A program made the position numbers and the translations under genes. The notes beneath the pieces are model-generated. The model ran no database searches. It was not told where the DNA came from and saw only the letters and a program-made list of their open reading frames with translations. Of a stretch of 64,000 bases of DNA, positions 1 through 64,000 are shown piece by piece; positions within the stretch are counted from its first letter, which is position 1; each line of letters begins with the position of its first letter. The stretch comes from Bordetella parapertussis (GTDB lineage Bacteria > Pseudomonadota > Gammaproteobacteria > Burkholderiales > SG8-41): the NCBI GenBank assembly GCA_945861275.1, contig CAMATZ010000002.1, forward strand, positions 10,300 to 74,299. The letters run 5' to 3'.

Positions 1-2
1 AC

Positions 3-101
3 GTGCATGACGGTTTCTGGCAATGCATGGATACGCTGCGTGACAAGCAGCATCTGGAAGACTTGTGGGCAGCGGGTCACGCCCCGTGGAAAGTCTGGTG
101 A
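3..101 (+). CDS. rfbF: glucose-1-phosphate cytidylyltransferase, C-terminal fragment (5' end lies outside the window)
   Basis: Frame-3 translation [32 protein letters not shown] ends at TGA 99-101. The FWQxMDTLRDK...APWKVW tail matches the conserved RfbF/DdhA C-terminus. The stop overlaps the next gene's GTG (GTGA). Confidence 0.7.
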
Positions 102-1162
102 TCGATCCCGCGTTCTGGCGCGACAAGCGCGTATGGATAACGGGTCACACGGGGTTCAAGGGCGCGTGGCTGTGCCTGTGGCTGCAAATGCTCGGCGCGC
201 GCGTGTCGGGCTACGCACTGGCGCCGCCGACTTCCCCCAGTTTGTTTGACCTGGCGCGCATTGCGCAGGGCATGACATCAATTACCGGCGACATTCGCGA
301 TCCCGCGTGCCTGCGCCGCGCGCTCAACGATGCGCAGCCGCAGATCGTTTTTCACCTGGCGGCACAATCGCTGGTGCGACGCTCGTATCACGATCCGGTG
401 GAAACATTCGCAACCAATGTCGCCGGCACCGTCAACGTGCTTGAGGCCATTCGCCATGCACCGGGCGTCAAGGCAGTGGTGGTGGTGACCAGCGACAAGT
501 GTTACCAGAACCGCGGAGCGGCCATTGCCTACCGCGAAGACGACGCCCTGGGCGGCTACGATCCTTATTCCAGCAGCAAGGCTTGCGCGGAAATTGTGGC
601 ATCGAGCTACCGTCAATCGTACTGGCAGGAACCATCGTCACCGGCCCTGGCCAGCGTGCGCGCGGGCAACGTCATCGGCGGCGGTGATTGGGCCGCAGAC
701 CGTTTGGTGCCCGATGCCATCGCCGCCTTCGCACAAGGCAAGCCGGTGCGCATCAGAAATCCCGCCGCGCTAAGGCCATGGCAGCACGTGCTGGAGCCGC
801 TAACCGGTTACCTGATGCTTGCGGAACGCTTATGGGACGGGCCCGCTGAGTTGCGCGGTGCGTGGAACTTTGGCGCCGAGCAGGAGGATGCGAAGCCGGT
901 GTCCTGGGTGGTTGAGCATCTGGCGCGCGCCTGGGGTGATGGCGCAGGCTGGGAGCCCGACAGCGGCAAGCATCAACATGAGGCGGGGCAGTTGCTGCTC
1001 GATTGTAGCAAGGCGAAACACCGTTTAGGCTGGCGGCCTCGTCTCGCGCTGGAAGAGGCGCTGGCATGGGTTGTCGAGTGGCACCGTGCCGGTATTGCCG
1101 GCGCCGACGCGCGTGACAACAGCGTGGCGCAAATCTCGCGGTATCAGGCGCTCACAGGATGA
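98..1162 (+). CDS. rfbG: CDP-glucose 4,6-dehydratase
   Basis: ORF 65..1162. The N-terminus [24 protein letters not shown] is an extended-SDR Rossmann motif. [12 protein letters not shown] supplies YxxxK. Overall similarity to RfbG/DdhB. Start placed at GTG 98, which overlaps the rfbF stop; 65 or 86 are also possible. Confidence 0.88.
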
Positions 1163-2397
1163 TCCCGACGCGCTCCTGCCGGTTTTGCGCCGCGCCGCTC
1201 GAACATTCGTTCTGCGACTTGGGCATTTCACCACTGTCGAACGCCTACCTGTCGGCGCAGGAATTGCAGCTTCCTGAAAAATTTTATCCACTGCATGCCT
1301 ATGTGTGCGCCCATTGTTTTCTGGTGCAGTTGGAGTCCTTTGAAACCCCCGAACAGATTTTTGGCGATTACGCCTATTTTTCTTCCTATTCGCAATCCTG
1401 GCTCGACCACGCGCGCGCGTATTGCGATGTGATGAGCGCCCGCCTTGGCCTCACCGCCAGACATCAGGTGGTGGAGATCGCGAGTAATGACGGCTATTTG
1501 CTGAAAAATTTCAGCGCAATGGGCATACCGGTGCTGGGGATAGAGCCCGCCGCCAATGTGGCGCGTGTCGCGGAGAGTGCCGGCATTCCCACGCGGGTAA
1601 ATTTTTTCGGCACGCAGTTCGCGCGCGAGCTAAAGTCCGAAGGCGTGCAGGCCGATCTGCTGCTCGGCAACAACGTGCTGGCGCATGTGCCTGACCTCAA
1701 CGATTTTGTCGCCGGCATGAAAATTCTGCTCAAACCTGGCGGGCTGATTACCCTGGAGTTTCCGCACCTGCTGCGAATGATGGCGGAGAATCAGTTCGAT
1801 ACCATTTATCACGAACATTTTTCGTATTTCTCCCTGATCACGGTAGAGCGCGTATTCGCGCAGCATGGATTGACCATCGTTGATGTGGACAATCTGCCCA
1901 CGCATGGCGGTTCAATCCGCATACACGCCATGCATGCCGGCGCGTCGGCGCGGCCGGTATCGTTGGCCGTGGAACAACTCAAGGCCATGGAGTTGCAGGC
2001 GGGGCTGCAAACTCTGGAAGCCTATGCGGCTTTTGCAGCGCAAGTCAGGCTGACCAAACGCCGGCTGCTGGCATTCCTGATTGACGTGAAAGATGCCGGC
2101 AAGTCGCTCGTCGGCTATGGTGCGCCGGCCAAGGGCAATACCTTGCTGAATTACTGCGGCATACGCCGCGATTTCATCGACTACACGGTCGATCTCAGCC
2201 CGCACAAACAGGGCAAGTTCCTGCCCGGTACGCACATACCCATATACGCGCCGGAAAAAATCCGCGACACACGGCCGGACTATGTGCTGGTGCTGCCGTG
2301 GAATATCAAGGACGAAATCATGGCGCAGATGAGCTACATTCGCGATTGGGGCGGCCAATTCATCCTGCCTATTCCCGAGGTTCGAGTAGTACCGTGA
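1159..2397 (+). CDS. NDP-hexose C-methyltransferase family protein (TylCIII-like: Zn-ribbon, SAM fold and C-terminal C-MT domain)
   Basis: 412 aa. N-terminal four-Cys ribbon CRFC...CAHC, SAM-binding VVEIASNDGYLL, and a C-terminal LVGYGAPAKGNTLLNY module. ATGA overlap with rfbG. Confidence 0.75.
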   Translation: MIPTRSCRFCAAPLEHSFCDLGISPLSNAYLSAQELQLPEKFYPLHAYVCAHCFLVQLESFETPEQIFGDYAYFSSYSQSWLDHARAYCDVMSARLGLTARHQVVEIASNDGYLLKNFSAMGIPVLGIEPAANVARVAESAGIPTRVNFFGTQFARELKSEGVQADLLLGNNVLAHVPDLNDFVAGMKILLKPGGLITLEFPHLLRMMAENQFDTIYHEHFSYFSLITVERVFAQHGLTIVDVDNLPTHGGSIRIHAMHAGASARPVSLAVEQLKAMELQAGLQTLEAYAAFAAQVRLTKRRLLAFLIDVKDAGKSLVGYGAPAKGNTLLNYCGIRRDFIDYTVDLSPHKQGKFLPGTHIPIYAPEKIRDTRPDYVLVLPWNIKDEIMAQMSYIRDWGGQFILPIPEVRVVP

Positions 2398-2924
2398 AAT
2401 TCATACCCACACGACTCGCGGGCGTTTTCATTATTGAACTGGAGCGGCTGGACGACGAACGCGGATTTTTTGCGCGTTCGTTTTGCCGCGATGATTTCGC
2501 GCAGCACGGACTCGCCACCGAGTTCGTGCAATGCAATGTTTCGTTTAACCGCAGCCGCGGAACCCTGCGCGGCTTGCACTATCAAGCAAGCCCGCACGCC
2601 GAGCCCAAGCTGGTGCGCTGCACGCGCGGAGCCATATACGATGTTGTCGTAGATATTCGCGTAAAATCAAATACTTACAAAGAATGGCTGACAGTGGAAC
2701 TGAGCGCCGATAATTACCGCATGATCTACATACCCGACGGATGCGCCCACGGCTTTCAGACGCTTACGGACAGCGCCGAGGTGTTCTATCAAATGTCTGC
2801 CGCCTATCAACCCGACGCGGCGCGCGGGATACGCTACAACGATTCCGCTATAGGCATCCAATGGCCGCTGGCGAATCCGACGCTGTCTGCGCGCGATGCG
2901 GCTTACCCCGATTTTGAGCAGTAG
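2394..2924 (+). CDS. NDP-4-keto-6-deoxyhexose 3,5-epimerase (RmlC-type cupin)
   Basis: From GTG 2394 (GTGA overlap with the upstream stop): VKFIPTRLAGVFIIELERLDDERGFFARSF, LRGLHYQ, KLVRCTRGAIYDVVVDIR and HGFQTL are RmlC/RfbC hallmarks. The listed ORF start at 2298 is an upstream extension. Confidence 0.85.
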   Translation: MKFIPTRLAGVFIIELERLDDERGFFARSFCRDDFAQHGLATEFVQCNVSFNRSRGTLRGLHYQASPHAEPKLVRCTRGAIYDVVVDIRVKSNTYKEWLTVELSADNYRMIYIPDGCAHGFQTLTDSAEVFYQMSAAYQPDAARGIRYNDSAIGIQWPLANPTLSARDAAYPDFEQ

Positions 2925-2958
2925 CGCTCGCGCGCACGCGTCATTATCCACTTCGAAC

Positions 2959-4017
2959 ATGCTGCAGCCGCCGACCATAGCCGTTGTGATTCCGAACTAT
3001 AACGACTCGCGCTACATCCCCAAGTGTTTACGCTCGGTGCTCGAACAACCGTCGCCGCCGGATCAGGTCATCGTGATTGATGACGCATCAACCGACAACA
3101 GCGTGGCAATTATCCGCGCCGTGATAGAGCCCCACCGCTGCGCACGGCTTATTGTTAACGCCGCCAACCTGGGGGTGAATGGCGCGGTGGCGGCAGGACT
3201 ACAGCAGGTCACGGCGGACTACGTGCTGTTTCTTTCGGCAAACGATTTTGTGCTGCCGGGGATCTTCGCCAAGGCACGTGAAGGGTTTTCACGATCACCC
3301 GAAGTGGGGCTTTGGTCGGCGATGGCCTGGCTGGTGAACGAAGATGACGCGGTGATTCGCTTGCATATGTCACCGGTGGTGGCGCTTGCGGATACGGTAT
3401 TTTCCGCGGATGAGTGCGCTAAGCTCGCGTATCGCGTGGGCAACTGGTTCACGGGATCGACGCTTATCTATCGGCGGGACGCCTTTAACAGCATAGGCGG
3501 TTTTGATCACGCCTATGGCGCGCTAACCGACCTGATTACCGCGTGGGCAGTAGCGAGCCGCTATGGCGCCGCCTATTCGCCCGAACCGCTCGCGGCATTC
3601 AGGATTCATGCGGATAGCTACTGCGTATCGACTCTCAAAGGCGATTCGCGAATGGACGAGGTGCGAATCAGGCTCGCTCAGCGTGGCCCGGCGTTGTCTC
3701 CACGCCTGTTTAATTCAGCCTTTATCGACCGCGTGATATTGCGGTTTCGCTTCGCCGCGCTTAGATACACCGGCGGACAACTGCTGGAGGAAATCGCGGA
3801 TCACGCGACAGGGTGGAAACGTGCATGGTTACGGGGAATTCACGGCATACTGCCCCGCGGCATGCAAACGCTGCGGGTTGCAATCGGGTTTCTTATTTTG
3901 CTGCCCTTTGATGTGGTGCCAACCATAGTACATCGGTGCTTCGGATGGGTGATTGTGCGTATGCGGCACCGGAAACACCCGCTGACGACCGTGGGCAGCG
4001 CGGGTTTGCCGCAGTAA
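2959..4017 (+). CDS. glycosyltransferase family 2
   Basis: From ATG 2959: IAVVIPNYNDSRYIPKCLRSVLEQ...VIVIDDASTDNS is a GT-A/GT2 N-terminus. There is a C-terminal hydrophobic segment. Confidence 0.8.
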   Translation: MLQPPTIAVVIPNYNDSRYIPKCLRSVLEQPSPPDQVIVIDDASTDNSVAIIRAVIEPHRCARLIVNAANLGVNGAVAAGLQQVTADYVLFLSANDFVLPGIFAKAREGFSRSPEVGLWSAMAWLVNEDDAVIRLHMSPVVALADTVFSADECAKLAYRVGNWFTGSTLIYRRDAFNSIGGFDHAYGALTDLITAWAVASRYGAAYSPEPLAAFRIHADSYCVSTLKGDSRMDEVRIRLAQRGPALSPRLFNSAFIDRVILRFRFAALRYTGGQLLEEIADHATGWKRAWLRGIHGILPRGMQTLRVAIGFLILLPFDVVPTIVHRCFGWVIVRMRHRKHPLTTVGSAGLPQ

Positions 4018-4070
4018 ATATGGGTTTGCGACGTGATGCTTAAACTAACCGCTTTCCATCGGGGCTGCTT

Positions 4071-5189
4071 TTGAGTGCCTGCCCGATATGTAACAGCACG
4101 AAATGTCAAACATTTCTGCGTCGCAATCAGGTTCCCGTTCATCAAAACCTGCTTATTCGCAGCCAGCATGCCGCGCGCGCTATCCCGAAAGGCGACCTTG
4201 ATTTTGCCATTTGCGAATCGTGCGGCTTTGTATTTAATCAGGCCTTTGCCGCGACGTTGCTGTCGTATAACGAGAATTATGAAAATACCCAGTCCTACTC
4301 AGAATATTTTGAGGGATACCTGGATGAATTGGTGTCAGACCTTATCCATAAACATGGTGTAAAAGATTCAACGGTTGTCGAAGTCGGATGTGGCAAGGGC
4401 GTTTTCCTGCGCAAGCTTGTCGCGCATCCCGACGGAAATAATTGCGGGATAGGTTTTGATCCAAGCTATGCCGGAAAAGCGTCGGATCTTGACGGCCGTT
4501 TGCACTTCCACAAGCGCTTTTATGACGAATCGTGTGTCGATGTTCCCGCGGATTTTATCGTTTGCCGTCACGTTATAGAGCATGTCCCAAATCCGCTGGC
4601 CTTGCTGCGCACTGTCCGTAGCGCGCTTATTTCAGCGCCACGCGCACGCATTTTCTTTGAAACACCCTGTGTGGAATGGATATTGAAAAACCAGGTACTG
4701 TGGGATTTTTTTTATGAGCATTGTTCACTTTTCACAGCCAACTCGCTGGCACTTGCATTTGCGGCGGCTGGATTCCATGTAGAGCGTGCCGGACATGTCT
4801 TTGAAGGACAGTACCTGTGGCTCGAAGGCCGCATTGCAGCGAACGGCCCGGAGACACCACCGCCGTCAAACCCAACTGCCCTTATTTCGATGGCGCGGCG
4901 ATATGGCGACGAAGTCGCTGAGGTGGTTGGAAATTGGGCCTCCCGGATAAATGCGCTGCGCGCTCACGGGAAGGTTGCCTTGTGGGGTGCTGGTGCGAAG
5001 GGCGTGACTTTGGCGAATTTGGTTGATCCCGCCTGCCAACTCATCGAGTGCCTTGTGGATATTAACCCGCAGAAGCAGAATTGCTATGTGCCTGGAACCG
5101 GACACCCGATTGTTGCTCCGACAGACCTTATGGATAGGGATGTTCGCAGCGTGATCTTGATGAATCCCAACTATCACGAAGAAATCTAG
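4071..5189 (+). CDS. class I SAM-dependent methyltransferase with N-terminal Zn-ribbon and C-methyltransferase-type C-terminal domain
   Basis: 372 aa with a TTG start. CPICNS...CESCG ribbon, VVEVGCGKGVFL SAM motif I, C-terminal VALWGAGAKGVTLANL. Same architecture as ORFs 1159 and 14886. Sits in a lower-GC segment. Confidence 0.75.
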   Translation: MSACPICNSTKCQTFLRRNQVPVHQNLLIRSQHAARAIPKGDLDFAICESCGFVFNQAFAATLLSYNENYENTQSYSEYFEGYLDELVSDLIHKHGVKDSTVVEVGCGKGVFLRKLVAHPDGNNCGIGFDPSYAGKASDLDGRLHFHKRFYDESCVDVPADFIVCRHVIEHVPNPLALLRTVRSALISAPRARIFFETPCVEWILKNQVLWDFFYEHCSLFTANSLALAFAAAGFHVERAGHVFEGQYLWLEGRIAANGPETPPPSNPTALISMARRYGDEVAEVVGNWASRINALRAHGKVALWGAGAKGVTLANLVDPACQLIECLVDINPQKQNCYVPGTGHPIVAPTDLMDRDVRSVILMNPNYHEEI

Positions 5190-5236
5190 CGGATGGTGAA
5201 GGATGCCGGGATAATGGTTGACCTGATTGTCTGGAG

Positions 5237-6010
5237 TTGATGATGAAGCTAGTTATGGATACCGAGGCTCGTACGCTAACGATTGAAGAGGCTGAGCAAT
5301 CTACGGTCCTGAATCTTTATTCAAAAGATGCGTTTGAGGCGGTTTCGAGGCAGTGGGTGCGGCTGGGATGGAATCAAAAATATCAGTATACGTTCTCATG
5401 GATGGGACGACCGATCATTCAGTTGCCGGAAGACATCGTCCGCATGCAAGAGGTTATTTACCAGTTGAAGCCGGACGTGATTATCGAAACCGGCGTGGCG
5501 CACGGCGGATCGCTGATCTTCTATGCCAGCATTTTTGCTGCGATGGGAAAGGGGCGCGTGATCGGCGTTGATATTGATATTAGAGCGCACAATCGCAAAG
5601 CAATTGAGAGTCATAATTTATCAAATCGTATTGAGTTGATAGAAGGAAGTTCTACGGCGCAAGACGTTGTTTCAAAGGTGAAAAGCCTCGTCCGCCCCAA
5701 TGAAACCGTTATGGTTGTTCTGGATTCCAATCACACCCGGCAACACGTGCTCGACGAACTGGACGCCTACGCGGAATTGGTGACACCCGGTTCGTATATT
5801 GTTGCAACGGACGGGATAATGTTCGATCTTTCGGATGTGCCGCGCGGGAAACGCGAGTGGGCAACAGACCATCCCGCTGCTGCTGCGCGAGAATTTGCCG
5901 CGAAACACCCGGAATTCTTCCTGGGACAGCCTGCGTGGCCGTTTTGCGAAAGCGAATTGCAAAACAATATTACGCATTGGCCGGATGCCTGGTTGCAAAG
6001 ACGGGTGTGA
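5237..6010 (+). CDS. cephalosporin hydroxylase (CmcI) family methyltransferase
   Basis: 257 aa. WMGRPIIQLPEDIVRMQEVIYQLKPDVIIETGVAHGGSLIFYA is the CmcI / rhamnosyl O-methyltransferase signature region. Confidence 0.8.
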   Translation: MMMKLVMDTEARTLTIEEAEQSTVLNLYSKDAFEAVSRQWVRLGWNQKYQYTFSWMGRPIIQLPEDIVRMQEVIYQLKPDVIIETGVAHGGSLIFYASIFAAMGKGRVIGVDIDIRAHNRKAIESHNLSNRIELIEGSSTAQDVVSKVKSLVRPNETVMVVLDSNHTRQHVLDELDAYAELVTPGSYIVATDGIMFDLSDVPRGKREWATDHPAAAAREFAAKHPEFFLGQPAWPFCESELQNNITHWPDAWLQRRV

Positions 6011-6011
6011 A

Positions 6012-6848
6012 ATGGCAAAGAAATTGACATTTAGAACGCTTCTTAAACGCACCGCGATGCTGGTGCCGCCCGTGCGCCGGCTCATAACGCAGCGAGACTA
6101 TCTCCTGCAACGACTTGCGGAGGTCAATGCTCAGCCGACACAGCCGGTGTACAACGCCGACTTTCTTGCCGTCTGGAACAAGAGTACCGATTTTCTGGAC
6201 GATCCGCGATTCGTCAGCGCTTATCAGGCCGGGGTTCGTTCGGGACACAAGATTGGCCCGAACCAGGGGGCCGACCCGGATTTGCATATTGAGTGGCGCG
6301 TCTTCGTGGGCTGTTGGGCCGGCTGGCACTCAGCCCATCTGGATGGAGATTTCGTCGAGTGCGGGGTCAATACGGGCGTAATGTCACTTGCTGTTTGCAA
6401 CTACATTGATTTCAACGCCACGGGTAAAAATTTCTACCTTTTCGACACTTTCCGCGGTATCCCGGACGACCAGATTTCGCCGGAAGAACGCGCCTTAAAT
6501 CGCGCAAGCGAGAACAGCATGTATGAAGAATGCTTCGATCTCGCGAAACGCAATTTCGCGCCGTTTCCCCGCGCGCATCTGGTGCGAGGCAAGGTCCCGG
6601 ATACACTCGATTCAGTCGCCATAGCCAGGGTCTGCTACCTTCATCTGGATATGAATATCGCCAAACCCGAGTACGAGGCCATTACCTATTTCTGGGACAA
6701 ACTCGTTCCCGGGGCGATCGTGTTGCTTGACGACTATGGTTGGGCCGGATACATCAACCAGAAAAAAGCGCTTGATGCCTTCGCCAAAAGCAAGGGGGTG
6801 AAAATTCTGACAATCCCCACCGGTCAGGGGCTACTGCTCAAGCCCTAG
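6012..6848 (+). CDS. TylF/MycF (macrocin O-methyltransferase) family methyltransferase
   Basis: From ATG 6012 (1 nt after the upstream stop): GDFVECGVNTG...LHLDMNIAKPEYEAI...IVLLDDYGWAGY is typical of the TylF family. The ORF-track start 5835 overlaps the previous gene. Confidence 0.78.
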   Translation: MAKKLTFRTLLKRTAMLVPPVRRLITQRDYLLQRLAEVNAQPTQPVYNADFLAVWNKSTDFLDDPRFVSAYQAGVRSGHKIGPNQGADPDLHIEWRVFVGCWAGWHSAHLDGDFVECGVNTGVMSLAVCNYIDFNATGKNFYLFDTFRGIPDDQISPEERALNRASENSMYEECFDLAKRNFAPFPRAHLVRGKVPDTLDSVAIARVCYLHLDMNIAKPEYEAITYFWDKLVPGAIVLLDDYGWAGYINQKKALDAFAKSKGVKILTIPTGQGLLLKP

Positions 6849-6868
6849 TGAAGCCTATGCAAAGCGGC

Positions 6869-7807
6869 TCAGCCATGCGTCATTGTTTCGCGGTAGTAAG
6901 CGGCCAGTTCATCCCACGCATTCTGTTCATTCCAGTTTAATACAGTGGCATCCAATGGATCGGTGTTGATGCGCACTTTAGGTTCTATAAACGTGTCGTG
7001 GTCATGGAGTTTATAGGCGCAGGAGATGCCCAGTCGCGTTCCCAATTCTTTGGAAAAGCGCTTTGCGAAATCGCCTAAAGGCTCCACATATTGACTGGGA
7101 TTAAGTTTTGAAAAGCCCTGACTCGGCTGAAGGGCAACTGCGAAATGGCGATAAGCCTTTGCCAGCAAAGTGACGTGGATATTATCGCGGATGTACTCGG
7201 GGAACATCACTGGGGCTACTTTCCGCTCTATCCAGGAACGCGCAAGAAAAGAGGTAAAGCGATCTTCCTCGTATGGACCAAAGGGGTTGGGGATAACGAA
7301 TTTCCCCAGAGACAGGTCTCGTTTTGCACATTCGAACTTAAATACCTCTGCCGTGAGTCCTTTAGAAAGGCCGTACGCAGACACCGCTCTGAGCTCATCG
7401 CTGCCGCGGCCTTCCCCCGCTTCAAAAACACTGCCCGTAAGAAGGACGCGATCGCACCCATGTTGAATAAAAGCATCGAGAACAGCAGGTAAGTGCAGGG
7501 TATTGTTGGCCAGTGCCTTCTGGTAATCAAAATCTGGACTTTTGTAATCGGTGACATCGGCCGCGTGATGGCAGAAGAGATCCCACCTGGCGCTTTTAAC
7601 AAGCGTGAGGAATGGTTCTGATCCAAATGGGCAGGAGGAGACAAGGCGCGCGTGCGCGGCGATCTGTTGCAGACGATTCTTTCGCACCCCCTCGTACTTT
7701 TCAAGCGGTCTTAGTAGAGGCGCCGTAACCGCGTGCCCGGCTGCGCTGAGTTCTTTCACAAACCACATGCCGGTAAAAGAACTGGCGCCGGTAAAAAGGA
7801 TTTTCAT
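6869..7807 (-). CDS. NAD-dependent epimerase/dehydratase (extended SDR)
   Basis: 312 aa. MKILFTGASSFTGMW Rossmann motif and SAYGLSK (YxxxK). Confidence 0.75.
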   Translation of the reverse strand: MKILFTGASSFTGMWFVKELSAAGHAVTAPLLRPLEKYEGVRKNRLQQIAAHARLVSSCPFGSEPFLTLVKSARWDLFCHHAADVTDYKSPDFDYQKALANNTLHLPAVLDAFIQHGCDRVLLTGSVFEAGEGRGSDELRAVSAYGLSKGLTAEVFKFECAKRDLSLGKFVIPNPFGPYEEDRFTSFLARSWIERKVAPVMFPEYIRDNIHVTLLAKAYRHFAVALQPSQGFSKLNPSQYVEPLGDFAKRFSKELGTRLGISCAYKLHDHDTFIEPKVRINTDPLDATVLNWNEQNAWDELAAYYRETMTHG

Positions 7808-7813
7808 TATTGC

Positions 7814-9301
7814 TCAAGCCATAGCGGCGGCTCGCCGCGCGATCCAGGTGCGAATTTCGGGCACTACAAGGAGGGCGGCTAGCGCGGTTAGCAAGGACAC
7901 GGCCACCAGGCCAATGAGCGTTCCCAGATACGATACCGGCGCCGGAATCGCAAGCTTCCAGGCGCCCGCCACCAGTAGCGTCACGGCGAGCACGGGGGCT
8001 ATATCCGACACTAGCCATTGGCCAAGATGCCCGCGCAGCAACTTCAGATGCATGAGCCACAGTGTAACAGCGCCATAGCAAAGGTTAAACGCCAGCCACA
8101 CGTACGCAGCACCTAAGCCGCCATAGCGGGCGGAGACAAACCACATCAATGGCGCGAGCACAATGACGGCTCCAATGGCTGAGAACAACGCGAGCCGGGT
8201 CCAGCCATATGCAAGTTGAACAGAAATCGGCATATTCATCAGACCGTTGATCGCCGTCCCCGCCGCGAGCACCGCCAGAATCAGGCCGGTGTTGTTAGCG
8301 ATTAATACGTTCATCGTCCAAAGCTCCAGTAATTCCCGGGCAAACAGCGTGAGAATTACCGCGACCGGCAAAATACTTACCGCCATTAGCCGGGTGCCGC
8401 GATGATAGGTGTGTGCCACCTCTTGGTGATCACCCATCGCGGCAAGCTGTGTCAAGCGTGGGAAAAATGCCGACTGTATGGGAGCAACGAGCACGTACAA
8501 TCCACTCACCACACGCCACGCAAGGCTGTAATAGCCAAAAGCTTCCAGGGTCAGCAGTTTGCTGAGGATTACTTTGTCGAGTTGACCGAGTATCACTGCC
8601 ATTATGGAAATGCCTGTCATACCGGCTGCAAATCGCCAGACGGCATGAAGTTGAGACTTGCTGAATGCAGGCTTTCGCAGCGGTATGGGAAGGCGGCCTA
8701 ACAAGACAGCGCGAGTGGCGATGGTTTCCACGAGACTGACCCCAATGGTCCATGCAATAAGCGCTTCTACCGTCGGCGAAATCAACCATAAGATCAGAAC
8801 ACCGCCTACCGCAAGCACGGTCGAACTTACCGTAGCAACCACGGATAGAAGCACCTGCTGCTGAATACCCTGCAACCCGCCGGTGTACAGCGCACGCGGC
8901 CATTGCACCGCAATGGCGATGCCCATCATCGCGAGCGATTGCGACACGCGCTCCGTCGTCAGTGTGTTTGCGCGGACCCAATGCTCGGCGATAAGCGGAG
9001 CGACTATTACCGTTACCACGCCAATCACGATACCAACGAGCCAATAGATGCTTTCAAGGGTGCGCAGCAAATCATGCGCATCCTGTTCCTTTCCAGGCTG
9101 TACGGAGTATTGCGCCAACTGCCGGTTCAGCGCATTGCCGAGACCCAGATCCAGAATTGCGAAAATGGCCGTCAGTGTCAGGAAAATGCCGAGCAGCCCG
9201 TACTGTTCCATCCCGAGCAGACGGATGTAAAGCGGAACAGCTGCGAGCGATATCAATAGCGCCCATACTTTACCGCCCAGATTCGCTCCGACATTTTTCA
9301 A
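7814..9301 (-). CDS. wzx: polysaccharide/O-antigen flippase (Wzx-like, MOP superfamily)
   Basis: 495 aa, highly hydrophobic with about 12-14 predicted TM segments. The N-terminus GGKVWALLISLAAVPLYIRLLGMEQYGLLGIF is typical of Wzx/RfbX proteins. Confidence 0.75.
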   Translation of the reverse strand: MKNVGANLGGKVWALLISLAAVPLYIRLLGMEQYGLLGIFLTLTAIFAILDLGLGNALNRQLAQYSVQPGKEQDAHDLLRTLESIYWLVGIVIGVVTVIVAPLIAEHWVRANTLTTERVSQSLAMMGIAIAVQWPRALYTGGLQGIQQQVLLSVVATVSSTVLAVGGVLILWLISPTVEALIAWTIGVSLVETIATRAVLLGRLPIPLRKPAFSKSQLHAVWRFAAGMTGISIMAVILGQLDKVILSKLLTLEAFGYYSLAWRVVSGLYVLVAPIQSAFFPRLTQLAAMGDHQEVAHTYHRGTRLMAVSILPVAVILTLFARELLELWTMNVLIANNTGLILAVLAAGTAINGLMNMPISVQLAYGWTRLALFSAIGAVIVLAPLMWFVSARYGGLGAAYVWLAFNLCYGAVTLWLMHLKLLRGHLGQWLVSDIAPVLAVTLLVAGAWKLAIPAPVSYLGTLIGLVAVSLLTALAALLVVPEIRTWIARRAAAMA

Positions 9302-9362
9302 TACTTGAGACGCGATGGCGGGAACCTCGAAAAACCTTTATGATACAAGAGAATAAGAGTAA

Positions 9363-10655
9363 ATGGTCAGGGTGCAAGTAATGCAAGCCGGCACGCACAA
9401 CGGCGATCAAGAGCATACGCTCGTAATTCCAACCTATAACCGTCCAGCGTTACTCCAGAAACTTGTCCGGTACTACCGGGACCGGGCGTCGTGGATCGAT
9501 CTGCTGGTTCTGGATTCCAGCCGAACCGAAATCGCGCAACAGAATGCGGCGGCCCTGTTGTTGTTTGGCGCAGGCGTGTCCCATGTGGTATTTCCGGAAG
9601 ATGTAGCGGTTGTTTCAAAGCTCGCCGACGGGCTTGCTTTGGTGCGAACCCCAACCGTATCGTTTTGCGCGGATGACGATCTGGTATTTCCGCAGGGTCT
9701 GTCCGAGGCGATCGCGTTTCTTCAAGACCACCACGACTATGTGTGCGCCCACGGCCTGTACCTGAACTTTCGCACGGCGGGGCAGGACTTATATCTGTCG
9801 AGCGAGTACAGCGGGCCAGGCATAGAGGCGACGCATTCCGGCGCGCGGGTTTTTCAATTGTGCCAAAAATATGAATCGCTGTTTTATGCGGTGTTCCGTA
9901 GCGCGGACGCGCGTGGAATTTATGCGGCGCTTACGGCGATTTCGACCATTCATTTCCAGGAACTATTTCAATCTGTGGCCGCTGTCATACAGGGAAAAGC
10001 CCAGCGCTTGCCGGTGATTTATGGCGCCCGCCGGTCTGGCCCTCCCGCCGAGACAGATCGAAATAAATGGCAAACTTATAGCTGGTTTGCCGATAATCCC
10101 GCTGAGGTCCTGGAACACTATCGTATTTACCGTGATTTGCTGGAAACGTTTTATCAGGCGCATGTAACGGAACCGCGATCACCGCGGCAGGAATTCGTGA
10201 GAATGCTCGATCTTGCCCACGCCGTGTATTTTGCGGCGGGTTGTCCACCCGATTATTTTTTCTCGAAATTGCAGCCGCTTTGGCCGGAAGACTCTTACCG
10301 CCGGGTGGGCCGGCTAGACAATCTGCTTGAAGCCGGCAGACTGGCCGCCATGAAACGCGCCTTGCTGCCCGATAGACAGCAGGAACTTGATGTATTGGAA
10401 CAATTCAGATTGTCCTCCGATACGCGCGATTGGGCGAGCAGCGGCTTGGTGGGTGGCGTCAGATTTCTTTGCGAAAGCGCACTGGGGTACCTGCGGCTTA
10501 TGCACCTGAATGCCGCGGGCAATCAGAGCAACAGCGGCGCTTGGCGATGCCGCCTGCCCAAGCCACTGACTTGGATGGCGGCTAACCCGTCGTTTCGCAA
10601 TGGCTATTTCGAGCTGCATCACTATCTGGGCAAGCCGGATTCATCCGCGCGTTAG
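9363..10655 (+). CDS. putative GT-A fold glycosyltransferase (GT2-like)
   Basis: 430 aa. HTLVIPTYNRPALLQKLV, LVLDSS and SFCADDDLVF (DxD) resemble a GT2-type domain. The C-terminal half is uncharacterised. Divergent from wzx. Confidence 0.5.
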   Translation: MVRVQVMQAGTHNGDQEHTLVIPTYNRPALLQKLVRYYRDRASWIDLLVLDSSRTEIAQQNAAALLLFGAGVSHVVFPEDVAVVSKLADGLALVRTPTVSFCADDDLVFPQGLSEAIAFLQDHHDYVCAHGLYLNFRTAGQDLYLSSEYSGPGIEATHSGARVFQLCQKYESLFYAVFRSADARGIYAALTAISTIHFQELFQSVAAVIQGKAQRLPVIYGARRSGPPAETDRNKWQTYSWFADNPAEVLEHYRIYRDLLETFYQAHVTEPRSPRQEFVRMLDLAHAVYFAAGCPPDYFFSKLQPLWPEDSYRRVGRLDNLLEAGRLAAMKRALLPDRQQELDVLEQFRLSSDTRDWASSGLVGGVRFLCESALGYLRLMHLNAAGNQSNSGAWRCRLPKPLTWMAANPSFRNGYFELHHYLGKPDSSAR

Positions 10656-10664
10656 CAGCAACGC

Positions 10665-12143
10665 ATGCTGTTTAACTCGCACATTTTCATATTTTTGTTC
10701 CTGCCGGTAGTGCTGGCGGGTTACCTCATCTTTCGTAGCCGCTTGCAGCACAACTGGGCTATCGCCTGGCTGGTGCTCGCGTCCCTGTTTTACTACGCCT
10801 GGTGGAAGCCCGAATACCTGGCATTGTTGCTGGTGTCCGTGCTGTTCAATGCCGCGGTGGGCCAGGTGCTGTGTAGCGGGCACCTGTCGCGGGCGAATTC
10901 CAAATGGCTGTTGATCGCCGGCATAGCATGCAATCTGGGCTTGCTCGGCTATTTCAAGTACACCATGTTCGTTGTGGAAAATCTCAATCGCCTGGGCGCC
11001 GGACTTACCGTACCCGAGATCATTTTACCCATCGGCATTTCATTCATTACTTTTCAGAAAATCGCATTTCTCGTAGACGCCCATCGCGGCGCCGTTCGGG
11101 ATTACTCATTTCGGAATTTTTTGTTGTTCGTCACCTTCTTTCCGCAGCTCATTGCCGGGCCGATTGTTCATCACGCGGAAATGATGCCGCAATTTCAACG
11201 CACTCAAGCGCGCGACGCATGGCGGGAAAACTTCGCGGTAGGCTTGAGTCTGTTTTGCGTGGGGTTGTTCAAGAAAGTGGTAATCGCCGACGCCTGCGCG
11301 CCGTATGCCGATGCCGGGTTTGATTCCGTCAAGGCGGGGAACATGCTCCCCGCCAAGGAGGCGTGGATGGCGGTGCTCGCCTATTCGTTTCAAATCTATT
11401 TTGATTTCTCGGGCTATTCCGACATGGCGGTCGGCCTTGCGCGGTTATTCGGCATTACCATGCCGGTGAATTTTCACTCGCCTTACAAAGCAACCGGCAT
11501 TATCGATTTCTGGCGGCGCTGGCACATGACGCTGTCGCGCTTTATGCGCGATTACCTCTACATTCCGCTGGGTGGCGGCCAGCATGGCGCGTTGCGGCGC
11601 AATCTCAATCTGGCGATCGTCATGGTGCTGGGCGGTTTGTGGCACGGCGCGAACTGGACCTTTATTGTGTGGGGTGCGGCACATGGTGTGATGTTAGGGA
11701 TAAATCATGCATGGAATCAAACACTTATCTCGAGACGCACAGTATTCCAGTCAGCGCTGGCGCACCGCAGCTTTGTGTTGCTGACGTTTGTTATGGTGAC
11801 ACTGGCGTGGGTGCCGTTTCGGGCGGACAGCATGGCTACTGCATGGCGCATGTTCGAGAGTCTTGCAGGGTTTGGCGCTTCAGCCCTTGTGCTGGGTTTG
11901 CCTCACTTTTGGTCCGGGGCATGGCTGCTTGTTTTAGTGGCAGCGGTTACGTTTTTTACACCCAATTCGAACCAATGGTTTGCGCGATTTTCGCCTGTCA
12001 TGGGCTTATCGGCGTCGCAATTGCAACACCGCTTCACGCTGTCACGGCTCGACAAACGGGTAGCCGTGGCAATCGCCGGAGCGTTTGTAATTTCGGTGTT
12101 GCATTTGTCACGCGTCAGTCCGTTTCTCTATTTCCAGTTTTAA
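10665..12143 (+). CDS. MBOAT family O-acyltransferase (AlgI/DltB-like)
   Basis: 492 aa. MLFNSHIFIFLFLPVVL N-terminus, FWRRWHMTLSRFMRDYLYIPLGG with the conserved His, and multiple TM segments. Confidence 0.9.
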   Translation: MLFNSHIFIFLFLPVVLAGYLIFRSRLQHNWAIAWLVLASLFYYAWWKPEYLALLLVSVLFNAAVGQVLCSGHLSRANSKWLLIAGIACNLGLLGYFKYTMFVVENLNRLGAGLTVPEIILPIGISFITFQKIAFLVDAHRGAVRDYSFRNFLLFVTFFPQLIAGPIVHHAEMMPQFQRTQARDAWRENFAVGLSLFCVGLFKKVVIADACAPYADAGFDSVKAGNMLPAKEAWMAVLAYSFQIYFDFSGYSDMAVGLARLFGITMPVNFHSPYKATGIIDFWRRWHMTLSRFMRDYLYIPLGGGQHGALRRNLNLAIVMVLGGLWHGANWTFIVWGAAHGVMLGINHAWNQTLISRRTVFQSALAHRSFVLLTFVMVTLAWVPFRADSMATAWRMFESLAGFGASALVLGLPHFWSGAWLLVLVAAVTFFTPNSNQWFARFSPVMGLSASQLQHRFTLSRLDKRVAVAIAGAFVISVLHLSRVSPFLYFQF

Positions 12144-12144
12144 G

Positions 12145-13302
12145 TTGATAGATCAACGCTATTTGAGCTATTTGAGCCTGGCCGCCGCCGCCTGGGTGCT
12201 GGCCTATTTTGGTCTCACTTTGGTGGTAGACCCTTACGGCATTTCTCCGTTGAGTTGGAAAATTCCGGGCATCAACCAACACAAGCCTGCTCGTGTCGAT
12301 ATAGATCGCCAACTGAAGCCCTATGAAGTGTGGCGTTACCAGCCTTCCACGCTGTACCTGGGCACTTCGCGCATGCATCAGGCGATGGATCCGTCCGTGT
12401 TGAATGATTCGGCCTTTGCCACTGCCTATAACGCATCAATACCCGCCAGCACCCTGGAAATGAATGTCGAGCATCTAAGGGAATATGTGCGTATCAATCC
12501 GCGGCTGCGCAAGGTGGTGGTGGAGCTGTTTTTCTATAATTTCGCGGGCGCGAGCACGCAAGCTGCATCAACGCAGGGCACGGACTTTTTAAAGCGCTCA
12601 ACGGCGTTGTTCGTCAGCGCGGATACCTTTTGGGGGGCGCTAAAAACGCTGGCCAAAAACGCCGCTGGCCTCTGCCCCTGTTACGAAATCAAATCCGGCG
12701 GCCATTTCTTTTATCCGGAGGGACACGATCCGCGCGCCCAATTTGCCGGGTTCGCGGAGGGTGTCTGGAAGTTGCATCGTACGCGCAATGACTTCAAGTT
12801 GAACGATTCAGCGTTTAAAGCATTGACAGAAATGGTTTCGATCGCCCTGGAGCATGGGTTGGATATTCGCCTGATCTTGACCCCCAATCATGTCTACGAT
12901 GATTACTATCTTGATGCGGTGGGCGCATGGGACGCTGTCGAAGCATGGTTGCAGCGCCTTGCTGATATATCGCCCCTGCACAGCTTCGCGCAGCCGAACG
13001 CATGGACGCAGGAGTCGGTAAGTTCGCGCATGCGCCACTGGAATGATCCCTACCACTTCACCGTCCACACCGGGCGCGCCATGCAACTGGCGCTATTTCA
13101 GAGGCCGGTCGAGGGGACACCGGACGGGTTCTATGAACGGCTCACTCGCGACAAAATATCCGCGCATGTCGAAAGCCGAAGGCAGGCGGTTAAGTTATGG
13201 GCCGCTGCGCATCCGGATTTTGTCAAACAATTTCAGCAGGCGCGCGTGCGCCACGACGCTGCGGTTGTGCGGTTGCCGGACGCCAAACGACCTCGCCAGT
13301 AG
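12145..13302 (+). CDS. hypothetical membrane-anchored protein, probable extracytoplasmic partner of the MBOAT acyltransferase
   Basis: 385 aa. TTG start 1 nt after the MBOAT stop. One N-terminal TM segment (LSLAAAAWVLAYFGLTLVV). I recognise no catalytic motif; the role is inferred from position only. Confidence 0.45.
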   Translation: MIDQRYLSYLSLAAAAWVLAYFGLTLVVDPYGISPLSWKIPGINQHKPARVDIDRQLKPYEVWRYQPSTLYLGTSRMHQAMDPSVLNDSAFATAYNASIPASTLEMNVEHLREYVRINPRLRKVVVELFFYNFAGASTQAASTQGTDFLKRSTALFVSADTFWGALKTLAKNAAGLCPCYEIKSGGHFFYPEGHDPRAQFAGFAEGVWKLHRTRNDFKLNDSAFKALTEMVSIALEHGLDIRLILTPNHVYDDYYLDAVGAWDAVEAWLQRLADISPLHSFAQPNAWTQESVSSRMRHWNDPYHFTVHTGRAMQLALFQRPVEGTPDGFYERLTRDKISAHVESRRQAVKLWAAAHPDFVKQFQQARVRHDAAVVRLPDAKRPRQ

Positions 13303-13323
13303 CGGTCAGGTCGATGCGCCGGA

Positions 13324-14844
13324 TCACACCGCGCCACGTTTGAACAAGTAAGCGATCTTGCGCGGAATGCGGTGCTTGCGTTTCCAATAATCCATGAGTT
13401 TCATCCTTGCGGGATACGCCCATCTGCTCGCGCGTCGCATCTCTGCAAGGATGTACGCCAGCCCTTTTGCGGACGGCGCAATGCGCGCGAGATTTGCGCG
13501 GCACGCATTCGCTACTGCGAAATCTCCGCGCGTTATCGCCATTTTCTCCTGCAGCCGCAGAAAATCATTGAATCGCACACACAGGCGCGGAAAACACGCT
13601 TGAATTCGGTGCAGGAGCTGTTGCGCGAAGTCGGGCCGGCCACGCGCTAGCGCATCCCTTGCCTCGCGGATTTTGGGGCTCATCAGAAACGCCATTTCCT
13701 TATCGGCATAGCGATCGTCGGCATAAAAACGATAGGTCGTGGCGGACGGTGCCAGCCATTGCGCGCGCTCCCATTCCCAGCTGCGCACGTCAATGAATTC
13801 GTCGACACCGGGACCTGGCGGCCGCTGGCGCGGCGGCGACTGCGCCAGCCCCGACTCCAGCAGCCGCATCAGCATGGCGGCGCTTTCCGCTTCATAGACC
13901 AGAACTTGTCGTGGCTGCGCGAACGGCAGCCGGTCGGCGCCAAAGGGTATTTGATAGGCTTTGCAGGAGGCCGACGTCATGCGCGTAATGAAATAAGGCG
14001 TGGCGCAAAAATTGGCCATGGCGGCAAAACCGCTGGAGGTCCCCATGAACAAATCACACTGCGTAATCAGCGTCAGTTCATGGCCCAATCCGAGTCCCAG
14101 TGTTCGCAAATTCACCACATTGGGCAGGCGCAAAAATTCCAGCGGCTTTTCCTGCAATCGTCCCAGCAGTACGAACATCACATGCGGATGCTTTTGCTGC
14201 GCAGCGCGCAAAAACTCATACCATTCCAGTACGTCGGAATCCCGCGCATAGGAATGCTCCCCGCCATAACCCGCATCCAGTCGTCGCAGTCGCGTGTGTA
14301 TGGCAACCATCCGTTTGCCGGCAAAGCAGGCTGCGATCAAGCCCGCTACGTCCGGCTCACAACCGAGGCTGGGGCGTAACAGGGGAATCTGCCCTGATTT
14401 TGCGTAATGCGCGTTCAGTTGCGCGTGGGTGTGAACTTTTTGCGTGAAGTACTCGATGACCGCGGCTTCATCGTGCCGGCGCGCGAGGATTTCCACATAG
14501 CCGGGCAAAGCGCTGGTGTTTGATGATGCGCTTTGCGCTTCTTCGCGCAATCGCGACAACATTTCATCGCGTGAGCGATACACCAGCAGATTTCCCAATT
14601 TGGGATGGGTGCCGAACGCGCCGTAGAGTTCGCTGAAAAACAGCCCGTAGTTTTCCGCGTTAACCAGATCACGCTGGTAAATGCTCGCAGGATAGCGCGC
14701 GTCGTGACAAATATAGACATCCACCTTGTCGCAGCCTGCTGCTTCGCATTCGATGGCCGTTTGCACATTCCAGGTCAACACATCCCCCAGTGCATAGGGC
14801 ATCAGCTCGAAATCGTAAATGGCGCATAAGGTGTTCGCAGGCAT
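13324..14844 (-). CDS. hypothetical protein, possibly a GT-B-like glycosyltransferase
   Basis: 506-aa intact ORF in the glycan locus. Only a weak GT-B-like stretch is seen (LFMGTSSGFAAMANFCATPYFI). The C-terminal roughly 120 aa look helical. Function not established. Confidence 0.4.
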   Translation of the reverse strand: MPANTLCAIYDFELMPYALGDVLTWNVQTAIECEAAGCDKVDVYICHDARYPASIYQRDLVNAENYGLFFSELYGAFGTHPKLGNLLVYRSRDEMLSRLREEAQSASSNTSALPGYVEILARRHDEAAVIEYFTQKVHTHAQLNAHYAKSGQIPLLRPSLGCEPDVAGLIAACFAGKRMVAIHTRLRRLDAGYGGEHSYARDSDVLEWYEFLRAAQQKHPHVMFVLLGRLQEKPLEFLRLPNVVNLRTLGLGLGHELTLITQCDLFMGTSSGFAAMANFCATPYFITRMTSASCKAYQIPFGADRLPFAQPRQVLVYEAESAAMLMRLLESGLAQSPPRQRPPGPGVDEFIDVRSWEWERAQWLAPSATTYRFYADDRYADKEMAFLMSPKIREARDALARGRPDFAQQLLHRIQACFPRLCVRFNDFLRLQEKMAITRGDFAVANACRANLARIAPSAKGLAYILAEMRRASRWAYPARMKLMDYWKRKHRIPRKIAYLFKRGAV

Positions 14845-14885
14845 GATGATGTCCCCGATGATGGCTGCCGAAACAGTCTCGGGCG

Positions 14886-16073
14886 CTATCCCTGTCCTTT
14901 CGCGTCTGCGGGCGACACCAACGCAATGGACAGGCCACGCAGCCGATTGCGTATGGATTGCGCAACGGTTTGCACAAAAGCCAGGTACACGGTTACACCC
15001 GCGGGCACTTCCGCAGGCTTCAGAATTGGGCGTCCCATGTGGGTGTGGCCTTCACGCGCGGGATCTTCATCAACAAAAAATTCAACATTGCCGCCCAGGC
15101 CATGCGCCAGCCAGGTCGCGGCAACCGAGGTGCCGAATATCGCGAAGCGCCCCGTTTGGCTGGATTTTAACGCGTGATTGAGCATTCCCGTCAGCCAGCC
15201 GACGTCCTCGCGAGTTCGTTCCAGCGCCTGCCGCGGGTCGTGAGGATGAGGCGCGGATGGCCCAGCGCCGGCTGATGCAAGCAGCGAAATCTCCTTGTGG
15301 ACCCAATCCGTTTTTAATAGAGCGGCGTTCAACCCCGCGCGGGCGGTCATTGCGGCCAGCGTTTCCGGGGTGAAATGACACAGGTGGTCGGCGACAACCA
15401 GATCAAACGGCGTTATGCCCGCATTGTTGACCTGCACAAACAAGTGGCCACCGGCATTCATTCTGCTGCCTAGCGTACGCAGCATGGCGAGTGGTTCGGC
15501 GAAATGTTCCAGCGAGTGAATGAGCGTAAGCAGATCAAATTGTTGAGACAGTTGGTCGGGCGCGGCCGTGTAGAGTTTTTCGAAACGCGGAATGGCTTTG
15601 AGCGCCGGTTCCTTGCGGCTGTCAAGGTCAAGGCCGAACAAACGCCAGACGCTACTCGCCTGTGAAAAAGCACCGAGCATGGCGCCACTGCCCGCGCCGA
15701 CGTCAAGCAAGGTGCCCTGCACCGGCAGCACGCCGGATTGCAGCAGGTGGCGCGCCAACACCGAACAGCGCCCGCTTGGGCGTCCGCTCAGCGGATCAAA
15801 CACCATCTGATCGTTGGCCGATGATTGATGGTACATCTCATAATCGCGGTAAATTTCATTGATTTCCGCCAACCATAATCCGTCGGCGATTTTCTGTACC
15901 AGACCGCAACCCATACACACGAATAGCCGCCCGCCGGATCGAAATGGCTTGCTGTCCGAGGTCACGCGGGGCAGTTGCGGGAAGCCTGCGATTTCATGCA
16001 ATTCACTGGCGTCGCAGGCTTGACAGCGGGTGGGGGCAGGAGCGGGCATGGTTACGACGGGATTCACTGCCAT
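14886..16073 (-). CDS. class I SAM-dependent methyltransferase with Zn-ribbon and C-MT-type C-terminal domain
   Basis: 395 aa. CQAC...CMGCG ribbon, LLDVGAGSGAM SAM motif I, C-terminal FAIFGTSVAATWLAHGLG. Third paralogue of this architecture. Confidence 0.72.
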   Translation of the reverse strand: MAVNPVVTMPAPAPTRCQACDASELHEIAGFPQLPRVTSDSKPFRSGGRLFVCMGCGLVQKIADGLWLAEINEIYRDYEMYHQSSANDQMVFDPLSGRPSGRCSVLARHLLQSGVLPVQGTLLDVGAGSGAMLGAFSQASSVWRLFGLDLDSRKEPALKAIPRFEKLYTAAPDQLSQQFDLLTLIHSLEHFAEPLAMLRTLGSRMNAGGHLFVQVNNAGITPFDLVVADHLCHFTPETLAAMTARAGLNAALLKTDWVHKEISLLASAGAGPSAPHPHDPRQALERTREDVGWLTGMLNHALKSSQTGRFAIFGTSVAATWLAHGLGGNVEFFVDEDPAREGHTHMGRPILKPAEVPAGVTVYLAFVQTVAQSIRNRLRGLSIALVSPADAKGQG

Positions 16074-16217
16074 AACGCCTGCCCAGATTGCCGGTTAGTC
16101 CCACGCGTACGGCGACGGCCAAATTTCGCGTCCGTGCAATTGCGGCACCGCAGGGATTTTAGTAGACTCACAGCGCAGTATCCACGAGTAAATAAGTGAT
16201 TTTACAGGCTATTTCCG

Positions 16218-16802
16218 ATGTTGCACGTTGCCAAATATTTTGCTCAGGTCAATACCATCGCCGCGACCATCGACCAGCGCGCGGTGGAGTCGATGGCCCA
16301 TGCACTGGCAGCGCTGCGTGCTGCGGGCGGCAGGTTATTTTTTATCGGCGCCGGCGGCAGTGCGGGAAATTGTGGGCATGCGGTGAACGATTTCCGCAAG
16401 CTGTGCGGCATTGAAGCTTATGCACCGACAGACAATGTGTCGGAATTGACGGCGCGCACCAATGACGAAGGCTGGGAAACGGTTTTCGCGGCGTGGCTGG
16501 TGACCAGCAAACTCTCGGAAAAAGATGGGGTATTTGTTTTTTCGGTCGGCGGCGGGGATCTTGAACGCAACGTCAGCCCCAACATCGTGCGCGCGCTGGA
16601 ACTTGCCAAAAAACGCAATGCGCGAATTTTCGGCGTGGTGGGACGCGACGGCGGCTATACCAAAAAAGTGGGGGACCACGTGATTGTGATTCCTACTGTC
16701 GATCCCGCGCATGTCACGCCGCACACCGAGGCTTTTCACGCGGTGGTATGGCACTGCCTGGTGTCGCACCCCAAGCTGCAACAAAATGCCACGAAATGGT
16801 AG
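16218..16802 (+). CDS. gmhA: SIS-domain sedoheptulose-7-phosphate isomerase
   Basis: 194 aa. GRLFFIGAGGSAGNCGHAVNDF and VFVFSVGGG are SIS/GmhA motifs. Confidence 0.78.
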   Translation: MLHVAKYFAQVNTIAATIDQRAVESMAHALAALRAAGGRLFFIGAGGSAGNCGHAVNDFRKLCGIEAYAPTDNVSELTARTNDEGWETVFAAWLVTSKLSEKDGVFVFSVGGGDLERNVSPNIVRALELAKKRNARIFGVVGRDGGYTKKVGDHVIVIPTVDPAHVTPHTEAFHAVVWHCLVSHPKLQQNATKW

Positions 16803-16835
16803 TGCATGCGCCCGCTAAACCCGGAGGCGCGTTAG

Positions 16836-17375
16836 TTGCGCCGCGCGGTTTTTCTGGATCGGGACGGCGTTATCAATCGCTGCGTGGTGCGCAATGGCAA
16901 GCCGTACGCGCCTCAAAGCGCGAAAGACTTTCGCTTGTTGCCGCGCGCGGCGGCCGCGGTGCAGGAGTTGAAGGCGGCGGGTTTTCTGGTAATTGTCGTG
17001 ACAAATCAACCGGATATCGGTAACGGTTTGGTGGATGCCGCAGTGGTCGCGGCGATGCACGCCAAGTTGGCGCGACGTGTCGCAGTAGACGACATTCGCA
17101 CCTGCCCGCATCGCCAGAACGAAAATTGCGGCTGCCGCAAACCGGCTGCGGGATTATTGCTGGAGGCTGCTGCCTGGTGGCAAATTGACCCGCAAAAGAG
17201 CTTCATGGTTGGCGACCGATGGAGTGACATCGTTGCCGGCCAAGCCATTGGATGTTATAGTATTTTCCTTGATCGTGGGTATCTGGAGACCCGCCAAATA
17301 ACGCGGCGGCTTGTCCCTGACGGTCGCGCTAAATCCCTCCCTGCAGCCGTGCGTTTGATACGCGCCCTGGCGTAA
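16836..17375 (+). CDS. gmhB: HAD-IIIA heptose 1,7-bisphosphate phosphatase
   Basis: 179 aa. AVFLDRDGVIN (DxD nucleophile motif), VVTNQPDIG, a CxC...RKP Zn-binding loop, and MVGDRWSD. Confidence 0.78.
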   Translation: MRRAVFLDRDGVINRCVVRNGKPYAPQSAKDFRLLPRAAAAVQELKAAGFLVIVVTNQPDIGNGLVDAAVVAAMHAKLARRVAVDDIRTCPHRQNENCGCRKPAAGLLLEAAAWWQIDPQKSFMVGDRWSDIVAGQAIGCYSIFLDRGYLETRQITRRLVPDGRAKSLPAAVRLIRALA

Positions 17376-17411
17376 AACGGTAACCCCGTAACACAAGAAT
17401 CGTTTTGGACA

Positions 17412-18131
17412 GTGCTCATGAATAACTTGCGGGTCAAGATTTTTGCTGATGGCGCGGACTTTGACGGCATCATGAAAATGTATGCCAACCCTTTGATCAA
17501 GGGCTTCACTACCAATCCCACCCTGATGCGCAAGGCCGGTGTAACGGATTACGAGGCGTTTGCCCGTAAACTGCTTAAAGCAATTCCCGACCGGCCGGTA
17601 TCTCTGGAAGTGTTTGCAGACGAATTCGACGCCATGGAGCAGCAGGCAATGGCGATTGCCGCCTGGGGCAAGAACGTCAACGTAAAAATCCCGGTGACCA
17701 ACAGCCGCCGCGAGTTTTCCGGACCGTTGATCAAAAAACTTTCCGCCGCGGGCGTCGCGCTCAATGTGACGGCGGTGTTTACCCTTGATCAGGTGCGGCG
17801 CGTGACCGAGTGTCTGGCGGACGAGACCCCCGCCATTGTGTCGGTGTTTGCCGGCAGAATTGCCGACACCGGCATCGATCCGGTGCCCTTAATGACCGAG
17901 GCGGTGGCGGTGTTAAAGGCGAGGCCAAAGGCTGAGTTGATCTGGGCAAGCCCGCGCGAGTTGCTCAATATCTTTCAGGCCGATGAGATTGGCTGCCATA
18001 TTATTACCGTTACCAACGATATTCTCGGCAAATTGCCGCTGGTGGGCAAAAATCAGGACGATTATTCGCTGGAGACCGTTCAGATGTTTTACCGCGATGC
18101 GATTGCCGCGGCATTTTCGATAAAAACCTGA
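17412..18131 (+). CDS. transaldolase family protein (short TalC/Fsa-like type)
   Basis: 239 aa. KIFADGADFDGI...IKGFTTNPTLMRKAG and NVNVKIPVT (Schiff-base Lys region). Confidence 0.82.
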   Translation: MLMNNLRVKIFADGADFDGIMKMYANPLIKGFTTNPTLMRKAGVTDYEAFARKLLKAIPDRPVSLEVFADEFDAMEQQAMAIAAWGKNVNVKIPVTNSRREFSGPLIKKLSAAGVALNVTAVFTLDQVRRVTECLADETPAIVSVFAGRIADTGIDPVPLMTEAVAVLKARPKAELIWASPRELLNIFQADEIGCHIITVTNDILGKLPLVGKNQDDYSLETVQMFYRDAIAAAFSIKT

Positions 18132-18163
18132 TTGAAATTATTGTTGTTTATTTTTGAGGACGC

Positions 18164-19159
18164 ATGAAAAACATACTGATCACGGGTGGCGCGGGTTATG
18201 TCGGGTGCGTGCTTACACCGCAACTGCTCAAGGCCGGCTACAACATCACGATTTACGACACCATGTGGTACGGCAATCATTTGCCCAAGAGCCCGAATTT
18301 GAAAATCATCGAAGGCGACATTCGCGATACCAGCAAATTGGCGGGCGCCTTTAACGGCATCGAAGCGGTAATCTCATTGGCCTGCATTTCAAATGATGCC
18401 AGCTTTGAGCTCGATGAAAAACTCAGCACCAGTGTCAATCTGGACGCGTTTGAACCGATGGTGATGGCCGCCAAAAAGGCAGGCGTGCAGCGTTTTGTTT
18501 ATTGCTCGTCGAGCTCGGTATACGGCGTCTCGGACCAGCCCAATGTGACCGAAGATCATCCGCTGCTGCCGGTATCGCTCTACAACAAGTACAAGGGCAT
18601 GTGCGAGCCCTTGTTGTGGAAGCATCAAGGCCCGGGGTTTACCTGCGTCGCCATCCGTCCCGCCACGGTTTGCGGCTATAGCCCGCGCACGCGGCTTGAT
18701 CTGTCGGTCAATATCCTGACCAATCACGCGGTGAACAATAACAAGATCACAGTCTACGGCGGCTCGCAGTTGCGCCCCAACCTGCATATACAGGACATGT
18801 GCAATCTGTACCAGATGCTGCTGGAATTGCCCGCTGAAAAAATTGCCGGACAGACCTTCAATGCGGGCTATCAGAATCTGAGCATCATGGAAATCGCGGA
18901 AATTGTGCGTAAAGTGGTGAAAGAAGAATTCCCCGAAAAAGGCGAGATCGAGATTGTCACCACGCCTTCGGACGACATTCGTTCCTATCACATCAATTCC
19001 GACAAGATTGCCAATGTGATTGGGTTTCGCCCCCAGCACACCATCGAAGACGCCGCGCGTGATTTGTGCAAGGCGATCAAGGCCGGCAAGTTGCCGGACA
19101 GCTTTAACGACGACGTCTATTTCAACGTCAAACGCATGAAGCGCCTGGGTATCACATGA
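18164..19159 (+). CDS. NAD-dependent epimerase/dehydratase (extended SDR)
   Basis: 331 aa. ILITGGAGYVGCVL and SLYNKYK (YxxxK). Confidence 0.8.
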   Translation: MKNILITGGAGYVGCVLTPQLLKAGYNITIYDTMWYGNHLPKSPNLKIIEGDIRDTSKLAGAFNGIEAVISLACISNDASFELDEKLSTSVNLDAFEPMVMAAKKAGVQRFVYCSSSSVYGVSDQPNVTEDHPLLPVSLYNKYKGMCEPLLWKHQGPGFTCVAIRPATVCGYSPRTRLDLSVNILTNHAVNNNKITVYGGSQLRPNLHIQDMCNLYQMLLELPAEKIAGQTFNAGYQNLSIMEIAEIVRKVVKEEFPEKGEIEIVTTPSDDIRSYHINSDKIANVIGFRPQHTIEDAARDLCKAIKAGKLPDSFNDDVYFNVKRMKRLGIT

Positions 19160-20157
19160 CGGCGCGGCCCATCGCCGTGGTGACCGGCGGTGCAGGGTTT
19201 ATCGGCAGTCACATGGTGGATAACCTGCTCGCCCATGGCTATGTCGTGCGCGCGGTGGATAACCTCATCAGCGGCCGCGAAAGCAACCTGGCCCACCTCT
19301 CCGGCAACACGGATTTTTCGTTTGACCGCGCCGATATACGCAGCCTCGAACCGGGCCATGCGCTGTTTGGCCAGGCGCAACTGGTGTTTCATTTTGCGGG
19401 CATCGGCGACATCGTGCCGTCGATCGAACGCCCGCTCGAGTACATGTCGGCCAATGTGCAGGGCACGGCACATGTGCTGGAGTGCGCGCGCCATGCATCC
19501 GTGAAAAAATTGGTTTATGCGGCATCGTCATCCTGCTATGGGCTGGCCGCAACACCTACCCGCGAAGACCATCCGATACAGCCGCTGTATCCTTACGCAT
19601 TAAGCAAATACATGGGAGAGCAAGCGTGCTTTCACTGGCACAAGGTGTACGGCTTGCCGGTAAACGCCATCCGCATTTTTAATGCCTATGGCACAAGGGT
19701 TAGAACGACCGGGGCCTATGGTGCTGTGTTCGGTGTGTTCTTCCGCCAGAAGCTTGCGGGTAAGCCCTACACAGTGGTGGGCGACGGCGCGCAACGGCGC
19801 GACTTTCTGTATGTCACCGATGTTGCGGAAGCATTCCGGCTCGCGGGCGAAACCGCGAAAACCGGCGAAGTATGGAATCTGGGTGCGGGTAATCCACAGT
19901 CCGTGAATCATCTGACGGACTTGCTGGGCGGCGAAAAAATTTCGATTCCCAAGCGCCCCGGGGAACCGGATTGCACGTGGGCGAACATTACCAAAATCGT
20001 GACCGACCTGGGCTGGAAGCAAAAAATTTCATTTGAACAGGGCGTTGCGCTGATGATGCAGGAAATCGACGTGTGGCGCGATGCGCCGCTGTGGGATCCT
20101 GATTCCATAGAACAGGCCACGGCAACGTGGTTTCGCTATATGGGGGCACGCACGTGA
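19156..20157 (+). CDS. NAD-dependent epimerase/dehydratase (UDP-glucose 4-epimerase/decarboxylase-like SDR)
   Basis: 333 aa. VVTGGAGFIGSHMV and YPYALSKYMGE. ATGA overlap with the upstream gene. Confidence 0.8.
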   Translation: MTARPIAVVTGGAGFIGSHMVDNLLAHGYVVRAVDNLISGRESNLAHLSGNTDFSFDRADIRSLEPGHALFGQAQLVFHFAGIGDIVPSIERPLEYMSANVQGTAHVLECARHASVKKLVYAASSSCYGLAATPTREDHPIQPLYPYALSKYMGEQACFHWHKVYGLPVNAIRIFNAYGTRVRTTGAYGAVFGVFFRQKLAGKPYTVVGDGAQRRDFLYVTDVAEAFRLAGETAKTGEVWNLGAGNPQSVNHLTDLLGGEKISIPKRPGEPDCTWANITKIVTDLGWKQKISFEQGVALMMQEIDVWRDAPLWDPDSIEQATATWFRYMGART

Positions 20158-21710
20158 GCGTACTGGCTTCACTGTCGGAGAAATACCGCCACAAGATCAA
20201 GACGGTAGACGAATTGATCGCGGCCATCGGGCCGCGTCCGCGGGTTAAAAAAGTAATCATGTGTCACGGCGTGTTTGACGTGGTACATCCCGGACACCTG
20301 CGTCACCTGCTCTACGCGAAAAACAAGGCCGATATCCTGGTCACCAGCATTACCGCGGATGCGCACATCAGCAAAGGCGTGTATCGCCCGCATGTGCCGC
20401 AGGATTTGCGTGCGCTCAATCTGGCGGCATTCGAGACCGTGGATTATGTGTTGATCGATCAAAACGCAACGCCGCTGGAGAACATAGCGCGCCTGCAGCC
20501 GGATTTTTTCGCCAAAGGCTACGAATACACCGAAAGCGGCGTCGCCCAGAAAACACTGGAAGAAGCGGAAATACTTCGCCGCTACGGCGGCGAAATCATC
20601 TTCACCCCCGGCGATATTGTTTATTCATCGTCGAGTCTGATCAATTTGGCGCCGCCGTCGATACGCACCGAAAAGCTGCTGACCTTCATGGAAAATGAGC
20701 AGCTGACCTTCGACTCTCTGCGTAACAGTCTGTCGCAACTCAAGGGCAAGCGGGTGCATGTCATTGGCGACACCATCGTTGATAGCTACACGCAGACCGC
20801 CATGATCGGCGGACAAACCAAAACCCCCACCATGAGCGTGCTGTATGAGCGGCGCGATGATTTCATCGGCGGCGCCGCGGTGGTGGCGGAACATCTGCGC
20901 GCGGCAGGTGCGGAAGTCTATTTTTCCACCGTGTTGGGCGACGACAAGCTCAAGGACTTTGTGCTGGCGGGGCTGGCGAAATCCGGGGTAACGTGCAATC
21001 CCATCATCGACGCGACACGGCCTACCACCAATAAGAACGCCATCGTCGCCGGCGGCTACCGGCTGCTGAAAATTGACACGCTGGATAACCGCTCGATCTC
21101 GGATGAGATCGTGCAGAAGCTGAAAAATACCATTAGTTCCATCGCCTGCGATGCGGTGGTATTCAGCGATTTCCGCCACGGCATTTTCAACCGGCGCACC
21201 ATACCCGCGCTGATCTCGGGCATTCCGGCGGGCGTGTACAAAGTTGCCGATAGCCAGGTGGCCAGCCGCTGGGGCAACATCACCGAATTCAAGGGGTTTG
21301 ATCTGATCACCCCCAACGAGCGGGAAGCGCGATTTGCGCTCGCCGATCAGGATTCCGGCATTCGTCCGCTGGCATCAACACTGTATGACACGGCGCAATG
21401 TAAAACGCTGATCCTCAAGCTGGGCGAACGCGGCGTGCTAACGTGCCGCAGCAGCGATCATGAATCACTCGATTCGTTCGTGGTGGTGGATAGCTTTGCC
21501 GATCATGTAGTCGACGCCGTGGGCGCGGGCGACGCCTTGCTTGCCTATGCCACTTTGTCGAAGCTGACCACAGGTTCTGATGCAGTGGCCACCATACTCG
21601 GCTCGCTGGCGGCAGCTTGCGAATGTGAGTACGACGGGAACATACCCATTACGCCGGAAGATGTCCGCCGCAAGCTGGACGCCATCGAGCGGCAGGCCCA
21701 CTACACCTGA
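20154..21710 (+). CDS. bifunctional sugar-phosphate nucleotidyltransferase (N-terminal) / PfkB carbohydrate kinase (C-terminal), HldE-like with reversed domain order
   Basis: The N-terminal CHGVFDVVHPGHLRHL is the HxGH cytidylyltransferase-fold motif. The C-terminal half is ribokinase-like with DAVGAGDALLA (PfkB signature 2). GTG 20154 overlaps the upstream TGA; the ORF-track start is 20127. Confidence 0.78.
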   Translation: MSVLASLSEKYRHKIKTVDELIAAIGPRPRVKKVIMCHGVFDVVHPGHLRHLLYAKNKADILVTSITADAHISKGVYRPHVPQDLRALNLAAFETVDYVLIDQNATPLENIARLQPDFFAKGYEYTESGVAQKTLEEAEILRRYGGEIIFTPGDIVYSSSSLINLAPPSIRTEKLLTFMENEQLTFDSLRNSLSQLKGKRVHVIGDTIVDSYTQTAMIGGQTKTPTMSVLYERRDDFIGGAAVVAEHLRAAGAEVYFSTVLGDDKLKDFVLAGLAKSGVTCNPIIDATRPTTNKNAIVAGGYRLLKIDTLDNRSISDEIVQKLKNTISSIACDAVVFSDFRHGIFNRRTIPALISGIPAGVYKVADSQVASRWGNITEFKGFDLITPNEREARFALADQDSGIRPLASTLYDTAQCKTLILKLGERGVLTCRSSDHESLDSFVVVDSFADHVVDAVGAGDALLAYATLSKLTTGSDAVATILGSLAAACECEYDGNIPITPEDVRRKLDAIERQAHYT

Positions 21711-21719
21711 GCGCCTGAG

Positions 21720-22652
21720 ATGCGTGCCATCGTCGTGGGCCTCGGCGTTCAGGGCAACAAGCGCCGCAAGTTCGCCGGTGCGGATTTCGTCTGCGCGGTT
21801 GATCCGGTCAATCCCGAAGCCCAATACAAAAAGATCGAGGACGTTCCGCTCGGAGACTACGATGCAGCCTTAGCGTGCATCCCCGACGAGCCGAAGATAG
21901 CGGTGCTTAGCTATCTTCTGCGCAACGGCAAACACGTGCTGGTGGAAAAACCGCTGTGGGCTGCGGATGACGCAGAAATTCAGCAACTCGAGAACCTGGC
22001 GCGTGCCGGCAATGCCGTTTGTTACACCGCTTACAACCATCGCTTCGAGCCGCATTACGCACGTATGCGTGAGCTGATTCAATCCGGAAAATTGGGCACT
22101 ATCTACCGTTGCCGCATGTTTTACGGTAATGGGACGGCACGCCTGGTGCGCGACTCGGCGTGGCGCGATCAGGGCGCCGGCGTGCTGCCCGACCTCGGTT
22201 CGCATCTACTCGACACCGCAAAATTCTGGTTTGGCGAGGTCGGCAACGATTTTCAGGTGATCGCAGCGCATTGCCATGAGAATCGTTCGCCCGACCACGT
22301 CGTCATTCTTTCCAAACGCACACAGCCGGTGATCGAACTGGAAATGTCGCTGCTGTCATGGCGCAACCACTTTACCTGCGATATTTTTGCCGAAAAAGGC
22401 ACCGCGCATATCCGCTCCCTGTGCAAATGGGGGCCGGCCACATTTACCCACCGCACGCGCGTGCTCCCCTCGGGACGGCCTGCCGAGGAAGTGGAAACGC
22501 TGGAACAAGAGGATCCGACGTGGGCGCTTGAGTATGCGCATTTCAAGTCACTCTGTGCGCAAGCCCAAGCCACCAGCCTGGCCAACGACCTGTGGCTGAA
22601 TAAACTATTGCGCGATTTGGGCGCGGTCGCCATCAAGGAGGCTGCAACGTGA
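21720..22652 (+). CDS. Gfo/Idh/MocA family oxidoreductase
   Basis: 310 aa. MRAIVVGLGVQG...HVLVEKPL N-terminal Rossmann motif and EKP motif. Confidence 0.78.
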   Translation: MRAIVVGLGVQGNKRRKFAGADFVCAVDPVNPEAQYKKIEDVPLGDYDAALACIPDEPKIAVLSYLLRNGKHVLVEKPLWAADDAEIQQLENLARAGNAVCYTAYNHRFEPHYARMRELIQSGKLGTIYRCRMFYGNGTARLVRDSAWRDQGAGVLPDLGSHLLDTAKFWFGEVGNDFQVIAAHCHENRSPDHVVILSKRTQPVIELEMSLLSWRNHFTCDIFAEKGTAHIRSLCKWGPATFTHRTRVLPSGRPAEEVETLEQEDPTWALEYAHFKSLCAQAQATSLANDLWLNKLLRDLGAVAIKEAAT

Positions 22653-23920
22653 GCAAGCCGGTGATAGGCTTTGCGGGCATGACGCATCTGGGCATCAACT
22701 CTGCCGCAGGCGCCTTGGGCCACGGCTTTGAGACCGTGTGTTTTGACGCCGATTGCGCGCTTATACAGCGCCTTAAAGCGGGCGAACTGCCGGTAAGCGA
22801 ACCGGGGTTGCCGGAGTTGCTCAATCAACACACCGGGAGAGCGCTTTATACCGACGCCATAGCAAACCTGTCACTCTGCGATGTGGTGTATATCGCCACC
22901 GACGTGCCTACCGATGATCAGGGCGAGAGTGATCTTTCCGGCATATCGTTACTGATCAAGCAGGTGGCGGCAGTACTGGCGCCTCACGCCGTATTGGTGG
23001 TGCTGTGTCAGGTGCCGCCGGGATTCACACGCGGCCTTGCGGTGCCTGTGCAACGCCTGTTCTATCAGGTTGAAACACTGGTGTTCGGCCGCGCCGTCGA
23101 GCGCGCCATGCAGCCGGAACGTTTTATTGTCGGTTGTGCCGATGCGGCAGCCGCGCTGCCCGTGGCGTACCTGGAATTTCTGCAGTCGTTCGCCTGCCCC
23201 TTGCTGCTGATGCGTTATGAAAGTGCGGAGCTGGCGAAGATCGCGATCAATTGTTGTTTGGTGGCATCGGTGACAGTGGCGAATACACTGGCCGGTGTGG
23301 CGGAACGCATCGGCGCCAACTGGCATGAGATAGTGCCGGCACTCAAGCTCGACCGCCGTATCGGCCCCCACGCGTACCTCGCGCCGGGGCTGGGCCTTGC
23401 CGGCGGCAATCTTGAACGTGACCTGGCTACGGTATTGCGCCTGGCGGGCGAAACCGGCAGCGAAGTCAGCCTGATTGAAGCGTTTGTGACGAACAGCCGC
23501 CATTGCCGGGACTGGGTGTTGCGCGCGCTGCATCGCGAAGTGTTCGGGGTGAATCCACATCCCGCGATCAGCGTGCTCGGACTCGCCTACAAAGAAAACA
23601 CCCGCTCCACGAAAAATTCGCCATCACTGGCGTTGCTTGAAAACCTGAAACCGTGGCCGCTACGCGTATACGATCCAGCGGTAGTCGTTTGCGCTGACTA
23701 TCATCCGCAACTCACCGGCTGCGCGTCGGCGCTGGACGCGGTGGCCGGCACCGATGTGCTGATTATCATGACGCCGTGGCCGGAATTTCGCGAGCTTAAG
23801 CCCGCCGCGTTGGCCGCCGCCATGAACGGACGACTGGTAATAGATCCCTACCGCATGCTGGATGGCGAGGCCCTGGTTAAGGCCGGGTTGCGTTACCTGA
23901 CGCTGGGCAGCTCACAATAA
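22649..23920 (+). CDS. UDP-glucose/GDP-mannose dehydrogenase family nucleotide-sugar dehydrogenase
   Basis: 423 aa. IGFAGMTHLG N-terminus, central helical domain, and C-terminal LGLAYKENTRSTKNSP typical of the UDPG_MGDP_dh family. GTGA overlap upstream. Confidence 0.78.
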   Translation: MSKPVIGFAGMTHLGINSAAGALGHGFETVCFDADCALIQRLKAGELPVSEPGLPELLNQHTGRALYTDAIANLSLCDVVYIATDVPTDDQGESDLSGISLLIKQVAAVLAPHAVLVVLCQVPPGFTRGLAVPVQRLFYQVETLVFGRAVERAMQPERFIVGCADAAAALPVAYLEFLQSFACPLLLMRYESAELAKIAINCCLVASVTVANTLAGVAERIGANWHEIVPALKLDRRIGPHAYLAPGLGLAGGNLERDLATVLRLAGETGSEVSLIEAFVTNSRHCRDWVLRALHREVFGVNPHPAISVLGLAYKENTRSTKNSPSLALLENLKPWPLRVYDPAVVVCADYHPQLTGCASALDAVAGTDVLIIMTPWPEFRELKPAALAAAMNGRLVIDPYRMLDGEALVKAGLRYLTLGSSQ

Positions 23921-23937
23921 AACCGTACAATCATCCA

Positions 23938-24807
23938 ATGCTGACTCACGAAAACCCAACCCCAATAAAACCCCGCCGGGTGGTCATCATCGGCGCCGGT
24001 GGCTTTGTCGGCGGCGCCATCCGCAAAGCGCTGTTGTCCCAAGCGATCGACGTGCTCGCGTTAACGCGCAAGGAACTCGATCTGCTGGCCGGCGGCGCAG
24101 CAGAAAAATTGGCGCACCTGCTGCGGCCTGACGACAGCGTGGTGATGGTATCGGCGATCGCGCCGGTAAAGACCGTGCCGATGCTGATGCAAAACCTCGC
24201 GATGGCGGAAGCCGTGTGTGCGGCACTGTCGCAGGCGCCGATTGCGCATCTGCTGTATATCAGTTCGGACGCGGTTTACAGCGACGACGCAAATCCGGTC
24301 ACCGAGTCCTCCGCCTGCGCGCCGTCCACCCTGCACGGCATGATGCACGCCGCGCGTGAGCTGATGTTAAAGAGCGCGGCCGCAGCGCCGCTCGCCTGCT
24401 TGCGTCCGACGCTGATCTACGGCGCGGCTGATCCGCATGGCGGCTATGGTCCCAATCGCTTTCGCCGGCAAGCGGATAAGGGTGAACCCATTTCAATATT
24501 CGGCGAAGGCGAAGAGCGTCGCGATCATATTGCGGGTGAGGATGTGGCCGCGCTCGCGACGTTGATGCTGACCCACAAGAGCCGTGGCGCGCTGAACGCC
24601 GTTACCGGGATTTCTACTTCCTTCAGCGACATCGCGCAAATCGTGGCGCAACTGCACGGCGGCACGGTAAAAAGCGTGCCTCGACCCGGCCCGCGGCCAC
24701 ACCTGCTGCACCGGTTTTTCGATATTACGAATTGTCATAAAGCGTTTCCTGAATTTCGCTTTACGCCGTTGGCGGCAGGCCTGGCTCGCGCCAGAGCCAG
24801 CCACTGA
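23938..24807 (+). CDS. NAD-dependent epimerase/dehydratase (SDR)
   Basis: 289 aa. VVIIGAGGFVGGAI Rossmann motif. Confidence 0.72.
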   Translation: MLTHENPTPIKPRRVVIIGAGGFVGGAIRKALLSQAIDVLALTRKELDLLAGGAAEKLAHLLRPDDSVVMVSAIAPVKTVPMLMQNLAMAEAVCAALSQAPIAHLLYISSDAVYSDDANPVTESSACAPSTLHGMMHAARELMLKSAAAAPLACLRPTLIYGAADPHGGYGPNRFRRQADKGEPISIFGEGEERRDHIAGEDVAALATLMLTHKSRGALNAVTGISTSFSDIAQIVAQLHGGTVKSVPRPGPRPHLLHRFFDITNCHKAFPEFRFTPLAAGLARARASH

Positions 24808-24818
24808 GGAGAGTTGCC

Positions 24819-25472
24819 GTGGCTGAGATCAATCTGCTGGCGCGTTTGCCTACCATCAAACGCAATATCGAAAAACGCAAGGAAGCACAGACCGCGGAAA
24901 ATATTGCCATTTCGCGGCAATACGGAGAGCAATATTTCGACGGGCCGCGCGAAGTGGGTTACGGCGGCTATCGCTACGATGGCCGGTGGATGCCGGTGGC
25001 CGAGGACTTCATCCGCCATTTCAATCTCAAGCCCGGCGACCGGGTGCTGGATGTGGGTTGCGCGAAGGGGTTTCTGGTCAAGGACCTGATGAAAGTATGC
25101 CCCGGACTGGAGGCGTTCGGGCTGGACATTTCCGAGTACGCGCTGATGCATTGCGAGCGCGAACTAGCCGGCCGGCTGCATCTGGGCAGCGCCGACAAAT
25201 TGCCGTTTCCAGACAACAGCTTCAATGCCGTAATTTCACTGAATACGATACACAACTTTGAACGGCATGATGCGGTGCGGGCGGTGCGCGAGATCGAGCG
25301 GCTCGCGCCGGGAAAAGGGTTTATCCAAGTCGACTCGTATCGCACGCCCGAGCAGCGCGCGCTTTTCATGAGTTGGGTTTTGACCGCTAAATTTCATGAC
25401 TATCCCGACGGCTGGATCAAGCTCTTTGGCGAAGCGGGCTATACGGGCGACTGGTTCTGGACTATACTTTAG
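24819..25472 (+). CDS. class I SAM-dependent methyltransferase (Methyltransf_11-like)
   Basis: 217 aa with a GTG start. VLDVGCAKGFLVKDL motif I and FNAVISLNTIHNF. Confidence 0.78.
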   Translation: MAEINLLARLPTIKRNIEKRKEAQTAENIAISRQYGEQYFDGPREVGYGGYRYDGRWMPVAEDFIRHFNLKPGDRVLDVGCAKGFLVKDLMKVCPGLEAFGLDISEYALMHCERELAGRLHLGSADKLPFPDNSFNAVISLNTIHNFERHDAVRAVREIERLAPGKGFIQVDSYRTPEQRALFMSWVLTAKFHDYPDGWIKLFGEAGYTGDWFWTIL

Positions 25473-25505
25473 CAGACGTAACTAATTGTTTTAAAAGGAA
25501 TATTA

Positions 25506-26495
25506 ATGAAGACCTACGCTGTCCTCGGCGCCGGCGGCTCGTTTGGCATCCACACCGCGCTGTATTTGCTGGACCACGCCGATCCCAAAAAGGTGATCGG
25601 CATAGGCCGCAATCCGCTGCGTCCGGAACCGTTTTCGCTGAATATCGAGAAGCGCAAAAATTTCAGCTACCACGCCTATCACATCACCTATGAGTTGGAC
25701 TCGGTGCTTGAAGTGCTGGATAAGGAAAAACCCCAAGTCATTATTAATTATGCCGCGCAAGGTGAAGGCGCGGTGTCGTGGAAAAAATCGTGGCGCTTCT
25801 TCGAGACCAATTCCATGGCGCTCGCCAAATTGAGCGAGGAACTGATGTCCCGGGATTATCTGGAGCGCTTCATTCAGATTGGTACGTCCGAACTCTATGG
25901 CTCAGTGGATTTTGCAGCTAAAGAAACCACACCGATACAGGCCACCAGCCCCTACGCCGCTTCGAAAGCGGCGTTTGACATGTACCTGATGTCGGCGCAC
26001 CGTTTTCTGAAGTTTCCGATGAATATCATACGTCCCTCCAATGCGTATTGCCCCGGTCAACTGTTGCATCGTGTGATTCCCAAAACCATAGTTTGTGGAT
26101 TGACCGGCCGCAAGCTGCCGTTGCAAGGCGGCGGGCGTGCCGAGAAATCCTACATTCATGCGCGTGATTTGGCGCGCGCCGTATTGCTGGTGTCGGAGAA
26201 AGCGCCCCTGGGTGCGATTTACAACGCCGGCCCCAAGGATCCGACATCGATACGCCGGGTGGTTGAACTGACGGCACAGGCACTGGGTATGCCGTTTGAA
26301 CAATTGTGTGAAATGACTGGAGATCGACTGGGTCAGGACTCGCGCTACTGGCTGGATTCCAGCGCCATCAAGAAAGACGTGGGTTGGGAGCCGCAAATCA
26401 GTTGGGAGGAAGGGCTTGCGGAAATGGTGGCGTGGGGCCGCAAGTACATCGATCAATTGCACGACTGGCCCACTGATTACGTGTTGCGGGCGTGA
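25506..26495 (+). CDS. NDP-sugar 4,6-dehydratase-like extended SDR
   Basis: 329 aa. AVLGAGGSFG, IQIGTSELYGS and SPYAASKAAFDMYL follow the SYK triad layout of RmlB-type dehydratases. Confidence 0.75.
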   Translation: MKTYAVLGAGGSFGIHTALYLLDHADPKKVIGIGRNPLRPEPFSLNIEKRKNFSYHAYHITYELDSVLEVLDKEKPQVIINYAAQGEGAVSWKKSWRFFETNSMALAKLSEELMSRDYLERFIQIGTSELYGSVDFAAKETTPIQATSPYAASKAAFDMYLMSAHRFLKFPMNIIRPSNAYCPGQLLHRVIPKTIVCGLTGRKLPLQGGGRAEKSYIHARDLARAVLLVSEKAPLGAIYNAGPKDPTSIRRVVELTAQALGMPFEQLCEMTGDRLGQDSRYWLDSSAIKKDVGWEPQISWEEGLAEMVAWGRKYIDQLHDWPTDYVLRA

Positions 26496-27355
26496 GCTTG
26501 AGCCCTTCATCGCACACTATGACGAATCCTGCTGCGGCACTGGATGTGGCGGCGGCACGGCGCCGCTGCCTGCAATACCGCCGCCGCATCCTTGATATCT
26601 CGCAGCAAGTCAGCGCGCTGCATGTGGCGCCGGCATTCTCCTGTCTGGAAATGGTGGATGTGGTGTATCACGGTTTGATGCGGCGTGATCCCGCGTCCGC
26701 TGCGGCTGCGTTCCTCGATGGTTTTGTCATGTCCAAGGGCCACGGCTGTCTTTCGCAGTACGTGATGCTCGAAGAACTGGGCATTTTAATGCGTGATGAT
26801 CTTGCCGCGTATTGCACCCCCGCCGGACGGCTGGGCGCGCATCCCGACTACGGCGTGCCCGGCATCGAGGCATCGACCGGTTCGCTGGGTCACGGCATGG
26901 GCATATCTACCGGCATGGCGTATGCGGAAAAAATCAAAGATACCGACCGGCAGATGTATGTGGTGTTGTCGGATGGAGAAATGCAGGAGGGATCGACCTG
27001 GGAGTCGATGATGATGGCGGCGAATCTGGGGCTGGACAACCTGATCGCGCTGCTGGATTTGAACGATTTTCAGGGTCTGGGGCGCACCTCCGAGACCCAT
27101 CCGCGCTTTTATCCGATACTCGACAAAGTGCAGGCCTTCGGCTGGGAAGCGGTGGAAGTCAATGGCCACGACGCAGCCGCCATACACCATGCGATAGTTT
27201 CGCGGCAGGGCGACAAGCCCTTTTTTCTGGTGGGCAAGACGGTAAAAGGCAAGGGCGTTTCCTACATGGAAAACGTTCCCATATGGCATTACCGCTCACC
27301 CAACAAGGACGAGTACCAAAAGGCCCTGGCGGAACTGGCCGAGGTGGGGTCGTGA
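26492..27355 (+). CDS. transketolase, N-terminal (ThDP pyrophosphate-binding) subunit
   Basis: 287 aa. SKGHGCLSQY, GSLGHGMGISTG and VVLSDGEMQEGSTWE are the ThDP GDG-type motif region of split transketolases. GTGA overlap upstream. Confidence 0.88.
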   Translation: MSLSPSSHTMTNPAAALDVAAARRRCLQYRRRILDISQQVSALHVAPAFSCLEMVDVVYHGLMRRDPASAAAAFLDGFVMSKGHGCLSQYVMLEELGILMRDDLAAYCTPAGRLGAHPDYGVPGIEASTGSLGHGMGISTGMAYAEKIKDTDRQMYVVLSDGEMQEGSTWESMMMAANLGLDNLIALLDLNDFQGLGRTSETHPRFYPILDKVQAFGWEAVEVNGHDAAAIHHAIVSRQGDKPFFLVGKTVKGKGVSYMENVPIWHYRSPNKDEYQKALAELAEVGS

Positions 27356-28269
27356 GAAACACCTTCGCCAATACTTTTTTCGAGGCGGCAAAACTCGACT
27401 CGCGCCTGTGCGTGATCGTCGCCGACATCTCGCCGGCGGGCGCGATGGACAAATTTCGCCAGACGTTTCCGCGGCGCTTCATCAACACCGGGGTGGCCGA
27501 GCAGGTGATGATCGGCATGTGTGCCGGCATGGCGCTGCGCGGGCTGAGACCTTTCGCCTACACCATCGCGACCTTCACGCTGTTCCGACCGTTTGAGTTT
27601 GTGCGTGATGATCTGTGCTACCACAACCTGCCGGTAACCATCGTCGGCATCGGCGGCGGCGTTACCTATTCCACGCTCGGCGGTACGCACCACGCACAGG
27701 AAGATGTGGCGATCGCAAGCGCGATTCCCAATATGGCGGTGATTGCGCCGTGCGATCCGGCGGAAACCACCGCCGCCACGCTGTGGTGTACCCGGCAGGA
27801 GCGCGGACCGGTATATCTGCGTCTGGGCAAGGCCGGGGAGCCTGATTTGACTTCCGGCGCCGCGGACCCCTTCGAGTTCGGGAAGATCCGTTATCTGCAA
27901 CGCGGACGCGACGTTTGCATCATCGGCTATGGATCAATACTGAAGCTGGGTAAGGATTTGGCGGCGGCCTTTGAGCGTCAGGGTAAATCCGTGTCGCTGA
28001 TCTCGGCGCATACCATCACGCCGTTTGACCAGGCGGGCGTAGCGGCGGCGTTACACGCGCACAAACAAGTCGTGGTGATTGAAGAAATGGTGCCTCACGG
28101 CGGGCTGGGTTCGCGGGTCAAGGAGGTGGCGTGGGACTCGCGCGCGAGCTGCCGGCTGGATGCGTTTTCGCTGAAAGCGGAATTCATCCACAACTACGGC
28201 AGCCACGGCGATTTGTTGGCGGCTCACGGGCTGGATCTGAAATCACTGTCCGCGGCACTGGGCTTGTAG
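27352..28269 (+). CDS. transketolase, C-terminal (pyrimidine-binding) subunit
   Basis: From GTG 27352 (GTGA overlap): VRNTFANTFFEAA...FINTGVAEQVMIGMCAGMALRG...HHAQEDVAI. The ORF-track start 26812 is a spurious upstream extension overlapping the N-terminal subunit in another frame. Confidence 0.88.
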   Translation: MRNTFANTFFEAAKLDSRLCVIVADISPAGAMDKFRQTFPRRFINTGVAEQVMIGMCAGMALRGLRPFAYTIATFTLFRPFEFVRDDLCYHNLPVTIVGIGGGVTYSTLGGTHHAQEDVAIASAIPNMAVIAPCDPAETTAATLWCTRQERGPVYLRLGKAGEPDLTSGAADPFEFGKIRYLQRGRDVCIIGYGSILKLGKDLAAAFERQGKSVSLISAHTITPFDQAGVAAALHAHKQVVVIEEMVPHGGLGSRVKEVAWDSRASCRLDAFSLKAEFIHNYGSHGDLLAAHGLDLKSLSAALGL

Positions 28270-28305
28270 TTGCGCCGCGGACCGGTTGCCGGGACCCACG
28301 GCTAA

Positions 28306-28773
28306 ATGGCTGAACCGGTTTTTCTCACGGCTGAGGACAAGTTGCGCGGTGACGACGCCGTCGCCGCCTTGCTGGTGCTTGACGATGGCCGCTATGTGAT
28401 GCAATTGCGTGACGCGATTCCGCGGATTTTCTACCCTGGACATTGGGGTTGTTTCGGCGGCGCTGTCGAGGAGGGAGAAGAACCTGAACTCGCGCTGCGG
28501 CGGGAACTCGCCGAGGAAATAGAATTTGCAGCGGGCACAATGACAGAATTCACGCGCTTTGATTTTGACTTGCGCGGTCTGGGCCAAAAGAAAGTGTACC
28601 GGATTTTTTACGAAGTGCCGATCACGCAGGCAGCACTCGCAAAACTGGTGTTACACGAAGGCGCTGCATACCAGGTATTCAGCGGCGCGCAACTTTTGCA
28701 GGAAAGACACGTAACGCCGTACGATGCCTTCGCCATTTTGTTGCATTACCGGCGCGAGCGCTTTCAGCCTTGA
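28306..28773 (+). CDS. NUDIX hydrolase
   Basis: 155 aa. Complete Nudix box GGAVEEGEEPELALRRELAEEIEF. Last gene of the plus-strand glycan operon. Confidence 0.82.
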   Translation: MAEPVFLTAEDKLRGDDAVAALLVLDDGRYVMQLRDAIPRIFYPGHWGCFGGAVEEGEEPELALRRELAEEIEFAAGTMTEFTRFDFDLRGLGQKKVYRIFYEVPITQAALAKLVLHEGAAYQVFSGAQLLQERHVTPYDAFAILLHYRRERFQP

Positions 28774-28794
28774 ACTGACCGCAACGTACATGCA

Positions 28795-29493
28795 CTACCC
28801 AAGGTGCTTGCGAAAGAACGCCACCGTCAGCGCCAGCGCCCGATCCGCATCCGCCTTGCGATAAGGCTTGCCCCCATGCCGTGCGAACGCATGATCGGCT
28901 TCGGGATATTTGTGGAGAGTCACCAGCGGATTGGGTGACAGCCGCCGCTCCAGCAATTCATTCACTTCGGCTTGCACCCAGCGATCCTTCATCGCCATGT
29001 GCAGCATGAACGGCCGATGCAGATTGCCCGCTTCGCGAATATTGTGTTCGATGTAAGTGCCGTAATAGGCCACAGCACAATCGATATCGGTACGGCAACA
29101 CAGCAGATAACACAGCTTGCCACCGAGACAATAACCGACCGCGCCCGCTTTGCCGTTGCACGCAGGCAGGCCCGCGAGATATTTCAGGGTGTCTTCCATG
29201 TCACGCACACCGAGGTCGTAGTCGAAATCGTAATAGAGATCGAACGCCTTTTTCCCGTCCTCGGGATTGCGGTCGGACAATTCCACCCCCGCCTCCTGCC
29301 GCCAGAACAGATCGGGCACCAGGCACACGAAGCCGGCTTCGGCAAACTCCTGTGCATGTTTGCGCATGGTGTCGTTGACGCCCCAGATTTCCATGATGGC
29401 GACGATGCCGCCCACCGGCGCACCATCCGGCACTGCAAGGTAGGCGCCCATCACGCCGTCGCGCAGAGGCACTTTGATGTTGGATGTTTTCAT
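28795..29493 (-). CDS. dienelactone hydrolase family protein
   Basis: 232 aa. GAVGYCLGGKL (nucleophile Cys elbow) and EADHAF (catalytic His region). Lies 10 nt downstream of cofC on the same strand. Confidence 0.82.
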   Translation of the reverse strand: MKTSNIKVPLRDGVMGAYLAVPDGAPVGGIVAIMEIWGVNDTMRKHAQEFAEAGFVCLVPDLFWRQEAGVELSDRNPEDGKKAFDLYYDFDYDLGVRDMEDTLKYLAGLPACNGKAGAVGYCLGGKLCYLLCCRTDIDCAVAYYGTYIEHNIREAGNLHRPFMLHMAMKDRWVQAEVNELLERRLSPNPLVTLHKYPEADHAFARHGGKPYRKADADRALALTVAFFRKHLG

Positions 29494-29503
29494 ATTACGT
29501 GTT

Positions 29504-30205
29504 TTATTTGGTGCGCGATGTTATTGCGCCCGTGCTGCGCGACGCAGTGCGGGGCAATGTGGCCAGAAACGCTTGCGGTGCGTCACCGCTGTTCCGCCAT
29601 TCCGCGAGATCTTCCGGCGTGTCCAGATCAAACGCCAGCGCCGCGTTGATACACGGAAAAGTACGCACACCACGCGCTTCGCCCTGCGCGATGTGCCGTG
29701 CGTAACTATCCTTGCCAAACGCGAACTTGCGCACGCTGGCATCCACCAGCAAGGCATTGGTGCCTGCGTGATGACGGTCGGGCGCGATCACTACGCCCTT
29801 ACCGAAAACCGGCAGCATCTCCATCGCCTCCAACGCCTCAGCCTCCAGCCGCGGTAAATCACACGGCAGAATCAGCAGGCGCTGCGCGCCCAGCGCAGCG
29901 GCATGAGCGGCAGCCTGCGACAATGCAGCATTCAGCCCACCGGTGGATGCGTGCTTACTTGTGTGTTCCGGCAGCGCAATCGCTCCGGCTTTACGCGCCA
30001 GCGCGAGCGTGACTTCGCATGGGCTCACCACCACACAGCGCTGCGCGTCGCCCAGCCACCCGCTCACCACGCGCAAGGTGCGTGCGAGCAACCAACGATT
30101 GAGCTTGGCGCGCGCGGCCGGTTCCAGAACGGCGGACAATCTGGACTTGCCTTCATTCACGCCGCGATGCGGCACAATAATAAGTAAGTGTTTGTATTTA
30201 AACAT
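29504..30205 (-). CDS. cofC: F420 biosynthesis guanylyltransferase (2-phospho-L-lactate / PEP / 3-PG guanylyltransferase, CofC/FbiD)
   Basis: 233 aa. IIVPHRGVNEGKSRL, LILPCDLP, DRHHAGTNALL and FGKDSYARH are CofC family motifs. 8-nt overlap with cofD. Confidence 0.85.
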   Translation of the reverse strand: MFKYKHLLIIVPHRGVNEGKSRLSAVLEPAARAKLNRWLLARTLRVVSGWLGDAQRCVVVSPCEVTLALARKAGAIALPEHTSKHASTGGLNAALSQAAAHAAALGAQRLLILPCDLPRLEAEALEAMEMLPVFGKGVVIAPDRHHAGTNALLVDASVRKFAFGKDSYARHIAQGEARGVRTFPCINAALAFDLDTPEDLAEWRNSGDAPQAFLATLPRTASRSTGAITSRTK

Positions 30206-31145
30206 TATTTATAGATCGGCCCAGCGCCAGACTGAGCACGCGGCGCGCGAGTATTGTGCTCTTGCGGCAATTGCTCATCAACGTATCGGTAACCAACACG
30301 CGCTTGCCCAGGCGTTCAATCGCGCCGGCTAACTTCACGTCTTGCTGGTCGATCACCCAGCGATCTACTGCGCTGCCATAGTGCCGCGCGACTTCCAGCG
30401 CAGTCGGCTGCATCCCCAGCTCCCGCATCATTTTCGCCGCCGGGCCTTTGACCGCCGCGCCGCCGATGATCGGTGACACCGCCACCACGGGAAACGTGCG
30501 CGCCTTCAACCACGCCTTGATGGCAGGCACGCTGAAGATCGGCGCAATGCTCACGAACGGGTTTGAGGGGCACAGCACCACGGCATCCACACGCCCTCGC
30601 AGCACACGCGCGAGCGCGTCGGGCACACGCGCATTGCGCGCGCCTGTGTAACGAAATCCGCTTACGCGCGGCTTGCACTGCTGCCGCACAAAGTAATTCT
30701 GGAAATCCATTTCGCCCGATGTTGTTTTCACACGGGTGCGCACCGCCGTCTCGCTCATCGGCAAAATCTTGTGCTGGATGCCCAGGCGCGCGGCAAGATC
30801 GCTGGTCACTGCCGAGAGTGATGCGCCCCCACGCAATGCTTCACGCCGCAGCACATGCAGCGCGAGATCGCGATCACCCAATTGAAACCAGTGTGCGCCG
30901 CCCAGACGCTTTACTTCGCTGATGAACTGCCATGTTTCGCCTGCGCGGCCCCAGCCGGTTTGCGGATTGTTGACGCCTGCCAGCGTGTACAGCACGGTGT
31001 CGAGGTCGGGACAAACGGTAAAACCCAGATGCTCGAAATCGTCGCCGGTATTCACCACAATGGCCAGTTCCTTCGGCGACAACACCGCCGCCAGCCCGAC
31101 CGCGAGCTTCGCGCCACCGACACCGCCTGCGAGCGCCACGATCAT
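30198..31145 (-). CDS. cofD: 2-phospho-L-lactate transferase (FO phosphotransferase)
   Basis: 315 aa. MIVALAGGVGGAKLAVGL...VVNTGDDFEHLGFTVCPDLDTVLYTLAG is the CofD/FbiA signature. Confidence 0.9.
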   Translation of the reverse strand: MIVALAGGVGGAKLAVGLAAVLSPKELAIVVNTGDDFEHLGFTVCPDLDTVLYTLAGVNNPQTGWGRAGETWQFISEVKRLGGAHWFQLGDRDLALHVLRREALRGGASLSAVTSDLAARLGIQHKILPMSETAVRTRVKTTSGEMDFQNYFVRQQCKPRVSGFRYTGARNARVPDALARVLRGRVDAVVLCPSNPFVSIAPIFSVPAIKAWLKARTFPVVAVSPIIGGAAVKGPAAKMMRELGMQPTALEVARHYGSAVDRWVIDQQDVKLAGAIERLGKRVLVTDTLMSNCRKSTILARRVLSLALGRSINNV

Positions 31146-31906
31146 CGAAATAAATCCTCGGCTTCGGGGCGCAGCAGTTCTTTGACGGAACTCTCACGCG
31201 GCGCGTACGGAAACCCGCGCACCAGCACGGCGGGCGTGCCCTCATCCGCCTGACCCATAACCAGCGAAGCGGCAGCAGCGAGTTCATCCGCAGCGGCCAC
31301 CTGCGTCACCTTCAGGGTGCGGCCTTCGCGGTCCTTATTCCCGCGCAAATCAATCAGCGCCGGTATGCCGGCAACGCCAATCGCGGTGCCGGTCACGCCG
31401 TTGCGCCAGGCGCGTCCGAAGCTGTCGATGATGAGCACGCCCACGTCGACTCCACTGTGGCCGCGCAATGCGTCGCGCAGCTTATGCGCGCTGCCATCGG
31501 GGTCCACCGGCAATAACAACACCGCGTCTTCAGCGCCCGGCACATTGGATTGATCGATACCCGCGTTCGCCATCACGAAGCCCAGCTTGTGTTCGACGAT
31601 AATGATGCCGGGCTTCACGCGCAGCACTTGGTGTGATTCACGCAGCATCAGTTCGACGATGCGCGGGTCTTTGTGGGCTGCCTTGGCCAGAGTCTGCGCC
31701 CGTGCAGAGGGCTGCACGCCCGCAAGTTGTACCAAACGGCCTTCGGCTTTGGAGACGATTTTTTGCGCGATTACGAGTATGTCGCCGGATTGCAGGGCCC
31801 TATGCGCACGCGCAATGGCGGTTGCAAGCAAATCGCATAGTGACGCACCTACAACCACTTCTGGTATGCCGGGCAACGCCACCAGACTCAATGCACGTTC
31901 AGTCAC
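31142..31906 (-). CDS. cofE: coenzyme F420-0:L-glutamate ligase (stand-alone CofE, no FbiB nitroreductase-like C-terminal domain)
   Basis: 254 aa. ILVIAQKIVSKAEGRLV, GFVMANAGIDQSN and DSFGRAWRNG. The length corresponds to the ligase domain only. Confidence 0.88.
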   Translation of the reverse strand: MTERALSLVALPGIPEVVVGASLCDLLATAIARAHRALQSGDILVIAQKIVSKAEGRLVQLAGVQPSARAQTLAKAAHKDPRIVELMLRESHQVLRVKPGIIIVEHKLGFVMANAGIDQSNVPGAEDAVLLLPVDPDGSAHKLRDALRGHSGVDVGVLIIDSFGRAWRNGVTGTAIGVAGIPALIDLRGNKDREGRTLKVTQVAAADELAAAASLVMGQADEGTPAVLVRGFPYAPRESSVKELLRPEAEDLFR

Positions 31907-32555
31907 GCATCACACCAGTAATCCGTATCCCCGACCCCGCAACCTTGTAGCGCTTATTGATCGCGATCAGCACCGAAGTCAGCGCCTCGGACGCCACCGA
32001 ATTCGCCAACACGCCCGCGTGCCACGCGCGCAGGCCCGCGTCATGCGCGAGGCCGATCACCACCTCACGCGCTTCGGCATCATCGCCGCACACCAGCACA
32101 TCGCAATCGACCTCGTGCGCCGCATCCTTGAGGTGGGTGGCGGAAACATTCTGGAATGCGGAGACCACTTTCACCTGCGCGCCCAGCCGCCGCTGCAACG
32201 CAAGCACCGCCGATTCGCCGTTGGGCAACTGCACTTTATCCACTCGCGGTGGTGTGAGCGGTACCGTGACATCAATCAGAATTTTGCCTGCCAGCTGACC
32301 GGCAACACTTTCGGCAGTGGCAAGTTGTGCCGCGAAGGGGACGGTGAGCACCACTATCGCTGCCTGCGCCGCTTCCGCATTACTGGCGCCACGCACCCTC
32401 GCTTTGCCGCCGAGCAATTGATTCAATTCCGCCGCGCTGGTTTGCGCTTTGCCCGCATCGCGCGAGCCTATCACCACCGCGTGCCCTGCAAGCGCCCAGC
32501 GATAGGCGAGCCCGCTGCCTTCCTTGCCGCTACCGCCGAGCACGCCGATGTTCAC
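31899..32555 (-). CDS. npdG: NADPH-dependent F420 reductase
   Basis: 218 aa with a GTG start (GTGA overlap with the fbiC stop). IGVLGGSGKEGSGLAYRWALAGHAVVIGSRD is the NpdG/Fno-type dinucleotide fold. Confidence 0.82.
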   Translation of the reverse strand: MNIGVLGGSGKEGSGLAYRWALAGHAVVIGSRDAGKAQTSAAELNQLLGGKARVRGASNAEAAQAAIVVLTVPFAAQLATAESVAGQLAGKILIDVTVPLTPPRVDKVQLPNGESAVLALQRRLGAQVKVVSAFQNVSATHLKDAAHEVDCDVLVCGDDAEAREVVIGLAHDAGLRAWHAGVLANSVASEALTSVLIAINKRYKVAGSGIRITGVMRD

Positions 32556-34870
32556 GCGGCGCTGCGCTCTTTTTGCGCTGGCATGGGCAACGCCACCAGC
32601 GGTGGCGCCGCCTGCGCTGCAGCATGCCGCTCCAGCGTCGCGTCGCCATACAGCGTGGTGCGCTGCTGCGGCACGCGCCCTGCCGCACTGATCATCGCCT
32701 CCATGCGCGCCGGCGGCATTTCCTGCCCGTGCTGCGTGCCCGCGGCGCGCGAAATGCTTTCGTTCATCAGCGTGCCGCCAAGATCATTGACGCCGGCGGC
32801 GAGGCATGCGGCCACACCGTCTGCGCCCAATTTCACCCACGATACTTGTATGTTCTGTATCACCGGATGCAGCACCAGCCGTGCCACCGCGTGCATCAAT
32901 ATCGCTTCGCGCGACGTCGGTCCCTTGCGCGCGCGGCCCTGCTGATACACCGGCGCGCCCATATGCACAAAAGGCAGCGGGATGAATTCGGTGAAGCCGC
33001 CGGTCTTCTGCTGCAAGGCGCGCACTCTCAGCAGATGCCGCGCCCAGTGGCGCGGATGATCCACGTGGCCGAACATGATGGTAGCGGTGGAACGCAAGCC
33101 CAGCCCGTGCGCGGTTTCCATCACGGTGAGCCATTCTTCGGTGTTCACTTTATCCGGGCAGATCATGCGCCGCACTTCATCATCGAGAATTTCCGCGGCG
33201 GTACCGGGCAGGCTGTTCAGGCCCGCGTCGATCAACCGCAACAGAAATTCACGCACCGGCAAACCCAGTGTTTGCGCACCGTGGGTGACTTCCAGCGGCG
33301 TAAACGCATGCACGTGAATGCCGGGCGCCGCGCGTTTGACCGCGCGCAAAATGTCGAGATAGGTGTCGCCGGTGTACGAGGGATGAATGCCGCCCTGCAT
33401 GCACACTTCGGTGGCGCCGCGCGACCACGCTTCGGCCACACGCCGCTCGATTTCTTCGAGCGGCAGATCATAGGCCGCGCCACGCAGCGACGCACTGTGG
33501 CGGCCCTTGGAAAACGCGCAGAAGGTGCAACGATAAGTGCAGATGTTGGTGTAGTTGATATTGCGGTTCACCACATAGCGCACGGTGTCGCCTACGGTAT
33601 TGCGTCGCAGTGCGTCTGCCGCGGCGCAGATGTCGTGAAACGCGTCGCCGCGTGCGGTGAATAGCCGCGCGATGCCTGGTTCGGTTGATGTATCGTAAGT
33701 ATTTGTTTTTATTGATAATTTTTTGGATCGTGATAACACGTTCAACGGCAGCGCCAACCCCGGCGACCAGCCATCGGCGCGCGCATAACCATCAGTGTCA
33801 CTCGCACGGATTATGGCGGTGGCGATTTTCGGATGATGCCAGGCGTGCGCCTCGTGCACGTACGAGGGGTAGCTCGGCAGCCGCGCAACCAGTTCCTTGC
33901 CTTGCGCGGCAGTAATGCGGCGCAGTTCTTCAATGGCGGGCCACGGCGCTTCGGGATTCACATGATCAGGCGTCACCGGCGACACACCGCCCCAATCGTT
34001 GATGCCGGCGGCTATCAATTCCCCGCTATTCCCGGCACTCAGATTCGGTGGCGCCTGCAGGTTCATCTGCGCGCCCAGAATCATTCGCGCCACGGCGATG
34101 GTCCACAGCAATTCTTCGTGCGGCGCGTGCGGTGCAGTTGCCATGCGCGTAGCGGGCTTGGCGCGAAAATTCTGGATGATCACTTCCTGAATGTGGCCGT
34201 AGCGCTGGTGCAGATCGCGGATCGCAACCAGCGCGTCGATACGCTCCGCGCGTGTTTCACCGATGCCGATGAGTATGCCGGTGGTGAACGGTATCTTAAG
34301 CTCCCCCGCGAGCCGCAGTGTTTCAAGCCGCGCTGCCGGATGCTTGTCAGGCGAGCCAAAATGCGGTCCGCCTTTTTCGCACAGGCGCTCGGAGGTGCTT
34401 TCCAGCATCAAACCCTGCGACGCACTCACCTCGCGTAACCTCGCCATCTCATCGCGCGTCATCACTCCCGGATTCACGTGCGGCAACAGCGTAGTCTCGC
34501 GCAACACCAGCGCACACATCGCATGCAGGTAATCGATGGTGCTGGCGTAGCCCAGCGTCGCGAGTTCTTCGCGCGCGGCCTTGTAGCGCAACTCCGGTTT
34601 GTCGCCGAGTGTAAACAAGGCCTCGGTGCAATCTGCCGCCTGCCCTGCTTTGGCAATAGCCAGTACTTCATCGGGCGTGAGATAACCACGCACGCCCAGC
34701 TGTGGCGCGTGCGCAAAGGTGCAGTAGCTGCACACATCGCGGCACAGCCGCGTCAACGGAATGAATACCTTGCGCGAGTATGAGATGAGCGGGCCGTGGC
34801 CTGCGTCGCGCAGGCGCGCGGCTTCAGGCATCAGGCCGACTACGGGACTTGCTGTCAGGTGCTCAAACAT
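32552..34870 (-). CDS. fbiC: FO synthase, fused CofG/CofH (7,8-didemethyl-8-hydroxy-5-deazariboflavin synthase)
   Basis: 772 aa with two radical-SAM CxxxCxxC sites (CRDVCSYCTF and CTYRCTFCAF), one in each half. Confidence 0.93.
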   Translation of the reverse strand: MFEHLTASPVVGLMPEAARLRDAGHGPLISYSRKVFIPLTRLCRDVCSYCTFAHAPQLGVRGYLTPDEVLAIAKAGQAADCTEALFTLGDKPELRYKAAREELATLGYASTIDYLHAMCALVLRETTLLPHVNPGVMTRDEMARLREVSASQGLMLESTSERLCEKGGPHFGSPDKHPAARLETLRLAGELKIPFTTGILIGIGETRAERIDALVAIRDLHQRYGHIQEVIIQNFRAKPATRMATAPHAPHEELLWTIAVARMILGAQMNLQAPPNLSAGNSGELIAAGINDWGGVSPVTPDHVNPEAPWPAIEELRRITAAQGKELVARLPSYPSYVHEAHAWHHPKIATAIIRASDTDGYARADGWSPGLALPLNVLSRSKKLSIKTNTYDTSTEPGIARLFTARGDAFHDICAAADALRRNTVGDTVRYVVNRNINYTNICTYRCTFCAFSKGRHSASLRGAAYDLPLEEIERRVAEAWSRGATEVCMQGGIHPSYTGDTYLDILRAVKRAAPGIHVHAFTPLEVTHGAQTLGLPVREFLLRLIDAGLNSLPGTAAEILDDEVRRMICPDKVNTEEWLTVMETAHGLGLRSTATIMFGHVDHPRHWARHLLRVRALQQKTGGFTEFIPLPFVHMGAPVYQQGRARKGPTSREAILMHAVARLVLHPVIQNIQVSWVKLGADGVAACLAAGVNDLGGTLMNESISRAAGTQHGQEMPPARMEAMISAAGRVPQQRTTLYGDATLERHAAAQAAPPLVALPMPAQKERSAA

Positions 34871-34908
34871 TAACGGCCTGGATTTTTATTTTCCGTGGTT
34901 AATCAATT

Positions 34909-35877
34909 TTAGTTAATCCGCACACCCGTCACTTTCACCACTTCTGCCCAGGTCTTCACATCCTGCTCCATCACGCGCTGCATTACGTCCGGGCTTTGCT
35001 TCATCGCTTCAGCCGCATTGGCCAGGAAAATCTCTTTGGCCTTCGGTGCATCCACCGCTTTGGCGAATTCGGCGTTCAGCTTCTCGATGATAGCGCGCGG
35101 CACGTTGGCCGGGGCCAGCACGGCCGCGATCACGGCCGCATCCACGCCCTTGACAGTTTCGCCCAGCGCGGGGATTTCCGGCAAGGCTGCGGCGCGTTTG
35201 TCCGAGGTGAGACCGACCGCTACCAGCTTTTTCGAGCGCACGTGTTCCAGCGCCGCCGGTATGGTGGTGACGATCAATGCAATCTCGCCGGTGAGCAACG
35301 ACACGGTGGATGTTGTACCGCCCTTGTAGTTGACGGCAATCAGGTCGATACCGGCCCGCGTGCGGAATTTCTCCGCTGCCAGATGCGTGACAGTGCCCGC
35401 GCCGGCATTGCCGCAGGTGATGCCGGGGCTTTTTTTCGCCAGCGCGATCAGCTCTTTTGCGTTTTTCACACCCACCGAGGGATGCGCCACCATGATCAGC
35501 GGTGACGCCGACACCGGCGCTACGGCAACCAGATCGCGCGCATGGTTAAAGCCGAGCTTGTGGTAAAGCGAGGGCATGATGGCGTGTGTGGAGAGGTCGG
35601 TAAACAGCAGGGTATAACCATCCGCTGCAGATTTGGCAACAAAGTCCGCAGCGAGCGTGGTACCGGCGCCAGCGCGATTTTCAACGATGACCTGGTGACC
35701 GAGGCTGCGCGTCATTTCCGCTGCGGTTACGCGCGCGAAGGTGTCGGTGGCGCCGCCGGGTGCGAAGGCTACGATCAGGCGCACGGGTTTGGTGGGAAAG
35801 GTTTGAGCCGTTGCCTGCCCCAAGGCAGCAATCAGCGCAGCACTCATAGCGGTAGTTAAGTAATTGTTTTTAATCAT
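34909..35877 (-). CDS. Bug family tripartite tricarboxylate transporter substrate-binding protein (TctC-like)
   Basis: From ATG 35877: signal peptide MIKNNYLTTAMSAALIAALGQATAQ, then TFPTKPVRLIVAFAPGGATD. ATGA overlap with the LLM gene stop. Confidence 0.85.
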   Translation of the reverse strand: MIKNNYLTTAMSAALIAALGQATAQTFPTKPVRLIVAFAPGGATDTFARVTAAEMTRSLGHQVIVENRAGAGTTLAADFVAKSAADGYTLLFTDLSTHAIMPSLYHKLGFNHARDLVAVAPVSASPLIMVAHPSVGVKNAKELIALAKKSPGITCGNAGAGTVTHLAAEKFRTRAGIDLIAVNYKGGTTSTVSLLTGEIALIVTTIPAALEHVRSKKLVAVGLTSDKRAAALPEIPALGETVKGVDAAVIAAVLAPANVPRAIIEKLNAEFAKAVDAPKAKEIFLANAAEAMKQSPDVMQRVMEQDVKTWAEVVKVTGVRIN

Positions 35878-36827
35878 TTTTTCTTCAAGGCGGGTAACAC
35901 ATCCACAATGAACTGCGCCAGCTGCGCCACCTGATCCTCGCCCACCAGCCGTATGCACAGGTCGGTAACACCTGCTGCCTCGTAGCGCTTAAGCACATCA
36001 ATCACCACCGACGCGGGTCCCAAGCCCATCATGCCACGGAAATTCACGCCGCCGCCGTAGTATTTTTCGAGGAACTCGTGCGTCAGCGACTCGGCCTTGG
36101 CCGCATCGTCTTCAAGCCGGATGGTAGTGTAAACGCACAGGGGAAAATCAGGGCGCGGGCGCGCGTGCTTCGCCATCGCCTCCGCGCACACCTCGCGCAG
36201 TTTACGGATATCGTCTTCAGTCACGTACGTGGTAATCACGCCGTCACCGAATTTGCCCACACGCTCGATCTGCGCCGGAATGAATTCGCCGCGATTGCCT
36301 GCGGTGACCAGCAGCGGCGGGCCTTCTTCGTTCCACGGCAGCGGGCCGATGGTGTGTTCGGTGAGCTTGAAGCCGCTGCCTGCATACGTCACCGGCCTGC
36401 CGCTCCACAGCATGCGCCACACTTTCATGTGTTCTTCGAGGTCTTTGGCGCGGCGCTTGTGTACTTGCCCGCACGCCTCCCACTCGCGCGCAATCGCGGG
36501 CAGACCCCAACCCACGCCGAGACCCAGCACCAGCCGCCCCTGCGAAATCTGATCGATGTTGGCGAGCTGATGCGCCAGTACCGTGGGCTGGCGCAATGCC
36601 GGCAACAAAACCGCAGTTCCCAATCTGGCGCGCCGGGTCATCGCCGCTACATACGCGAGCGTGGTCAGCGGTTCCAGACGCGGCTTGGCCACTACGCTGT
36701 CACCCACCCACACGTCCATGTCCGCCTCATCGCACAAGCGCGCGATGGTCCAGCAGTCTTCCACCGGCGGACGCCGCGCCGACTGAATAATCACACCCCG
36801 GTGGGGCAGCAACACGCCCAAACGCAT
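35874..36827 (-). CDS. LLM-class (luciferase-like) oxidoreductase, probably F420-dependent
   Basis: 317 aa. LGVLLP...GDSVVAKPRLEPLTTLAYVAAMTRRARLGTAVLL...GRLVLGLGVGW resembles the F420-dependent LLM subfamily. Adjacent to the F420 operon. Confidence 0.78.
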   Translation of the reverse strand: MRLGVLLPHRGVIIQSARRPPVEDCWTIARLCDEADMDVWVGDSVVAKPRLEPLTTLAYVAAMTRRARLGTAVLLPALRQPTVLAHQLANIDQISQGRLVLGLGVGWGLPAIAREWEACGQVHKRRAKDLEEHMKVWRMLWSGRPVTYAGSGFKLTEHTIGPLPWNEEGPPLLVTAGNRGEFIPAQIERVGKFGDGVITTYVTEDDIRKLREVCAEAMAKHARPRPDFPLCVYTTIRLEDDAAKAESLTHEFLEKYYGGGVNFRGMMGLGPASVVIDVLKRYEAAGVTDLCIRLVGEDQVAQLAQFIVDVLPALKKK

Positions 36828-36951
36828 GGCAATTCTCTCCTCAAACTTTGTAGCAGACTTCTAAACCATTCCGGCGCCATCGGCAAGCATTCTGCCATCG
36901 GCGCAATTGGTGTAGGCTCGCGCTATGAATGAGTGTCTTGGAGCGAATGTT

Positions 36952-37926
36952 ATGAAATATTGCGCTATTGCCAGCACGCTGATGTTGGGCACGGCACTGG
37001 TTGCAAACGGTGTTGCGCACGCACAGACTTACCCCGCCAAGCCGGTACGCGTCATCGTGCCTTTTGCGCCGGGCGGCGGCACCGACATTCTCGCGCGTGT
37101 CATGTCACAAAAGTTGTCCGAACAGATCGGGCAGCAGTTTTTCGTCGAGAACCGTCCCGGCGCAGCCGGTAATGTGGGGCTGGAACTGACGGTGAAATCG
37201 GTGCCCGATGGCTACACGCTGCTGGTCGGTTCGACGTCGGAAATCGGCATCGGCCCCAGCCTCTATTCACGGCCGGCGTTCGATGTGCAACGCGATCTGG
37301 CCGTCGCAGCACCCCTTGCTTCAACGCCCATGGTGCTGGTGGTGCATCCGTCATTACCGGTAAAAACCGCAAAGGAACTTGCCGATCTCGCGCGCGCACG
37401 TCCCGGTCAAATCAATTACGCATCGGCCGGCACCGGCACCGGCAATCACATGTCCGCTGAAATGTTTTTGCATGTCACCAAAACCAGGATGGTGCACATC
37501 TCCTACAAGGGCGCCGGCCCGGCATTGACCGACGTAGTGGGTGGACAGGTGCATGTCATGTTCTCGACCTTGCCGGCAGCCACCGCGCTGATCAAGGCGG
37601 GCCGCCTGAAAGCACTGGCGGTTTCGTCGCCACAGCGTGCGCCCACCATGCCGGGTATTCCAACCATGCTCGAATCGGGGTTGCCCAATTATGAAGTCGA
37701 ATACTGGTACGGTTTCTTCGCGCCCGCGGCAACGCCGAGGGAGGTGCTCGCGCGCATCCATACCGAGTCGCAACAAGTGCTGCGCAACGCAGATACCATC
37801 GCCCGGCTGGCGGAACAGGGCTTGCAGGTTATCGCCAGGACACCAGAGCAATTTACGGCATTCGTGAAAGCGGATATGGAAAAATGGGCGGCTGTGGTGA
37901 AAGCGTCGGGAGCGAAGCTGGAGTGA
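36952..37926 (+). CDS. Bug family TTT substrate-binding protein (TctC-like)
   Basis: From ATG 36952: signal peptide, then AQTYPAKPVRVIVPFAPGGGTD. Confidence 0.85.
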   Translation: MKYCAIASTLMLGTALVANGVAHAQTYPAKPVRVIVPFAPGGGTDILARVMSQKLSEQIGQQFFVENRPGAAGNVGLELTVKSVPDGYTLLVGSTSEIGIGPSLYSRPAFDVQRDLAVAAPLASTPMVLVVHPSLPVKTAKELADLARARPGQINYASAGTGTGNHMSAEMFLHVTKTRMVHISYKGAGPALTDVVGGQVHVMFSTLPAATALIKAGRLKALAVSSPQRAPTMPGIPTMLESGLPNYEVEYWYGFFAPAATPREVLARIHTESQQVLRNADTIARLAEQGLQVIARTPEQFTAFVKADMEKWAAVVKASGAKLE

Positions 37927-38100
37927 TCTTCATCAAGTGCAGCTTGTGATCCGATTTTCGATTGCCGGATGACGGCCAGCTTCCTCGCGCCCATTCTCAC
38001 CCCGCACGGCCATCTGCTGTTTGCGCCGGAGGCGGGTGTGCGGCGTTGCAGGGTGGATCACGCTGTATAGTAGTGCGCTCAACCAACGGAGGAGAAAGTA

Positions 38101-39213
38101 ATGAATACGCATCACACACCTGGCGCAACCCATCCGCGCGCAGTGGATCCCGCAATTGTTTTCACCAGCTGCGAGCTCATTGCCGCGCAGGAGCCGCGGC
38201 TTGCTGCGGCGGCACAATCGGGCTCGGGCTCGGCGCAACCCGCGGTCAAACGCCGCGAAGTTGTGGTCAAGGGCCGCCGCGTGAAAACCATCGACGTGCA
38301 CGCGCACTGTCTCATCCCTGGCGCGTCGAAGCTTCTCGGCGAGGACGCCTACAAGCACCATACCGGCGGCATCGTGATGGAGGATGTGACGACGCGGCTG
38401 CGCGACATGGACGTGCAGGGCATCGACATGGAAGCGCTCAGCATCAATCCGTTCTGGTATGAGGCCGATCGCGACACCGCCACGCAAGTCGTGCGTCTGA
38501 ACAACGAAGGGCTGGTCGAGATCTGCGCACGCAATCCCGACCGCTTCGTCGCGTTGGCGTCAGTTGCCCTGCAGTTTCCCGACCTCGCCGCGCAGCAGCT
38601 CGAGCACGCAGTGAAGAAGCTCGGTTTGCGCGGCGTCGCGGTCGGCGCGAGCGTCGGCAACGACGAGTTCGCGGATCCGAAATTTCACCCGTTCTGGCGC
38701 AAGTGTGAGGAACTCGACATCCTCGTCTTCCTGCACCCGCAGGGCACGCCCGATCTGGCGCGGCGTCTGAAAGGCAATGGCGTGCTCGACAACGTGATCG
38801 GCAATCCGCTCGACACCACGATCGCGCTTTCGCATTTGATCTTCGAGGGGACGCTCGACATGTTCCCGGGGCTGAAAATTTGCGCCGCGCACGGCGGCGG
38901 CTACATCGCGTCCTACATGGACCGCTCCGATCACGGCTGCCTCACCTTCCCGCACCGCTGCAATCGCACGCTCAAGAAGCGGCCGACGGAGTACCTGAAG
39001 CAGCTCTACTACGACGCGCTCATTTTCACGCCCGAAGCGTTGCGGCATCTCGCCGCGAACGTGGGATCGAGCCAGATCATGCTCGGCACCGACTACCCCT
39101 ACCCGTGGGAGGACAAGGCAGTGGATCACATCCTCGGCACGCCCAGCCTGAGCGACGACGAGCGCATCGCGATCCTCGGTGAAACCGCAGCGAAACTGTT
39201 GAGGATCAAATAA
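38101..39213 (+). CDS. amidohydrolase_2 family protein (ACMSD/LigW-like metal-dependent hydrolase or decarboxylase)
   Basis: 370 aa. IDVHAHCL (HxH metal site), later FLHP and AHGGG, and C-terminal GTDYPYPWED. Confidence 0.78.
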   Translation: MNTHHTPGATHPRAVDPAIVFTSCELIAAQEPRLAAAAQSGSGSAQPAVKRREVVVKGRRVKTIDVHAHCLIPGASKLLGEDAYKHHTGGIVMEDVTTRLRDMDVQGIDMEALSINPFWYEADRDTATQVVRLNNEGLVEICARNPDRFVALASVALQFPDLAAQQLEHAVKKLGLRGVAVGASVGNDEFADPKFHPFWRKCEELDILVFLHPQGTPDLARRLKGNGVLDNVIGNPLDTTIALSHLIFEGTLDMFPGLKICAAHGGGYIASYMDRSDHGCLTFPHRCNRTLKKRPTEYLKQLYYDALIFTPEALRHLAANVGSSQIMLGTDYPYPWEDKAVDHILGTPSLSDDERIAILGETAAKLLRIK

Positions 39214-39240
39214 CGCAATAGCCCGCTCGGGCAGGGACTC

Positions 39241-39559
39241 GATGCCCCTACTCCCGCCAGGCATCGATATCTACACATCTCAAAGAGACCCCCTCGCCCC
39301 GGAAACGGGGAGAGGGTGGGGGTGAGGGGCGGCTATCTCATGCTGCGGTAGTGCCCCTCACCCTAGCCCTCTCCCCGTTTCCGGGGCGAGGGAACTGTGA
39401 AGTGGAGATGTGTAGATACCGATGCCCGCCGGGAGAAGGGCTGGGGATAGCGCAGCGAGGGGGCCGAACGCGGGAAGGGACGCCACGTTCATGGGCGCAA
39501 TTCGCGACGCACGCGCCGTGGCGTCACTCCCGCTCAATCGGGCGAGGGAGTTTCTTTGA
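39241..39559. repeat. composite GC-rich REP/MITE-like nested palindrome
   Basis: Two inverted copies of about 70-90 bp: 39241-39330 against 39353-39448. Each contains the hairpin core CCCTCGCCCCGGAAACGGGGAGAGGGTGGGGGTGAGGGGC (39291-39330, reverse copy 39353-39392). TCAAAGAGACCCCCTCGCCC at 39280-39299 and its inverted partner GGGCGAGGGAGTTTCTTTGA at 39540-39559 match the termini of the 47.7-kb copy. Lies between convergent genes. Confidence 0.85.
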
Positions 39560-39603
39560 ACCGAGTAAATTGTCTTGCTTCACATCAGTTTCAATCGTAC
39601 CCC

Positions 39604-40827
39604 CTACACCACCCCGCCGCTACGCAACGCCGCAATCTCCGCCTCACTCTTCTTCAGCACCCCGCGCAGAATCTCATCGGTATGCTGCCCCACCGCGGGC
39701 GGCGGGATTTCGTGCTTGATCGGGGTTTCGGAAAAGCGCATGGGGCTGGCCACCAGCGTTACTTTACCTGCCACCGCGTGCGGCAGTTCGATTTTCAGCC
39801 CGCGCGCGATTACCTGCGGTTCCTTGAACACTTCGGCGATGGTGTTGATGGGGCCGTTGGCGACACCGGCATCGTCCAATAACTTGACCCACGCCTGCGT
39901 GGAACGCTTTTCAAAAATCTCGTTCAGCACGCGCGTCACTTCGACGCGGTTCTTCACGCGATCACCGTTGGTGGCGAAGTGCGGGTCTTTGAGCAGGTGC
40001 GCGCAGCCTGCCGCCTCGCAGAATTTGTTGAACAGGTTGTCGTTGCCGCAGGCGAGTATCACCGCACCATCCGCAGTTTTGAAGGTTTGATAGGGCACGA
40101 TGTTCGGATGCGCGTTGCCGATGCGCGAGGGTGATACGCCGGTGGCGAAATAATTCATCGCCTGATTAGCGAGGAAGGCGACGCAGGTGTCGAGCAGCGC
40201 CACGTCGATCCACTGTCCTTTGCCGCTGACCGCGCGATGGGTCAGCGCGGCGCATATCGCGATGGTGGCGTACATGCCCGTGGTCATATCGATGATGGGG
40301 ATGCCCACGCGCTGCGCTCCGGCGCCGGGCAGGCCGTCGGCTTCGCCGGTGATGCTCATCAATCCGCCCATGCCCTGCGCCATAAAGTCGTAACCGGGAC
40401 GCTCTTTGTAGGGGCCGGTCTGGCCGAAACCGGTGACTGAACAATAGATGAGACCCGGATTGAGTTTTTTCAGGTCTTCATACCCCAGCCCGTAGCGCGC
40501 GAGATCGCCGAACTTGTAATTTTCAACCAGCACATCGCATTGCGTGGCCAGTTCGCGCACCAGTTGCTGGCCTTCGGTCTTGCTGAGATCGACGGTGATC
40601 GACTTTTTGCCGCGATTGGCGGCGCAAAAATACGCAGATTCTTTGGTCTCGTTACCCTGCTCGTCCTTCAGAAACGGCGGCGCATAAGCGCGTGAATCGT
40701 CGCCCTTGCCGGGACGCTCAACCTTGATCACTTCCGCACCCAGATCGGCGAGGTTCTGCGCCGTCCACGGCCCGGCGAGCACGCGCGAGAGGTCGAGTAC
40801 TTTGATGTGCGATAACGGTCCTGACAT
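39604..40827 (-). CDS. CaiB/BaiF family (class III) CoA-transferase
   Basis: 407 aa. IKVLDLSRVLAGPWTAQNLADLGAEVIKVERPGKGDDSR is the family N-terminal signature. Confidence 0.9.
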   Translation of the reverse strand: MSGPLSHIKVLDLSRVLAGPWTAQNLADLGAEVIKVERPGKGDDSRAYAPPFLKDEQGNETKESAYFCAANRGKKSITVDLSKTEGQQLVRELATQCDVLVENYKFGDLARYGLGYEDLKKLNPGLIYCSVTGFGQTGPYKERPGYDFMAQGMGGLMSITGEADGLPGAGAQRVGIPIIDMTTGMYATIAICAALTHRAVSGKGQWIDVALLDTCVAFLANQAMNYFATGVSPSRIGNAHPNIVPYQTFKTADGAVILACGNDNLFNKFCEAAGCAHLLKDPHFATNGDRVKNRVEVTRVLNEIFEKRSTQAWVKLLDDAGVANGPINTIAEVFKEPQVIARGLKIELPHAVAGKVTLVASPMRFSETPIKHEIPPPAVGQHTDEILRGVLKKSEAEIAALRSGGVV

Positions 40828-40869
40828 GATTGTTCCTGTAAAAATATAATAAAAACAAAGACTTATAAT

Positions 40870-41655
40870 TTATCTACCAATGAAGTTCGGCTTGCGTTTT
40901 TGCTGGTAAGCGGCGTAGCCCTCGCGAAAATCCGCGGTATCGAAATAGGCAAAACTGGCGTCGATTTCAGCTGCGGTCAGCGGCTGCGCACTTGGCGTAA
41001 GCCGACGCACAAATTGTTTATGCCAGCGCGCCACCAGCGGCGCGCCCGCCGCGATGCGCTCGACGGTTGCGCGCGTTTCTTCGGCGAGTTGTGCATCGGG
41101 TGTCACGCGCGTGAGCAAACCTTTGGCCAACGCTTCGTGCGCATCCCACACGCGGCCTTCGAGCAAAATTTCCAGCGCGGCGGCGCGCCCCACCACCGGC
41201 AGCACCGCTGCGAGTTCGTCGCAGGCTATTGAAAACCCCAGCCGGTTGATCGGCACGCCAAAGCGCCCGGATACACCGGCGAGCCGCAGGTCGCACTGGC
41301 ATGCAATTTCGAGCCCGCCGCCCACGCAGGGACCGTGAATCATCGCCACCACCGGATGCCGGCAGTCGGCCACCGCTTGCAGCGCGCCATACACGTGCTC
41401 GCGGTGATAGATAACGCCCTGCTCGCGCGTGTTGCGCACGGTTGCAAATTCGGCGATGTCGGCGCCGGCGGCAAACGCCTGGTCGCCCGCGCCACGCAGC
41501 ACCACACAGCGCACATCGTCAGCTGCCGACAACTCGCGCATCACGCGCGCGAGTTGCTGCCACATCGCAACCGTCAGCACGTTTAACTTGGCGGGGTTGT
41601 CGATGAAAACGGTTGCTACCGCGGCAGACCGCTCGACACTGATTTGGCCTGGCAT
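40870..41655 (-). CDS. enoyl-CoA hydratase/isomerase (crotonase) family protein
   Basis: 261 aa. RCVVLRGAGDQAFAAGADIAEF and GPCVGGGLEIACQCDLRL are the oxyanion-hole motifs. Confidence 0.85.
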   Translation of the reverse strand: MPGQISVERSAAVATVFIDNPAKLNVLTVAMWQQLARVMRELSAADDVRCVVLRGAGDQAFAAGADIAEFATVRNTREQGVIYHREHVYGALQAVADCRHPVVAMIHGPCVGGGLEIACQCDLRLAGVSGRFGVPINRLGFSIACDELAAVLPVVGRAAALEILLEGRVWDAHEALAKGLLTRVTPDAQLAEETRATVERIAAGAPLVARWHKQFVRRLTPSAQPLTAAEIDASFAYFDTADFREGYAAYQQKRKPNFIGR

Positions 41656-41660
41656 GGGCG

Positions 41661-42689
41661 CTAGCCGCCGAGCTCTTTACGCATGATTTTCGCGCCTTCG
41701 ACCATTGCGCGCATTTTGCCGATGGCGGTTTCACGCGGCAGATACTTCATGCCGCAATCAGGCGCGACGATAATGTTTTCGGCTTTCACATACGGCAACG
41801 CACGGCGGATGCGCGAGGCCACCACCGCGCCGATTTCCACATTAGGATCGCCCAGATCAATCACCCCAAGCAGGATTTTTTTGTTATCGAGTTTGCTCAA
41901 CACCGCGCAATCGAGATTAGGCTGCGCGGTTTCCAGGGACACCTGCTGGCAGGAACAGTCGCGCAACTCGGGCAGGAAGGAGTATCCCGTCGCCGGTTTA
42001 TCGTGCACGACGGCAGCGTAACCAAAGCACAGGTGCACGATGGTGGTTCCGCTAATGCCGTCAAGCGCGCGGTTGATCGCCTTGATCGCGTACCGACGCG
42101 CCTTTTCCGGCCGCGCCTGCATGTACGGTTCGTCGATTTGCACAATGTCGGCGCCCGCCGCGAACAAGTCGCGAATTTCCGCATTGACCGCATCGGCGTA
42201 CGCCATCGCCGCGCTTTCATCATCCGCATAAAAATCGTTCTGCGCCTGTTGCGTCATGGTGAACGGCCCCGGCACGGTAATCTTTATCGGCTTCGCGGTG
42301 TGTGCGCGCAAAAACCGCACGTCTTCGACCTCGACCGGGCGCGTGCGGCGGATCGGCCCGACGATACGCGGCACCGGGTTGGGATGGCCAGTACGGTCCA
42401 TCGCCGTGCCGGGGTTGTCGAGATCAATACCATCGAGGCCCGTAGCGAAGCGGTTGGAATAGCTCTCACGGCGGATTTCGCCATCGGTGATGATATCGAG
42501 CCCGGCTTCTTCCTGCGCGCGTATCGCCACCAGCGTCGCGTCGCGCTGCGCTTCCTCGAGCAGCGGCTCAGGAATACGCCACAGCTCCTTCGCGCGAACT
42601 CGGGGCGGCAGCCGCGCCGACAGCCGCGCGCGATCGATCAGCCAGTCGGGCTGCGGAAAACTTCCAACGAGGGTTACTGGGAATAGCAT
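41661..42689 (-). CDS. cobalamin-independent methionine synthase family protein (MetE C-terminal-domain-like, single domain)
   Basis: 342 aa. VTLVGSFPQPDWL, IDEPYM, HLCFGY and APDCGM (Zn-ligand positions) as in Meth_synt_2. Confidence 0.78.
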   Translation of the reverse strand: MLFPVTLVGSFPQPDWLIDRARLSARLPPRVRAKELWRIPEPLLEEAQRDATLVAIRAQEEAGLDIITDGEIRRESYSNRFATGLDGIDLDNPGTAMDRTGHPNPVPRIVGPIRRTRPVEVEDVRFLRAHTAKPIKITVPGPFTMTQQAQNDFYADDESAAMAYADAVNAEIRDLFAAGADIVQIDEPYMQARPEKARRYAIKAINRALDGISGTTIVHLCFGYAAVVHDKPATGYSFLPELRDCSCQQVSLETAQPNLDCAVLSKLDNKKILLGVIDLGDPNVEIGAVVASRIRRALPYVKAENIIVAPDCGMKYLPRETAIGKMRAMVEGAKIMRKELGG

Positions 42690-42707
42690 GAGCGCGCTCC
42701 TGACCGG

Positions 42708-43634
42708 CTATTGATGCGAAAACAACTTCTTGCCCGCCACCGGCAATTGTGCCCGCAGTATGTCGCCGGACAGCGACTCGGTAATGTAGAGCGTTTTCAG
42801 ATCGGGGCCGCCCGCCGCAATATTTGCCAGATGATGATGCCTGTGATCGGGCGAATGAATCAGGTGCGTGGGCAGCATGTTGGCATCGAAGCGCCAGATG
42901 CCGACACCCAGCTGGCACACCAGCAAACCGTTCTCGCAATCCATTTCGATGCCGTCGGGCCCGCCTACACCGCCGGAGAGTTGCACCGCAACGCCGGTCT
43001 TGGAGACATTGCCGTCAGCCATGATCGGCAGGCGCCAGATTTGCTGCGAGCGCGTCACGCCCACATAGCAATGTTTGTCGGTGGCGGAAAGCGTGATGCC
43101 ATTGGGGCTGGGCACGTTGTCGCACAGCCGGTCGAGGCGCCCGCTCATCGAGAAACGGAACACGCGCCCGGTCGGATCGGCGATGCCGGTCTGGCCCTGA
43201 TCGGTGAAATACAAATCGCCATTGGCGGCAAAATGCAGATCGTTCAACCCCTTGAAGCCTTCGCTGAACGCGGTGCGCAAAATGGTTTCGAGCTTGCCGC
43301 TTTTCGGGTCCAGCATCAGCAGGCCTTCTTTATAGTCGCAAATAAAAATGCGGCCGTCTTTGTGTATCTTCAAACCGTTGGGCCAGCCGTCATACTGCGT
43401 GACCAGTTCCCACTCCTTTTTCGGCGTGATGCGAAAAATGCGCCCGAACGGAATATCGACAAACCACAGATTGCCTTCGCGATCGAACGACGGGCCTTCG
43501 AGAAAGCATTCGACTTCCGCGCCCTGCCGATTGGGGTCCGACCATGCAGTGCGCTGCTTCTTGCGAAACTTTGCCGGCATCGACATGAACACTTCGGTTT
43601 CGATAAGTTCGAGTTTTTTGAAGGGGTTGAACAT
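42708..43634 (-). CDS. SMP-30/gluconolactonase/LRE family protein
   Basis: 308 aa. LEGPSFDREGNLWFVDI, WPNGLKIHKDG, FKGLNDLHF and SPNGITLS are beta-propeller lactonase repeats. Confidence 0.8.
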   Translation of the reverse strand: MFNPFKKLELIETEVFMSMPAKFRKKQRTAWSDPNRQGAEVECFLEGPSFDREGNLWFVDIPFGRIFRITPKKEWELVTQYDGWPNGLKIHKDGRIFICDYKEGLLMLDPKSGKLETILRTAFSEGFKGLNDLHFAANGDLYFTDQGQTGIADPTGRVFRFSMSGRLDRLCDNVPSPNGITLSATDKHCYVGVTRSQQIWRLPIMADGNVSKTGVAVQLSGGVGGPDGIEMDCENGLLVCQLGVGIWRFDANMLPTHLIHSPDHRHHHLANIAAGGPDLKTLYITESLSGDILRAQLPVAGKKLFSHQ

Positions 43635-43832
43635 GACTCGCTTTCGCTAAAATTCCCTGAAGGAACAAACAGATTGCGCGTCGCATTATAACTGCGGCGG
43701 TGCGCAGGATTTGATGCCGCCCCGCCCTGGGTGAGAACGATACGTGTTGACACACCCACGAGGGGCTATAACAATGCCGTTTCCGATAAGAGACCCGCTT
43801 ACGGGTTTGCGTCCTTCACCGAGGAGATTTAC

Positions 43833-44813
43833 ATGCCACGATTACTCCCTGCCGCTGCACTGGTTTGCCTTGCGTTTTCCGCCCACGCGCAGGACCCTTC
43901 GACAGGCTCAGGACAGGCTTATCCGTCCAAGGCCATCAACATTACCGTGCCTAATCCACCCGGCGGCATGAATCAGGTTCACGCGCAACCGCTGTCGACA
44001 ATTCTTGAAAAAATTACAGGCCAGGCCGCGCCGGTGGTCAATCGCCCGGGCGGCACCGCGGCCGCGGGTACTGCCTACGTGGTAAATCAACCGCCTGACG
44101 GACACAGTTGGCTGGTGACCACGGCCAACCTGCATCTCGCGCTGGAGAAAGACATACTGTATGGCGTCAAATCGCCTTACGCGCTGAATCAGATTGGATT
44201 TATCGCGCTGATGAGTGCCGACCCATTGGTGATGGGCGTGCATCCGGTGTTGCCGGTAAAGACCGTCAAGGAGCTGATCGCGCTCACAAAATCAAAACCG
44301 AATGAGCTGGTGTTTTCGACCTCTGGCCCGTACGGCATCACGCACACGCCGATGGTGTTGTTCCTCGACGCCACCAAAACCACCATGCGTCATCTGCCCA
44401 CCACCGGCGGCGGCCCGGCGATCACCCAGGCACTGGGCGGACACTCGCAAGTTACCGCCGGCGCACCGGCGACCATGTTGCCCCACAGCAACTCGGGCAA
44501 GCTGCGTCTGCTGGCCAGTTGGGGCGACAAAGTACATCCGGCGATCCCCACGGTGCCTACATTTAAATCGTTGGGCATCAATATCGAGGCTTATCTGTGG
44601 GTGGGCCTGTTCACCTCGGCGGCGGTGCCGGAAGTGACAATGACCAAAGTACGCGATCTGGCGCGCAGAGCCACCAGCGATCCGCTGTTCAAGAAGTCGC
44701 TGGAAAACCTGCAGGTGGTGCTCGATTACCGCGATGCGCCGGAATTTCGCAAGTTTTTTGACGCCGACCACCAACGCATGGCGCGCGCCGTGAAAAGCAT
44801 CGGCAAGATTTAA
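43833..44813 (+). CDS. Bug family TTT substrate-binding protein (TctC-like)
   Basis: From ATG 43833: signal peptide MPRLLPAAALVCLAFSAHAQ. The mature part is Bug-like but divergent (AINITVPNPPGG). Confidence 0.8.
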   Translation: MPRLLPAAALVCLAFSAHAQDPSTGSGQAYPSKAINITVPNPPGGMNQVHAQPLSTILEKITGQAAPVVNRPGGTAAAGTAYVVNQPPDGHSWLVTTANLHLALEKDILYGVKSPYALNQIGFIALMSADPLVMGVHPVLPVKTVKELIALTKSKPNELVFSTSGPYGITHTPMVLFLDATKTTMRHLPTTGGGPAITQALGGHSQVTAGAPATMLPHSNSGKLRLLASWGDKVHPAIPTVPTFKSLGINIEAYLWVGLFTSAAVPEVTMTKVRDLARRATSDPLFKKSLENLQVVLDYRDAPEFRKFFDADHQRMARAVKSIGKI

Positions 44814-44839
44814 TGCGGTTGGGTACGCCAGAAAAGCAA

Positions 44840-46882
44840 TCAAACCTCAACTTTAAGACAAGCCGCGAAATGCCCGGCGCGCACCTCGCGTAACGGCGGG
44901 CGTTCAGCCCTGCACGCTGCATCCGCGCGCGGGCAGCGTGTGTGAAACACGCAGCCCGATGGTGGTGTCAGCGGACTGGGCACTTCACCGCCCAGCACAC
45001 GATGCGCGCGCTGCGCTTCGATCAGCGGATCAGGCACCGGCACCGCTTCGAGCAACGCCTGCGTGTAGGGGTGCAGCGGCTCTGCATACAAGGTGTCGCG
45101 ATCGGCGATCTCCATCACCCGGCCGAGGTACATGACGATCACGCGATCCGATATGTGGCGCACCACCGCAAGATCGTGCGCGATGAACAGATAGGTGAGC
45201 CCCAGTTTTTTCTGCAGTTCTTCCAGCAGATTGATGATCTGCGCCTGTATCGACACATCGAGCGCCGACACCGGCTCGTCGCACACGATAAATTCCGGTT
45301 CCATCGCCAGCGCGCGCGCTATGCCCACGCGCTGGCGCTGGCCGCCCGACAACTCATGCGGGTAACGGCCTGCCATGTAGTCAAACAGGCCCACCTGCCG
45401 CAACAGCCCGCTGACTTTGGCGCGCGCCGCGGCCTTGTCCGGCTGCAATTTATATACCAGCAGCGGCTCGGCGATGCTGTCGCCGATAGTCATGCGTGGA
45501 TTGAGTGAACTGAACGGGTCCTGAAAAATTACCTGTATCTTGCGGCGATAGGTTTTTAGCGCGTCGCCGCGCGCATGTGTGACGTCGGCGTTGTCAAAAG
45601 AGATGCTTCCGGCGGTGGAATTCTCCAGCCGTAACAACGTGCGCCCGACAGTGGTTTTGCCGCAGCCGGATTCGCCCACCAGGCCGACGGTCTCGCCCTT
45701 GAATACATCGAATGACAGATCATCTACCGCGCGCACTTCAGCCTTGTTGGCGGCGAAAGTTTTTAACCCGGTGGAAACATCGAAGTAGGTTTTGAGCCCG
45801 CGCACACTGAGCAAAGGCCGCTCGCGATTTACCGGCTTCACCACCGCTGCGCTGTGCGCGGCGGCTTGTAACCCCAGCGCGGCCGGGCCTTTATGTTCCA
45901 TTTCCTGCGCGCGCAGGCACGCGCTGTAACGACCGGCAGTCACCTCAAGCATGGCAGGCAGGCTCAGCTCACACGCCGGCTGGCGCCCCGCACAGCGCGG
46001 CGCAAAGCGGCAACCCGGCGGCGGCGCGAGCAGATCGGGCGGCGCGCCATCGATGGTTTCGAGCCGCAGGCCGCGCGGCTGGTCGAGCCGCGGCACCGAG
46101 CGCAGCAGGCCAGCGGTATACGGGTGCAGCGGCTTGGCAAATACCGCTTCCGCCGCACCCTGCTCGGCCAGGCGCGCCGCGTACATTACATTCACGCGGT
46201 CGGCGTAGCGCGCGACGATGCCCAGGTTGTGCGTGATCACCACCAGCGCGATGTTGAGATCACGCGCGAGGTCCTGCATCAGCTTGAGTATCTGCGCCTG
46301 GATCGTGACATCGAGCGCGGTGGTCGGCTCGTCCGCAATAATGAGCTTGGGGTTGCAGGCCAGCGCGATGGCAATCACCACGCGCTGGCGCATGCCGCCG
46401 GAGAATTGGTGCGGATATTGATCGAGCCTGCGCTCGGCGTCGGGAATGCCCACCATTTCCAGCAGCTCCAGCGCCCGCGTGCGTGCCGCCTCCGGCGTCA
46501 TATGCAAATGCAGAAACAGCGGCTCCATGATCTGAAACCCGACGGTGAGCACCGGATTCAGCGAAGTCATCGGATCCTGAAAAATCATCGCGATGTCGCG
46601 TCCGCGGATCGCACGCATTGCGTCATCGGCCAGCGTGAGCAGATCGCGGCCTTCGAACAGTATATGTCCTTGCGTCACGCGCCCTGATTGCGCCAGCAGC
46701 CGCATGATCGCCAGCGACGACACCGACTTTCCGCAGCCGGATTCACCCACCAGCGCGACGATTTCACCCGCCTTGACCGTATAGGAAATGCCTTCCACCG
46801 CACGCACCACGCCGCGCGGGGTGTGAAATTGCACATGCAGGTTGTCGACTTCGAGCAGGCAGGGCTGCCCTTCAACTGTCAC
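44840..46882 (-). CDS. ABC transporter ATP-binding protein with duplicated ATPase domains (DppD/DppF-type fusion, GsiA/YejF-like)
   Basis: Two Walker A sites ([22 protein letters not shown]), two signatures ([16 protein letters not shown]), and two oligopeptide-type C-terminal tails (HPYTAGLL.., HPYTQALL..) with Cys clusters. Start set at GTG 46882, which overlaps the upstream TGA. Confidence 0.85.
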
Positions 46883-49800
46883 GCCAGCGCGTCCGCCAGC
46901 ACGCGTGCCACATGCACCGCCTCGCGTTGCGCGCCGTCGTGTATCTGGTGGCGGCAACTTGTGCCATCGGCGACGATCAAGGTATCTTTGCCGGCCTCGC
47001 GAACTTTCGGCAGCAATGCGGCTTCGGCCATTTGCATCGATACCTCGTAATGCTCAGCGTCGTAGCCGAAACTGCCGGCCATGCCGCAGCAACTGGATTC
47101 GATCAATTCGGTTTGCAGCTCGGGTATCAGATTCAGCACGCGCAGCACCGCGGGCATCGCGGCGAACGCTTTTTGATGGCAGTGGCCGTGCAGCAGCGCT
47201 TTTTTCTGCGGCAACGCTTTTAAATTCAGCTTGAAGCGCCCGGCGTCGAGCTCGCGCGCGATGAACTCCTCGAACAGGTAGGCGTTCAACGCCAGTTCCG
47301 CCGACTGGGGATTCGGCAGCATCGACAGGAATTCGTCACGCATGCCGAGCAAACACGAGGGTTCCAATCCGACGATGGCAATGCCGCGTTCGATGTAGGG
47401 CAGCAGCGCGGCTATGGTGCGCTCGGCTTCCGCGCGCGCTTTGTCAACCATGCCGGTGGCAAGGTACGTGCGGCCGCAGCACAGCGGGCGCGATTCGCCT
47501 GGTGCGCGCGGCAGGTGTACGGTGTAGCCGGCGGCTTGCAGCACTTTTAATGCTGCTTGCGCATTCTCGGGTTCGAAGTAGTTGTTGAAGGTATCGATGA
47601 AGAGGACGACTTCGCGCTTTACAGTACTTTCCCCAGTAGCATCGCTGGCGTTACCACTCAAAGAAACCCCCTCGCCCGCCTTGGGGCGGGACAAGGGAAC
47701 ACTTGAAGCGGAGCAGAGGGTGGGGGAGAGGGTAGGGGAAGCAAGCCCCTCACCCCCACCCTCTCCCCGCAAGCGGGGCGAGGGGGTTTCTTTGGATGCT
47801 GCCATAGAGGAGAGAACGCCAATTGCGTCACCTTTCCACTTCGGCAACGACCGCTGCGCGGCAAATCCCACAAAGCCCTTCGCCACCGCCTGCGCCATAT
47901 TCACCAGCGGCCCCAGTTTCGATAGCCACGGCGCGTAATGCGGCAGGCCGGCAATCAGCTTGTCCTTCAAGCTATATCCATGCCGCCGTTTGTAATGATA
48001 AAGAAATTCGATCTTCATCTTCGCCATGTCCACGCCGGTGGGACATTCGCGCTTGCAGCCTTTGCAGGACACGCACAGATCCATCGCCTTGTGCATTTCG
48101 TCCGAGGTAAACGCGTCGGGGCCTAACTGCCCGGACAGCGCCAGCCGCAGCGTGTTGGCGCGGCCGCGCGTGAGATGCTGTTCGTCGCGTGTGACGCGAA
48201 ACGACGGGCACATGGTGCCGGCGTCGAACTTGCGGCAGTGGCCGTTGTTGTTGCACATCTCGACGGCTTTATCCAGACCGCCCCACTCTTTCCAGTCGAG
48301 CGCGGTGCTGATCGGGATGGTCTTGTAACCGGGCTTGAAGCGGAACAGCGAGCGGTCGTCCTGCTTCGACGGGCGCACGATCTTGCCGGGATTGAGCAGA
48401 CCTTTGGGATCGAAAATATCCTTGATTTCGCCAAACGCCTGGGTGAGATTGGGCCCGAAGAAGGGTGCTATCCACTCGCTGCGCACCAGGCCGTCGCCGT
48501 GTTCGCCCGAGTACGAGCCTTTGTATTGCTTGACCATTTCCGCGGCTTCTTCGGCGATGGCGCGCATTTTTATTGCACCGTCTTCACGCATATTGAGTAT
48601 GGGACGCACATGCAGCGTGCCTACCGATGCATGCGCGTACCAGGTGCCGGTGGTGCCGTGTTTCTCGAATACGCGCGTCAAGCGCTCGGTATACTCGGCG
48701 AGATGTTCCAGCGGCACCGCGCAGTCTTCGATGAACGACACCGGTTTGCCGTCGCCCTTCATCGACATCATGATGTTCAGCCCCGCCTTGCGCACCTCCC
48801 ACACGTCGCGCTGCAGCGCGGCGTCGGTGATCTCGATCACGCCGCCGGGGAATCCCAGGTCGCCCATCAGTTCGACCAATTGTTTTAACTTGTGGTGTTG
48901 CTCGTCCTTGTCGTCACCCGCGAATTCCACCAGCAAAATCGCGTCCGGGTCGCCCTGAATAAATTTCTCGACGATGGGCCGGAACGTGGCATTCGCACGC
49001 GCCAGCCCGATCATGGTGCGATCCACCAGCTCGACTGCGGTGGGCTTGAGCTTGACGATATGCAACGGCGCTTGCATCGATTTAAAAAACGTCGGGAAGT
49101 GACACACGCCGAGTGTCTTGTGCTTGGGCAGCGTTGACAGGTTGAGATGTATGCGTTTCGAGTACGCCAGCGTGCCTTCCGAGCCCACCAGCAGATGCGC
49201 CATGTTAAATGCGTAGCCCGACACCATGTCAAGGTTGTAACCGCCGACGCGCCGCAGCAGCTTCGGATAGCGGTGCTCAATTTCCTCGGCGTTGACTACC
49301 GCAATATCGCGGATTTTCCTCACCAGATCGCGGTAGCCCTGTGGCCCATCGAGTTGCGACAGATCCGAAGGCACACCGCCGAAGTGATATTCATTGCCGT
49401 CGGCGAGTACCGCATCCACACCGCGCACGTTGTGCACCATGTTGCCGTAGAAAATCGAGCGCGAGCCGCAGGAGTTGTTGCCGGTCATGCCGCCGATGGT
49501 TGCCTGCGCGCTGGTCGATACGTCCACCGGATACCACAGGCCGTGCGGTTTCAAAAATGCGTTGAGTTGGTCGAGCACCACGCCCGGTTGCACCACGGCC
49601 GTGCGCGCCTCAGCATTGAAATCGACGACGTTGCGCAAATACTTGCTGACATCAATGATCAGCGCCGCGCCCACCGTCTGCCCGCACTGCGAAGTACCGC
49701 CGCCACGTGGCAATACCGCCACGCCGGCGTCGAGCGCGATCTGCATGGCGACAATGGCGTCTTCCTCGGTCTGCGGAATGACCACACCGACCGGTTCGAT

Positions 49801-49905
49801 CTGGTAGATCGAAGCATCGGTGGAATAGCGCCCGCGTGTTGCGGCGTCAAACAGCACGTCGCCGCGGATTTCTTGCTTGAGGCGGGTGGCGAGGGTCGAA
49901 GGCAT
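46879..49905 (-). CDS. FAD-binding and Fe-S/CCG-domain fusion oxidoreductase (YdiJ-like; GlcD-type plus GlcF-type modules)
   Basis: An N-terminal FAD-linked oxidase domain is followed by a 4Fe-4S dicluster region (CNNNGHCRKFDAGTMCP, CVSCKGCKRECP). Two CCG domains follow (VVLFIDTFNNYFEP, CCGMAGSFG). Start set at ATG 49905 (MPSTLATRLKQEIRG); the 20-codon extension to 49965 is encoded by repeat DNA. Confidence 0.85.
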   Translation of the reverse strand: MPSTLATRLKQEIRGDVLFDAATRGRYSTDASIYQIEPVGVVIPQTEEDAIVAMQIALDAGVAVLPRGGGTSQCGQTVGAALIIDVSKYLRNVVDFNAEARTAVVQPGVVLDQLNAFLKPHGLWYPVDVSTSAQATIGGMTGNNSCGSRSIFYGNMVHNVRGVDAVLADGNEYHFGGVPSDLSQLDGPQGYRDLVRKIRDIAVVNAEEIEHRYPKLLRRVGGYNLDMVSGYAFNMAHLLVGSEGTLAYSKRIHLNLSTLPKHKTLGVCHFPTFFKSMQAPLHIVKLKPTAVELVDRTMIGLARANATFRPIVEKFIQGDPDAILLVEFAGDDKDEQHHKLKQLVELMGDLGFPGGVIEITDAALQRDVWEVRKAGLNIMMSMKGDGKPVSFIEDCAVPLEHLAEYTERLTRVFEKHGTTGTWYAHASVGTLHVRPILNMREDGAIKMRAIAEEAAEMVKQYKGSYSGEHGDGLVRSEWIAPFFGPNLTQAFGEIKDIFDPKGLLNPGKIVRPSKQDDRSLFRFKPGYKTIPISTALDWKEWGGLDKAVEMCNNNGHCRKFDAGTMCPSFRVTRDEQHLTRGRANTLRLALSGQLGPDAFTSDEMHKAMDLCVSCKGCKRECPTGVDMAKMKIEFLYHYKRRHGYSLKDKLIAGLPHYAPWLSKLGPLVNMAQAVAKGFVGFAAQRSLPKWKGDAIGVLSSMAASKETPSPRLRGEGGGEGLASPTLSPTLCSASSVPLSRPKAGEGVSLSGNASDATGESTVKREVVLFIDTFNNYFEPENAQAALKVLQAAGYTVHLPRAPGESRPLCCGRTYLATGMVDKARAEAERTIAALLPYIERGIAIVGLEPSCLLGMRDEFLSMLPNPQSAELALNAYLFEEFIARELDAGRFKLNLKALPQKKALLHGHCHQKAFAAMPAVLRVLNLIPELQTELIESSCCGMAGSFGYDAEHYEVSMQMAEAALLPKVREAGKDTLIVADGTSCRHQIHDGAQREAVHVARVLADALA
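47658..47794. repeat. MITE/REP-like element inserted in-frame within the YdiJ-like CDS
   Basis: Terminal inverted repeats TCAAAGAAACCCCCTCGCCC (47658-47677) and GGGCGAGGGGGTTTCTTTG (47776-47794). The interior carries the same GGGTGGGGG / CCCTCTCCCCGCAAGCGGGGCGAGGG hairpin core as 39.3 kb and 63.8 kb. On the minus strand it translates as ..SPRLRGEGGGEGLASPTLSPT..PKAGEGVSL.. Confidence 0.85.
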
Positions 49906-49908
49906 AAA

Positions 49909-50004
49909 GGCGTGAACGAGTGAACGGGTTAACGAGTGAACGTGTGGGCGCCGTGGCAGGGGCACTTACTCGTTCACCCCTTCACCCGTTCACCCGTTCA
50001 CGCC
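49909..50004. repeat. imperfect 34-bp inverted repeat built from tandem GTGAACG(R) octamers, in a divergent promoter region
   Basis: Left arm 49909-49942 is GGCGTGAACGAGTGAACGGGTTAACGAGTGAACG. The right arm 49971-50004 is its reverse complement with 4 mismatches. The spacer is 28 bp. TATAAT at 50007-50012 follows immediately, 27 nt before ATG 50039. Confidence 0.8.
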
Positions 50005-50038
50005 CTTATAATACCGCACCATTTTCCGGAGCACCGCC

Positions 50039-51223
50039 ATGACTTACCAAGCCGGCCGCCATTTTCTGCAGATTCCCGGCCCCACCAATGTGCCCGACCG
50101 CGTGTTACGCGCCATAGACCGGCCGACTATCGACCATCGCGGGCCGGAGTTTCAGCAATTGGGTTACGACGTGCTGGCGGGCATGCAACGTATTTTAAAG
50201 ACCAAGGGCGCGGTGGTGATTTACCCGGCGTCTGGCACCGGCGCGTGGGAAGCGGCTTTGGTCAATACGCTGTCGCCCGGCGACAAAGTTTTAATGTACG
50301 AAACCGGCCAGTTCGCGTCGTTGTGGCAAAAGCTGGCGCTGCGCATGAACCTGGTTCCGGAATTTATCGCCGGCGACTGGCGTCACGGCGCGGATGCCAC
50401 AGCCATAGAAGCGCGGCTGATTGAGGACAAGTCGCACACCATCAAAGCGGTGTGCGTGGTGCATAACGAAACCTCGACCGCAGTCACCTCGCGCATCGCG
50501 GAAGTGCGCAAAGCCATCGACCGCGCGAAGCATCCTGCGTTGCTGATGGTGGATACCATTTCGGGCCTCGGTTCCATCGATTATCGTCACGATGAGTGGG
50601 ACGTGGATGTCACCGTCGCCGGTTCGCAGAAGGGGTTGATGCTGCCGCCGGGATTGTCGTTCAACGCGGTCAGCGAAAAGGCGCTCGCCGCTTCCAAGAC
50701 CGCGAAGCTGCCGCGATCCTACTGGTCGTGGGATGAAATGCTCGGTCCCAACAAAACCGGATTTTTCCCGTACACCCCCGCTACCAATCTGCTCTATGGG
50801 CTGCGCGAGGCGGTGGCGATGCTGGAGGAAGAGGGCCTCGACAATGTGTTCAAACGCCACGACCGCCACGCCGAAGCCACGCGCCGTGCGGTGCATACCT
50901 GGGGCCTCGAAATCCTGTGCAAAAACGAAACCGAATATTCCAGCGCGCTCACCGCGGTGCTGATGCCCACGGGTTACAGCGAGGTCGCGTTCCGCAAAGT
51001 GGTGCTCGATAACTTTAATATGTCGCTCGGCAGCGGACTGGGCAAGATCGCCGACAAGGTGTTTCGCATCGGACACCTCGGCGACTTCAACGATCTCACC
51101 TTGATGGGCACGCTGGCCGGTGTGGAAATGGGGCTGGCGCTGGCCAAGGTGCCGCATCAGCCGGGCGGGGTTGCGGCAGCGATGGAATGCCTGAAAGAAA
51201 GTTGTTTAAAAACAAATAGTTAA
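50039..51223 (+). CDS. class V aminotransferase (serine-glyoxylate / alanine-glyoxylate aminotransferase-like)
   Basis: 394 aa. HFLQIPGPTNVPDRVLRAIDRPTIDHRGPEF N-terminus and VAGSQKGLMLPPG (PLP-Lys region) are typical of SgaA/AGXT-type enzymes. Confidence 0.85.
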   Translation: MTYQAGRHFLQIPGPTNVPDRVLRAIDRPTIDHRGPEFQQLGYDVLAGMQRILKTKGAVVIYPASGTGAWEAALVNTLSPGDKVLMYETGQFASLWQKLALRMNLVPEFIAGDWRHGADATAIEARLIEDKSHTIKAVCVVHNETSTAVTSRIAEVRKAIDRAKHPALLMVDTISGLGSIDYRHDEWDVDVTVAGSQKGLMLPPGLSFNAVSEKALAASKTAKLPRSYWSWDEMLGPNKTGFFPYTPATNLLYGLREAVAMLEEEGLDNVFKRHDRHAEATRRAVHTWGLEILCKNETEYSSALTAVLMPTGYSEVAFRKVVLDNFNMSLGSGLGKIADKVFRIGHLGDFNDLTLMGTLAGVEMGLALAKVPHQPGGVAAAMECLKESCLKTNS

Positions 51224-51224
51224 C

Positions 51225-52196
51225 ATGAAAATTAAATGCACGCTGCTCGCACTGGCGCTACTCTGTTTCGGCGCAACCGGATGGGCGCAGGGCTGGACCC
51301 CGCAACGCAACGTGGAAATCGTCGTCGGCTTCGCGCCAGGCGGCGGTGTCGACCGCACGGCGCGTACGCTGGAACGGATCCTGACGACCAACAAGCTGGT
51401 GAGCACGAGCATTGCAGTGGTCAACAAGCCCGGCGGCAACACCAACATCGCCTACACCTATGTCAGCCAGCGCCCTGGAGATGCGCACACCCTGATGGTG
51501 TTCGGGCAGACCATCATGACCAATCACATCACCGGCGCCATTCCGCTCAACTACACTGATTTCACCCCTATCGCATCGCTTTTCAGCGAGTACCATGTCT
51601 ACGTGGTTAGCGCAAACACGCCGGTCAGAACCGGCAAGGACCTGGTGCAGCGCCTTAAAACCGATGTCAGGTCGGTGACTACCGGGGTCTCCGCGATCGG
51701 CAGCCCCGGCCACATCTCAGCCGGGCTGCTCAATAAAGCGATCGGCGGCAACGCGAAGGACCTCCGCATAATTGCCTTCAAGGGGTCGTCCGAAGCATTG
51801 ACCAACGTGCTCGGCGGACATGTCGAACTCACGCCCGCCCCAGCCAGCATTGCCGCCCCACATGTCACCTCCGCGCATATCCGCATGGTAGCCGTTGCGG
51901 CCCCCAAGCGGCTCGGCGGTGCATTTGCCGCGATTCCGACATGGAAGGAACAAGGTGTCGATCTCGTGTATGGCCCCTGGCGCGGGATCCTGGCGCCGAA
52001 GGGCTTGACCGCCGCTCAGATCGCCTACTGGGAAAACACGCTGCGCAGAGTCACCGAATCCGCGGAATGGAAAAGCGACCTCGAGAAAATTCACGGGGTC
52101 GACGACTTCCTGACCGGATTGCCGTTTCGCAAAGACCTCGAAAAGGATTACGCCGACACCAAAGCGGTGCTGGTTGATCTGGGCATGGCCAAGTAG
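51225..52196 (+). CDS. Bug family TTT substrate-binding protein (TctC-like)
   Basis: 323 aa. Signal peptide MKIKCTLLALALLCFGATGWAQ, then RNVEIVVGFAPGGGVD. Starts 1 nt after the aminotransferase stop. Confidence 0.82.
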   Translation: MKIKCTLLALALLCFGATGWAQGWTPQRNVEIVVGFAPGGGVDRTARTLERILTTNKLVSTSIAVVNKPGGNTNIAYTYVSQRPGDAHTLMVFGQTIMTNHITGAIPLNYTDFTPIASLFSEYHVYVVSANTPVRTGKDLVQRLKTDVRSVTTGVSAIGSPGHISAGLLNKAIGGNAKDLRIIAFKGSSEALTNVLGGHVELTPAPASIAAPHVTSAHIRMVAVAAPKRLGGAFAAIPTWKEQGVDLVYGPWRGILAPKGLTAAQIAYWENTLRRVTESAEWKSDLEKIHGVDDFLTGLPFRKDLEKDYADTKAVLVDLGMAK

Positions 52197-52202
52197 TGGC
52201 CG

Positions 52203-52640
52203 TCAGCGGATATTCGCCTGAGCCGTAGTCCCCAGCGGCACCGCATCGGGCACATGTTCCTTCTCAAAATTAAATTCGAGTTTGGTGCCGACCGGGTCGT
52301 ATAAAAACACCTGGTAGCCCGCGTCCTTGATGTTTTGCTCCTCGAACTCGATATCGAGCTTTTTCAAACGCTTGCGGAAATCCACCGCCCCGCTCGCCTT
52401 CCACGCGATGTGATCGAGGCTACCGGAGTGATAGTCCTTCACCTGCGCGCCCTTTTTGAAGCGCGCACCGACGTGCAGGATGGGATCGTCGCCGTTATAA
52501 AGCCAAACGCCGGGGGCATTGAAATTGGGACGCGGCCCGGCCTTGAGGTCCAGCACGTCGCCGTAGAATTTTTCGATGGCCGGAAGGTCGTCCTCCGAGC
52601 AGCGGATGTTGAAATGCAAAAAACCCTGGAAGAATTTCAT
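52203..52640 (-). CDS. VOC (glyoxalase/bleomycin-resistance/dioxygenase) family protein
   Basis: 145 aa. LHFNIRCS...FYGDVLDL...LDHIAW...FLYDPVGTKLEF is the VOC beta-alpha-beta-beta-beta pattern with metal-ligand His/Glu positions. Confidence 0.7.
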   Translation of the reverse strand: MKFFQGFLHFNIRCSEDDLPAIEKFYGDVLDLKAGPRPNFNAPGVWLYNGDDPILHVGARFKKGAQVKDYHSGSLDHIAWKASGAVDFRKRLKKLDIEFEEQNIKDAGYQVFLYDPVGTKLEFNFEKEHVPDAVPLGTTAQANIR

Positions 52641-52713
52641 GATGTCTCCTTGAATAGAATCGATGGCGATATCTTACCCGCCATCGTGAAAACGGTCTAA
52701 TGCCATTGCGTAG

Positions 52714-53679
52714 TCACTGCTGCGGCACACCCGCATCACGCGCGGCGGCAGCCCACGAAGCTAGCTGTTCTTTAATGAATGCAGGGAGTTCTTTGCGCGT
52801 AGGGCCTCCCGTTTCAAGGCCGATCTTTTGGAACTGCTCCTGGATCTCCGGGCGCTTTAGAACCACGTTGACCTCACGCTCAAGACGTTCAATTCTGGCC
52901 GCGGGCGTCTTTGCCGGCGCGAGCAGGGCGAACCATCCATAAATCGAGAAATTCGGAATGCCCGCCTCGACAATGGTCGGCACCTCGGGCGCCGGCCGCG
53001 TACGGGTGCGGGTAAGCGCGGCAAGTGCGCGCAATCTGCCGTCTTTTACATGCGGCAGCAGCAGGTTGGTGCCGCCGGTAAGGATATGCACACGCCCGGA
53101 CAGCAGGTCCGGCACCGCCGCTGCGTCACCCTTATACGGGACGTTCAGGAAGTCCACTTTCGCAGCCGCTTTTATTTGCGCCATAGTGAAAATCGTCGGT
53201 GGATTGGCGGCGGCGACGATAAGCTTGCCGGGATTCGCGCGCGCGTAAGTAATCAGTTCAGCCAGCGTTTTTGCCGGCACGCCGGGATGCACCACCAACA
53301 GCAAGCTGCTCCATCCGACAAACACCACCGGCACGAAATCAGCAATCGAATCATACGGCGGATTTTTGCGCATAGCCGGCACGCCGGCAATATTGGAGCC
53401 GCTGCCCATCAGCAGGGTATGGCCGTCAGGCGTGGCTTTCGCTACCAACTCCGCGCCAATCGCACCGTCCGCGCCGGGCCGGTTATCGATCAGCACGGTC
53501 TGACCCAGTGCCGGCGACAGCGCCTGCGCGATAATCCGGCCCGCGGCATCGGTGGGACCGCCGGCGGGAAATCCAAGGACGAAACGCACGGGCCGGGTCG
53601 GATACGGCTCCGCCGCTTGTGTAACTGCACCAAACGCAAGGATTGCTGTTGTCACAACGGCGCGAACGATGTTTGTCAT
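52714..53679 (-). CDS. Bug family TTT substrate-binding protein (TctC-like)
   Basis: From ATG 53679: signal peptide MTNIVRAVVTTAILAFGAVTQAA, then EPYPTRPVRFVLGFPAGGPTD. Confidence 0.85.
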   Translation of the reverse strand: MTNIVRAVVTTAILAFGAVTQAAEPYPTRPVRFVLGFPAGGPTDAAGRIIAQALSPALGQTVLIDNRPGADGAIGAELVAKATPDGHTLLMGSGSNIAGVPAMRKNPPYDSIADFVPVVFVGWSSLLLVVHPGVPAKTLAELITYARANPGKLIVAAANPPTIFTMAQIKAAAKVDFLNVPYKGDAAAVPDLLSGRVHILTGGTNLLLPHVKDGRLRALAALTRTRTRPAPEVPTIVEAGIPNFSIYGWFALLAPAKTPAARIERLEREVNVVLKRPEIQEQFQKIGLETGGPTRKELPAFIKEQLASWAAAARDAGVPQQ

Positions 53680-53825
53680 TTTTCGTCCCAAAATCCTTTA
53701 ATCTGATTTTTTGCGGAAATCCATTTAAGCATATTTTGTTCGTCAACGCAGTGCCACACCTGGGTTTGCCGCGGTACTTTGCGCTATTATCAGGCAATCC
53801 AAACGGCACTTACACAGGAGGAGAA

Positions 53826-54653
53826 ATGGGACTCAAGGATCGCATCGGCGTCGACATCAGCCGCCGCCTGAAACTGGAAACCGCCATCGACTGGGCGGCG
53901 AACAACGGCTTGAAACACATCGACATCCAGCTCGACACGGGGGATAACGCACTACCCAAGTTCGACACCAAGCGTTGTGCCGGCGTGCGCAAGTTACTGG
54001 ATAAACACAATCTTAAGCTCGGCCTGCACAGCAGTTCGGCGGTGAACGTCGCCGAGTATTCGCCACTGGTGTCCGATGCAGTGACCGAATACCTGAAACG
54101 CTACATCGATCTGGTGGTCAAGCTCGGCGCCAGCTGGACCGAGATGCACGCGGGTTATCACTTCACCAAGGACAAACAAATGCGCATGGCGGCGGGCAAA
54201 GAGCGCCTCCAGCGCATCGTCGCCTATGCCGAGAAGAAAAAGGCACTGGTGCTGCTGGAAAATCTCAACAAGGAGCCGGATGACGCGGAAGTGCATTACC
54301 TCGCGCACACCGTCGAAGAGTGGCAGTACTATTGGGACATCAAGTCGCCCAGCTTCAAGCTGAGCTTCACCGCCAACCACGCGCACCTGGTGCCCGACGG
54401 GATCGAGGGTTTCGTCAAAGCGCTGAATTTCAAGCGCGTGCACGAAGTGCGGCTCGCGGATTGCTTTCGTAACGGCTTTGAGGTGCATCTGCCGCCGGGC
54501 AAGGGCAATATCGATTTCGGACTCATGTTCAAGCTGATCGAGGGCGCGGGCTACAAGGGCGGCTACACCAACGCCTTCGGCACGCTGGATGACATGCTGG
54601 CGGCGCGCGACACCCTGGTGAATCACGCGCGGGCAGCCGGGGTGAAGGTGTAG
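53826..54653 (+). CDS. sugar phosphate isomerase/epimerase (xylose isomerase-like TIM barrel) family protein
   Basis: From ATG 53826 (RBS GGAGGAG upstream): about 275 aa with HID...LGLHSS...LLENLN...ANHAHL, a pattern of metal ligands typical of AP_endonuc_2/TIM-barrel proteins. Confidence 0.7.
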   Translation: MGLKDRIGVDISRRLKLETAIDWAANNGLKHIDIQLDTGDNALPKFDTKRCAGVRKLLDKHNLKLGLHSSSAVNVAEYSPLVSDAVTEYLKRYIDLVVKLGASWTEMHAGYHFTKDKQMRMAAGKERLQRIVAYAEKKKALVLLENLNKEPDDAEVHYLAHTVEEWQYYWDIKSPSFKLSFTANHAHLVPDGIEGFVKALNFKRVHEVRLADCFRNGFEVHLPPGKGNIDFGLMFKLIEGAGYKGGYTNAFGTLDDMLAARDTLVNHARAAGVKV

Positions 54654-54696
54654 TTACGAGAGCAACCCGTGGTTTATCAACCGCAATACAACGCCT

Positions 54697-54775
54697 GTCA
54701 TTCCCGCGAAGGCGGGAATCCATACGACGCGGCATATGGCACAGTGTTATAGATTCCCGCCTTCGCGGGAATGAC
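54697..54775. repeat. inverted pair of REP hairpins (GTCATTCCCGCGAAGGCGGGAATC)
   Basis: 54697-54720 GTCATTCCCGCGAAGGCGGGAATC and 54752-54775 GATTCCCGCCTTCGCGGGAATGAC are exact reverse complements. Each unit is itself a hairpin (TTCCCGC-GAA-GGCGGGAA). Confidence 0.9.
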
Positions 54776-54876
54776 ACGTGAAAAGGTAACCTGAGCTTAT
54801 CTGTGTCAGTCCCTGTTCATCCGTGGTTAAAAATATTTTTTCTCGCCGCCTGCGCGATGCAAACACACGAGCAGAA

Positions 54877-55908
54877 ATGAATAGAACGTTGACAGTATCG
54901 TTGCTCAGTCTGCTGCTGACAGCCACGAGCGCGCACGCGCAAACGAAATCACCGGTGGCAGCGGCCAAAGACAAGGGGGCGCCGCCGCCAACCGAAGCGC
55001 CCAAGCCCGGTGCTTATCCCAACAAACCTATCCGCTTCATGGTGCCGTTCGCGCCCGGCGGCACTACCGACCTGGTCGCACGCATGGCCGGTCAGAAGAT
55101 GTCGGAGTCGCTGGGCCAGCCGCTGGTGATTGACAATCGCGGCGGTGGCGGCGGCACCATCGCCACCGACATCGTAGCCAAGGCCGCGGGCGATGGCTAC
55201 ACGCTGATGATGAATCACCAGGGCATGACTTTTAACGCGACGCTCTATGCCAAACTGCCGTATGACACGCTCAATGATTTCGCCACCATCGCCATGGTCG
55301 GCGTCACCCCCAACGTGCTGGTAGTCAATCCGGGTGTCGCGGCGAAATCGGTGAAGGAGCTAGTGGCGCTGGCCAAGGCCAAATCCAATAGCATCAACTA
55401 TGGCTCCGGCGGCATGGGCAGTTCCGCGCATCTCGCCGTGGAATTGTTCGTGCGGCTTGCCGGCGTGCAACTGCAACATGTGCCTTACAAGGGCGCCGGT
55501 CCAGCACTCACGGATACTATCGGCGGACAGATTCAAATGATGATCGCTACCATGCCGGCGGCGGCGGGTCACATCCGCAGCAACCGGCTGCGCGCACTCG
55601 GTGTGTCGGGCGCAAAAAAATCGCCGGCATTTCCAGAACTGCCGACCATCGCCGAGGCCGGCGTACCGGGGTATGACTACACCACCTGGTACGGCATCCT
55701 CGGCCCAAAGGCGTTGCCGCAAAACATTGTGCAGTATCTGGCAGCGGTCGCCAATAAAACGCTGTCACAAAAAGATTTGCGCGACAAACTTTCACAGCAG
55801 GGCATGGAAGTGGAATTGATGACGCCGGAGAAATTCGCTGAAGTGCTCAAAAGTGATGTCGCGCGCTGGGGTAAGATCATTCGTGATGCCGGCATCAAGG
55901 CGGAGTAG
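54877..55908 (+). CDS. Bug family TTT substrate-binding protein (TctC-like) with Pro/Ala/Lys-rich N-terminal linker
   Basis: From ATG 54877: signal peptide MNRTLTVSLLSLLLTATSAHA, then linker KSPVAAAKDKGAPPPTEAPKPG, then YPNKPIRFMVPFAPGGTTD. Confidence 0.85.
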   Translation: MNRTLTVSLLSLLLTATSAHAQTKSPVAAAKDKGAPPPTEAPKPGAYPNKPIRFMVPFAPGGTTDLVARMAGQKMSESLGQPLVIDNRGGGGGTIATDIVAKAAGDGYTLMMNHQGMTFNATLYAKLPYDTLNDFATIAMVGVTPNVLVVNPGVAAKSVKELVALAKAKSNSINYGSGGMGSSAHLAVELFVRLAGVQLQHVPYKGAGPALTDTIGGQIQMMIATMPAAAGHIRSNRLRALGVSGAKKSPAFPELPTIAEAGVPGYDYTTWYGILGPKALPQNIVQYLAAVANKTLSQKDLRDKLSQQGMEVELMTPEKFAEVLKSDVARWGKIIRDAGIKAE

Positions 55909-55909
55909 C

Positions 55910-56692
55910 TTGAAGTCCGAACCCATACTCGTCACCCGCGACGGCAGCATTGCCACCGTCGCGCTGAATAATCCCGACCGCCTTAACGCGCTGAACAAGC
56001 CGATGTGGGAACGCCTCGGTGCGGCGATGCGCGAATTGTCGGCCGACGACACGCTGCGCTGCGTGGTACTGCGCGGCGCAGGTGAAAAGGCCTTCGCCGC
56101 AGGCGCCGACATTTCTGAATTCGCGTCTGAGCGCGCGAATTCAACGCAGGCCAAAATCTACGGTGATCTGGTACACCACACCATGCAGGCCGTGGGCATG
56201 TGCAAGCATCCGACGGTGGCGATGATCAAAGGCGCGTGTGTCGGCGGCGGCCTCGAAATCGCCGCCATGTGCGATATGCGCATTTGCGGCGTATCGAGCC
56301 GCTTCGGCGTGCCGATCAACAAGCTGGGCCTGACCATGGGTTACGGCGAACTCGCCGGTCTGCTGGCGCTGGCAGGGCGCGCTGTGGCACTGGAAATTTT
56401 GCTCGAAGGCCGCGTATTTGATGCGAACGAGGCACTGCAAAAGCGTCTCGTCAATCGTGTGGTGGCCGACGATCAAGTGGAAGTCGAGGCCTACGCCACC
56501 GCGGCACGCATTGCCGCCGGCGCGCCGCTGGTTGCGCGCTGGCACAAGCAATTCATCGAGCGCCTGACGGTGCAGGCCAGTATTGCGCCGGAGGTGTGGG
56601 ACGAGGGGTTTGCGTGCTTTGACACCGAGGATTACCGCTTGGGTATCGCGGCATTTTTGGCCAAAAAACCACCGCAGTTCAAGGCAAGATGA
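55910..56692 (+). CDS. enoyl-CoA hydratase/isomerase family protein (paralogue of 40870..41655)
   Basis: RCVVLRGAGEKAFAAGADISEF, GACVGGGLEIAAMCDMRI and the C-terminal AAGAPLVARWHKQFIERL are near-identical blocks to the other ECH. Start is uncertain: TTG 55910 gives a length matching the paralogue; ATG 55886 is the alternative. Confidence 0.8.
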   Translation: MKSEPILVTRDGSIATVALNNPDRLNALNKPMWERLGAAMRELSADDTLRCVVLRGAGEKAFAAGADISEFASERANSTQAKIYGDLVHHTMQAVGMCKHPTVAMIKGACVGGGLEIAAMCDMRICGVSSRFGVPINKLGLTMGYGELAGLLALAGRAVALEILLEGRVFDANEALQKRLVNRVVADDQVEVEAYATAARIAAGAPLVARWHKQFIERLTVQASIAPEVWDEGFACFDTEDYRLGIAAFLAKKPPQFKAR

Positions 56693-57264
56693 AATCTCTC
56701 CTGGTCTGCTGCGCACTGCTTACGCTGGCCGCCTGCGCACCGCCGGCGCAGGCGGCGGTCGATCTCAGTGATCAAGTCGAACGTTATGCTATCGAGGGCG
56801 CCACACCGGCTGACCTGCGCCGCGAAATGAACACCAGGGGGCCGCAAGGCGCGGGAGGCCGCCGCTTCGACGGCTATACGCGTTGGTTCGTGAGTTGGCG
56901 TTACAGTTACCGCAACACGGGTAGTGGGTGTGCCATCGCCTCCGTAACAACCAGCGTCAAGGTGACGATGACACTGCCTCAATGGGACGACGAAAGCCGG
57001 GCGAACAGCGTCACGCGCCAGCAGTGGGCCCGCTATCTCGCCGCGCTGGAGCTGCACGAACAGGGGCATCGCCGTCACGGCATAGATGCGGCCAACGAAG
57101 TCGATCGCGCGATCGCCGCCATGCCGCCTGCCGGCAATTGTGATGCGCTCGGCAAAAATGCGAACGCGCTGGGCATGAGCATCCTGCGCAAATACAACCA
57201 ACTCGATCTCGATTACGATCGCGACACCGGGCATGGCGCAAGCCAGGGAGCACGGTTTCCATAG
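56689..57264 (+). CDS. DUF922-like predicted secreted Zn-dependent peptidase, lipoprotein
   Basis: 191 aa. Lipobox LLTLAAC, an HEQGH (HExxH) motif, and C-terminal YDRDTGHGASQGARF as I recall for COG5661/DUF922. ATGA overlap with the ECH stop. Confidence 0.6.
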   Translation: MKSLLVCCALLTLAACAPPAQAAVDLSDQVERYAIEGATPADLRREMNTRGPQGAGGRRFDGYTRWFVSWRYSYRNTGSGCAIASVTTSVKVTMTLPQWDDESRANSVTRQQWARYLAALELHEQGHRRHGIDAANEVDRAIAAMPPAGNCDALGKNANALGMSILRKYNQLDLDYDRDTGHGASQGARFP

Positions 57265-57274
57265 TGTGCTGAAC

Positions 57275-57434
57275 CTGAAATTCGTAGCGAAAATGCAAGG
57301 CAGAACAATGCCATATCTGAATTTTTTTGCATGCGCGTTGCAGCGCGAAGGGCGACGAGGCAGGGTTGGGCACCCGGTGAGGAGCGCGACAGAGCTGCAG
57401 CGCGCAGGCAAAGAAATTCTGCTGCGAATTTCAG
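57275..57434 (+). other. 160-nt long-range hairpin in the intergenic region (candidate structured RNA or palindromic element)
   Basis: The outer 14-bp helix is CTGAAATTCGTAGC (57275-88) with GCTGCGAATTTCAG (57421-34). The inner 26-bp helix is GAATTTTTTTGCATGCGCGTTGCAGC (57319-44) with GCTGCAGCGCGCAGGCAAAGAAATTC (57394-419). Three of four imperfect positions are U-G wobbles only in the plus-strand transcript. Confidence 0.5.
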
Positions 57435-57451
57435 ACTCAGGACACTCAGCC

Positions 57452-58207
57452 ATGCGCGCACTCGCCTACTTACTGTTTTTTGTGGTGTCGGCAAGCTGTT
57501 TTGCGCAAACGGCTCAGCCGGACTACGCCCGCGAAAAGCGCTGGGCGGACGAAATCACCCCGGCGATACTGGTCGGCGATCCGCTCTATCTCGCGCTCAA
57601 ATCGGGACACAAATTTCTGGCGCTCCACGCACCCAACCCCAAGGCGCGCGCAGGCGTGATCGTGGTGCATGGCTTGGGTACGCATCCGGACTGGAATCTT
57701 ATCAACGTGTTGCGCAGCCAGCTTGCCGAACAAGGCTACACCACACTGTCGGTGCAAATGCCGGTGCTGGCCGCGGATGCCAAAGCGGATTCATATACTG
57801 CGCTATTTCCCGAAGCCGCAGAGCGCCTGCAAGCCGCTGTCGCCTTTCTGCGTGAGCAAGGGCACCGCAAAATCGTCCTCGTGTCGCACAGCATGGGCGC
57901 GCGCATGGTGAACCATTTTCTGGCCGCCGATCATGACAGGGGCGGCGCGGTCGACGCCTGGGTATCCGTGGGCATCAGCAGCGGCGTTTATCTGCATCCG
58001 GAATTGTTCAAAGCACCGGTGCTCGACATCTACGGCGAGAAAGATTTTCCGCTAGTGCTCGCCAACGCCGCCAGGCGTGTCGATGCGATCAAGCGCGTGC
58101 GCGGCTCCGGGCAAATGTCAGTGGCTGGTGCCGATCATTACTTCACTGGCGCGGAATCAGATCTGGTGCGCCACGTAAGGCGCTTTTTGGATAACTTAAC
58201 GCGATAA
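57452..58207 (+). CDS. secreted alpha/beta hydrolase
   Basis: From ATG 57452: signal peptide MRALAYLLFFVVSASCFAQ, VIVVHGLGTHPDWN, nucleophile elbow VSHSMGA (GxSxG-type), and a late DHYF His region. Confidence 0.72.
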   Translation: MRALAYLLFFVVSASCFAQTAQPDYAREKRWADEITPAILVGDPLYLALKSGHKFLALHAPNPKARAGVIVVHGLGTHPDWNLINVLRSQLAEQGYTTLSVQMPVLAADAKADSYTALFPEAAERLQAAVAFLREQGHRKIVLVSHSMGARMVNHFLAADHDRGGAVDAWVSVGISSGVYLHPELFKAPVLDIYGEKDFPLVLANAARRVDAIKRVRGSGQMSVAGADHYFTGAESDLVRHVRRFLDNLTR

Positions 58208-58322
58208 CATACGCCCGTCGTTCCGCGCTTGAACCGAAACCCTGCGCTTTTCTGGGTGCTGGCGCACGCCAAAACGAGGATTTTGATTATCCATGAGGAG
58301 ACGTTCAGTGTACACAACGAAA

Positions 58323-59276
58323 ATGGTCCACGCCATCGCAGGGCTTGCGCTCGCCGCGCTGGCCCTTGCCGGCAACGCTCATGCCGCCTGGCCGGAAAAG
58401 ACCGTGCGCATAGTCATTCCGTGGCCGCCCGGCGGCAGCACCGATATCGTCGGACGCCTGATGGCGGCTGAACTCACGCAGCGCTTGAAGCAGCAATTCC
58501 TCATTGACAACCGTGCCGGGGCCGCTAGCATCATCGGCCTGCAACTCGCTTCACAGCTACCGCCCGACGGCTACTCGTTGATGATGACTTCGACCGCGTA
58601 TGGTTTTCTGATCGACAAACCTAAGGTACCGATTGATCTGGTCAATTCGTTTGCCCCTGTGGCCTTTATCGGCATGGGGGACAGCGCGTTCGCGATTCAC
58701 CCTTCGTTGCAGGTGAATTCGGTGAAGGAGCTTATAACGCTTGCCAAGAAACGGCCTGGAGAAATCTTCTATGCATCATCGGGCATCGGCGGTTTTCCGC
58801 ACATGTCCACCGAACTCTTCAAAATGATGACCAAGACGAATCTGGTTCACGTGCCGTTCAAGGGCGGCGGGCCGGCCGCAGCCGATGTCATGGCGGGGCA
58901 TACGCAAATCCTGTTAGGGTCGCTGCCCACGGTGACGGGAATGATCAACGCAAAACGGTTAAAGTTGCTGGCGACCGGCGGCAAGCAGCGCAACCCGCAT
59001 TTTCCGAAAACGCCCACCGTGGCCGAAACGGTGCCCGGTTACGAATCGACGATCTGGTGGGGCCTGTTCGCACCCAAAACCACGCCTGCCGAACTCATTG
59101 CCCGCGTGCATGCGGAGTTTAACAACGCGCTGACTTCGCCCGAATTGCTCAGGCGTCTTGAAGAGCAGGGCGCGGTACCGTCAAAAATGAGTTCCGCGGA
59201 GTTCGGCAAGTTGATGGTGTCGGAAACCAACAAGTGGCTGGAAGTGATACGTGTAGCGGGTATTAAAGCCGAGTAA
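58323..59276 (+). CDS. Bug family TTT substrate-binding protein (TctC-like)
   Basis: From ATG 58323: signal peptide MVHAIAGLALAALALAGNAHA, then AWPEKTVRIVIPWPPGGSTD. Confidence 0.85.
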   Translation: MVHAIAGLALAALALAGNAHAAWPEKTVRIVIPWPPGGSTDIVGRLMAAELTQRLKQQFLIDNRAGAASIIGLQLASQLPPDGYSLMMTSTAYGFLIDKPKVPIDLVNSFAPVAFIGMGDSAFAIHPSLQVNSVKELITLAKKRPGEIFYASSGIGGFPHMSTELFKMMTKTNLVHVPFKGGGPAAADVMAGHTQILLGSLPTVTGMINAKRLKLLATGGKQRNPHFPKTPTVAETVPGYESTIWWGLFAPKTTPAELIARVHAEFNNALTSPELLRRLEEQGAVPSKMSSAEFGKLMVSETNKWLEVIRVAGIKAE

Positions 59277-59399
59277 ACGGCCACGGCGTTGATTGGTTTA
59301 GCTATTTGTTTTTTGAATGACGGATTCAACGAACAAGCTCTGATTAATAATTGTGCGGGAGCGTAAGATACAGACCGATTTGTTGAAAAGGAAGAGAAG

Positions 59400-62300
59400 T
59401 TGGCAGACGCACAGCAACGCCAGGGCGACGAATTATTCATCGTCGATAACAGCGATTCCGACTGGAAAGTAAGGGACTATCTTCGCGAATGGTCGGGGAT
59501 ATCCCGTGCTTTCGATATCGCTACCGGGTACTTTGAAATTGGCGCATTGCTGGCCTTGGACGGGCAGTGGCAGCAATTGGAAAAGCTTCGAATCCTCATG
59601 GGTGACGAGGTATCGAAGCGTACTAAAAAGGCGCTGCTGGCGGGCATCCAAAACGTCAATCAAATTCTCGACGCGAGTCTTGAGAAGGAGAAAGAAAAAA
59701 ACGACTTCCTCACCGGTGTGCCTGCAATCGTTGAAGCGATTCGGGATCGCAAGATCGAATGCCGGGTTTACACGAAGGAAAAGTTTCACGCCAAGGCTTA
59801 CATTACCCACTCCAAACTAGCGGTCGTCGGCTCCGCAGCACTGGTTGGCTCCAGCAATCTTACCTATCCGGGACTCACCCAAAACGTCGAACTTAATGTT
59901 CAATTGCGCCGTGAAGTGCCGGTATTGCAGGAATGGTTCGAGCGACACTGGAATGAGGCGGAAGACGTTTCCGACGAGATCCTCAAAGTGATCGAGCGGC
60001 ACACACGGGATTACCTTCCGTTCGAGATTTACGCCAAGGCACTTCAAGAGTACTTCCGCAACCACGAAATCACTGTGGGCGAGTGGGAGTTACTTCATTC
60101 GAAAATGTTTTCTGTGCTCGACCAGTACCAAAAAGAGGGCTATCAGGCGCTAATCAAGATCGCCAACACTTATCACGGTGCATTCTTGTGCGATGGCGTC
60201 GGCCTTGGCAAAACGTTTGTCGGCATGATGGTGATCGAGCGTCTCATCATGCACGACCGCAAGCGCGTCATGCTGCTGGTGCCCAAAGCCGCACGCAAAC
60301 CTGTATGGGAAGCGGCTCTCAAGCGGTATCTGCCGCATCTCGCGGGCGACTTCAGCAACCTCGTTATTTTTAATCATACCGATCTTCAGCGTGAGGGCGA
60401 ATACCCTGAACGATTCGAGCGAATGAGAGAAATGGCGGACGTGATTCTGGTCGATGAGGCGCATCATTTCCGCAACCCCGGTATCAAGGGCATAACGGGC
60501 AAGGCCCCGTCCCGATATCGGAAATTCTTCGAATTGGCACAGGGCAAGCAGTTGTTTCTGCTCACCGCTACGCCGATCAACAACAAGCTCATCGATCTTC
60601 AACACCTGATCGAACTCTTTTCACAGCGCCAGGCGGACTATTTCAAATCGGCGCCGCTCGGTATTCATTCCTTGCCCGGCCACTTCCGCCGGATGGAAAA
60701 GGAGTTGGATCGGTTGGTTTCCGGCGCCGCCCCGGGCGCACAACAACAACTGGAAATTAGCGAAATCGAGGCCGAGCGAGTACTAACACAGGACGCTTTA
60801 TTCCAGGCGCTGGTTGTTCAGCGGAGTCGTGCCTACGTTACTGCGAGCCAGAAGCAGCACGGGGGAAGCGAAGCGCTCTTTCCGCAGCGGGAGGATCCTC
60901 GCGTCGCGGCCTACTCAATCAAAAAAACCTATGGGCGCTTACTGACCATGATGGAGGAGGCATTCTCAAAGAGTAAGCCGTTGTTCTCGCTACCGATGTA
61001 CTACCCTTTGGCTTACTTCAAGGGTGACGATAAGAATGTGGATCCGCTAATCGAAAATCGCCAGAAGCAAGTCGTGGGCTTGATTCGCATTCTGTTTCTG
61101 AAGCGTTTCGAGAGCTCCGCCAAAGCATTTGAAACGTCATGCGAGATGCTATTGCTCAAGCTGCTGACCTTCATGACGAAGAATTCCAAATCGGCTTCGG
61201 AACTTCGTGTACTGGAACGCTGGAAGCTGCAGCACGCAGATTTGATCGGTTATGTACAAAAGCACCAGCTCGAGTTGTTCGGCGAGGAGGACGAAGAGGC
61301 CGACGAGGACATCATCACCGAAGAAATGCTGGACGAAGTGGAGGAGCTTTCCCGTGAACAATACAGGGTTGAAGAGATATTGCAGGAAACGGTGCTCGAC
61401 CTCGATCAGGTCGCGCAGTTTCTGGAAGAGTTGCGCAAATTCAAGCCCTCGCATGACGACAAGCTGCGCGCATTGATTTCGTTATTGAAAAACGACCCTG
61501 TGCTCAAAAAGCACAAAGTTTTGATATTCTCAGAATTCATGTCCACCGCCCGCTATTTGCGGCATCAGTTGAGCGACGCGGGGATAGGTGGCATTGACCA
61601 GATAGACAGTGCTACCAAGCGCGACCGCGGCGAAGTGATCAAGCAGTTCGCGCCTTACTATAACGATTCGTCGAGCGCGCAACTGGCTGCTGCAGGGCTA
61701 ACCGAAACAACGGTGTTGATATCGACGGATGTGCTGTCAGAAGGCCTTAACCTGCAAGATGCGACCCGCCTCATCAATTACGATCTGCATTGGAACCCGG
61801 TCAGGCTGATGCAACGCATCGGTCGCGTCGACCGGCGCATGAACCCGGAGATCGAGGCCAGGTTGATTGCGGATCACCCTGACGAGAAGAAACTTCGCGG
61901 CAAAGTCGTGTATTGGAACTTCCTGCCCCCTGAGGAACTGGATAATCTGCTCGCGCTTTACGGCAAGGTATCGCATAAAACGTTGCGCATCTCGAAAACG
62001 TTTGGCATAGAAGGTAAAAAGCTCCTCAAGCCGGATGATGATTACGAAGCCATGAAGGACTTTAATCATTCCTATGAGGGCGCCACAACGGCCGATGAGG
62101 CCATGCACCTCGAATACCAGCGCTTGCTCCAGGAGCACCCTGACCTTAAGGCACGGCTCGACGTACTGCCGGGCCGGGTTTTTTCCGGCAAGGCGCATCC
62201 TGAAAAAGGCAAGCGGGCAGTATTTTTCTGTTATGCCTTGCCCGCGCAGGATCAAAGCATAGCCGACGAGGCTGCACTGGACGCTGGCCGTTGGACTATC

Positions 62301-62546
62301 GATTCGGGATACACGCGGTGGGTCTTATATGACTTTGAAACGAAGAAACTGATTGAGGACGCAACCCAGATTATCGAGTTTATCCGCAGCGGTCCGAATA
62401 CCCCGCGTGTGGTGGCGATTCCGCAACTGACGCTGGGCGAAATTCGAGGCGAGGTGGAGAAGCACTTAAGAAACACCTATCTCAGGCAAGTGCAGGCGCC
62501 GGTCGGCGTCAAACCTGTGTTGCGAGCGTGGATGGAATTGAACTGA
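59400..62546 (+). CDS. PLD/HKD-nuclease-domain plus SNF2-family helicase fusion protein (defence-associated helicase-related protein)
   Basis: 1048 aa. TTG start preceded by AAGGAAGAG. The N-terminus has an HKD-type motif, KFHAKAYITHSKLAVVGSAALVGSSNLT (aa about 128-155). It is followed by helicase motifs DGVGLGKTFVG (I), VDEAHHFRN (II), LLTATPINN (III) and HWNPVRLMQRIGRVDR (VI). Confidence 0.85.
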   Translation: MADAQQRQGDELFIVDNSDSDWKVRDYLREWSGISRAFDIATGYFEIGALLALDGQWQQLEKLRILMGDEVSKRTKKALLAGIQNVNQILDASLEKEKEKNDFLTGVPAIVEAIRDRKIECRVYTKEKFHAKAYITHSKLAVVGSAALVGSSNLTYPGLTQNVELNVQLRREVPVLQEWFERHWNEAEDVSDEILKVIERHTRDYLPFEIYAKALQEYFRNHEITVGEWELLHSKMFSVLDQYQKEGYQALIKIANTYHGAFLCDGVGLGKTFVGMMVIERLIMHDRKRVMLLVPKAARKPVWEAALKRYLPHLAGDFSNLVIFNHTDLQREGEYPERFERMREMADVILVDEAHHFRNPGIKGITGKAPSRYRKFFELAQGKQLFLLTATPINNKLIDLQHLIELFSQRQADYFKSAPLGIHSLPGHFRRMEKELDRLVSGAAPGAQQQLEISEIEAERVLTQDALFQALVVQRSRAYVTASQKQHGGSEALFPQREDPRVAAYSIKKTYGRLLTMMEEAFSKSKPLFSLPMYYPLAYFKGDDKNVDPLIENRQKQVVGLIRILFLKRFESSAKAFETSCEMLLLKLLTFMTKNSKSASELRVLERWKLQHADLIGYVQKHQLELFGEEDEEADEDIITEEMLDEVEELSREQYRVEEILQETVLDLDQVAQFLEELRKFKPSHDDKLRALISLLKNDPVLKKHKVLIFSEFMSTARYLRHQLSDAGIGGIDQIDSATKRDRGEVIKQFAPYYNDSSSAQLAAAGLTETTVLISTDVLSEGLNLQDATRLINYDLHWNPVRLMQRIGRVDRRMNPEIEARLIADHPDEKKLRGKVVYWNFLPPEELDNLLALYGKVSHKTLRISKTFGIEGKKLLKPDDDYEAMKDFNHSYEGATTADEAMHLEYQRLLQEHPDLKARLDVLPGRVFSGKAHPEKGKRAVFFCYALPAQDQSIADEAALDAGRWTIDSGYTRWVLYDFETKKLIEDATQIIEFIRSGPNTPRVVAIPQLTLGEIRGEVEKHLRNTYLRQVQAPVGVKPVLRAWMELN

Positions 62547-62558
62547 CAGGGGAAGCGT

Positions 62559-63092
62559 GTGACTGACGAGCAGCGCAAGCGTTTGCGCAACATCAAAACG
62601 TTTCACCAGCTCATTGCTTTCCTGCGTGATGAGTTGTGGTGGCCCATTGACCGGGGCGAAGACGAAGATGATCTGACATTCGATTGGTCCGACGACCTCG
62701 GGCTCGAAGCATCCGCGAAAGTAGGTATTAAGGAGATAAAGCAGCTCCGTCCGCTCGAGAGCGGCCAGCCCTGGGGCATCTTCTTCATCAACTTCGAAAA
62801 AAAGCGCCTGCCTATTGTTATCCTGCGCCGCATCCTGAATGCGCTGGTGGTCAAAAAGCGCGCCAGCGCCAACAAAGGCCAGCGTGCCGCGTGGCAGCAG
62901 CATGACCTGCTGTTCATCTCGGCCTACGGTGAGGACGACGAAGCGCGCCAGCTCACCTTTGCGCATTTCAGCGAACCAGCCAGCGAACTCGCAGATACCA
63001 AGCCCACCTTGCGCGTATTGGGCTGGGACGACGACGACACCAACCTCAAGCTGGACTACGTCGCCGACAAGCTCAAAGAAAAACTTACCTAG
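62559..63092 (+). CDS. N-terminal module of a large Eco57I/PglX-type DNA methyltransferase, terminated by an in-frame TAG (177-aa product)
   Basis: GTG start with RBS GGGGAAG, 12 nt after the helicase stop. MTDEQRKRLRNIKTFHQLIAFLRDELWWPI...QPWGIFFINFEKKRLPIVILRRIL...LFISAYGE matches my recollection of the N-terminus of full-length enzymes of this type. The same frame continues open after TAG 63090-63092. Confidence 0.6.
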   Translation: MTDEQRKRLRNIKTFHQLIAFLRDELWWPIDRGEDEDDLTFDWSDDLGLEASAKVGIKEIKQLRPLESGQPWGIFFINFEKKRLPIVILRRILNALVVKKRASANKGQRAAWQQHDLLFISAYGEDDEARQLTFAHFSEPASELADTKPTLRVLGWDDDDTNLKLDYVADKLKEKLT

Positions 63093-64000
63093 CCGGAGAA
63101 TACTGCTGACCTGAAAACCTGGCGCAAGCGCTGGTCTGACGCCTTCGAGTTCCGTCCTCGGCAGGTGATCAATACATCCGAAGAACTTGCACTGCGGCTC
63201 GCCGAACTGGCCAAGCGTATCCGTGGCCGTGTGCTGCTCGTGCTCAAGCACGAAAGCGAAAAGGGCGCGTTACGCAAGTTGATGAAGGGTTTCAGGACTG
63301 CGCTGATCCACGATCTTGACGCGGATCAGTTCGCCGACATGTATGCGCAGACGATCACTTATGGGCTTTTCTCGGCTGCGGTTTCCCGCACAGTGCCGGG
63401 CGCCGGGACTGCTGTGGTGCAGGAAAACGTGGCCGACATGGTCCCGGTTACCAATCCTTTCCTCAAGGAAATGCTCGAAACTTTCCTCAGGGCCGGTGGC
63501 CGCAAAGGTAAGCTGGATTTCGATGAGCTTGGCATTCAGGATGTCGTCGAACTGCTCAATGACACGAACACTCGCCTCGATGCCGTGCTGCGGGACTTCG
63601 GCAACAAGACCCGGCAGGAAGATCCCGTTATCCATTTCTACGAGCACTTCCTGGCTGTCTACGACAAGAAACTCAAGGTGCAGCGCGGCGTTTTCTATAC
63701 GCCGTTACCGGTCGTTTCCTACATCGTCCGCAGCGTGCATGAACTTCTGCAAACGGAGTTTGGCCTTGAGGACGGTCTTGCCTCAACCGTTACATGGGGC
63801 GAAATGGCGCTCGGATTCCCTCCCCCGCTTGCGGGGGAGGGCAAGGGTGGGGGTATCCGAATCCCCGATGGAACTGGCCCTGACGAACCTTTTGTGCAGA
63901 TTCTCGACATCGCCACCGGCACCGGCACGTTCTTCATCACAGTGATCGAGGTTATTTTCCAGCACCTCAAGGCAAAGTTCGCGAAAGGCGGCATCGCCGC
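63093..64000 (+). CDS. Eco57I/PglX-like N6-adenine DNA methyltransferase, central part (3' end outside window; 5' end separated from the previous ORF only by TAG)
   Basis: Stop-free frame from 63093 to the window end. DQFADMYAQTITYGLFSA, DPVIHFYEHFLAVYD, RGVFYTPLPVVSYIV and SAM motif I ILDIATGTGTFF are present. The first in-frame restart candidates are GTG 63165 and ATG 63282. Confidence 0.78.
63818..63854. repeat. REP hairpin core of the same family, in-frame inside the methyltransferase CDS
   Basis: CCCTCCCCCGCTTGCGGGGGAGGGCAAGGGTGGGGGT closely parallels CCCTCGCCCCGCTTGCGGGGAGAGGGTGGGGGT (reverse complement of 47752-47784) and 39291-39323. It translates as PPPLAGEGKGGG. Confidence 0.8.

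Follow-up and report, generated by a model that had tools for sequence, protein, structure and literature searches.

Is the palindromic segment at 47.7 kb of the window (the whole 64-kb stretch of DNA analysed here) a mobile repeat, and what has it done to the gene that holds it? A first-pass annotation had described an element of about 137 bp inside a YdiJ-like oxidoreductase gene, and had proposed either a tolerated insertion or a recent one that inactivated the enzyme. Our results favour, with a probability of roughly 0.8, a non-autonomous dispersed palindromic repeat (REPIN/MITE-like) that sits in a permissive linker, is translated and tolerated, leaves the enzyme functional and persists as a selfish passenger.

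A nested palindrome lies in frame within an oxidoreductase gene

The host gene (46879..49905, minus strand) encodes a 1008-aa protein with FAD_binding_4, FAD-oxidase_C, 4Fe-4S dicluster and GlpC-like CCG domains, an architecture shared with YdiJ and GlcD-GlpC. Its score against the YdiJ equivalog NF049975 (NCBIfam, D-2-hydroxyglutarate dehydrogenase) was 556.5 bits, below the cut-off of 1350 bits, and thus the name YdiJ-like describes the architecture only. As had been proposed, the ORF is intact, and an identical ORF is found on two contigs. The element is located between Fer4_8 and the GlpC-like CCG part, where the additional peptide had been placed, and its in-frame reading within the ORF is ...SKETPSPRLRGEGGGEGLASPTLSPTLCSASSVPLSRPKAGEGVSLSGN... 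Three of the six frames across the element are free of stops, and KETPSP...GEGVSL would be encoded in either orientation.

The inner nested palindrome, or doublet (47659..47794, unstranded like the other repeat features below), consists of two inverted G/C-rich hairpin units with the ends CAAAGAAACCCCCTCGCCC and GGGCGAGGGGGTTTCTTTG. Its length is 136 nt, or 134 nt if counted between AAAG and CTTT, slightly less than the length first given, and, read on the minus strand, encodes the host residues K705-L749. The inverted arms (47659-47691 and 47762-47794) are 33 nt long and 85% complementary, and their outermost 19 nt, CAAAGAAACCCCCTCGCCC, pair perfectly. These perfect terminal inverted repeats lie at 47659..47677 on the left (the End B side on the plus strand) and at 47776..47794 on the right (the End A side), and confirm the inverted termini of the first description. 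The inner arms (47715-47732 and 47747-47764) are 18 nt long and 94% complementary, and each arm of the element contains an imperfect palindrome of its own (CCCTCGCCCCGCTTGCGGGGAGAGGG). Note that one arm carries an extra module of 24-26 nt, CAAGGGAACACTTGAAGCGGAGCA (47692..47715), which makes the palindrome asymmetric. This module is missing in the copy of the independent lineage L002 and is found at the same position in L025, an intergenic copy of another MAG; comparison of the copies identifies it as a subfamily marker and not as a local secondary event.

Folded as ssDNA, 47659..47794 gave -53 kcal/mol (z -9.3), while the mRNA of the palindrome with its flanks gave -104.7 kcal/mol (z -7.9). 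A U-rich tract, UUUCUUU in the mRNA, lies directly 3' of the stem on both strands. An intrinsic (rho-independent) terminator, defined by a short G/C-rich stem, a 3-8-nt loop and then a T-run, was considered and rejected: the scan called neither this copy nor the one at 39.3 kb, and the stem here is about 60 bp with an apex loop of 14 nt, followed by TTTCTTT. No Rfam family was matched in a scan of the whole 64-kb window.

The segment is an insertion relative to bare orthologues

Alignment with orthologues shows that the 47.7-kb segment is a true insertion, as had been suggested. The linkers of the repeat-free orthologues are 14-20 aa long, none of them equivalent in length to the 73 aa of the window protein. 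At the DNA level, the bare linkers span 96-99 nt and that of the window 267 nt, a gain of 171 nt or 57 codons. The hypervariable linker-coding block (47617..47835, minus strand) runs from the Trp-690 codon to the conserved REVVLF strand and comprises the element and about 37 nt of extra flank. It is unalignable even to the closest relatives, and near-identical flanks bound this divergent stretch sharply. The proposed check on a multiple of three gave a divided answer: the net gain of 171 nt is one, while the palindrome is not (136 nt is 3n+1 and 134 nt is 3n+2). Part of the 171 nt is therefore unexplained flank. With no stop in the used frame and a net gain divisible by three, the insert would simply be translated.

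No target-site duplication was recognisable at 47.7 kb, in L002 or in L018, and unambiguous ends of the 47.7-kb copy were looked for and not found. The copies in the window and in L002 are 95% identical, whereas their host genes differ by a dS of 0.87, a pattern that a neutral insert passed down by simple vertical descent does not explain. A mini-hairpin in L003 (CCCCTCGCC..GGCGAGGGG) was considered as an excision footprint. This is unsupported because the hairpin could come from point mutation, and 'LAPR...' linkers are common in bare orthologues. Protein searches recovered no more orthologues with the same insert: a profile of the element-encoded peptide, a short and low-complexity query, scored nothing in a set of 5.8 billion proteins, not even P0006, and the 121-aa linker with its flanks gave 30 candidates, of which 0 scored.

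The element matches a dispersed family of palindromes

The terminal 20-mer of the element occurs 3 times in the window, where 0.01 occurrences are expected. A second copy, intergenic and of the full form (39246..39440), lies between the 3' ends of the convergent Amidohydro_2 and CoA_transf_3 genes. Its outer 36-nt TIRs (39246-39281 and 39405-39440) surround an inner palindrome (39281-39392), and its ssDNA fold gave -83.6 kcal/mol (z -13.9). One arm of the 47.7-kb element matches this copy at 90% over 50 nt, the right terminus (47776..47794) being 90% complementary over 50 nt to 39281-39330. The match first reported between the two copies is real, the terminal 20-mer agreeing at 18/20 positions, close to the 19/20 first given.

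Full members of the family have an additional outer TIR, GGCATGGGTATCTACACATCTC, of which the 47.7-kb copy has at most a vestige. They are enclosed by GGCATSGGTATCTACACATCTC terminal inverted repeats, and their inner units are bounded by CAAAGAAAC...GTTTCTTTG. The outer layer was defined from five full copies, the minimal ones having 79-81 nt between outer-TIR matches. The full copies are themselves situated between the two halves of another hairpin, CCCTYCYCC...GGRGRAGGG. In all fetched loci the outer-TIR motif never occurred singly but always in pairs separated by less than 200 nt, and no IS was seen there. A possible vestige of this layer at the in-gene copy (47639..47658) is weakly suggested by the resemblance of GCATCGCTGGCGTTACCACTC to GCATCGATATCTACACATCTC at 39.3 kb (14/21 identical); the opposite flank, and likewise the copy in L002, gave no convincing match. 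The full copy in L048 has a possible 5-bp target-site duplication, TTCCG, and the other full copies are ambiguous in this respect.

The 110-136-nt sequence recurs at 39.3 kb and in Burkholderiales/Betaproteobacteria MAGs, where copies are 94-96% identical to the window element. Every copy other than the two in the oxidoreductase linker is intergenic, some of them lying immediately 5' of TctC genes. The genome scan returned 55 matches, about 35 of which are chance 18-mers, and true copies were found only among the Burkholderiales/Betaproteobacteria MAG matches, many of them at contig ends. A metagenome scan with AAAGARACCCCCTCGCCC-N9-11-GGAGAGGG gave 3 matches, all single-hairpin relatives and none the doublet. 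The window holds 2 copies in its 64 kb and one fragmented MAG has at least 10 matches; for repeats of this class beyond the linker, the background density is about 2 loci in 144 kb. Sequence comparison thus shows membership of a dispersed family, in agreement with the mobile repeat that had been proposed, found intergenically in the window's genome and in others. Other copies were examined as in-frame cases and rejected, their long stop-free spans being 5'-UTR positions or wrong-frame GC artefacts. One small hairpin lies in a second, possibly decaying gene within the 64 kb. Four points had escaped the first-pass annotation: the host score far below the YdiJ cut-off, the outer TIR layer, the palindrome length that is not 3n, and the recurrent hot spot in the linker, to which we now turn.

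Different palindromes occupy the same linker

Linker length ranges from 14 to 87 aa and reaches at least 40 aa in 48 of the 121 orthologues, and 214 of the 311 majority-gap alignment columns fall within the linker; these counts are raised by shared ancestry among the orthologues. In six lineages (the window, L002, L007, L067, L068 and L069), deliberately chosen for DNA checks because of their long linkers, the linker DNA consists of palindromes that are strongly structured (z -6.0 to -8.6) and differ in sequence, compared with a z of -0.9 for the bare linker. Some inserts are decaying to ordinary linker sequence, as from SPPSQPSPLKGEGASS to SPAPQPAALKAAGATS, and growth in steps is seen from P0018 to P0033 and from P0002 to P0001. 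These comparisons show that several different G/C-rich palindromes have repeatedly occupied the linker across relatives. Since different repeats have colonised it again and again, the linker would act as a long-lived nest, or hot spot. The linker as the fossil intergenic spacer of a gene fusion is ruled out, as GlpC-like homology spans it in one stretch.

A further, speculative proposal, which we regard as possible rather than probable, is that the linker is an actively targeted landing pad, with palindromic repeats inserting preferentially into the loops of existing hairpins. A founding insertion would then have started a self-reinforcing nest in which elements are added, replaced, homogenised and decayed. 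Two hints speak for it: the position of the full copies between the halves of another hairpin, and the stepwise growth noted above. If true, the proposal would give selfish hairpins a general, RPE-like means of creating and remodelling disordered linkers in free-living GC-rich bacteria.

Disruption, co-option or tolerated passenger

The structural model is consistent with tolerance. In the AF2 prediction, residues 704-761 are coil with a pLDDT of 23-29, between a helix (694-705) and a strand (765-769); the model is moderate overall, with a mean pLDDT of 67 and other low-confidence segments. On this model the insert would form a disordered loop on the surface, with the Fe-S module on one side and the CCG module on the other. 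A search of the PDB gave no solved homologue for the Fe-S/CCG half of the host.

Could the segment be no mobile insertion at all, either a native low-complexity linker grown by slippage or duplication, or an assembly artefact? The linker is hypervariable in general, and the window comes from a metagenome assembly, in which repeats often break or mis-join contigs. This reading is largely refuted, and we consider it hardly credible. The same sequence recurs in intergenic DNA at 39.3 kb and in the MAGs, the 24-nt subfamily module is shared with L025, and the 47.7-kb segment has no tandem structure. Moreover, both flanks come from one collinear gene with the frame kept, a second assembly (L001) is identical to the window over 46304-52905 (6.6 kb), and the element is found at this position of the gene in an unrelated JGI assembly as well. 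A genuine but disruptive insertion, giving a young pseudogene or a crippled enzyme in which stops have yet to accumulate, is also very unlikely, and we found no support for the inactivation that had been offered as one alternative. In its favour, the insertion cannot be dated, 57 residues were added inside the GlpC-like module, and the long hairpin could slow transcription or translation. Against this, the ORF is intact, and every position that never varies in an alignment of 72 sequences is preserved in the window protein, the Fe-S and CCG cysteines among them. The two parts of the gene that flank the insert give dN/dS values of 0.05-0.08, and the changes private to the window branch are 72 synonymous versus 5 nonsynonymous, which shows, at the level of codon substitutions, that the gene is under purifying selection. 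Because the insertion is undatable, this selection could largely predate it. In the independent lineage L002, however, the same element is kept in an intact gene with a gene-wide dN/dS of 0.067, and other intact orthologues accommodate as many as 87 aa in the loop. The enzyme therefore looks functional, and the insertion tolerated.

A more favourable role would be co-option, the mRNA hairpin serving as an intragenic attenuator, pause or processing site, or the longer linker being itself selected. In the RNA version, the hairpin would tune expression of the CCG half and of the translationally coupled downstream ABC-ATPase gene, and transcript 3' ends would be expected after GGGGGUUUCUUU; in the protein version, selection would have favoured a longer flexible linker for passing electrons between modules or for binding a partner. 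The great stability of the hairpin, with its U-rich tract on both strands, speaks for this, as do the palindromes in the linker of many lineages and the 94-96% conservation of the inner palindrome across lineages in which silent sites are near saturation. An effect on the host mRNA, raised in the first description, is plausible from the predicted fold. However, intergenic copies are just as conserved, and the conservation is thus a property of the family and not of the oxidoreductase gene. Inserts of different lineages are related neither in sequence nor in length (14-87 aa), and this, together with the many orthologues that lack one, speaks against a required function; in addition, the terminator scan made no call at the site and some inserts visibly decay. 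We therefore regard co-option as unlikely and favour the tolerated passenger. In this scheme, a copy would have entered the only indel-tolerant loop of the FAD/Fe-S/CCG oxidoreductase and would be read through as about 45-57 aa rich in Pro, Ser, Gly and Glu. The transposition enzyme would be supplied in trans and possibly aimed at hairpins. Selfish DNA would survive here because the landing place is permissive, and a benefit is not needed.

Significance

The best-known cases of selfish palindromic DNA persisting in frame within genes are those of Rickettsia and a scattering of REP/MITE copies, and this locus is a clear example from an uncultured soil/water-type Burkholderiales lineage. The approximately 120 orthologues provide an unusually informative comparative series for one linker, with bare, singly occupied, multiply nested and decaying states. 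They suggest that disordered interdomain linkers can arise and lengthen via mobile hairpins and not by slippage, and they offer a natural system in which to ask if palindromic repeats target existing hairpins. The case is also a practical caution for annotation: in a GC-rich proteome, what looks like a Pro/Ser/Gly/Glu-rich 'low-complexity' stretch can be a repeat that is translated.

Comparison with known systems

The family and its linker hot spot appear to be undescribed, while the kind of event is already known (Rickettsia RPEs, intragenic REPs, MITEs). A core module of the element, GCCCCTCACCC(T/C)A(G/A)CCCTCTCCCCG-loop-CGGGGAGAGGG, is found almost exactly in palindromes of Sinorhizobium/Rhizobium megaplasmids, which we take to be the rhizobial 'RIME/Sm-repeat' class. 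These are likewise G/C-rich, unannotated, multi-copy and arranged as inverted pairs in intergenic DNA. In contrast, the part in common amounts to only about 40% of the element, they have neither the AAAGAAAC termini nor the outer TIR, and their hosts are Alphaproteobacteria. The shared core may reflect either common descent or convergence.

Like MITEs, the element is small, non-coding and dispersed and forms a long stem-loop, with TIRs of 19 nt (perfect) or 33 nt (imperfect) and a 36-nt outer pair at 39.3 kb. Unlike them, it has a modular nested architecture and not a simple TIR-spacer-TIR one, and no clear target-site duplication at 47.7 kb. In-frame intragenic copies are known for several bacterial MITE families, ERIC, BOX and others (review PMC10969869).

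The arrangement also resembles that of REPINs, or REP doublets (Bertels & Rainey 2011, PMC3116915), with two inverted self-palindromic G/C-rich units, a short spacer and one long hairpin in ssDNA or RNA, and with mostly extragenic copies, for example between convergent genes. Intragenic GTAG/CGTC REP dimers encoding 20-30 aa have been described (Di Nocera et al. 2013, PMC3733652), and a conserved GTAG (or CGTC) tag lies beside the REP stem (PMC3733652). Here, however, no GTAG or CGTC tag is found beside the hairpin at the AAAGAAAC terminus, the termini being CAAAGAAAC and CCCCTCGCCC, and GTAG is present only in the outer-TIR layer of the full copies (GTGTAGATACC). REPINs go with a cognate single-copy RAYT (Y1 transposase) gene that is flanked by REPs in the same genome, and no transposase or RAYT gene came to light in the 64 kb analysed. 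Copy number seems low, and the extra TIR layer is more MITE-like than REP-like.

Finally, the RPEs (Ogata et al. 2000) are palindromic repeats found in frame in functional genes, and their extra peptide is thought to be tolerated through landing in permissive, surface-exposed places (PMC10969869, PMC3733652). Both are dispersed palindromes of about 100-150 bp that are translated in frame within intact genes. From its host and base composition, the element is very unlikely to be an RPE, and the resemblance is functional only: the window belongs to an uncultured betaproteobacterium of free-living type with 58% GC, whereas the hosts of RPEs are AT-rich obligate intracellular alphaproteobacteria. 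RPEs occupy dozens of genes, compared with one gene (and one small hairpin elsewhere) in these 64 kb, and the striking feature here is the repeated colonisation of a single linker across orthologues.

The repeat is an insertion in a protein linker

The nested palindrome at 47659-47794 lies in an intact ORF (46879-49905, minus strand), and its in-frame translation there is KETPSPRLRGEGGGEGLASPTLSPTLCSASSVPLSRPKAGEGVSL. The exact 1008-aa protein is recorded on two contigs, and the in-gene repeat is not a one-off assembly artefact, because L001, a fetched ENA contig, agrees with the window at every position of 46304-52905. Note that L001 diverges from the window in its last ~290 nt (46015-46303; 137 mismatches), inside an ABC-ATPase gene (45306-46417) whose two halves are homologous, at a spacing of 1053 nt; the assembly probably broke at this internal duplication.

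The ~137-bp in-frame palindromic element described by the first-pass annotation is real, although its length is 136 nt. Its outer arms (47659-47691 and 47762-47794; 33 nt) are 85% complementary, with perfect pairing of the outermost 19 nt (CAAAGAAACCCCCTCGCCC), and its inner arms (47715-47732 and 47747-47764; 18 nt) are 94% complementary. Its fold is a single long hairpin, at -53 kcal/mol (z -9.3) for single-stranded DNA and -104.7 kcal/mol (z -7.9) for the mRNA plus 20-nt flanks. An Rfam scan of the whole window gave no match. UUUCUUU is found directly 3' of the stem on both strands, and the terminator scan did not call the hairpin; any influence on transcription or translation would be conjectural.

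The host protein carries FAD_binding_4, FAD-oxidase_C, 4Fe-4S dicluster and CCG domains, and its C-terminal 400 residues align to the NCBIfam GlpC model in a single stretch running across the insert. It scores 556 bits with the YdiJ equivalog model, whose cut-off is 1350. Therefore, the designation "YdiJ-like" holds for the architecture but not as orthology. The insert falls between the Fe-S and CCG modules. In an AlphaFold2 model of moderate quality, built on 72 orthologues (mean pLDDT 67), residues 704-761 have the lowest confidence in the chain (block means 23-29) and no secondary structure, and are bounded by a helix (694-705) and a strand (765-769). No solved structure covering the Fe-S/CCG half of the protein was found.

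Comparison with orthologues confirmed the insertion. Among the 120 best (72-92% identity, 936-1050 aa), the stretch past the invariant Trp-690 is anywhere between 14 and 87 aa long, and orthologues with a bare linker read KW-RGDAISNLIIADAVGK-REVVLF. The DNA from RSLPKW to VVLFIDTF measures 96 nt in the bare L006 and 99 nt in L003, compared to 267 nt in the window, whose linker gain is thus 171 nt, or 57 codons. The edges of this block are sharp: L003 and L004, the relatives nearest to the window (dS about 0.3), are near-identical to it over 100 nt on each side and unalignable inside. The first-pass annotation had also suggested checking whether the length is a multiple of three. Counted from AAAG to CTTT the palindrome has 134 nt, and its counterpart in the orthologue locus L002 has 113 nt; these sizes, all 3n+1 or 3n+2, mean that the inserted unit comprises more than the palindrome. 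About 37 nt of extra flank arrived with it or arose afterwards.

The host gene shows constraint

Of the two outcomes proposed initially, inactivation or a tolerated insertion, our results support the latter. Besides its intact ORF, the window protein keeps all the residues invariant over the alignment of 72 sequences, the Fe-S and CCG cysteines among them. Pairwise dN/dS, calculated with the linker left out, is 0.05-0.08 and equally low N- and C-terminal to the insert. Private substitutions on the window branch comprise 72 synonymous and 5 nonsynonymous changes, similar to those in insert-free or differently occupied sisters, and L002, which bears the same element, has an equally constrained gene. 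The element lacks stops in three of its six frames, and KETPSP...GEGVSL would be encoded in either orientation; an in-frame survivor is therefore not improbable, given a net length that is a multiple of three. The main caveat is that the date of the insertion cannot be fixed, so that some of the measured constraint could be older than the insertion.

The element belongs to a layered repeat family

Against a chance expectation of 0.01, the window holds three occurrences of the terminal 20-mer, the third at 39283, and one entire arm of the element matches 39281-39330 at 90% over 50 nt. This second copy (39246-39440) is the full form, with 36-nt outer arms at 89% and a single-stranded fold of -83.6 kcal/mol (z -13.9). 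Convergent Amidohydro_2 and CoA_transf_3 genes flank it, their 3' ends towards the repeat. In the syntenic L003, HicB-like and ParE-like toxin-antitoxin genes are present between the CoA-transferase and Amidohydro_2 genes.

A scan of the genome collection with the terminal 18-mer recovered true copies only in uncultured Burkholderiales/Betaproteobacteria MAGs; a single fragmented MAG had at least ten matches, many at contig ends, and the remaining single matches were at chance level. The family is built in layers: an outer terminal inverted repeat (TIR, GGCATSGGTATCTACACATCTC), then AAAGAAAC, one or two G/C-rich hairpin units and the inverted TIR. The coordinates first assigned to the element left out this outer layer. 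The in-gene copy has the doublet form and may retain at most a one-sided vestige of the outer TIR, as faintly suggested by a 14/21 match to the 39.3-kb copy. It is 94-96% identical to the intergenic L018 and L044 and to the L002 in-gene copy. One of its arms has an extra 24-26 nt, which makes it asymmetric and is a subfamily marker in common with the intergenic L025 from another MAG.

Outside the host gene all family copies are intergenic. Long ORFs over other copies were considered as in-frame cases and rejected, since they proved to be 5'-UTR placements ahead of TctC genes or artefacts of the wrong frame. The full copies (39.3 kb, L039, L048 and L049) are flanked by halves of a further small hairpin, such as CCTTCCTC...GAGGAAGG, or CCCTACTCCC...GGGAGAAGGG at 39.3 kb, and L048 shows a possible 5-bp duplication (TTCCG), which hints at nested insertion into hairpin loops without proving it. 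The innermost G/C-rich module also occurs in unannotated multi-copy intergenic repeats of Sinorhizobium/Rhizobium megaplasmids; the core is therefore of a very widespread class, with lineage-specific AAAGAAAC and TIR layers around it.

Palindromes recur in the linker

Linkers of at least 40 aa were found in 48 of 121 orthologues, and 37 orthologues carry in the linker the Pro-x-Pro and Gly-Glu/Arg-Gly signatures of translated G/C palindromes. The inserts are of several unrelated sequence types over many clades, and 214 of the 311 majority-gap columns of the alignment fall in the linker. In the DNA, differing palindromes make up the long linkers of L002, L007, L067, L068, L069 and the window, and all are strongly structured (z -6.0 to -8.6); L004 (z -2.7) and L003 (z -2.4) are intermediate, and L006, with its bare linker, lacks structure (z -0.9). 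Some sister pairs document growth in steps (P0018 to P0033, P0002 to P0001), others the decay of a hairpin peptide to ordinary sequence (P0018/P0034 to P0025). A simple motif screen gave a low background density for repeats of this class: three loci in the 64-kb window, and in the other eight fetched orthologue loci none beyond the linker. The enrichment in the linker is real, but its magnitude is poorly estimated because several DNA loci were picked for their long linkers and the orthologues share ancestry.

A separate short module, encoding GFPTHTDGIWNDGLDNP or FSTATDGTWNDGSDVL, occupies differing linker positions in two lineages (L007, whose protein is P0033, and P0001), and looks like another small mobile element landing in the linker. 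The first ~10 residues past Trp-690 fall into three classes (G-D/N-A-I/L-x-x-L, G-x-F-V-R-x-x-K and G-S-A-L-x-x-L-A-P-R), patchy on the tree of the remaining protein (P0001-P0120), which suggests cassette recombination via conserved linker flanks or ancient polymorphism.

The window and L002 palindromes are 95% identical and share orientation, frame and nearly the same position, yet the two host genes are at dS 0.87, the linker flanks have diverged, and on the tree the window groups with lineages bearing other elements. We lean towards independent insertions at a preferred site. The alternatives would be one old insertion, with gene conversion or constraint across the family keeping its palindrome uniform, or transfer of a linker cassette by recombination via the conserved flanks.

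Other repeats and genes in the window

The 64 kb contain a second in-frame palindrome, a small G/C-rich hairpin at 63805-63860 (GGATTCCCTCCCCCGCTTGCGGGGGAGGGCAAGGGTGGGGGTATCCGAATCC) within a type IIG restriction/methyltransferase-like gene; TWGEM-VKRNPEL-KIPDG in homologues corresponds to TWGEM-ALGFPPPLAGEGKGGGI-RIPDG in the window (about +10 aa). ORF 62559-63092 (plus strand) and the open frame from 63093 (to 64000) are in the same frame, separated by the stop at 63090-63092. Since they align jointly to single proteins of ~1100-1170 aa, with residue 1 of the fragment at their residue ~175, a single in-frame stop interrupts this gene, which may reflect gene decay, a phase-off state or an error in the assembly. 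Its motif I reads DIATGTGTF, compared to the conserved DPATGTGTF. The region 59400-64000 holds a defence-island-like pair, this gene being preceded by a 1048-aa PLD(HKD)+SNF2 helicase (best PADLOC match HKD+Snf2, with weaker DrmD/BrxH/DpdE-like matches).

A near-perfect inverted repeat (54696-54776; 29-nt arms, 97% complementary, 23-nt spacer), each arm itself a hairpin (ATTCCCGCGAAGGCGGGAAT), occupies the gap between ORFs 53643-54653 and 54823-55908. It is unrelated to the element and probably represents a different REP-like family. An inverted match of 370 nt (41012-41381 and 56184-56553, 71% identity) and a three-copy set of direct matches (37.0-37.6, 55.0-55.6 and 58.4-58.9 kb; 60-80% identity) are probably paralogous genes, not mobile repeats; the latter look like TctC/Bug-family binding proteins, plentiful in the window and its relatives.

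Comparison with known systems

As occurs with the Rickettsia palindromic elements (RPEs) and intragenic REP dimers, selfish palindromic DNA would here be translated as a tolerated surface loop (PMC10969869, PMC3733652). The element is unlikely to be an RPE, as its host and base composition differ, and it is set apart from the GTAG/CGTC REPs, whose tag is absent beside its stem. In structure it resembles REPINs (PMC3116915), to which this family adds a MITE-like TIR layer. What our analysis adds is this outer-TIR architecture and the repeated colonisation of a single linker.

Follow-up and report, generated by a model that had tools for sequence, protein, structure and literature searches.

Why does a single amber codon interrupt a methyltransferase gene whose neighbour, the gene of a nuclease-helicase, is intact? 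The gene lies at the end of the window, by which we mean the whole stretch of DNA that was analysed (64,000 nucleotides). A 177-codon reading frame on the plus strand opens with GTG at position 62559 and is closed at 63092 by TAG (63090–63092), giving a product with the C-terminus ...LDYVADKLKEKLT. The codon context at the junction is ...aaa ctt acc TAG ccg gag aat..., and past the TAG the frame continues unchanged as PENTADLKTWRKRW..., open up to base 63998 at the window end. A preliminary description of this DNA had read the arrangement as a methyltransferase split by one in-frame amber codon and had offered three explanations: a nonsense mutation of recent date, an error in the sequence, or expression in two pieces through restart downstream. 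The split itself was described correctly, as the codon can be read directly and homology is continuous across it. As for its cause, the comparisons described below support the first explanation and make it quite likely that a genuine, recent nonsense mutation has inactivated the gene of the methyltransferase/specificity subunit, and probably with it the whole two-gene system.

The interrupted gene has two recognizable parts. The first is an N-terminal module of the methyltransferase subunit (62559–63089, plus strand; 177 codons with a GTG start), an alpha/beta domain that is conserved across the family and has conserved residues such as W28, P29, Q70-P-W-G73 and D116. Its start is preceded by a Shine-Dalgarno-like AGGGGAAG (62548–62555, plus strand), located within the 12-nt gap between the helicase stop and the methyltransferase start; the duplex of this element with the 16S 3′ end has an energy of −6.5 kcal/mol, one of the stronger energies obtained for the start codons tested in the window. 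The module had no match in Pfam, PADLOC or NCBIfam. Its AlphaFold model was of moderate quality (pLDDT 68.7), and comparison with PDB folds gave none that was significant (best E = 0.045, TM ~0.2), which leaves the idea of a degenerate MmeI-type nuclease domain unsupported. It is a reasonable guess that the module couples to the motor subunit. The second part is the rest of the reading frame (63093–64000, plus strand), which encodes a helical region and then the start of an N6-adenine methyltransferase domain, visible as the N-terminal edge of Pfam N6_Mtase, before the gene runs off the window. Intact homologues are about 1110–1370 aa long and carry N6_Mtase, Eco57I and Type_ISP_C.

Translated with Trp in place of the stop, the frame retrieved 1759 homologues, with 98–100% query coverage in most of the 120 matches listed. 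Because this is one continuous alignment to a single protein family on both sides, the TAG is no chance stop between unrelated open reading frames. A protein search with the downstream part gave no exact match; the matches listed had roughly the length of the query or exceeded it somewhat, so the shortness of the first matches is an artefact and not evidence of truncation.

The identity of the lost codon is clear from the family. In alignment A1, the stop column is Trp in all 26 aligned database proteins and the next residue is Pro in nearly all of them, which agrees with the Trp-Pro that the preliminary description had given for this junction of full-length enzymes. At the level of DNA, the same codon is TGG in 79 of 80 species-representative genome loci, TTC in the remaining one and a stop in none, so the comparison with full-length homologues that had been proposed as a check confirms the Trp codon. 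The closest DNA relative, L003 (88.7% identity), reads CTTACC TGG CCA where the window reads CTTACC TAG CCG. One G-to-A transition, from TGG (Trp178) to TAG, explains this difference, as had been suggested from the codon itself. We therefore annotate 63090–63092 (plus strand) as a premature amber codon that replaces the conserved Trp codon TGG at residue 178, on the evidence of the homologue alignment, the 80 loci, L003 and the two matching assemblies described below (L001 and L002). Scans of JGI metagenomes for the junction, both exact and degenerate at the codon level, gave no match and hence no TGG allele for the strain. Modelling of an intact homologue places the Trp in a loop between helix 164–174 and helix 181–192, which puts the stop at a predicted domain boundary between the N-terminal module and the next helix.

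The sequence around the codon has a further feature. The ancestral ACC TGG CC (window 63087–63094, now ACC TAG CC) contained CCTGG, a Dcm-type site, and deamination of 5-methylcytosine on the opposite strand would yield the change from TGG to TAG. The window has 128 CCWGG sites versus 182 expected, a mild under-representation. That the TAG originated in this way is speculation, and a cytosine methylase was not identified.

We considered whether the TAG could have arisen during sequencing or assembly, with TGG in the true genome. The two codons differ by one base substitution, and consensus errors are possible in metagenome-derived assemblies. Against this, two separate runs yielded assemblies that match the window at 100% identity without a mismatch, TAG included, over 9152 bases (L001, ERR3719144) and 5964 bases (L002, ERR5863107), and finding the identical sequence in two different runs makes a one-off sequencing error unlikely. 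The exact 177-aa product is also recorded in NCBI, ENA and Logan, on a 212-kb contig, and the junction is not within a homopolymer or other error-prone context. We give almost no credence to an artefact.

If the codon is real, it might still be decoded as sense. Of the 61 frames of at least 250 codons in the window, 15 are closed by TAG, and the other junctions in the window at which TAG separates two long ORFs of the same frame divide unrelated complete genes (GT2, a glycosyltransferase, from MBOAT; SGL from Meth_synt_2, which are gluconolactonase-like and methionine-synthase-like, respectively). Codon reassignment was rejected on the evidence of the window, in which TAG terminates these unrelated complete genes, and its use as the end of ordinary genes makes an efficient suppressor unlikely as well. 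There remains low-level read-through, by near-cognate decoding or by a suppressor tRNA encoded elsewhere, which would give some full-length enzyme and leave the system down-tuned rather than off. The downstream frame is intact, as this would require. In bacteria, UAG is considered a rather weak terminator when the next base is C, and the stop here precedes CCG. However, basal read-through is typically very low, another residue would usually stand in for the conserved Trp, and TAG closes ordinary genes of the window; no tRNA gene was found within the 64 kb, nor did any Rfam element match there. Taking both sides together, we regard partial read-through as distinctly improbable.

A different possibility is that the gene now works in two pieces. 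The restart codons that the preliminary description had named, GTG 63165 and ATG 63282, are both present and in frame. The first of them (63165–63167, plus strand), codon 203 of the gene and the first in-frame GTG after the stop, is where gene callers start the downstream open reading frame in L001 and L002. On this account, the 177-residue module and a restart product would both be made; they would either reassemble, or the restart product would methylate DNA uncoupled from the nuclease-motor, leaving restriction off and modification on. A stop in a predicted loop at a domain boundary suits such an arrangement, as does a downstream frame that is fully open and looks constrained. The initiation signals point the other way. 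Neither restart codon has a Shine-Dalgarno match before it, their energies (−2.5 kcal/mol for GTG 63165 and −3.9 kcal/mol for ATG 63282) compare poorly with the −6.5 kcal/mol of the true start at GTG 62559, and the nearer one is located 73 nt beyond the stop. A product starting at codon 203 would also miss W188, W192 and F196, all of which are invariant in alignment A1. No plus-strand promoter-like site was found from the start of the helicase gene to the end of the window.

The family offers no precedent for a gene divided here. In the 80 loci, and likewise in over 2000 database proteins, we found no natural split at this position, including none of the naturally split homologues with their own start and ribosome-binding site that would have counted against a nonsense mutation. 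A search with the 177-aa fragment returned solely contig-end fragments and frameshifted copies. Of the proteins that end immediately before the Trp, the only one that could be traced, P0286, is cut off by the end of its contig (P0251 was not traceable), and the remaining short database proteins that end near the junction either run past the Trp or carry out-of-frame tails. An evolved two-ORF methyltransferase was rejected because no homologue is split here and the restart codons lack a Shine-Dalgarno sequence. For the same reasons, expression of this copy in two pieces is not supported, and we consider it quite unlikely.

How unusual is a broken methyltransferase gene in this family? In the species-representative genomes, the gene is disrupted in about 14 of the approximately 68 loci where it is fully on the contig, or about one fifth, through frameshifts, insertions or single in-frame stops. 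The last of these are found in four loci, at residues 28 (L044), 42/43 (L016), 110 (L080) and 139 (L054), with the rest of the visible reading frame intact; one of the four is a TGA at the invariant Trp28. Because such disruption is common, the window case is an ordinary gene inactivation. It resembles ordinary nonsense-inactivated defence genes in having one premature stop at a conserved sense codon with the rest of the gene and its partner intact, and nothing distinguishes it from ordinary bacterial pseudogenes except the position of the stop at what is predicted to be a domain boundary.

The four loci and the window together have all five of their single in-frame stops within the first 178 of about 1140 residues, for which a uniform distribution of stops gives a post-hoc P of ~6e-4. 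This clustering is the remaining point in favour of expression in two pieces, although the events number only five and some derive from metagenome bins. It would also fit a reading in which an early stop acts as a switch and not as a null mutation: the N-terminal module would couple the methyltransferase to the PLD-SNF2 nuclease-motor, and weak re-initiation past the stop would leave a free DNA-marking methyltransferase, with restriction lost. If true, this reading would account for the N-terminal placement of all five in-frame stops across unrelated species. We think it very improbable.

Simple inactivation, which we favour, raises the question of when the mutation occurred. We found no further lesion in the 302 codons downstream of the TAG. 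The ratio dN/dS relative to L003 is 0.076 for codons 1–177 and 0.148 for codons 179–417, with similar values for more distant relatives. Of the 138 columns with at least 95% conservation, the window deviates in only 3 apart from the stop, compared with a family mean of 2.3 and a maximum of 13. Polarized amino-acid changes on the window and L003 branches number 5:2 downstream of the stop and 2:5 upstream; these are too few to show relaxed constraint, and there is no meaningful excess. The mutation is thus apparently recent in evolutionary terms, although an undecayed downstream part would fit continued function equally well; for this reason, we leave the rival explanations some probability. Separately, dS relative to L003 (window 62559–63809) is 0.63 in the N-terminal module and 0.27 in the part that follows, a more than two-fold contrast that hints at a mosaic or recombinant history of the gene.

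The neighbouring gene shows what has been left behind. The nuclease-motor subunit (59400–62546, plus strand; 1048 aa) has an N-terminal PLD/HKD nuclease followed by a SNF2/ResIII-type helicase, as identified by Pfam (PLDc_2 (PF13091), ResIII, SNF2-rel_dom and Helicase_C) and PADLOC, in which the best model is the candidate 'HKD+Snf2' (1.5e-54). It retains 278 of the 280 columns that are at least 95% conserved in its family, and the HAK motif is conserved, so the helicase-nuclease gene is intact, as first described. A PLD-SNF2 homologue is found upstream of the methyltransferase gene on the same strand in 78 of 80 related loci. From this recurrence, we conclude that the locus is a conserved two-gene module, by its sequence an ATP-dependent restriction-modification system and an uncharacterized relative of Type ISP; it would work like a Type ISP enzyme divided in two, with nuclease and motor on one subunit and methyltransferase and specificity on the other. 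A literature search found no description of a two-gene module of PLD-SNF2 and methyltransferase.

The upstream neighbours in the window are TctC-family, DUF3530 and DUF922 genes. The G+C content of the nuclease-helicase gene is 53% (window 59500–62500) versus approximately 60% in flanking chromosomal genes, and the module directly follows TctC-family and hydrolase genes; the low G+C content and this placement are consistent with horizontal acquisition. In many related loci, a gene encoding a DUF3800 protein of 260–313 aa is located directly 3′ of the methyltransferase gene and often overlaps its stop codon (L004, 13414–14238; L007, 9465–10340; L013, 7913–8824; L021, 11262–12203; L032, 13316–14191). 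The system may thus include the DUF3800 gene as its third component; in our locus, the equivalent region is located past the end of the window.

Among characterized systems, Type ISP (LlaGI and LlaBIII) is one of the closest. Its methyltransferase-specificity part is homologous, as intact homologues of our gene carry Type_ISP_C (1e-65) and resemble LlaBIII and LlaGI both in sequence (4e-24 and 2e-18, respectively) and in fold (Foldseek, ~1e-22), and it too has a helicase-type motor and a nuclease in the same system. In contrast to the single polypeptide of Type ISP with its Mrr-type (PD-(D/E)XK) nuclease, the PLD/HKD nuclease and SNF2-like motor here are on a separate 1048-aa protein, and the methyltransferase subunit begins with a module of its own (~177 aa), which has no detectable relative; the copy in the window is, moreover, broken. 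Type ISP proper was rejected because there are two polypeptides, the methyltransferase having its own Shine-Dalgarno sequence for the start at 62559, and because the nuclease is PLD and not Mrr. The gamma-class N6-adenine methyltransferase and Type ISP specificity domain are present in the intact L004 and L007; the window shows the first 302 residues after the stop, and a specificity domain would come after base 64000.

Enzymes of Type IIL/IIG, DrdV and MmeI, gave the best match to the methyltransferase-specificity part of the homologues (7lo5; 2e-31 by sequence and 6e-23 over 766 alignment columns by fold), and PADLOC places the methyltransferase protein in its REase_MTase_IIG models. DrdV/MmeI-type enzymes bring a PD-ExK nuclease at their own N-terminus and do not require a motor. 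In the present case, the N-terminal module has no significant fold match on its own, and a separate PLD-helicase gene is adjacent (upstream in 78 of 80 loci). A similar effector, a PLD-nuclease/SF2-helicase that relies on an N6-adenine methyltransferase for site recognition, is used by MANTIS (Gao_RL, BREX-related type 2; 10.64898/2026.09.23.753747). MANTIS comprises four genes, encoding the AAA+ ATPase MtsA, the DUF3870 protein MtsB, the methyltransferase MtsC and the PLD-helicase MtsD, and it was rejected because no AAA+ or DUF3870 gene is adjacent: the upstream genes are those for TctC, DUF3530 and DUF922, and those downstream in relatives are DUF3800 or variable. DISARM class 1 (DrmA, DrmB, DrmC, the SNF2 helicase DrmD, and DrmMI) was rejected in the absence of DrmA and DrmB from the neighbourhood; the only matches were partial ones to DrmD, at 128 bits versus a curated cut-off of 610. 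Assignments related to BREX were likewise rejected on gene content and sub-threshold scores.

A second irregularity of the methyltransferase reading frame is located further downstream. A G+C-rich palindromic stretch (63819–63854, plus strand), an in-frame insert relative to most homologues, encodes FPPPLAGEGKGGG in a variable loop; it is laid out as CCTCCCCCGC-TT-GCGGGGGAGG, followed by GCAAGGGTGGGGGT. It is found once in the window, and its hairpin has an energy of −30.2 kcal/mol (z = −1.45). The palindrome plays no part in the stop-codon event. Both the L001 and L002 assemblies end at window position 63846, within the palindrome, and these breaks may mean that it is repeated elsewhere in the genome. 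The loop in question, after the conserved TWGEM motif (window ~63800–63880), is an insertion hot spot throughout the family. Its base lengths are 18 or 27 aa, to which are added lineage-specific low-complexity inserts of 5–40 aa that resemble translated repeat elements; insertions were seen in nine loci (L008, L021, L026, L028, L038, L046, L051, L065 and L079) and three proteins (P0007, P0018 and P0045), and in P0045 a Y1 transposase domain (PF01797) is inserted at this loop with the frame open across it. Three disrupted copies of the gene (L011, L033 and L073) also break at the loop.

What would the nonsense mutation do to the system? With TGG (Trp178) turned into TAG by the G-to-A transition, translation would end after the 177-residue N-terminal module, which would be released alone. 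Little or no full-length protein would then be made, and both methylation and target recognition would be lost. The PLD-SNF2 nuclease-motor would be left without targeting, so that the whole system would probably be off and not toxic. This expectation depends on the location of the specificity domain, which we assume for the window copy from its intact homologues: because this domain is on the methyltransferase polypeptide, its loss should also disarm the nuclease and not leave it dangerous. Since targeting and methylation would be lost together, there is no paradox in finding the nuclease gene intact next to a methyltransferase gene that is broken. A parallel is found in MANTIS, with its PLD-helicase effector, in which knocking out the methyltransferase is non-toxic, which the authors attribute to loss of DNA recognition by the effector (bioRxiv 10.64898/2026.09.23.753747). 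By analogy, loss of the methyltransferase may be non-toxic here as well.

These results suggest that the locus belongs among the inactive defence systems, and that the reading frames at 62559–63092 and from 63165 should be annotated as one disrupted methyltransferase gene and not as two hypothetical proteins. The locus would be one more example of the rapid loss of restriction-modification genes. It also illustrates a possible point of design, in that a specificity domain placed on the methyltransferase subunit would allow this subunit to be lost without self-restriction. Finally, the family in which PLD-SNF2 is paired with a methyltransferase that also carries an N-terminal module and a Type ISP specificity domain is present in many phyla, is apparently uncharacterized and may deserve study.
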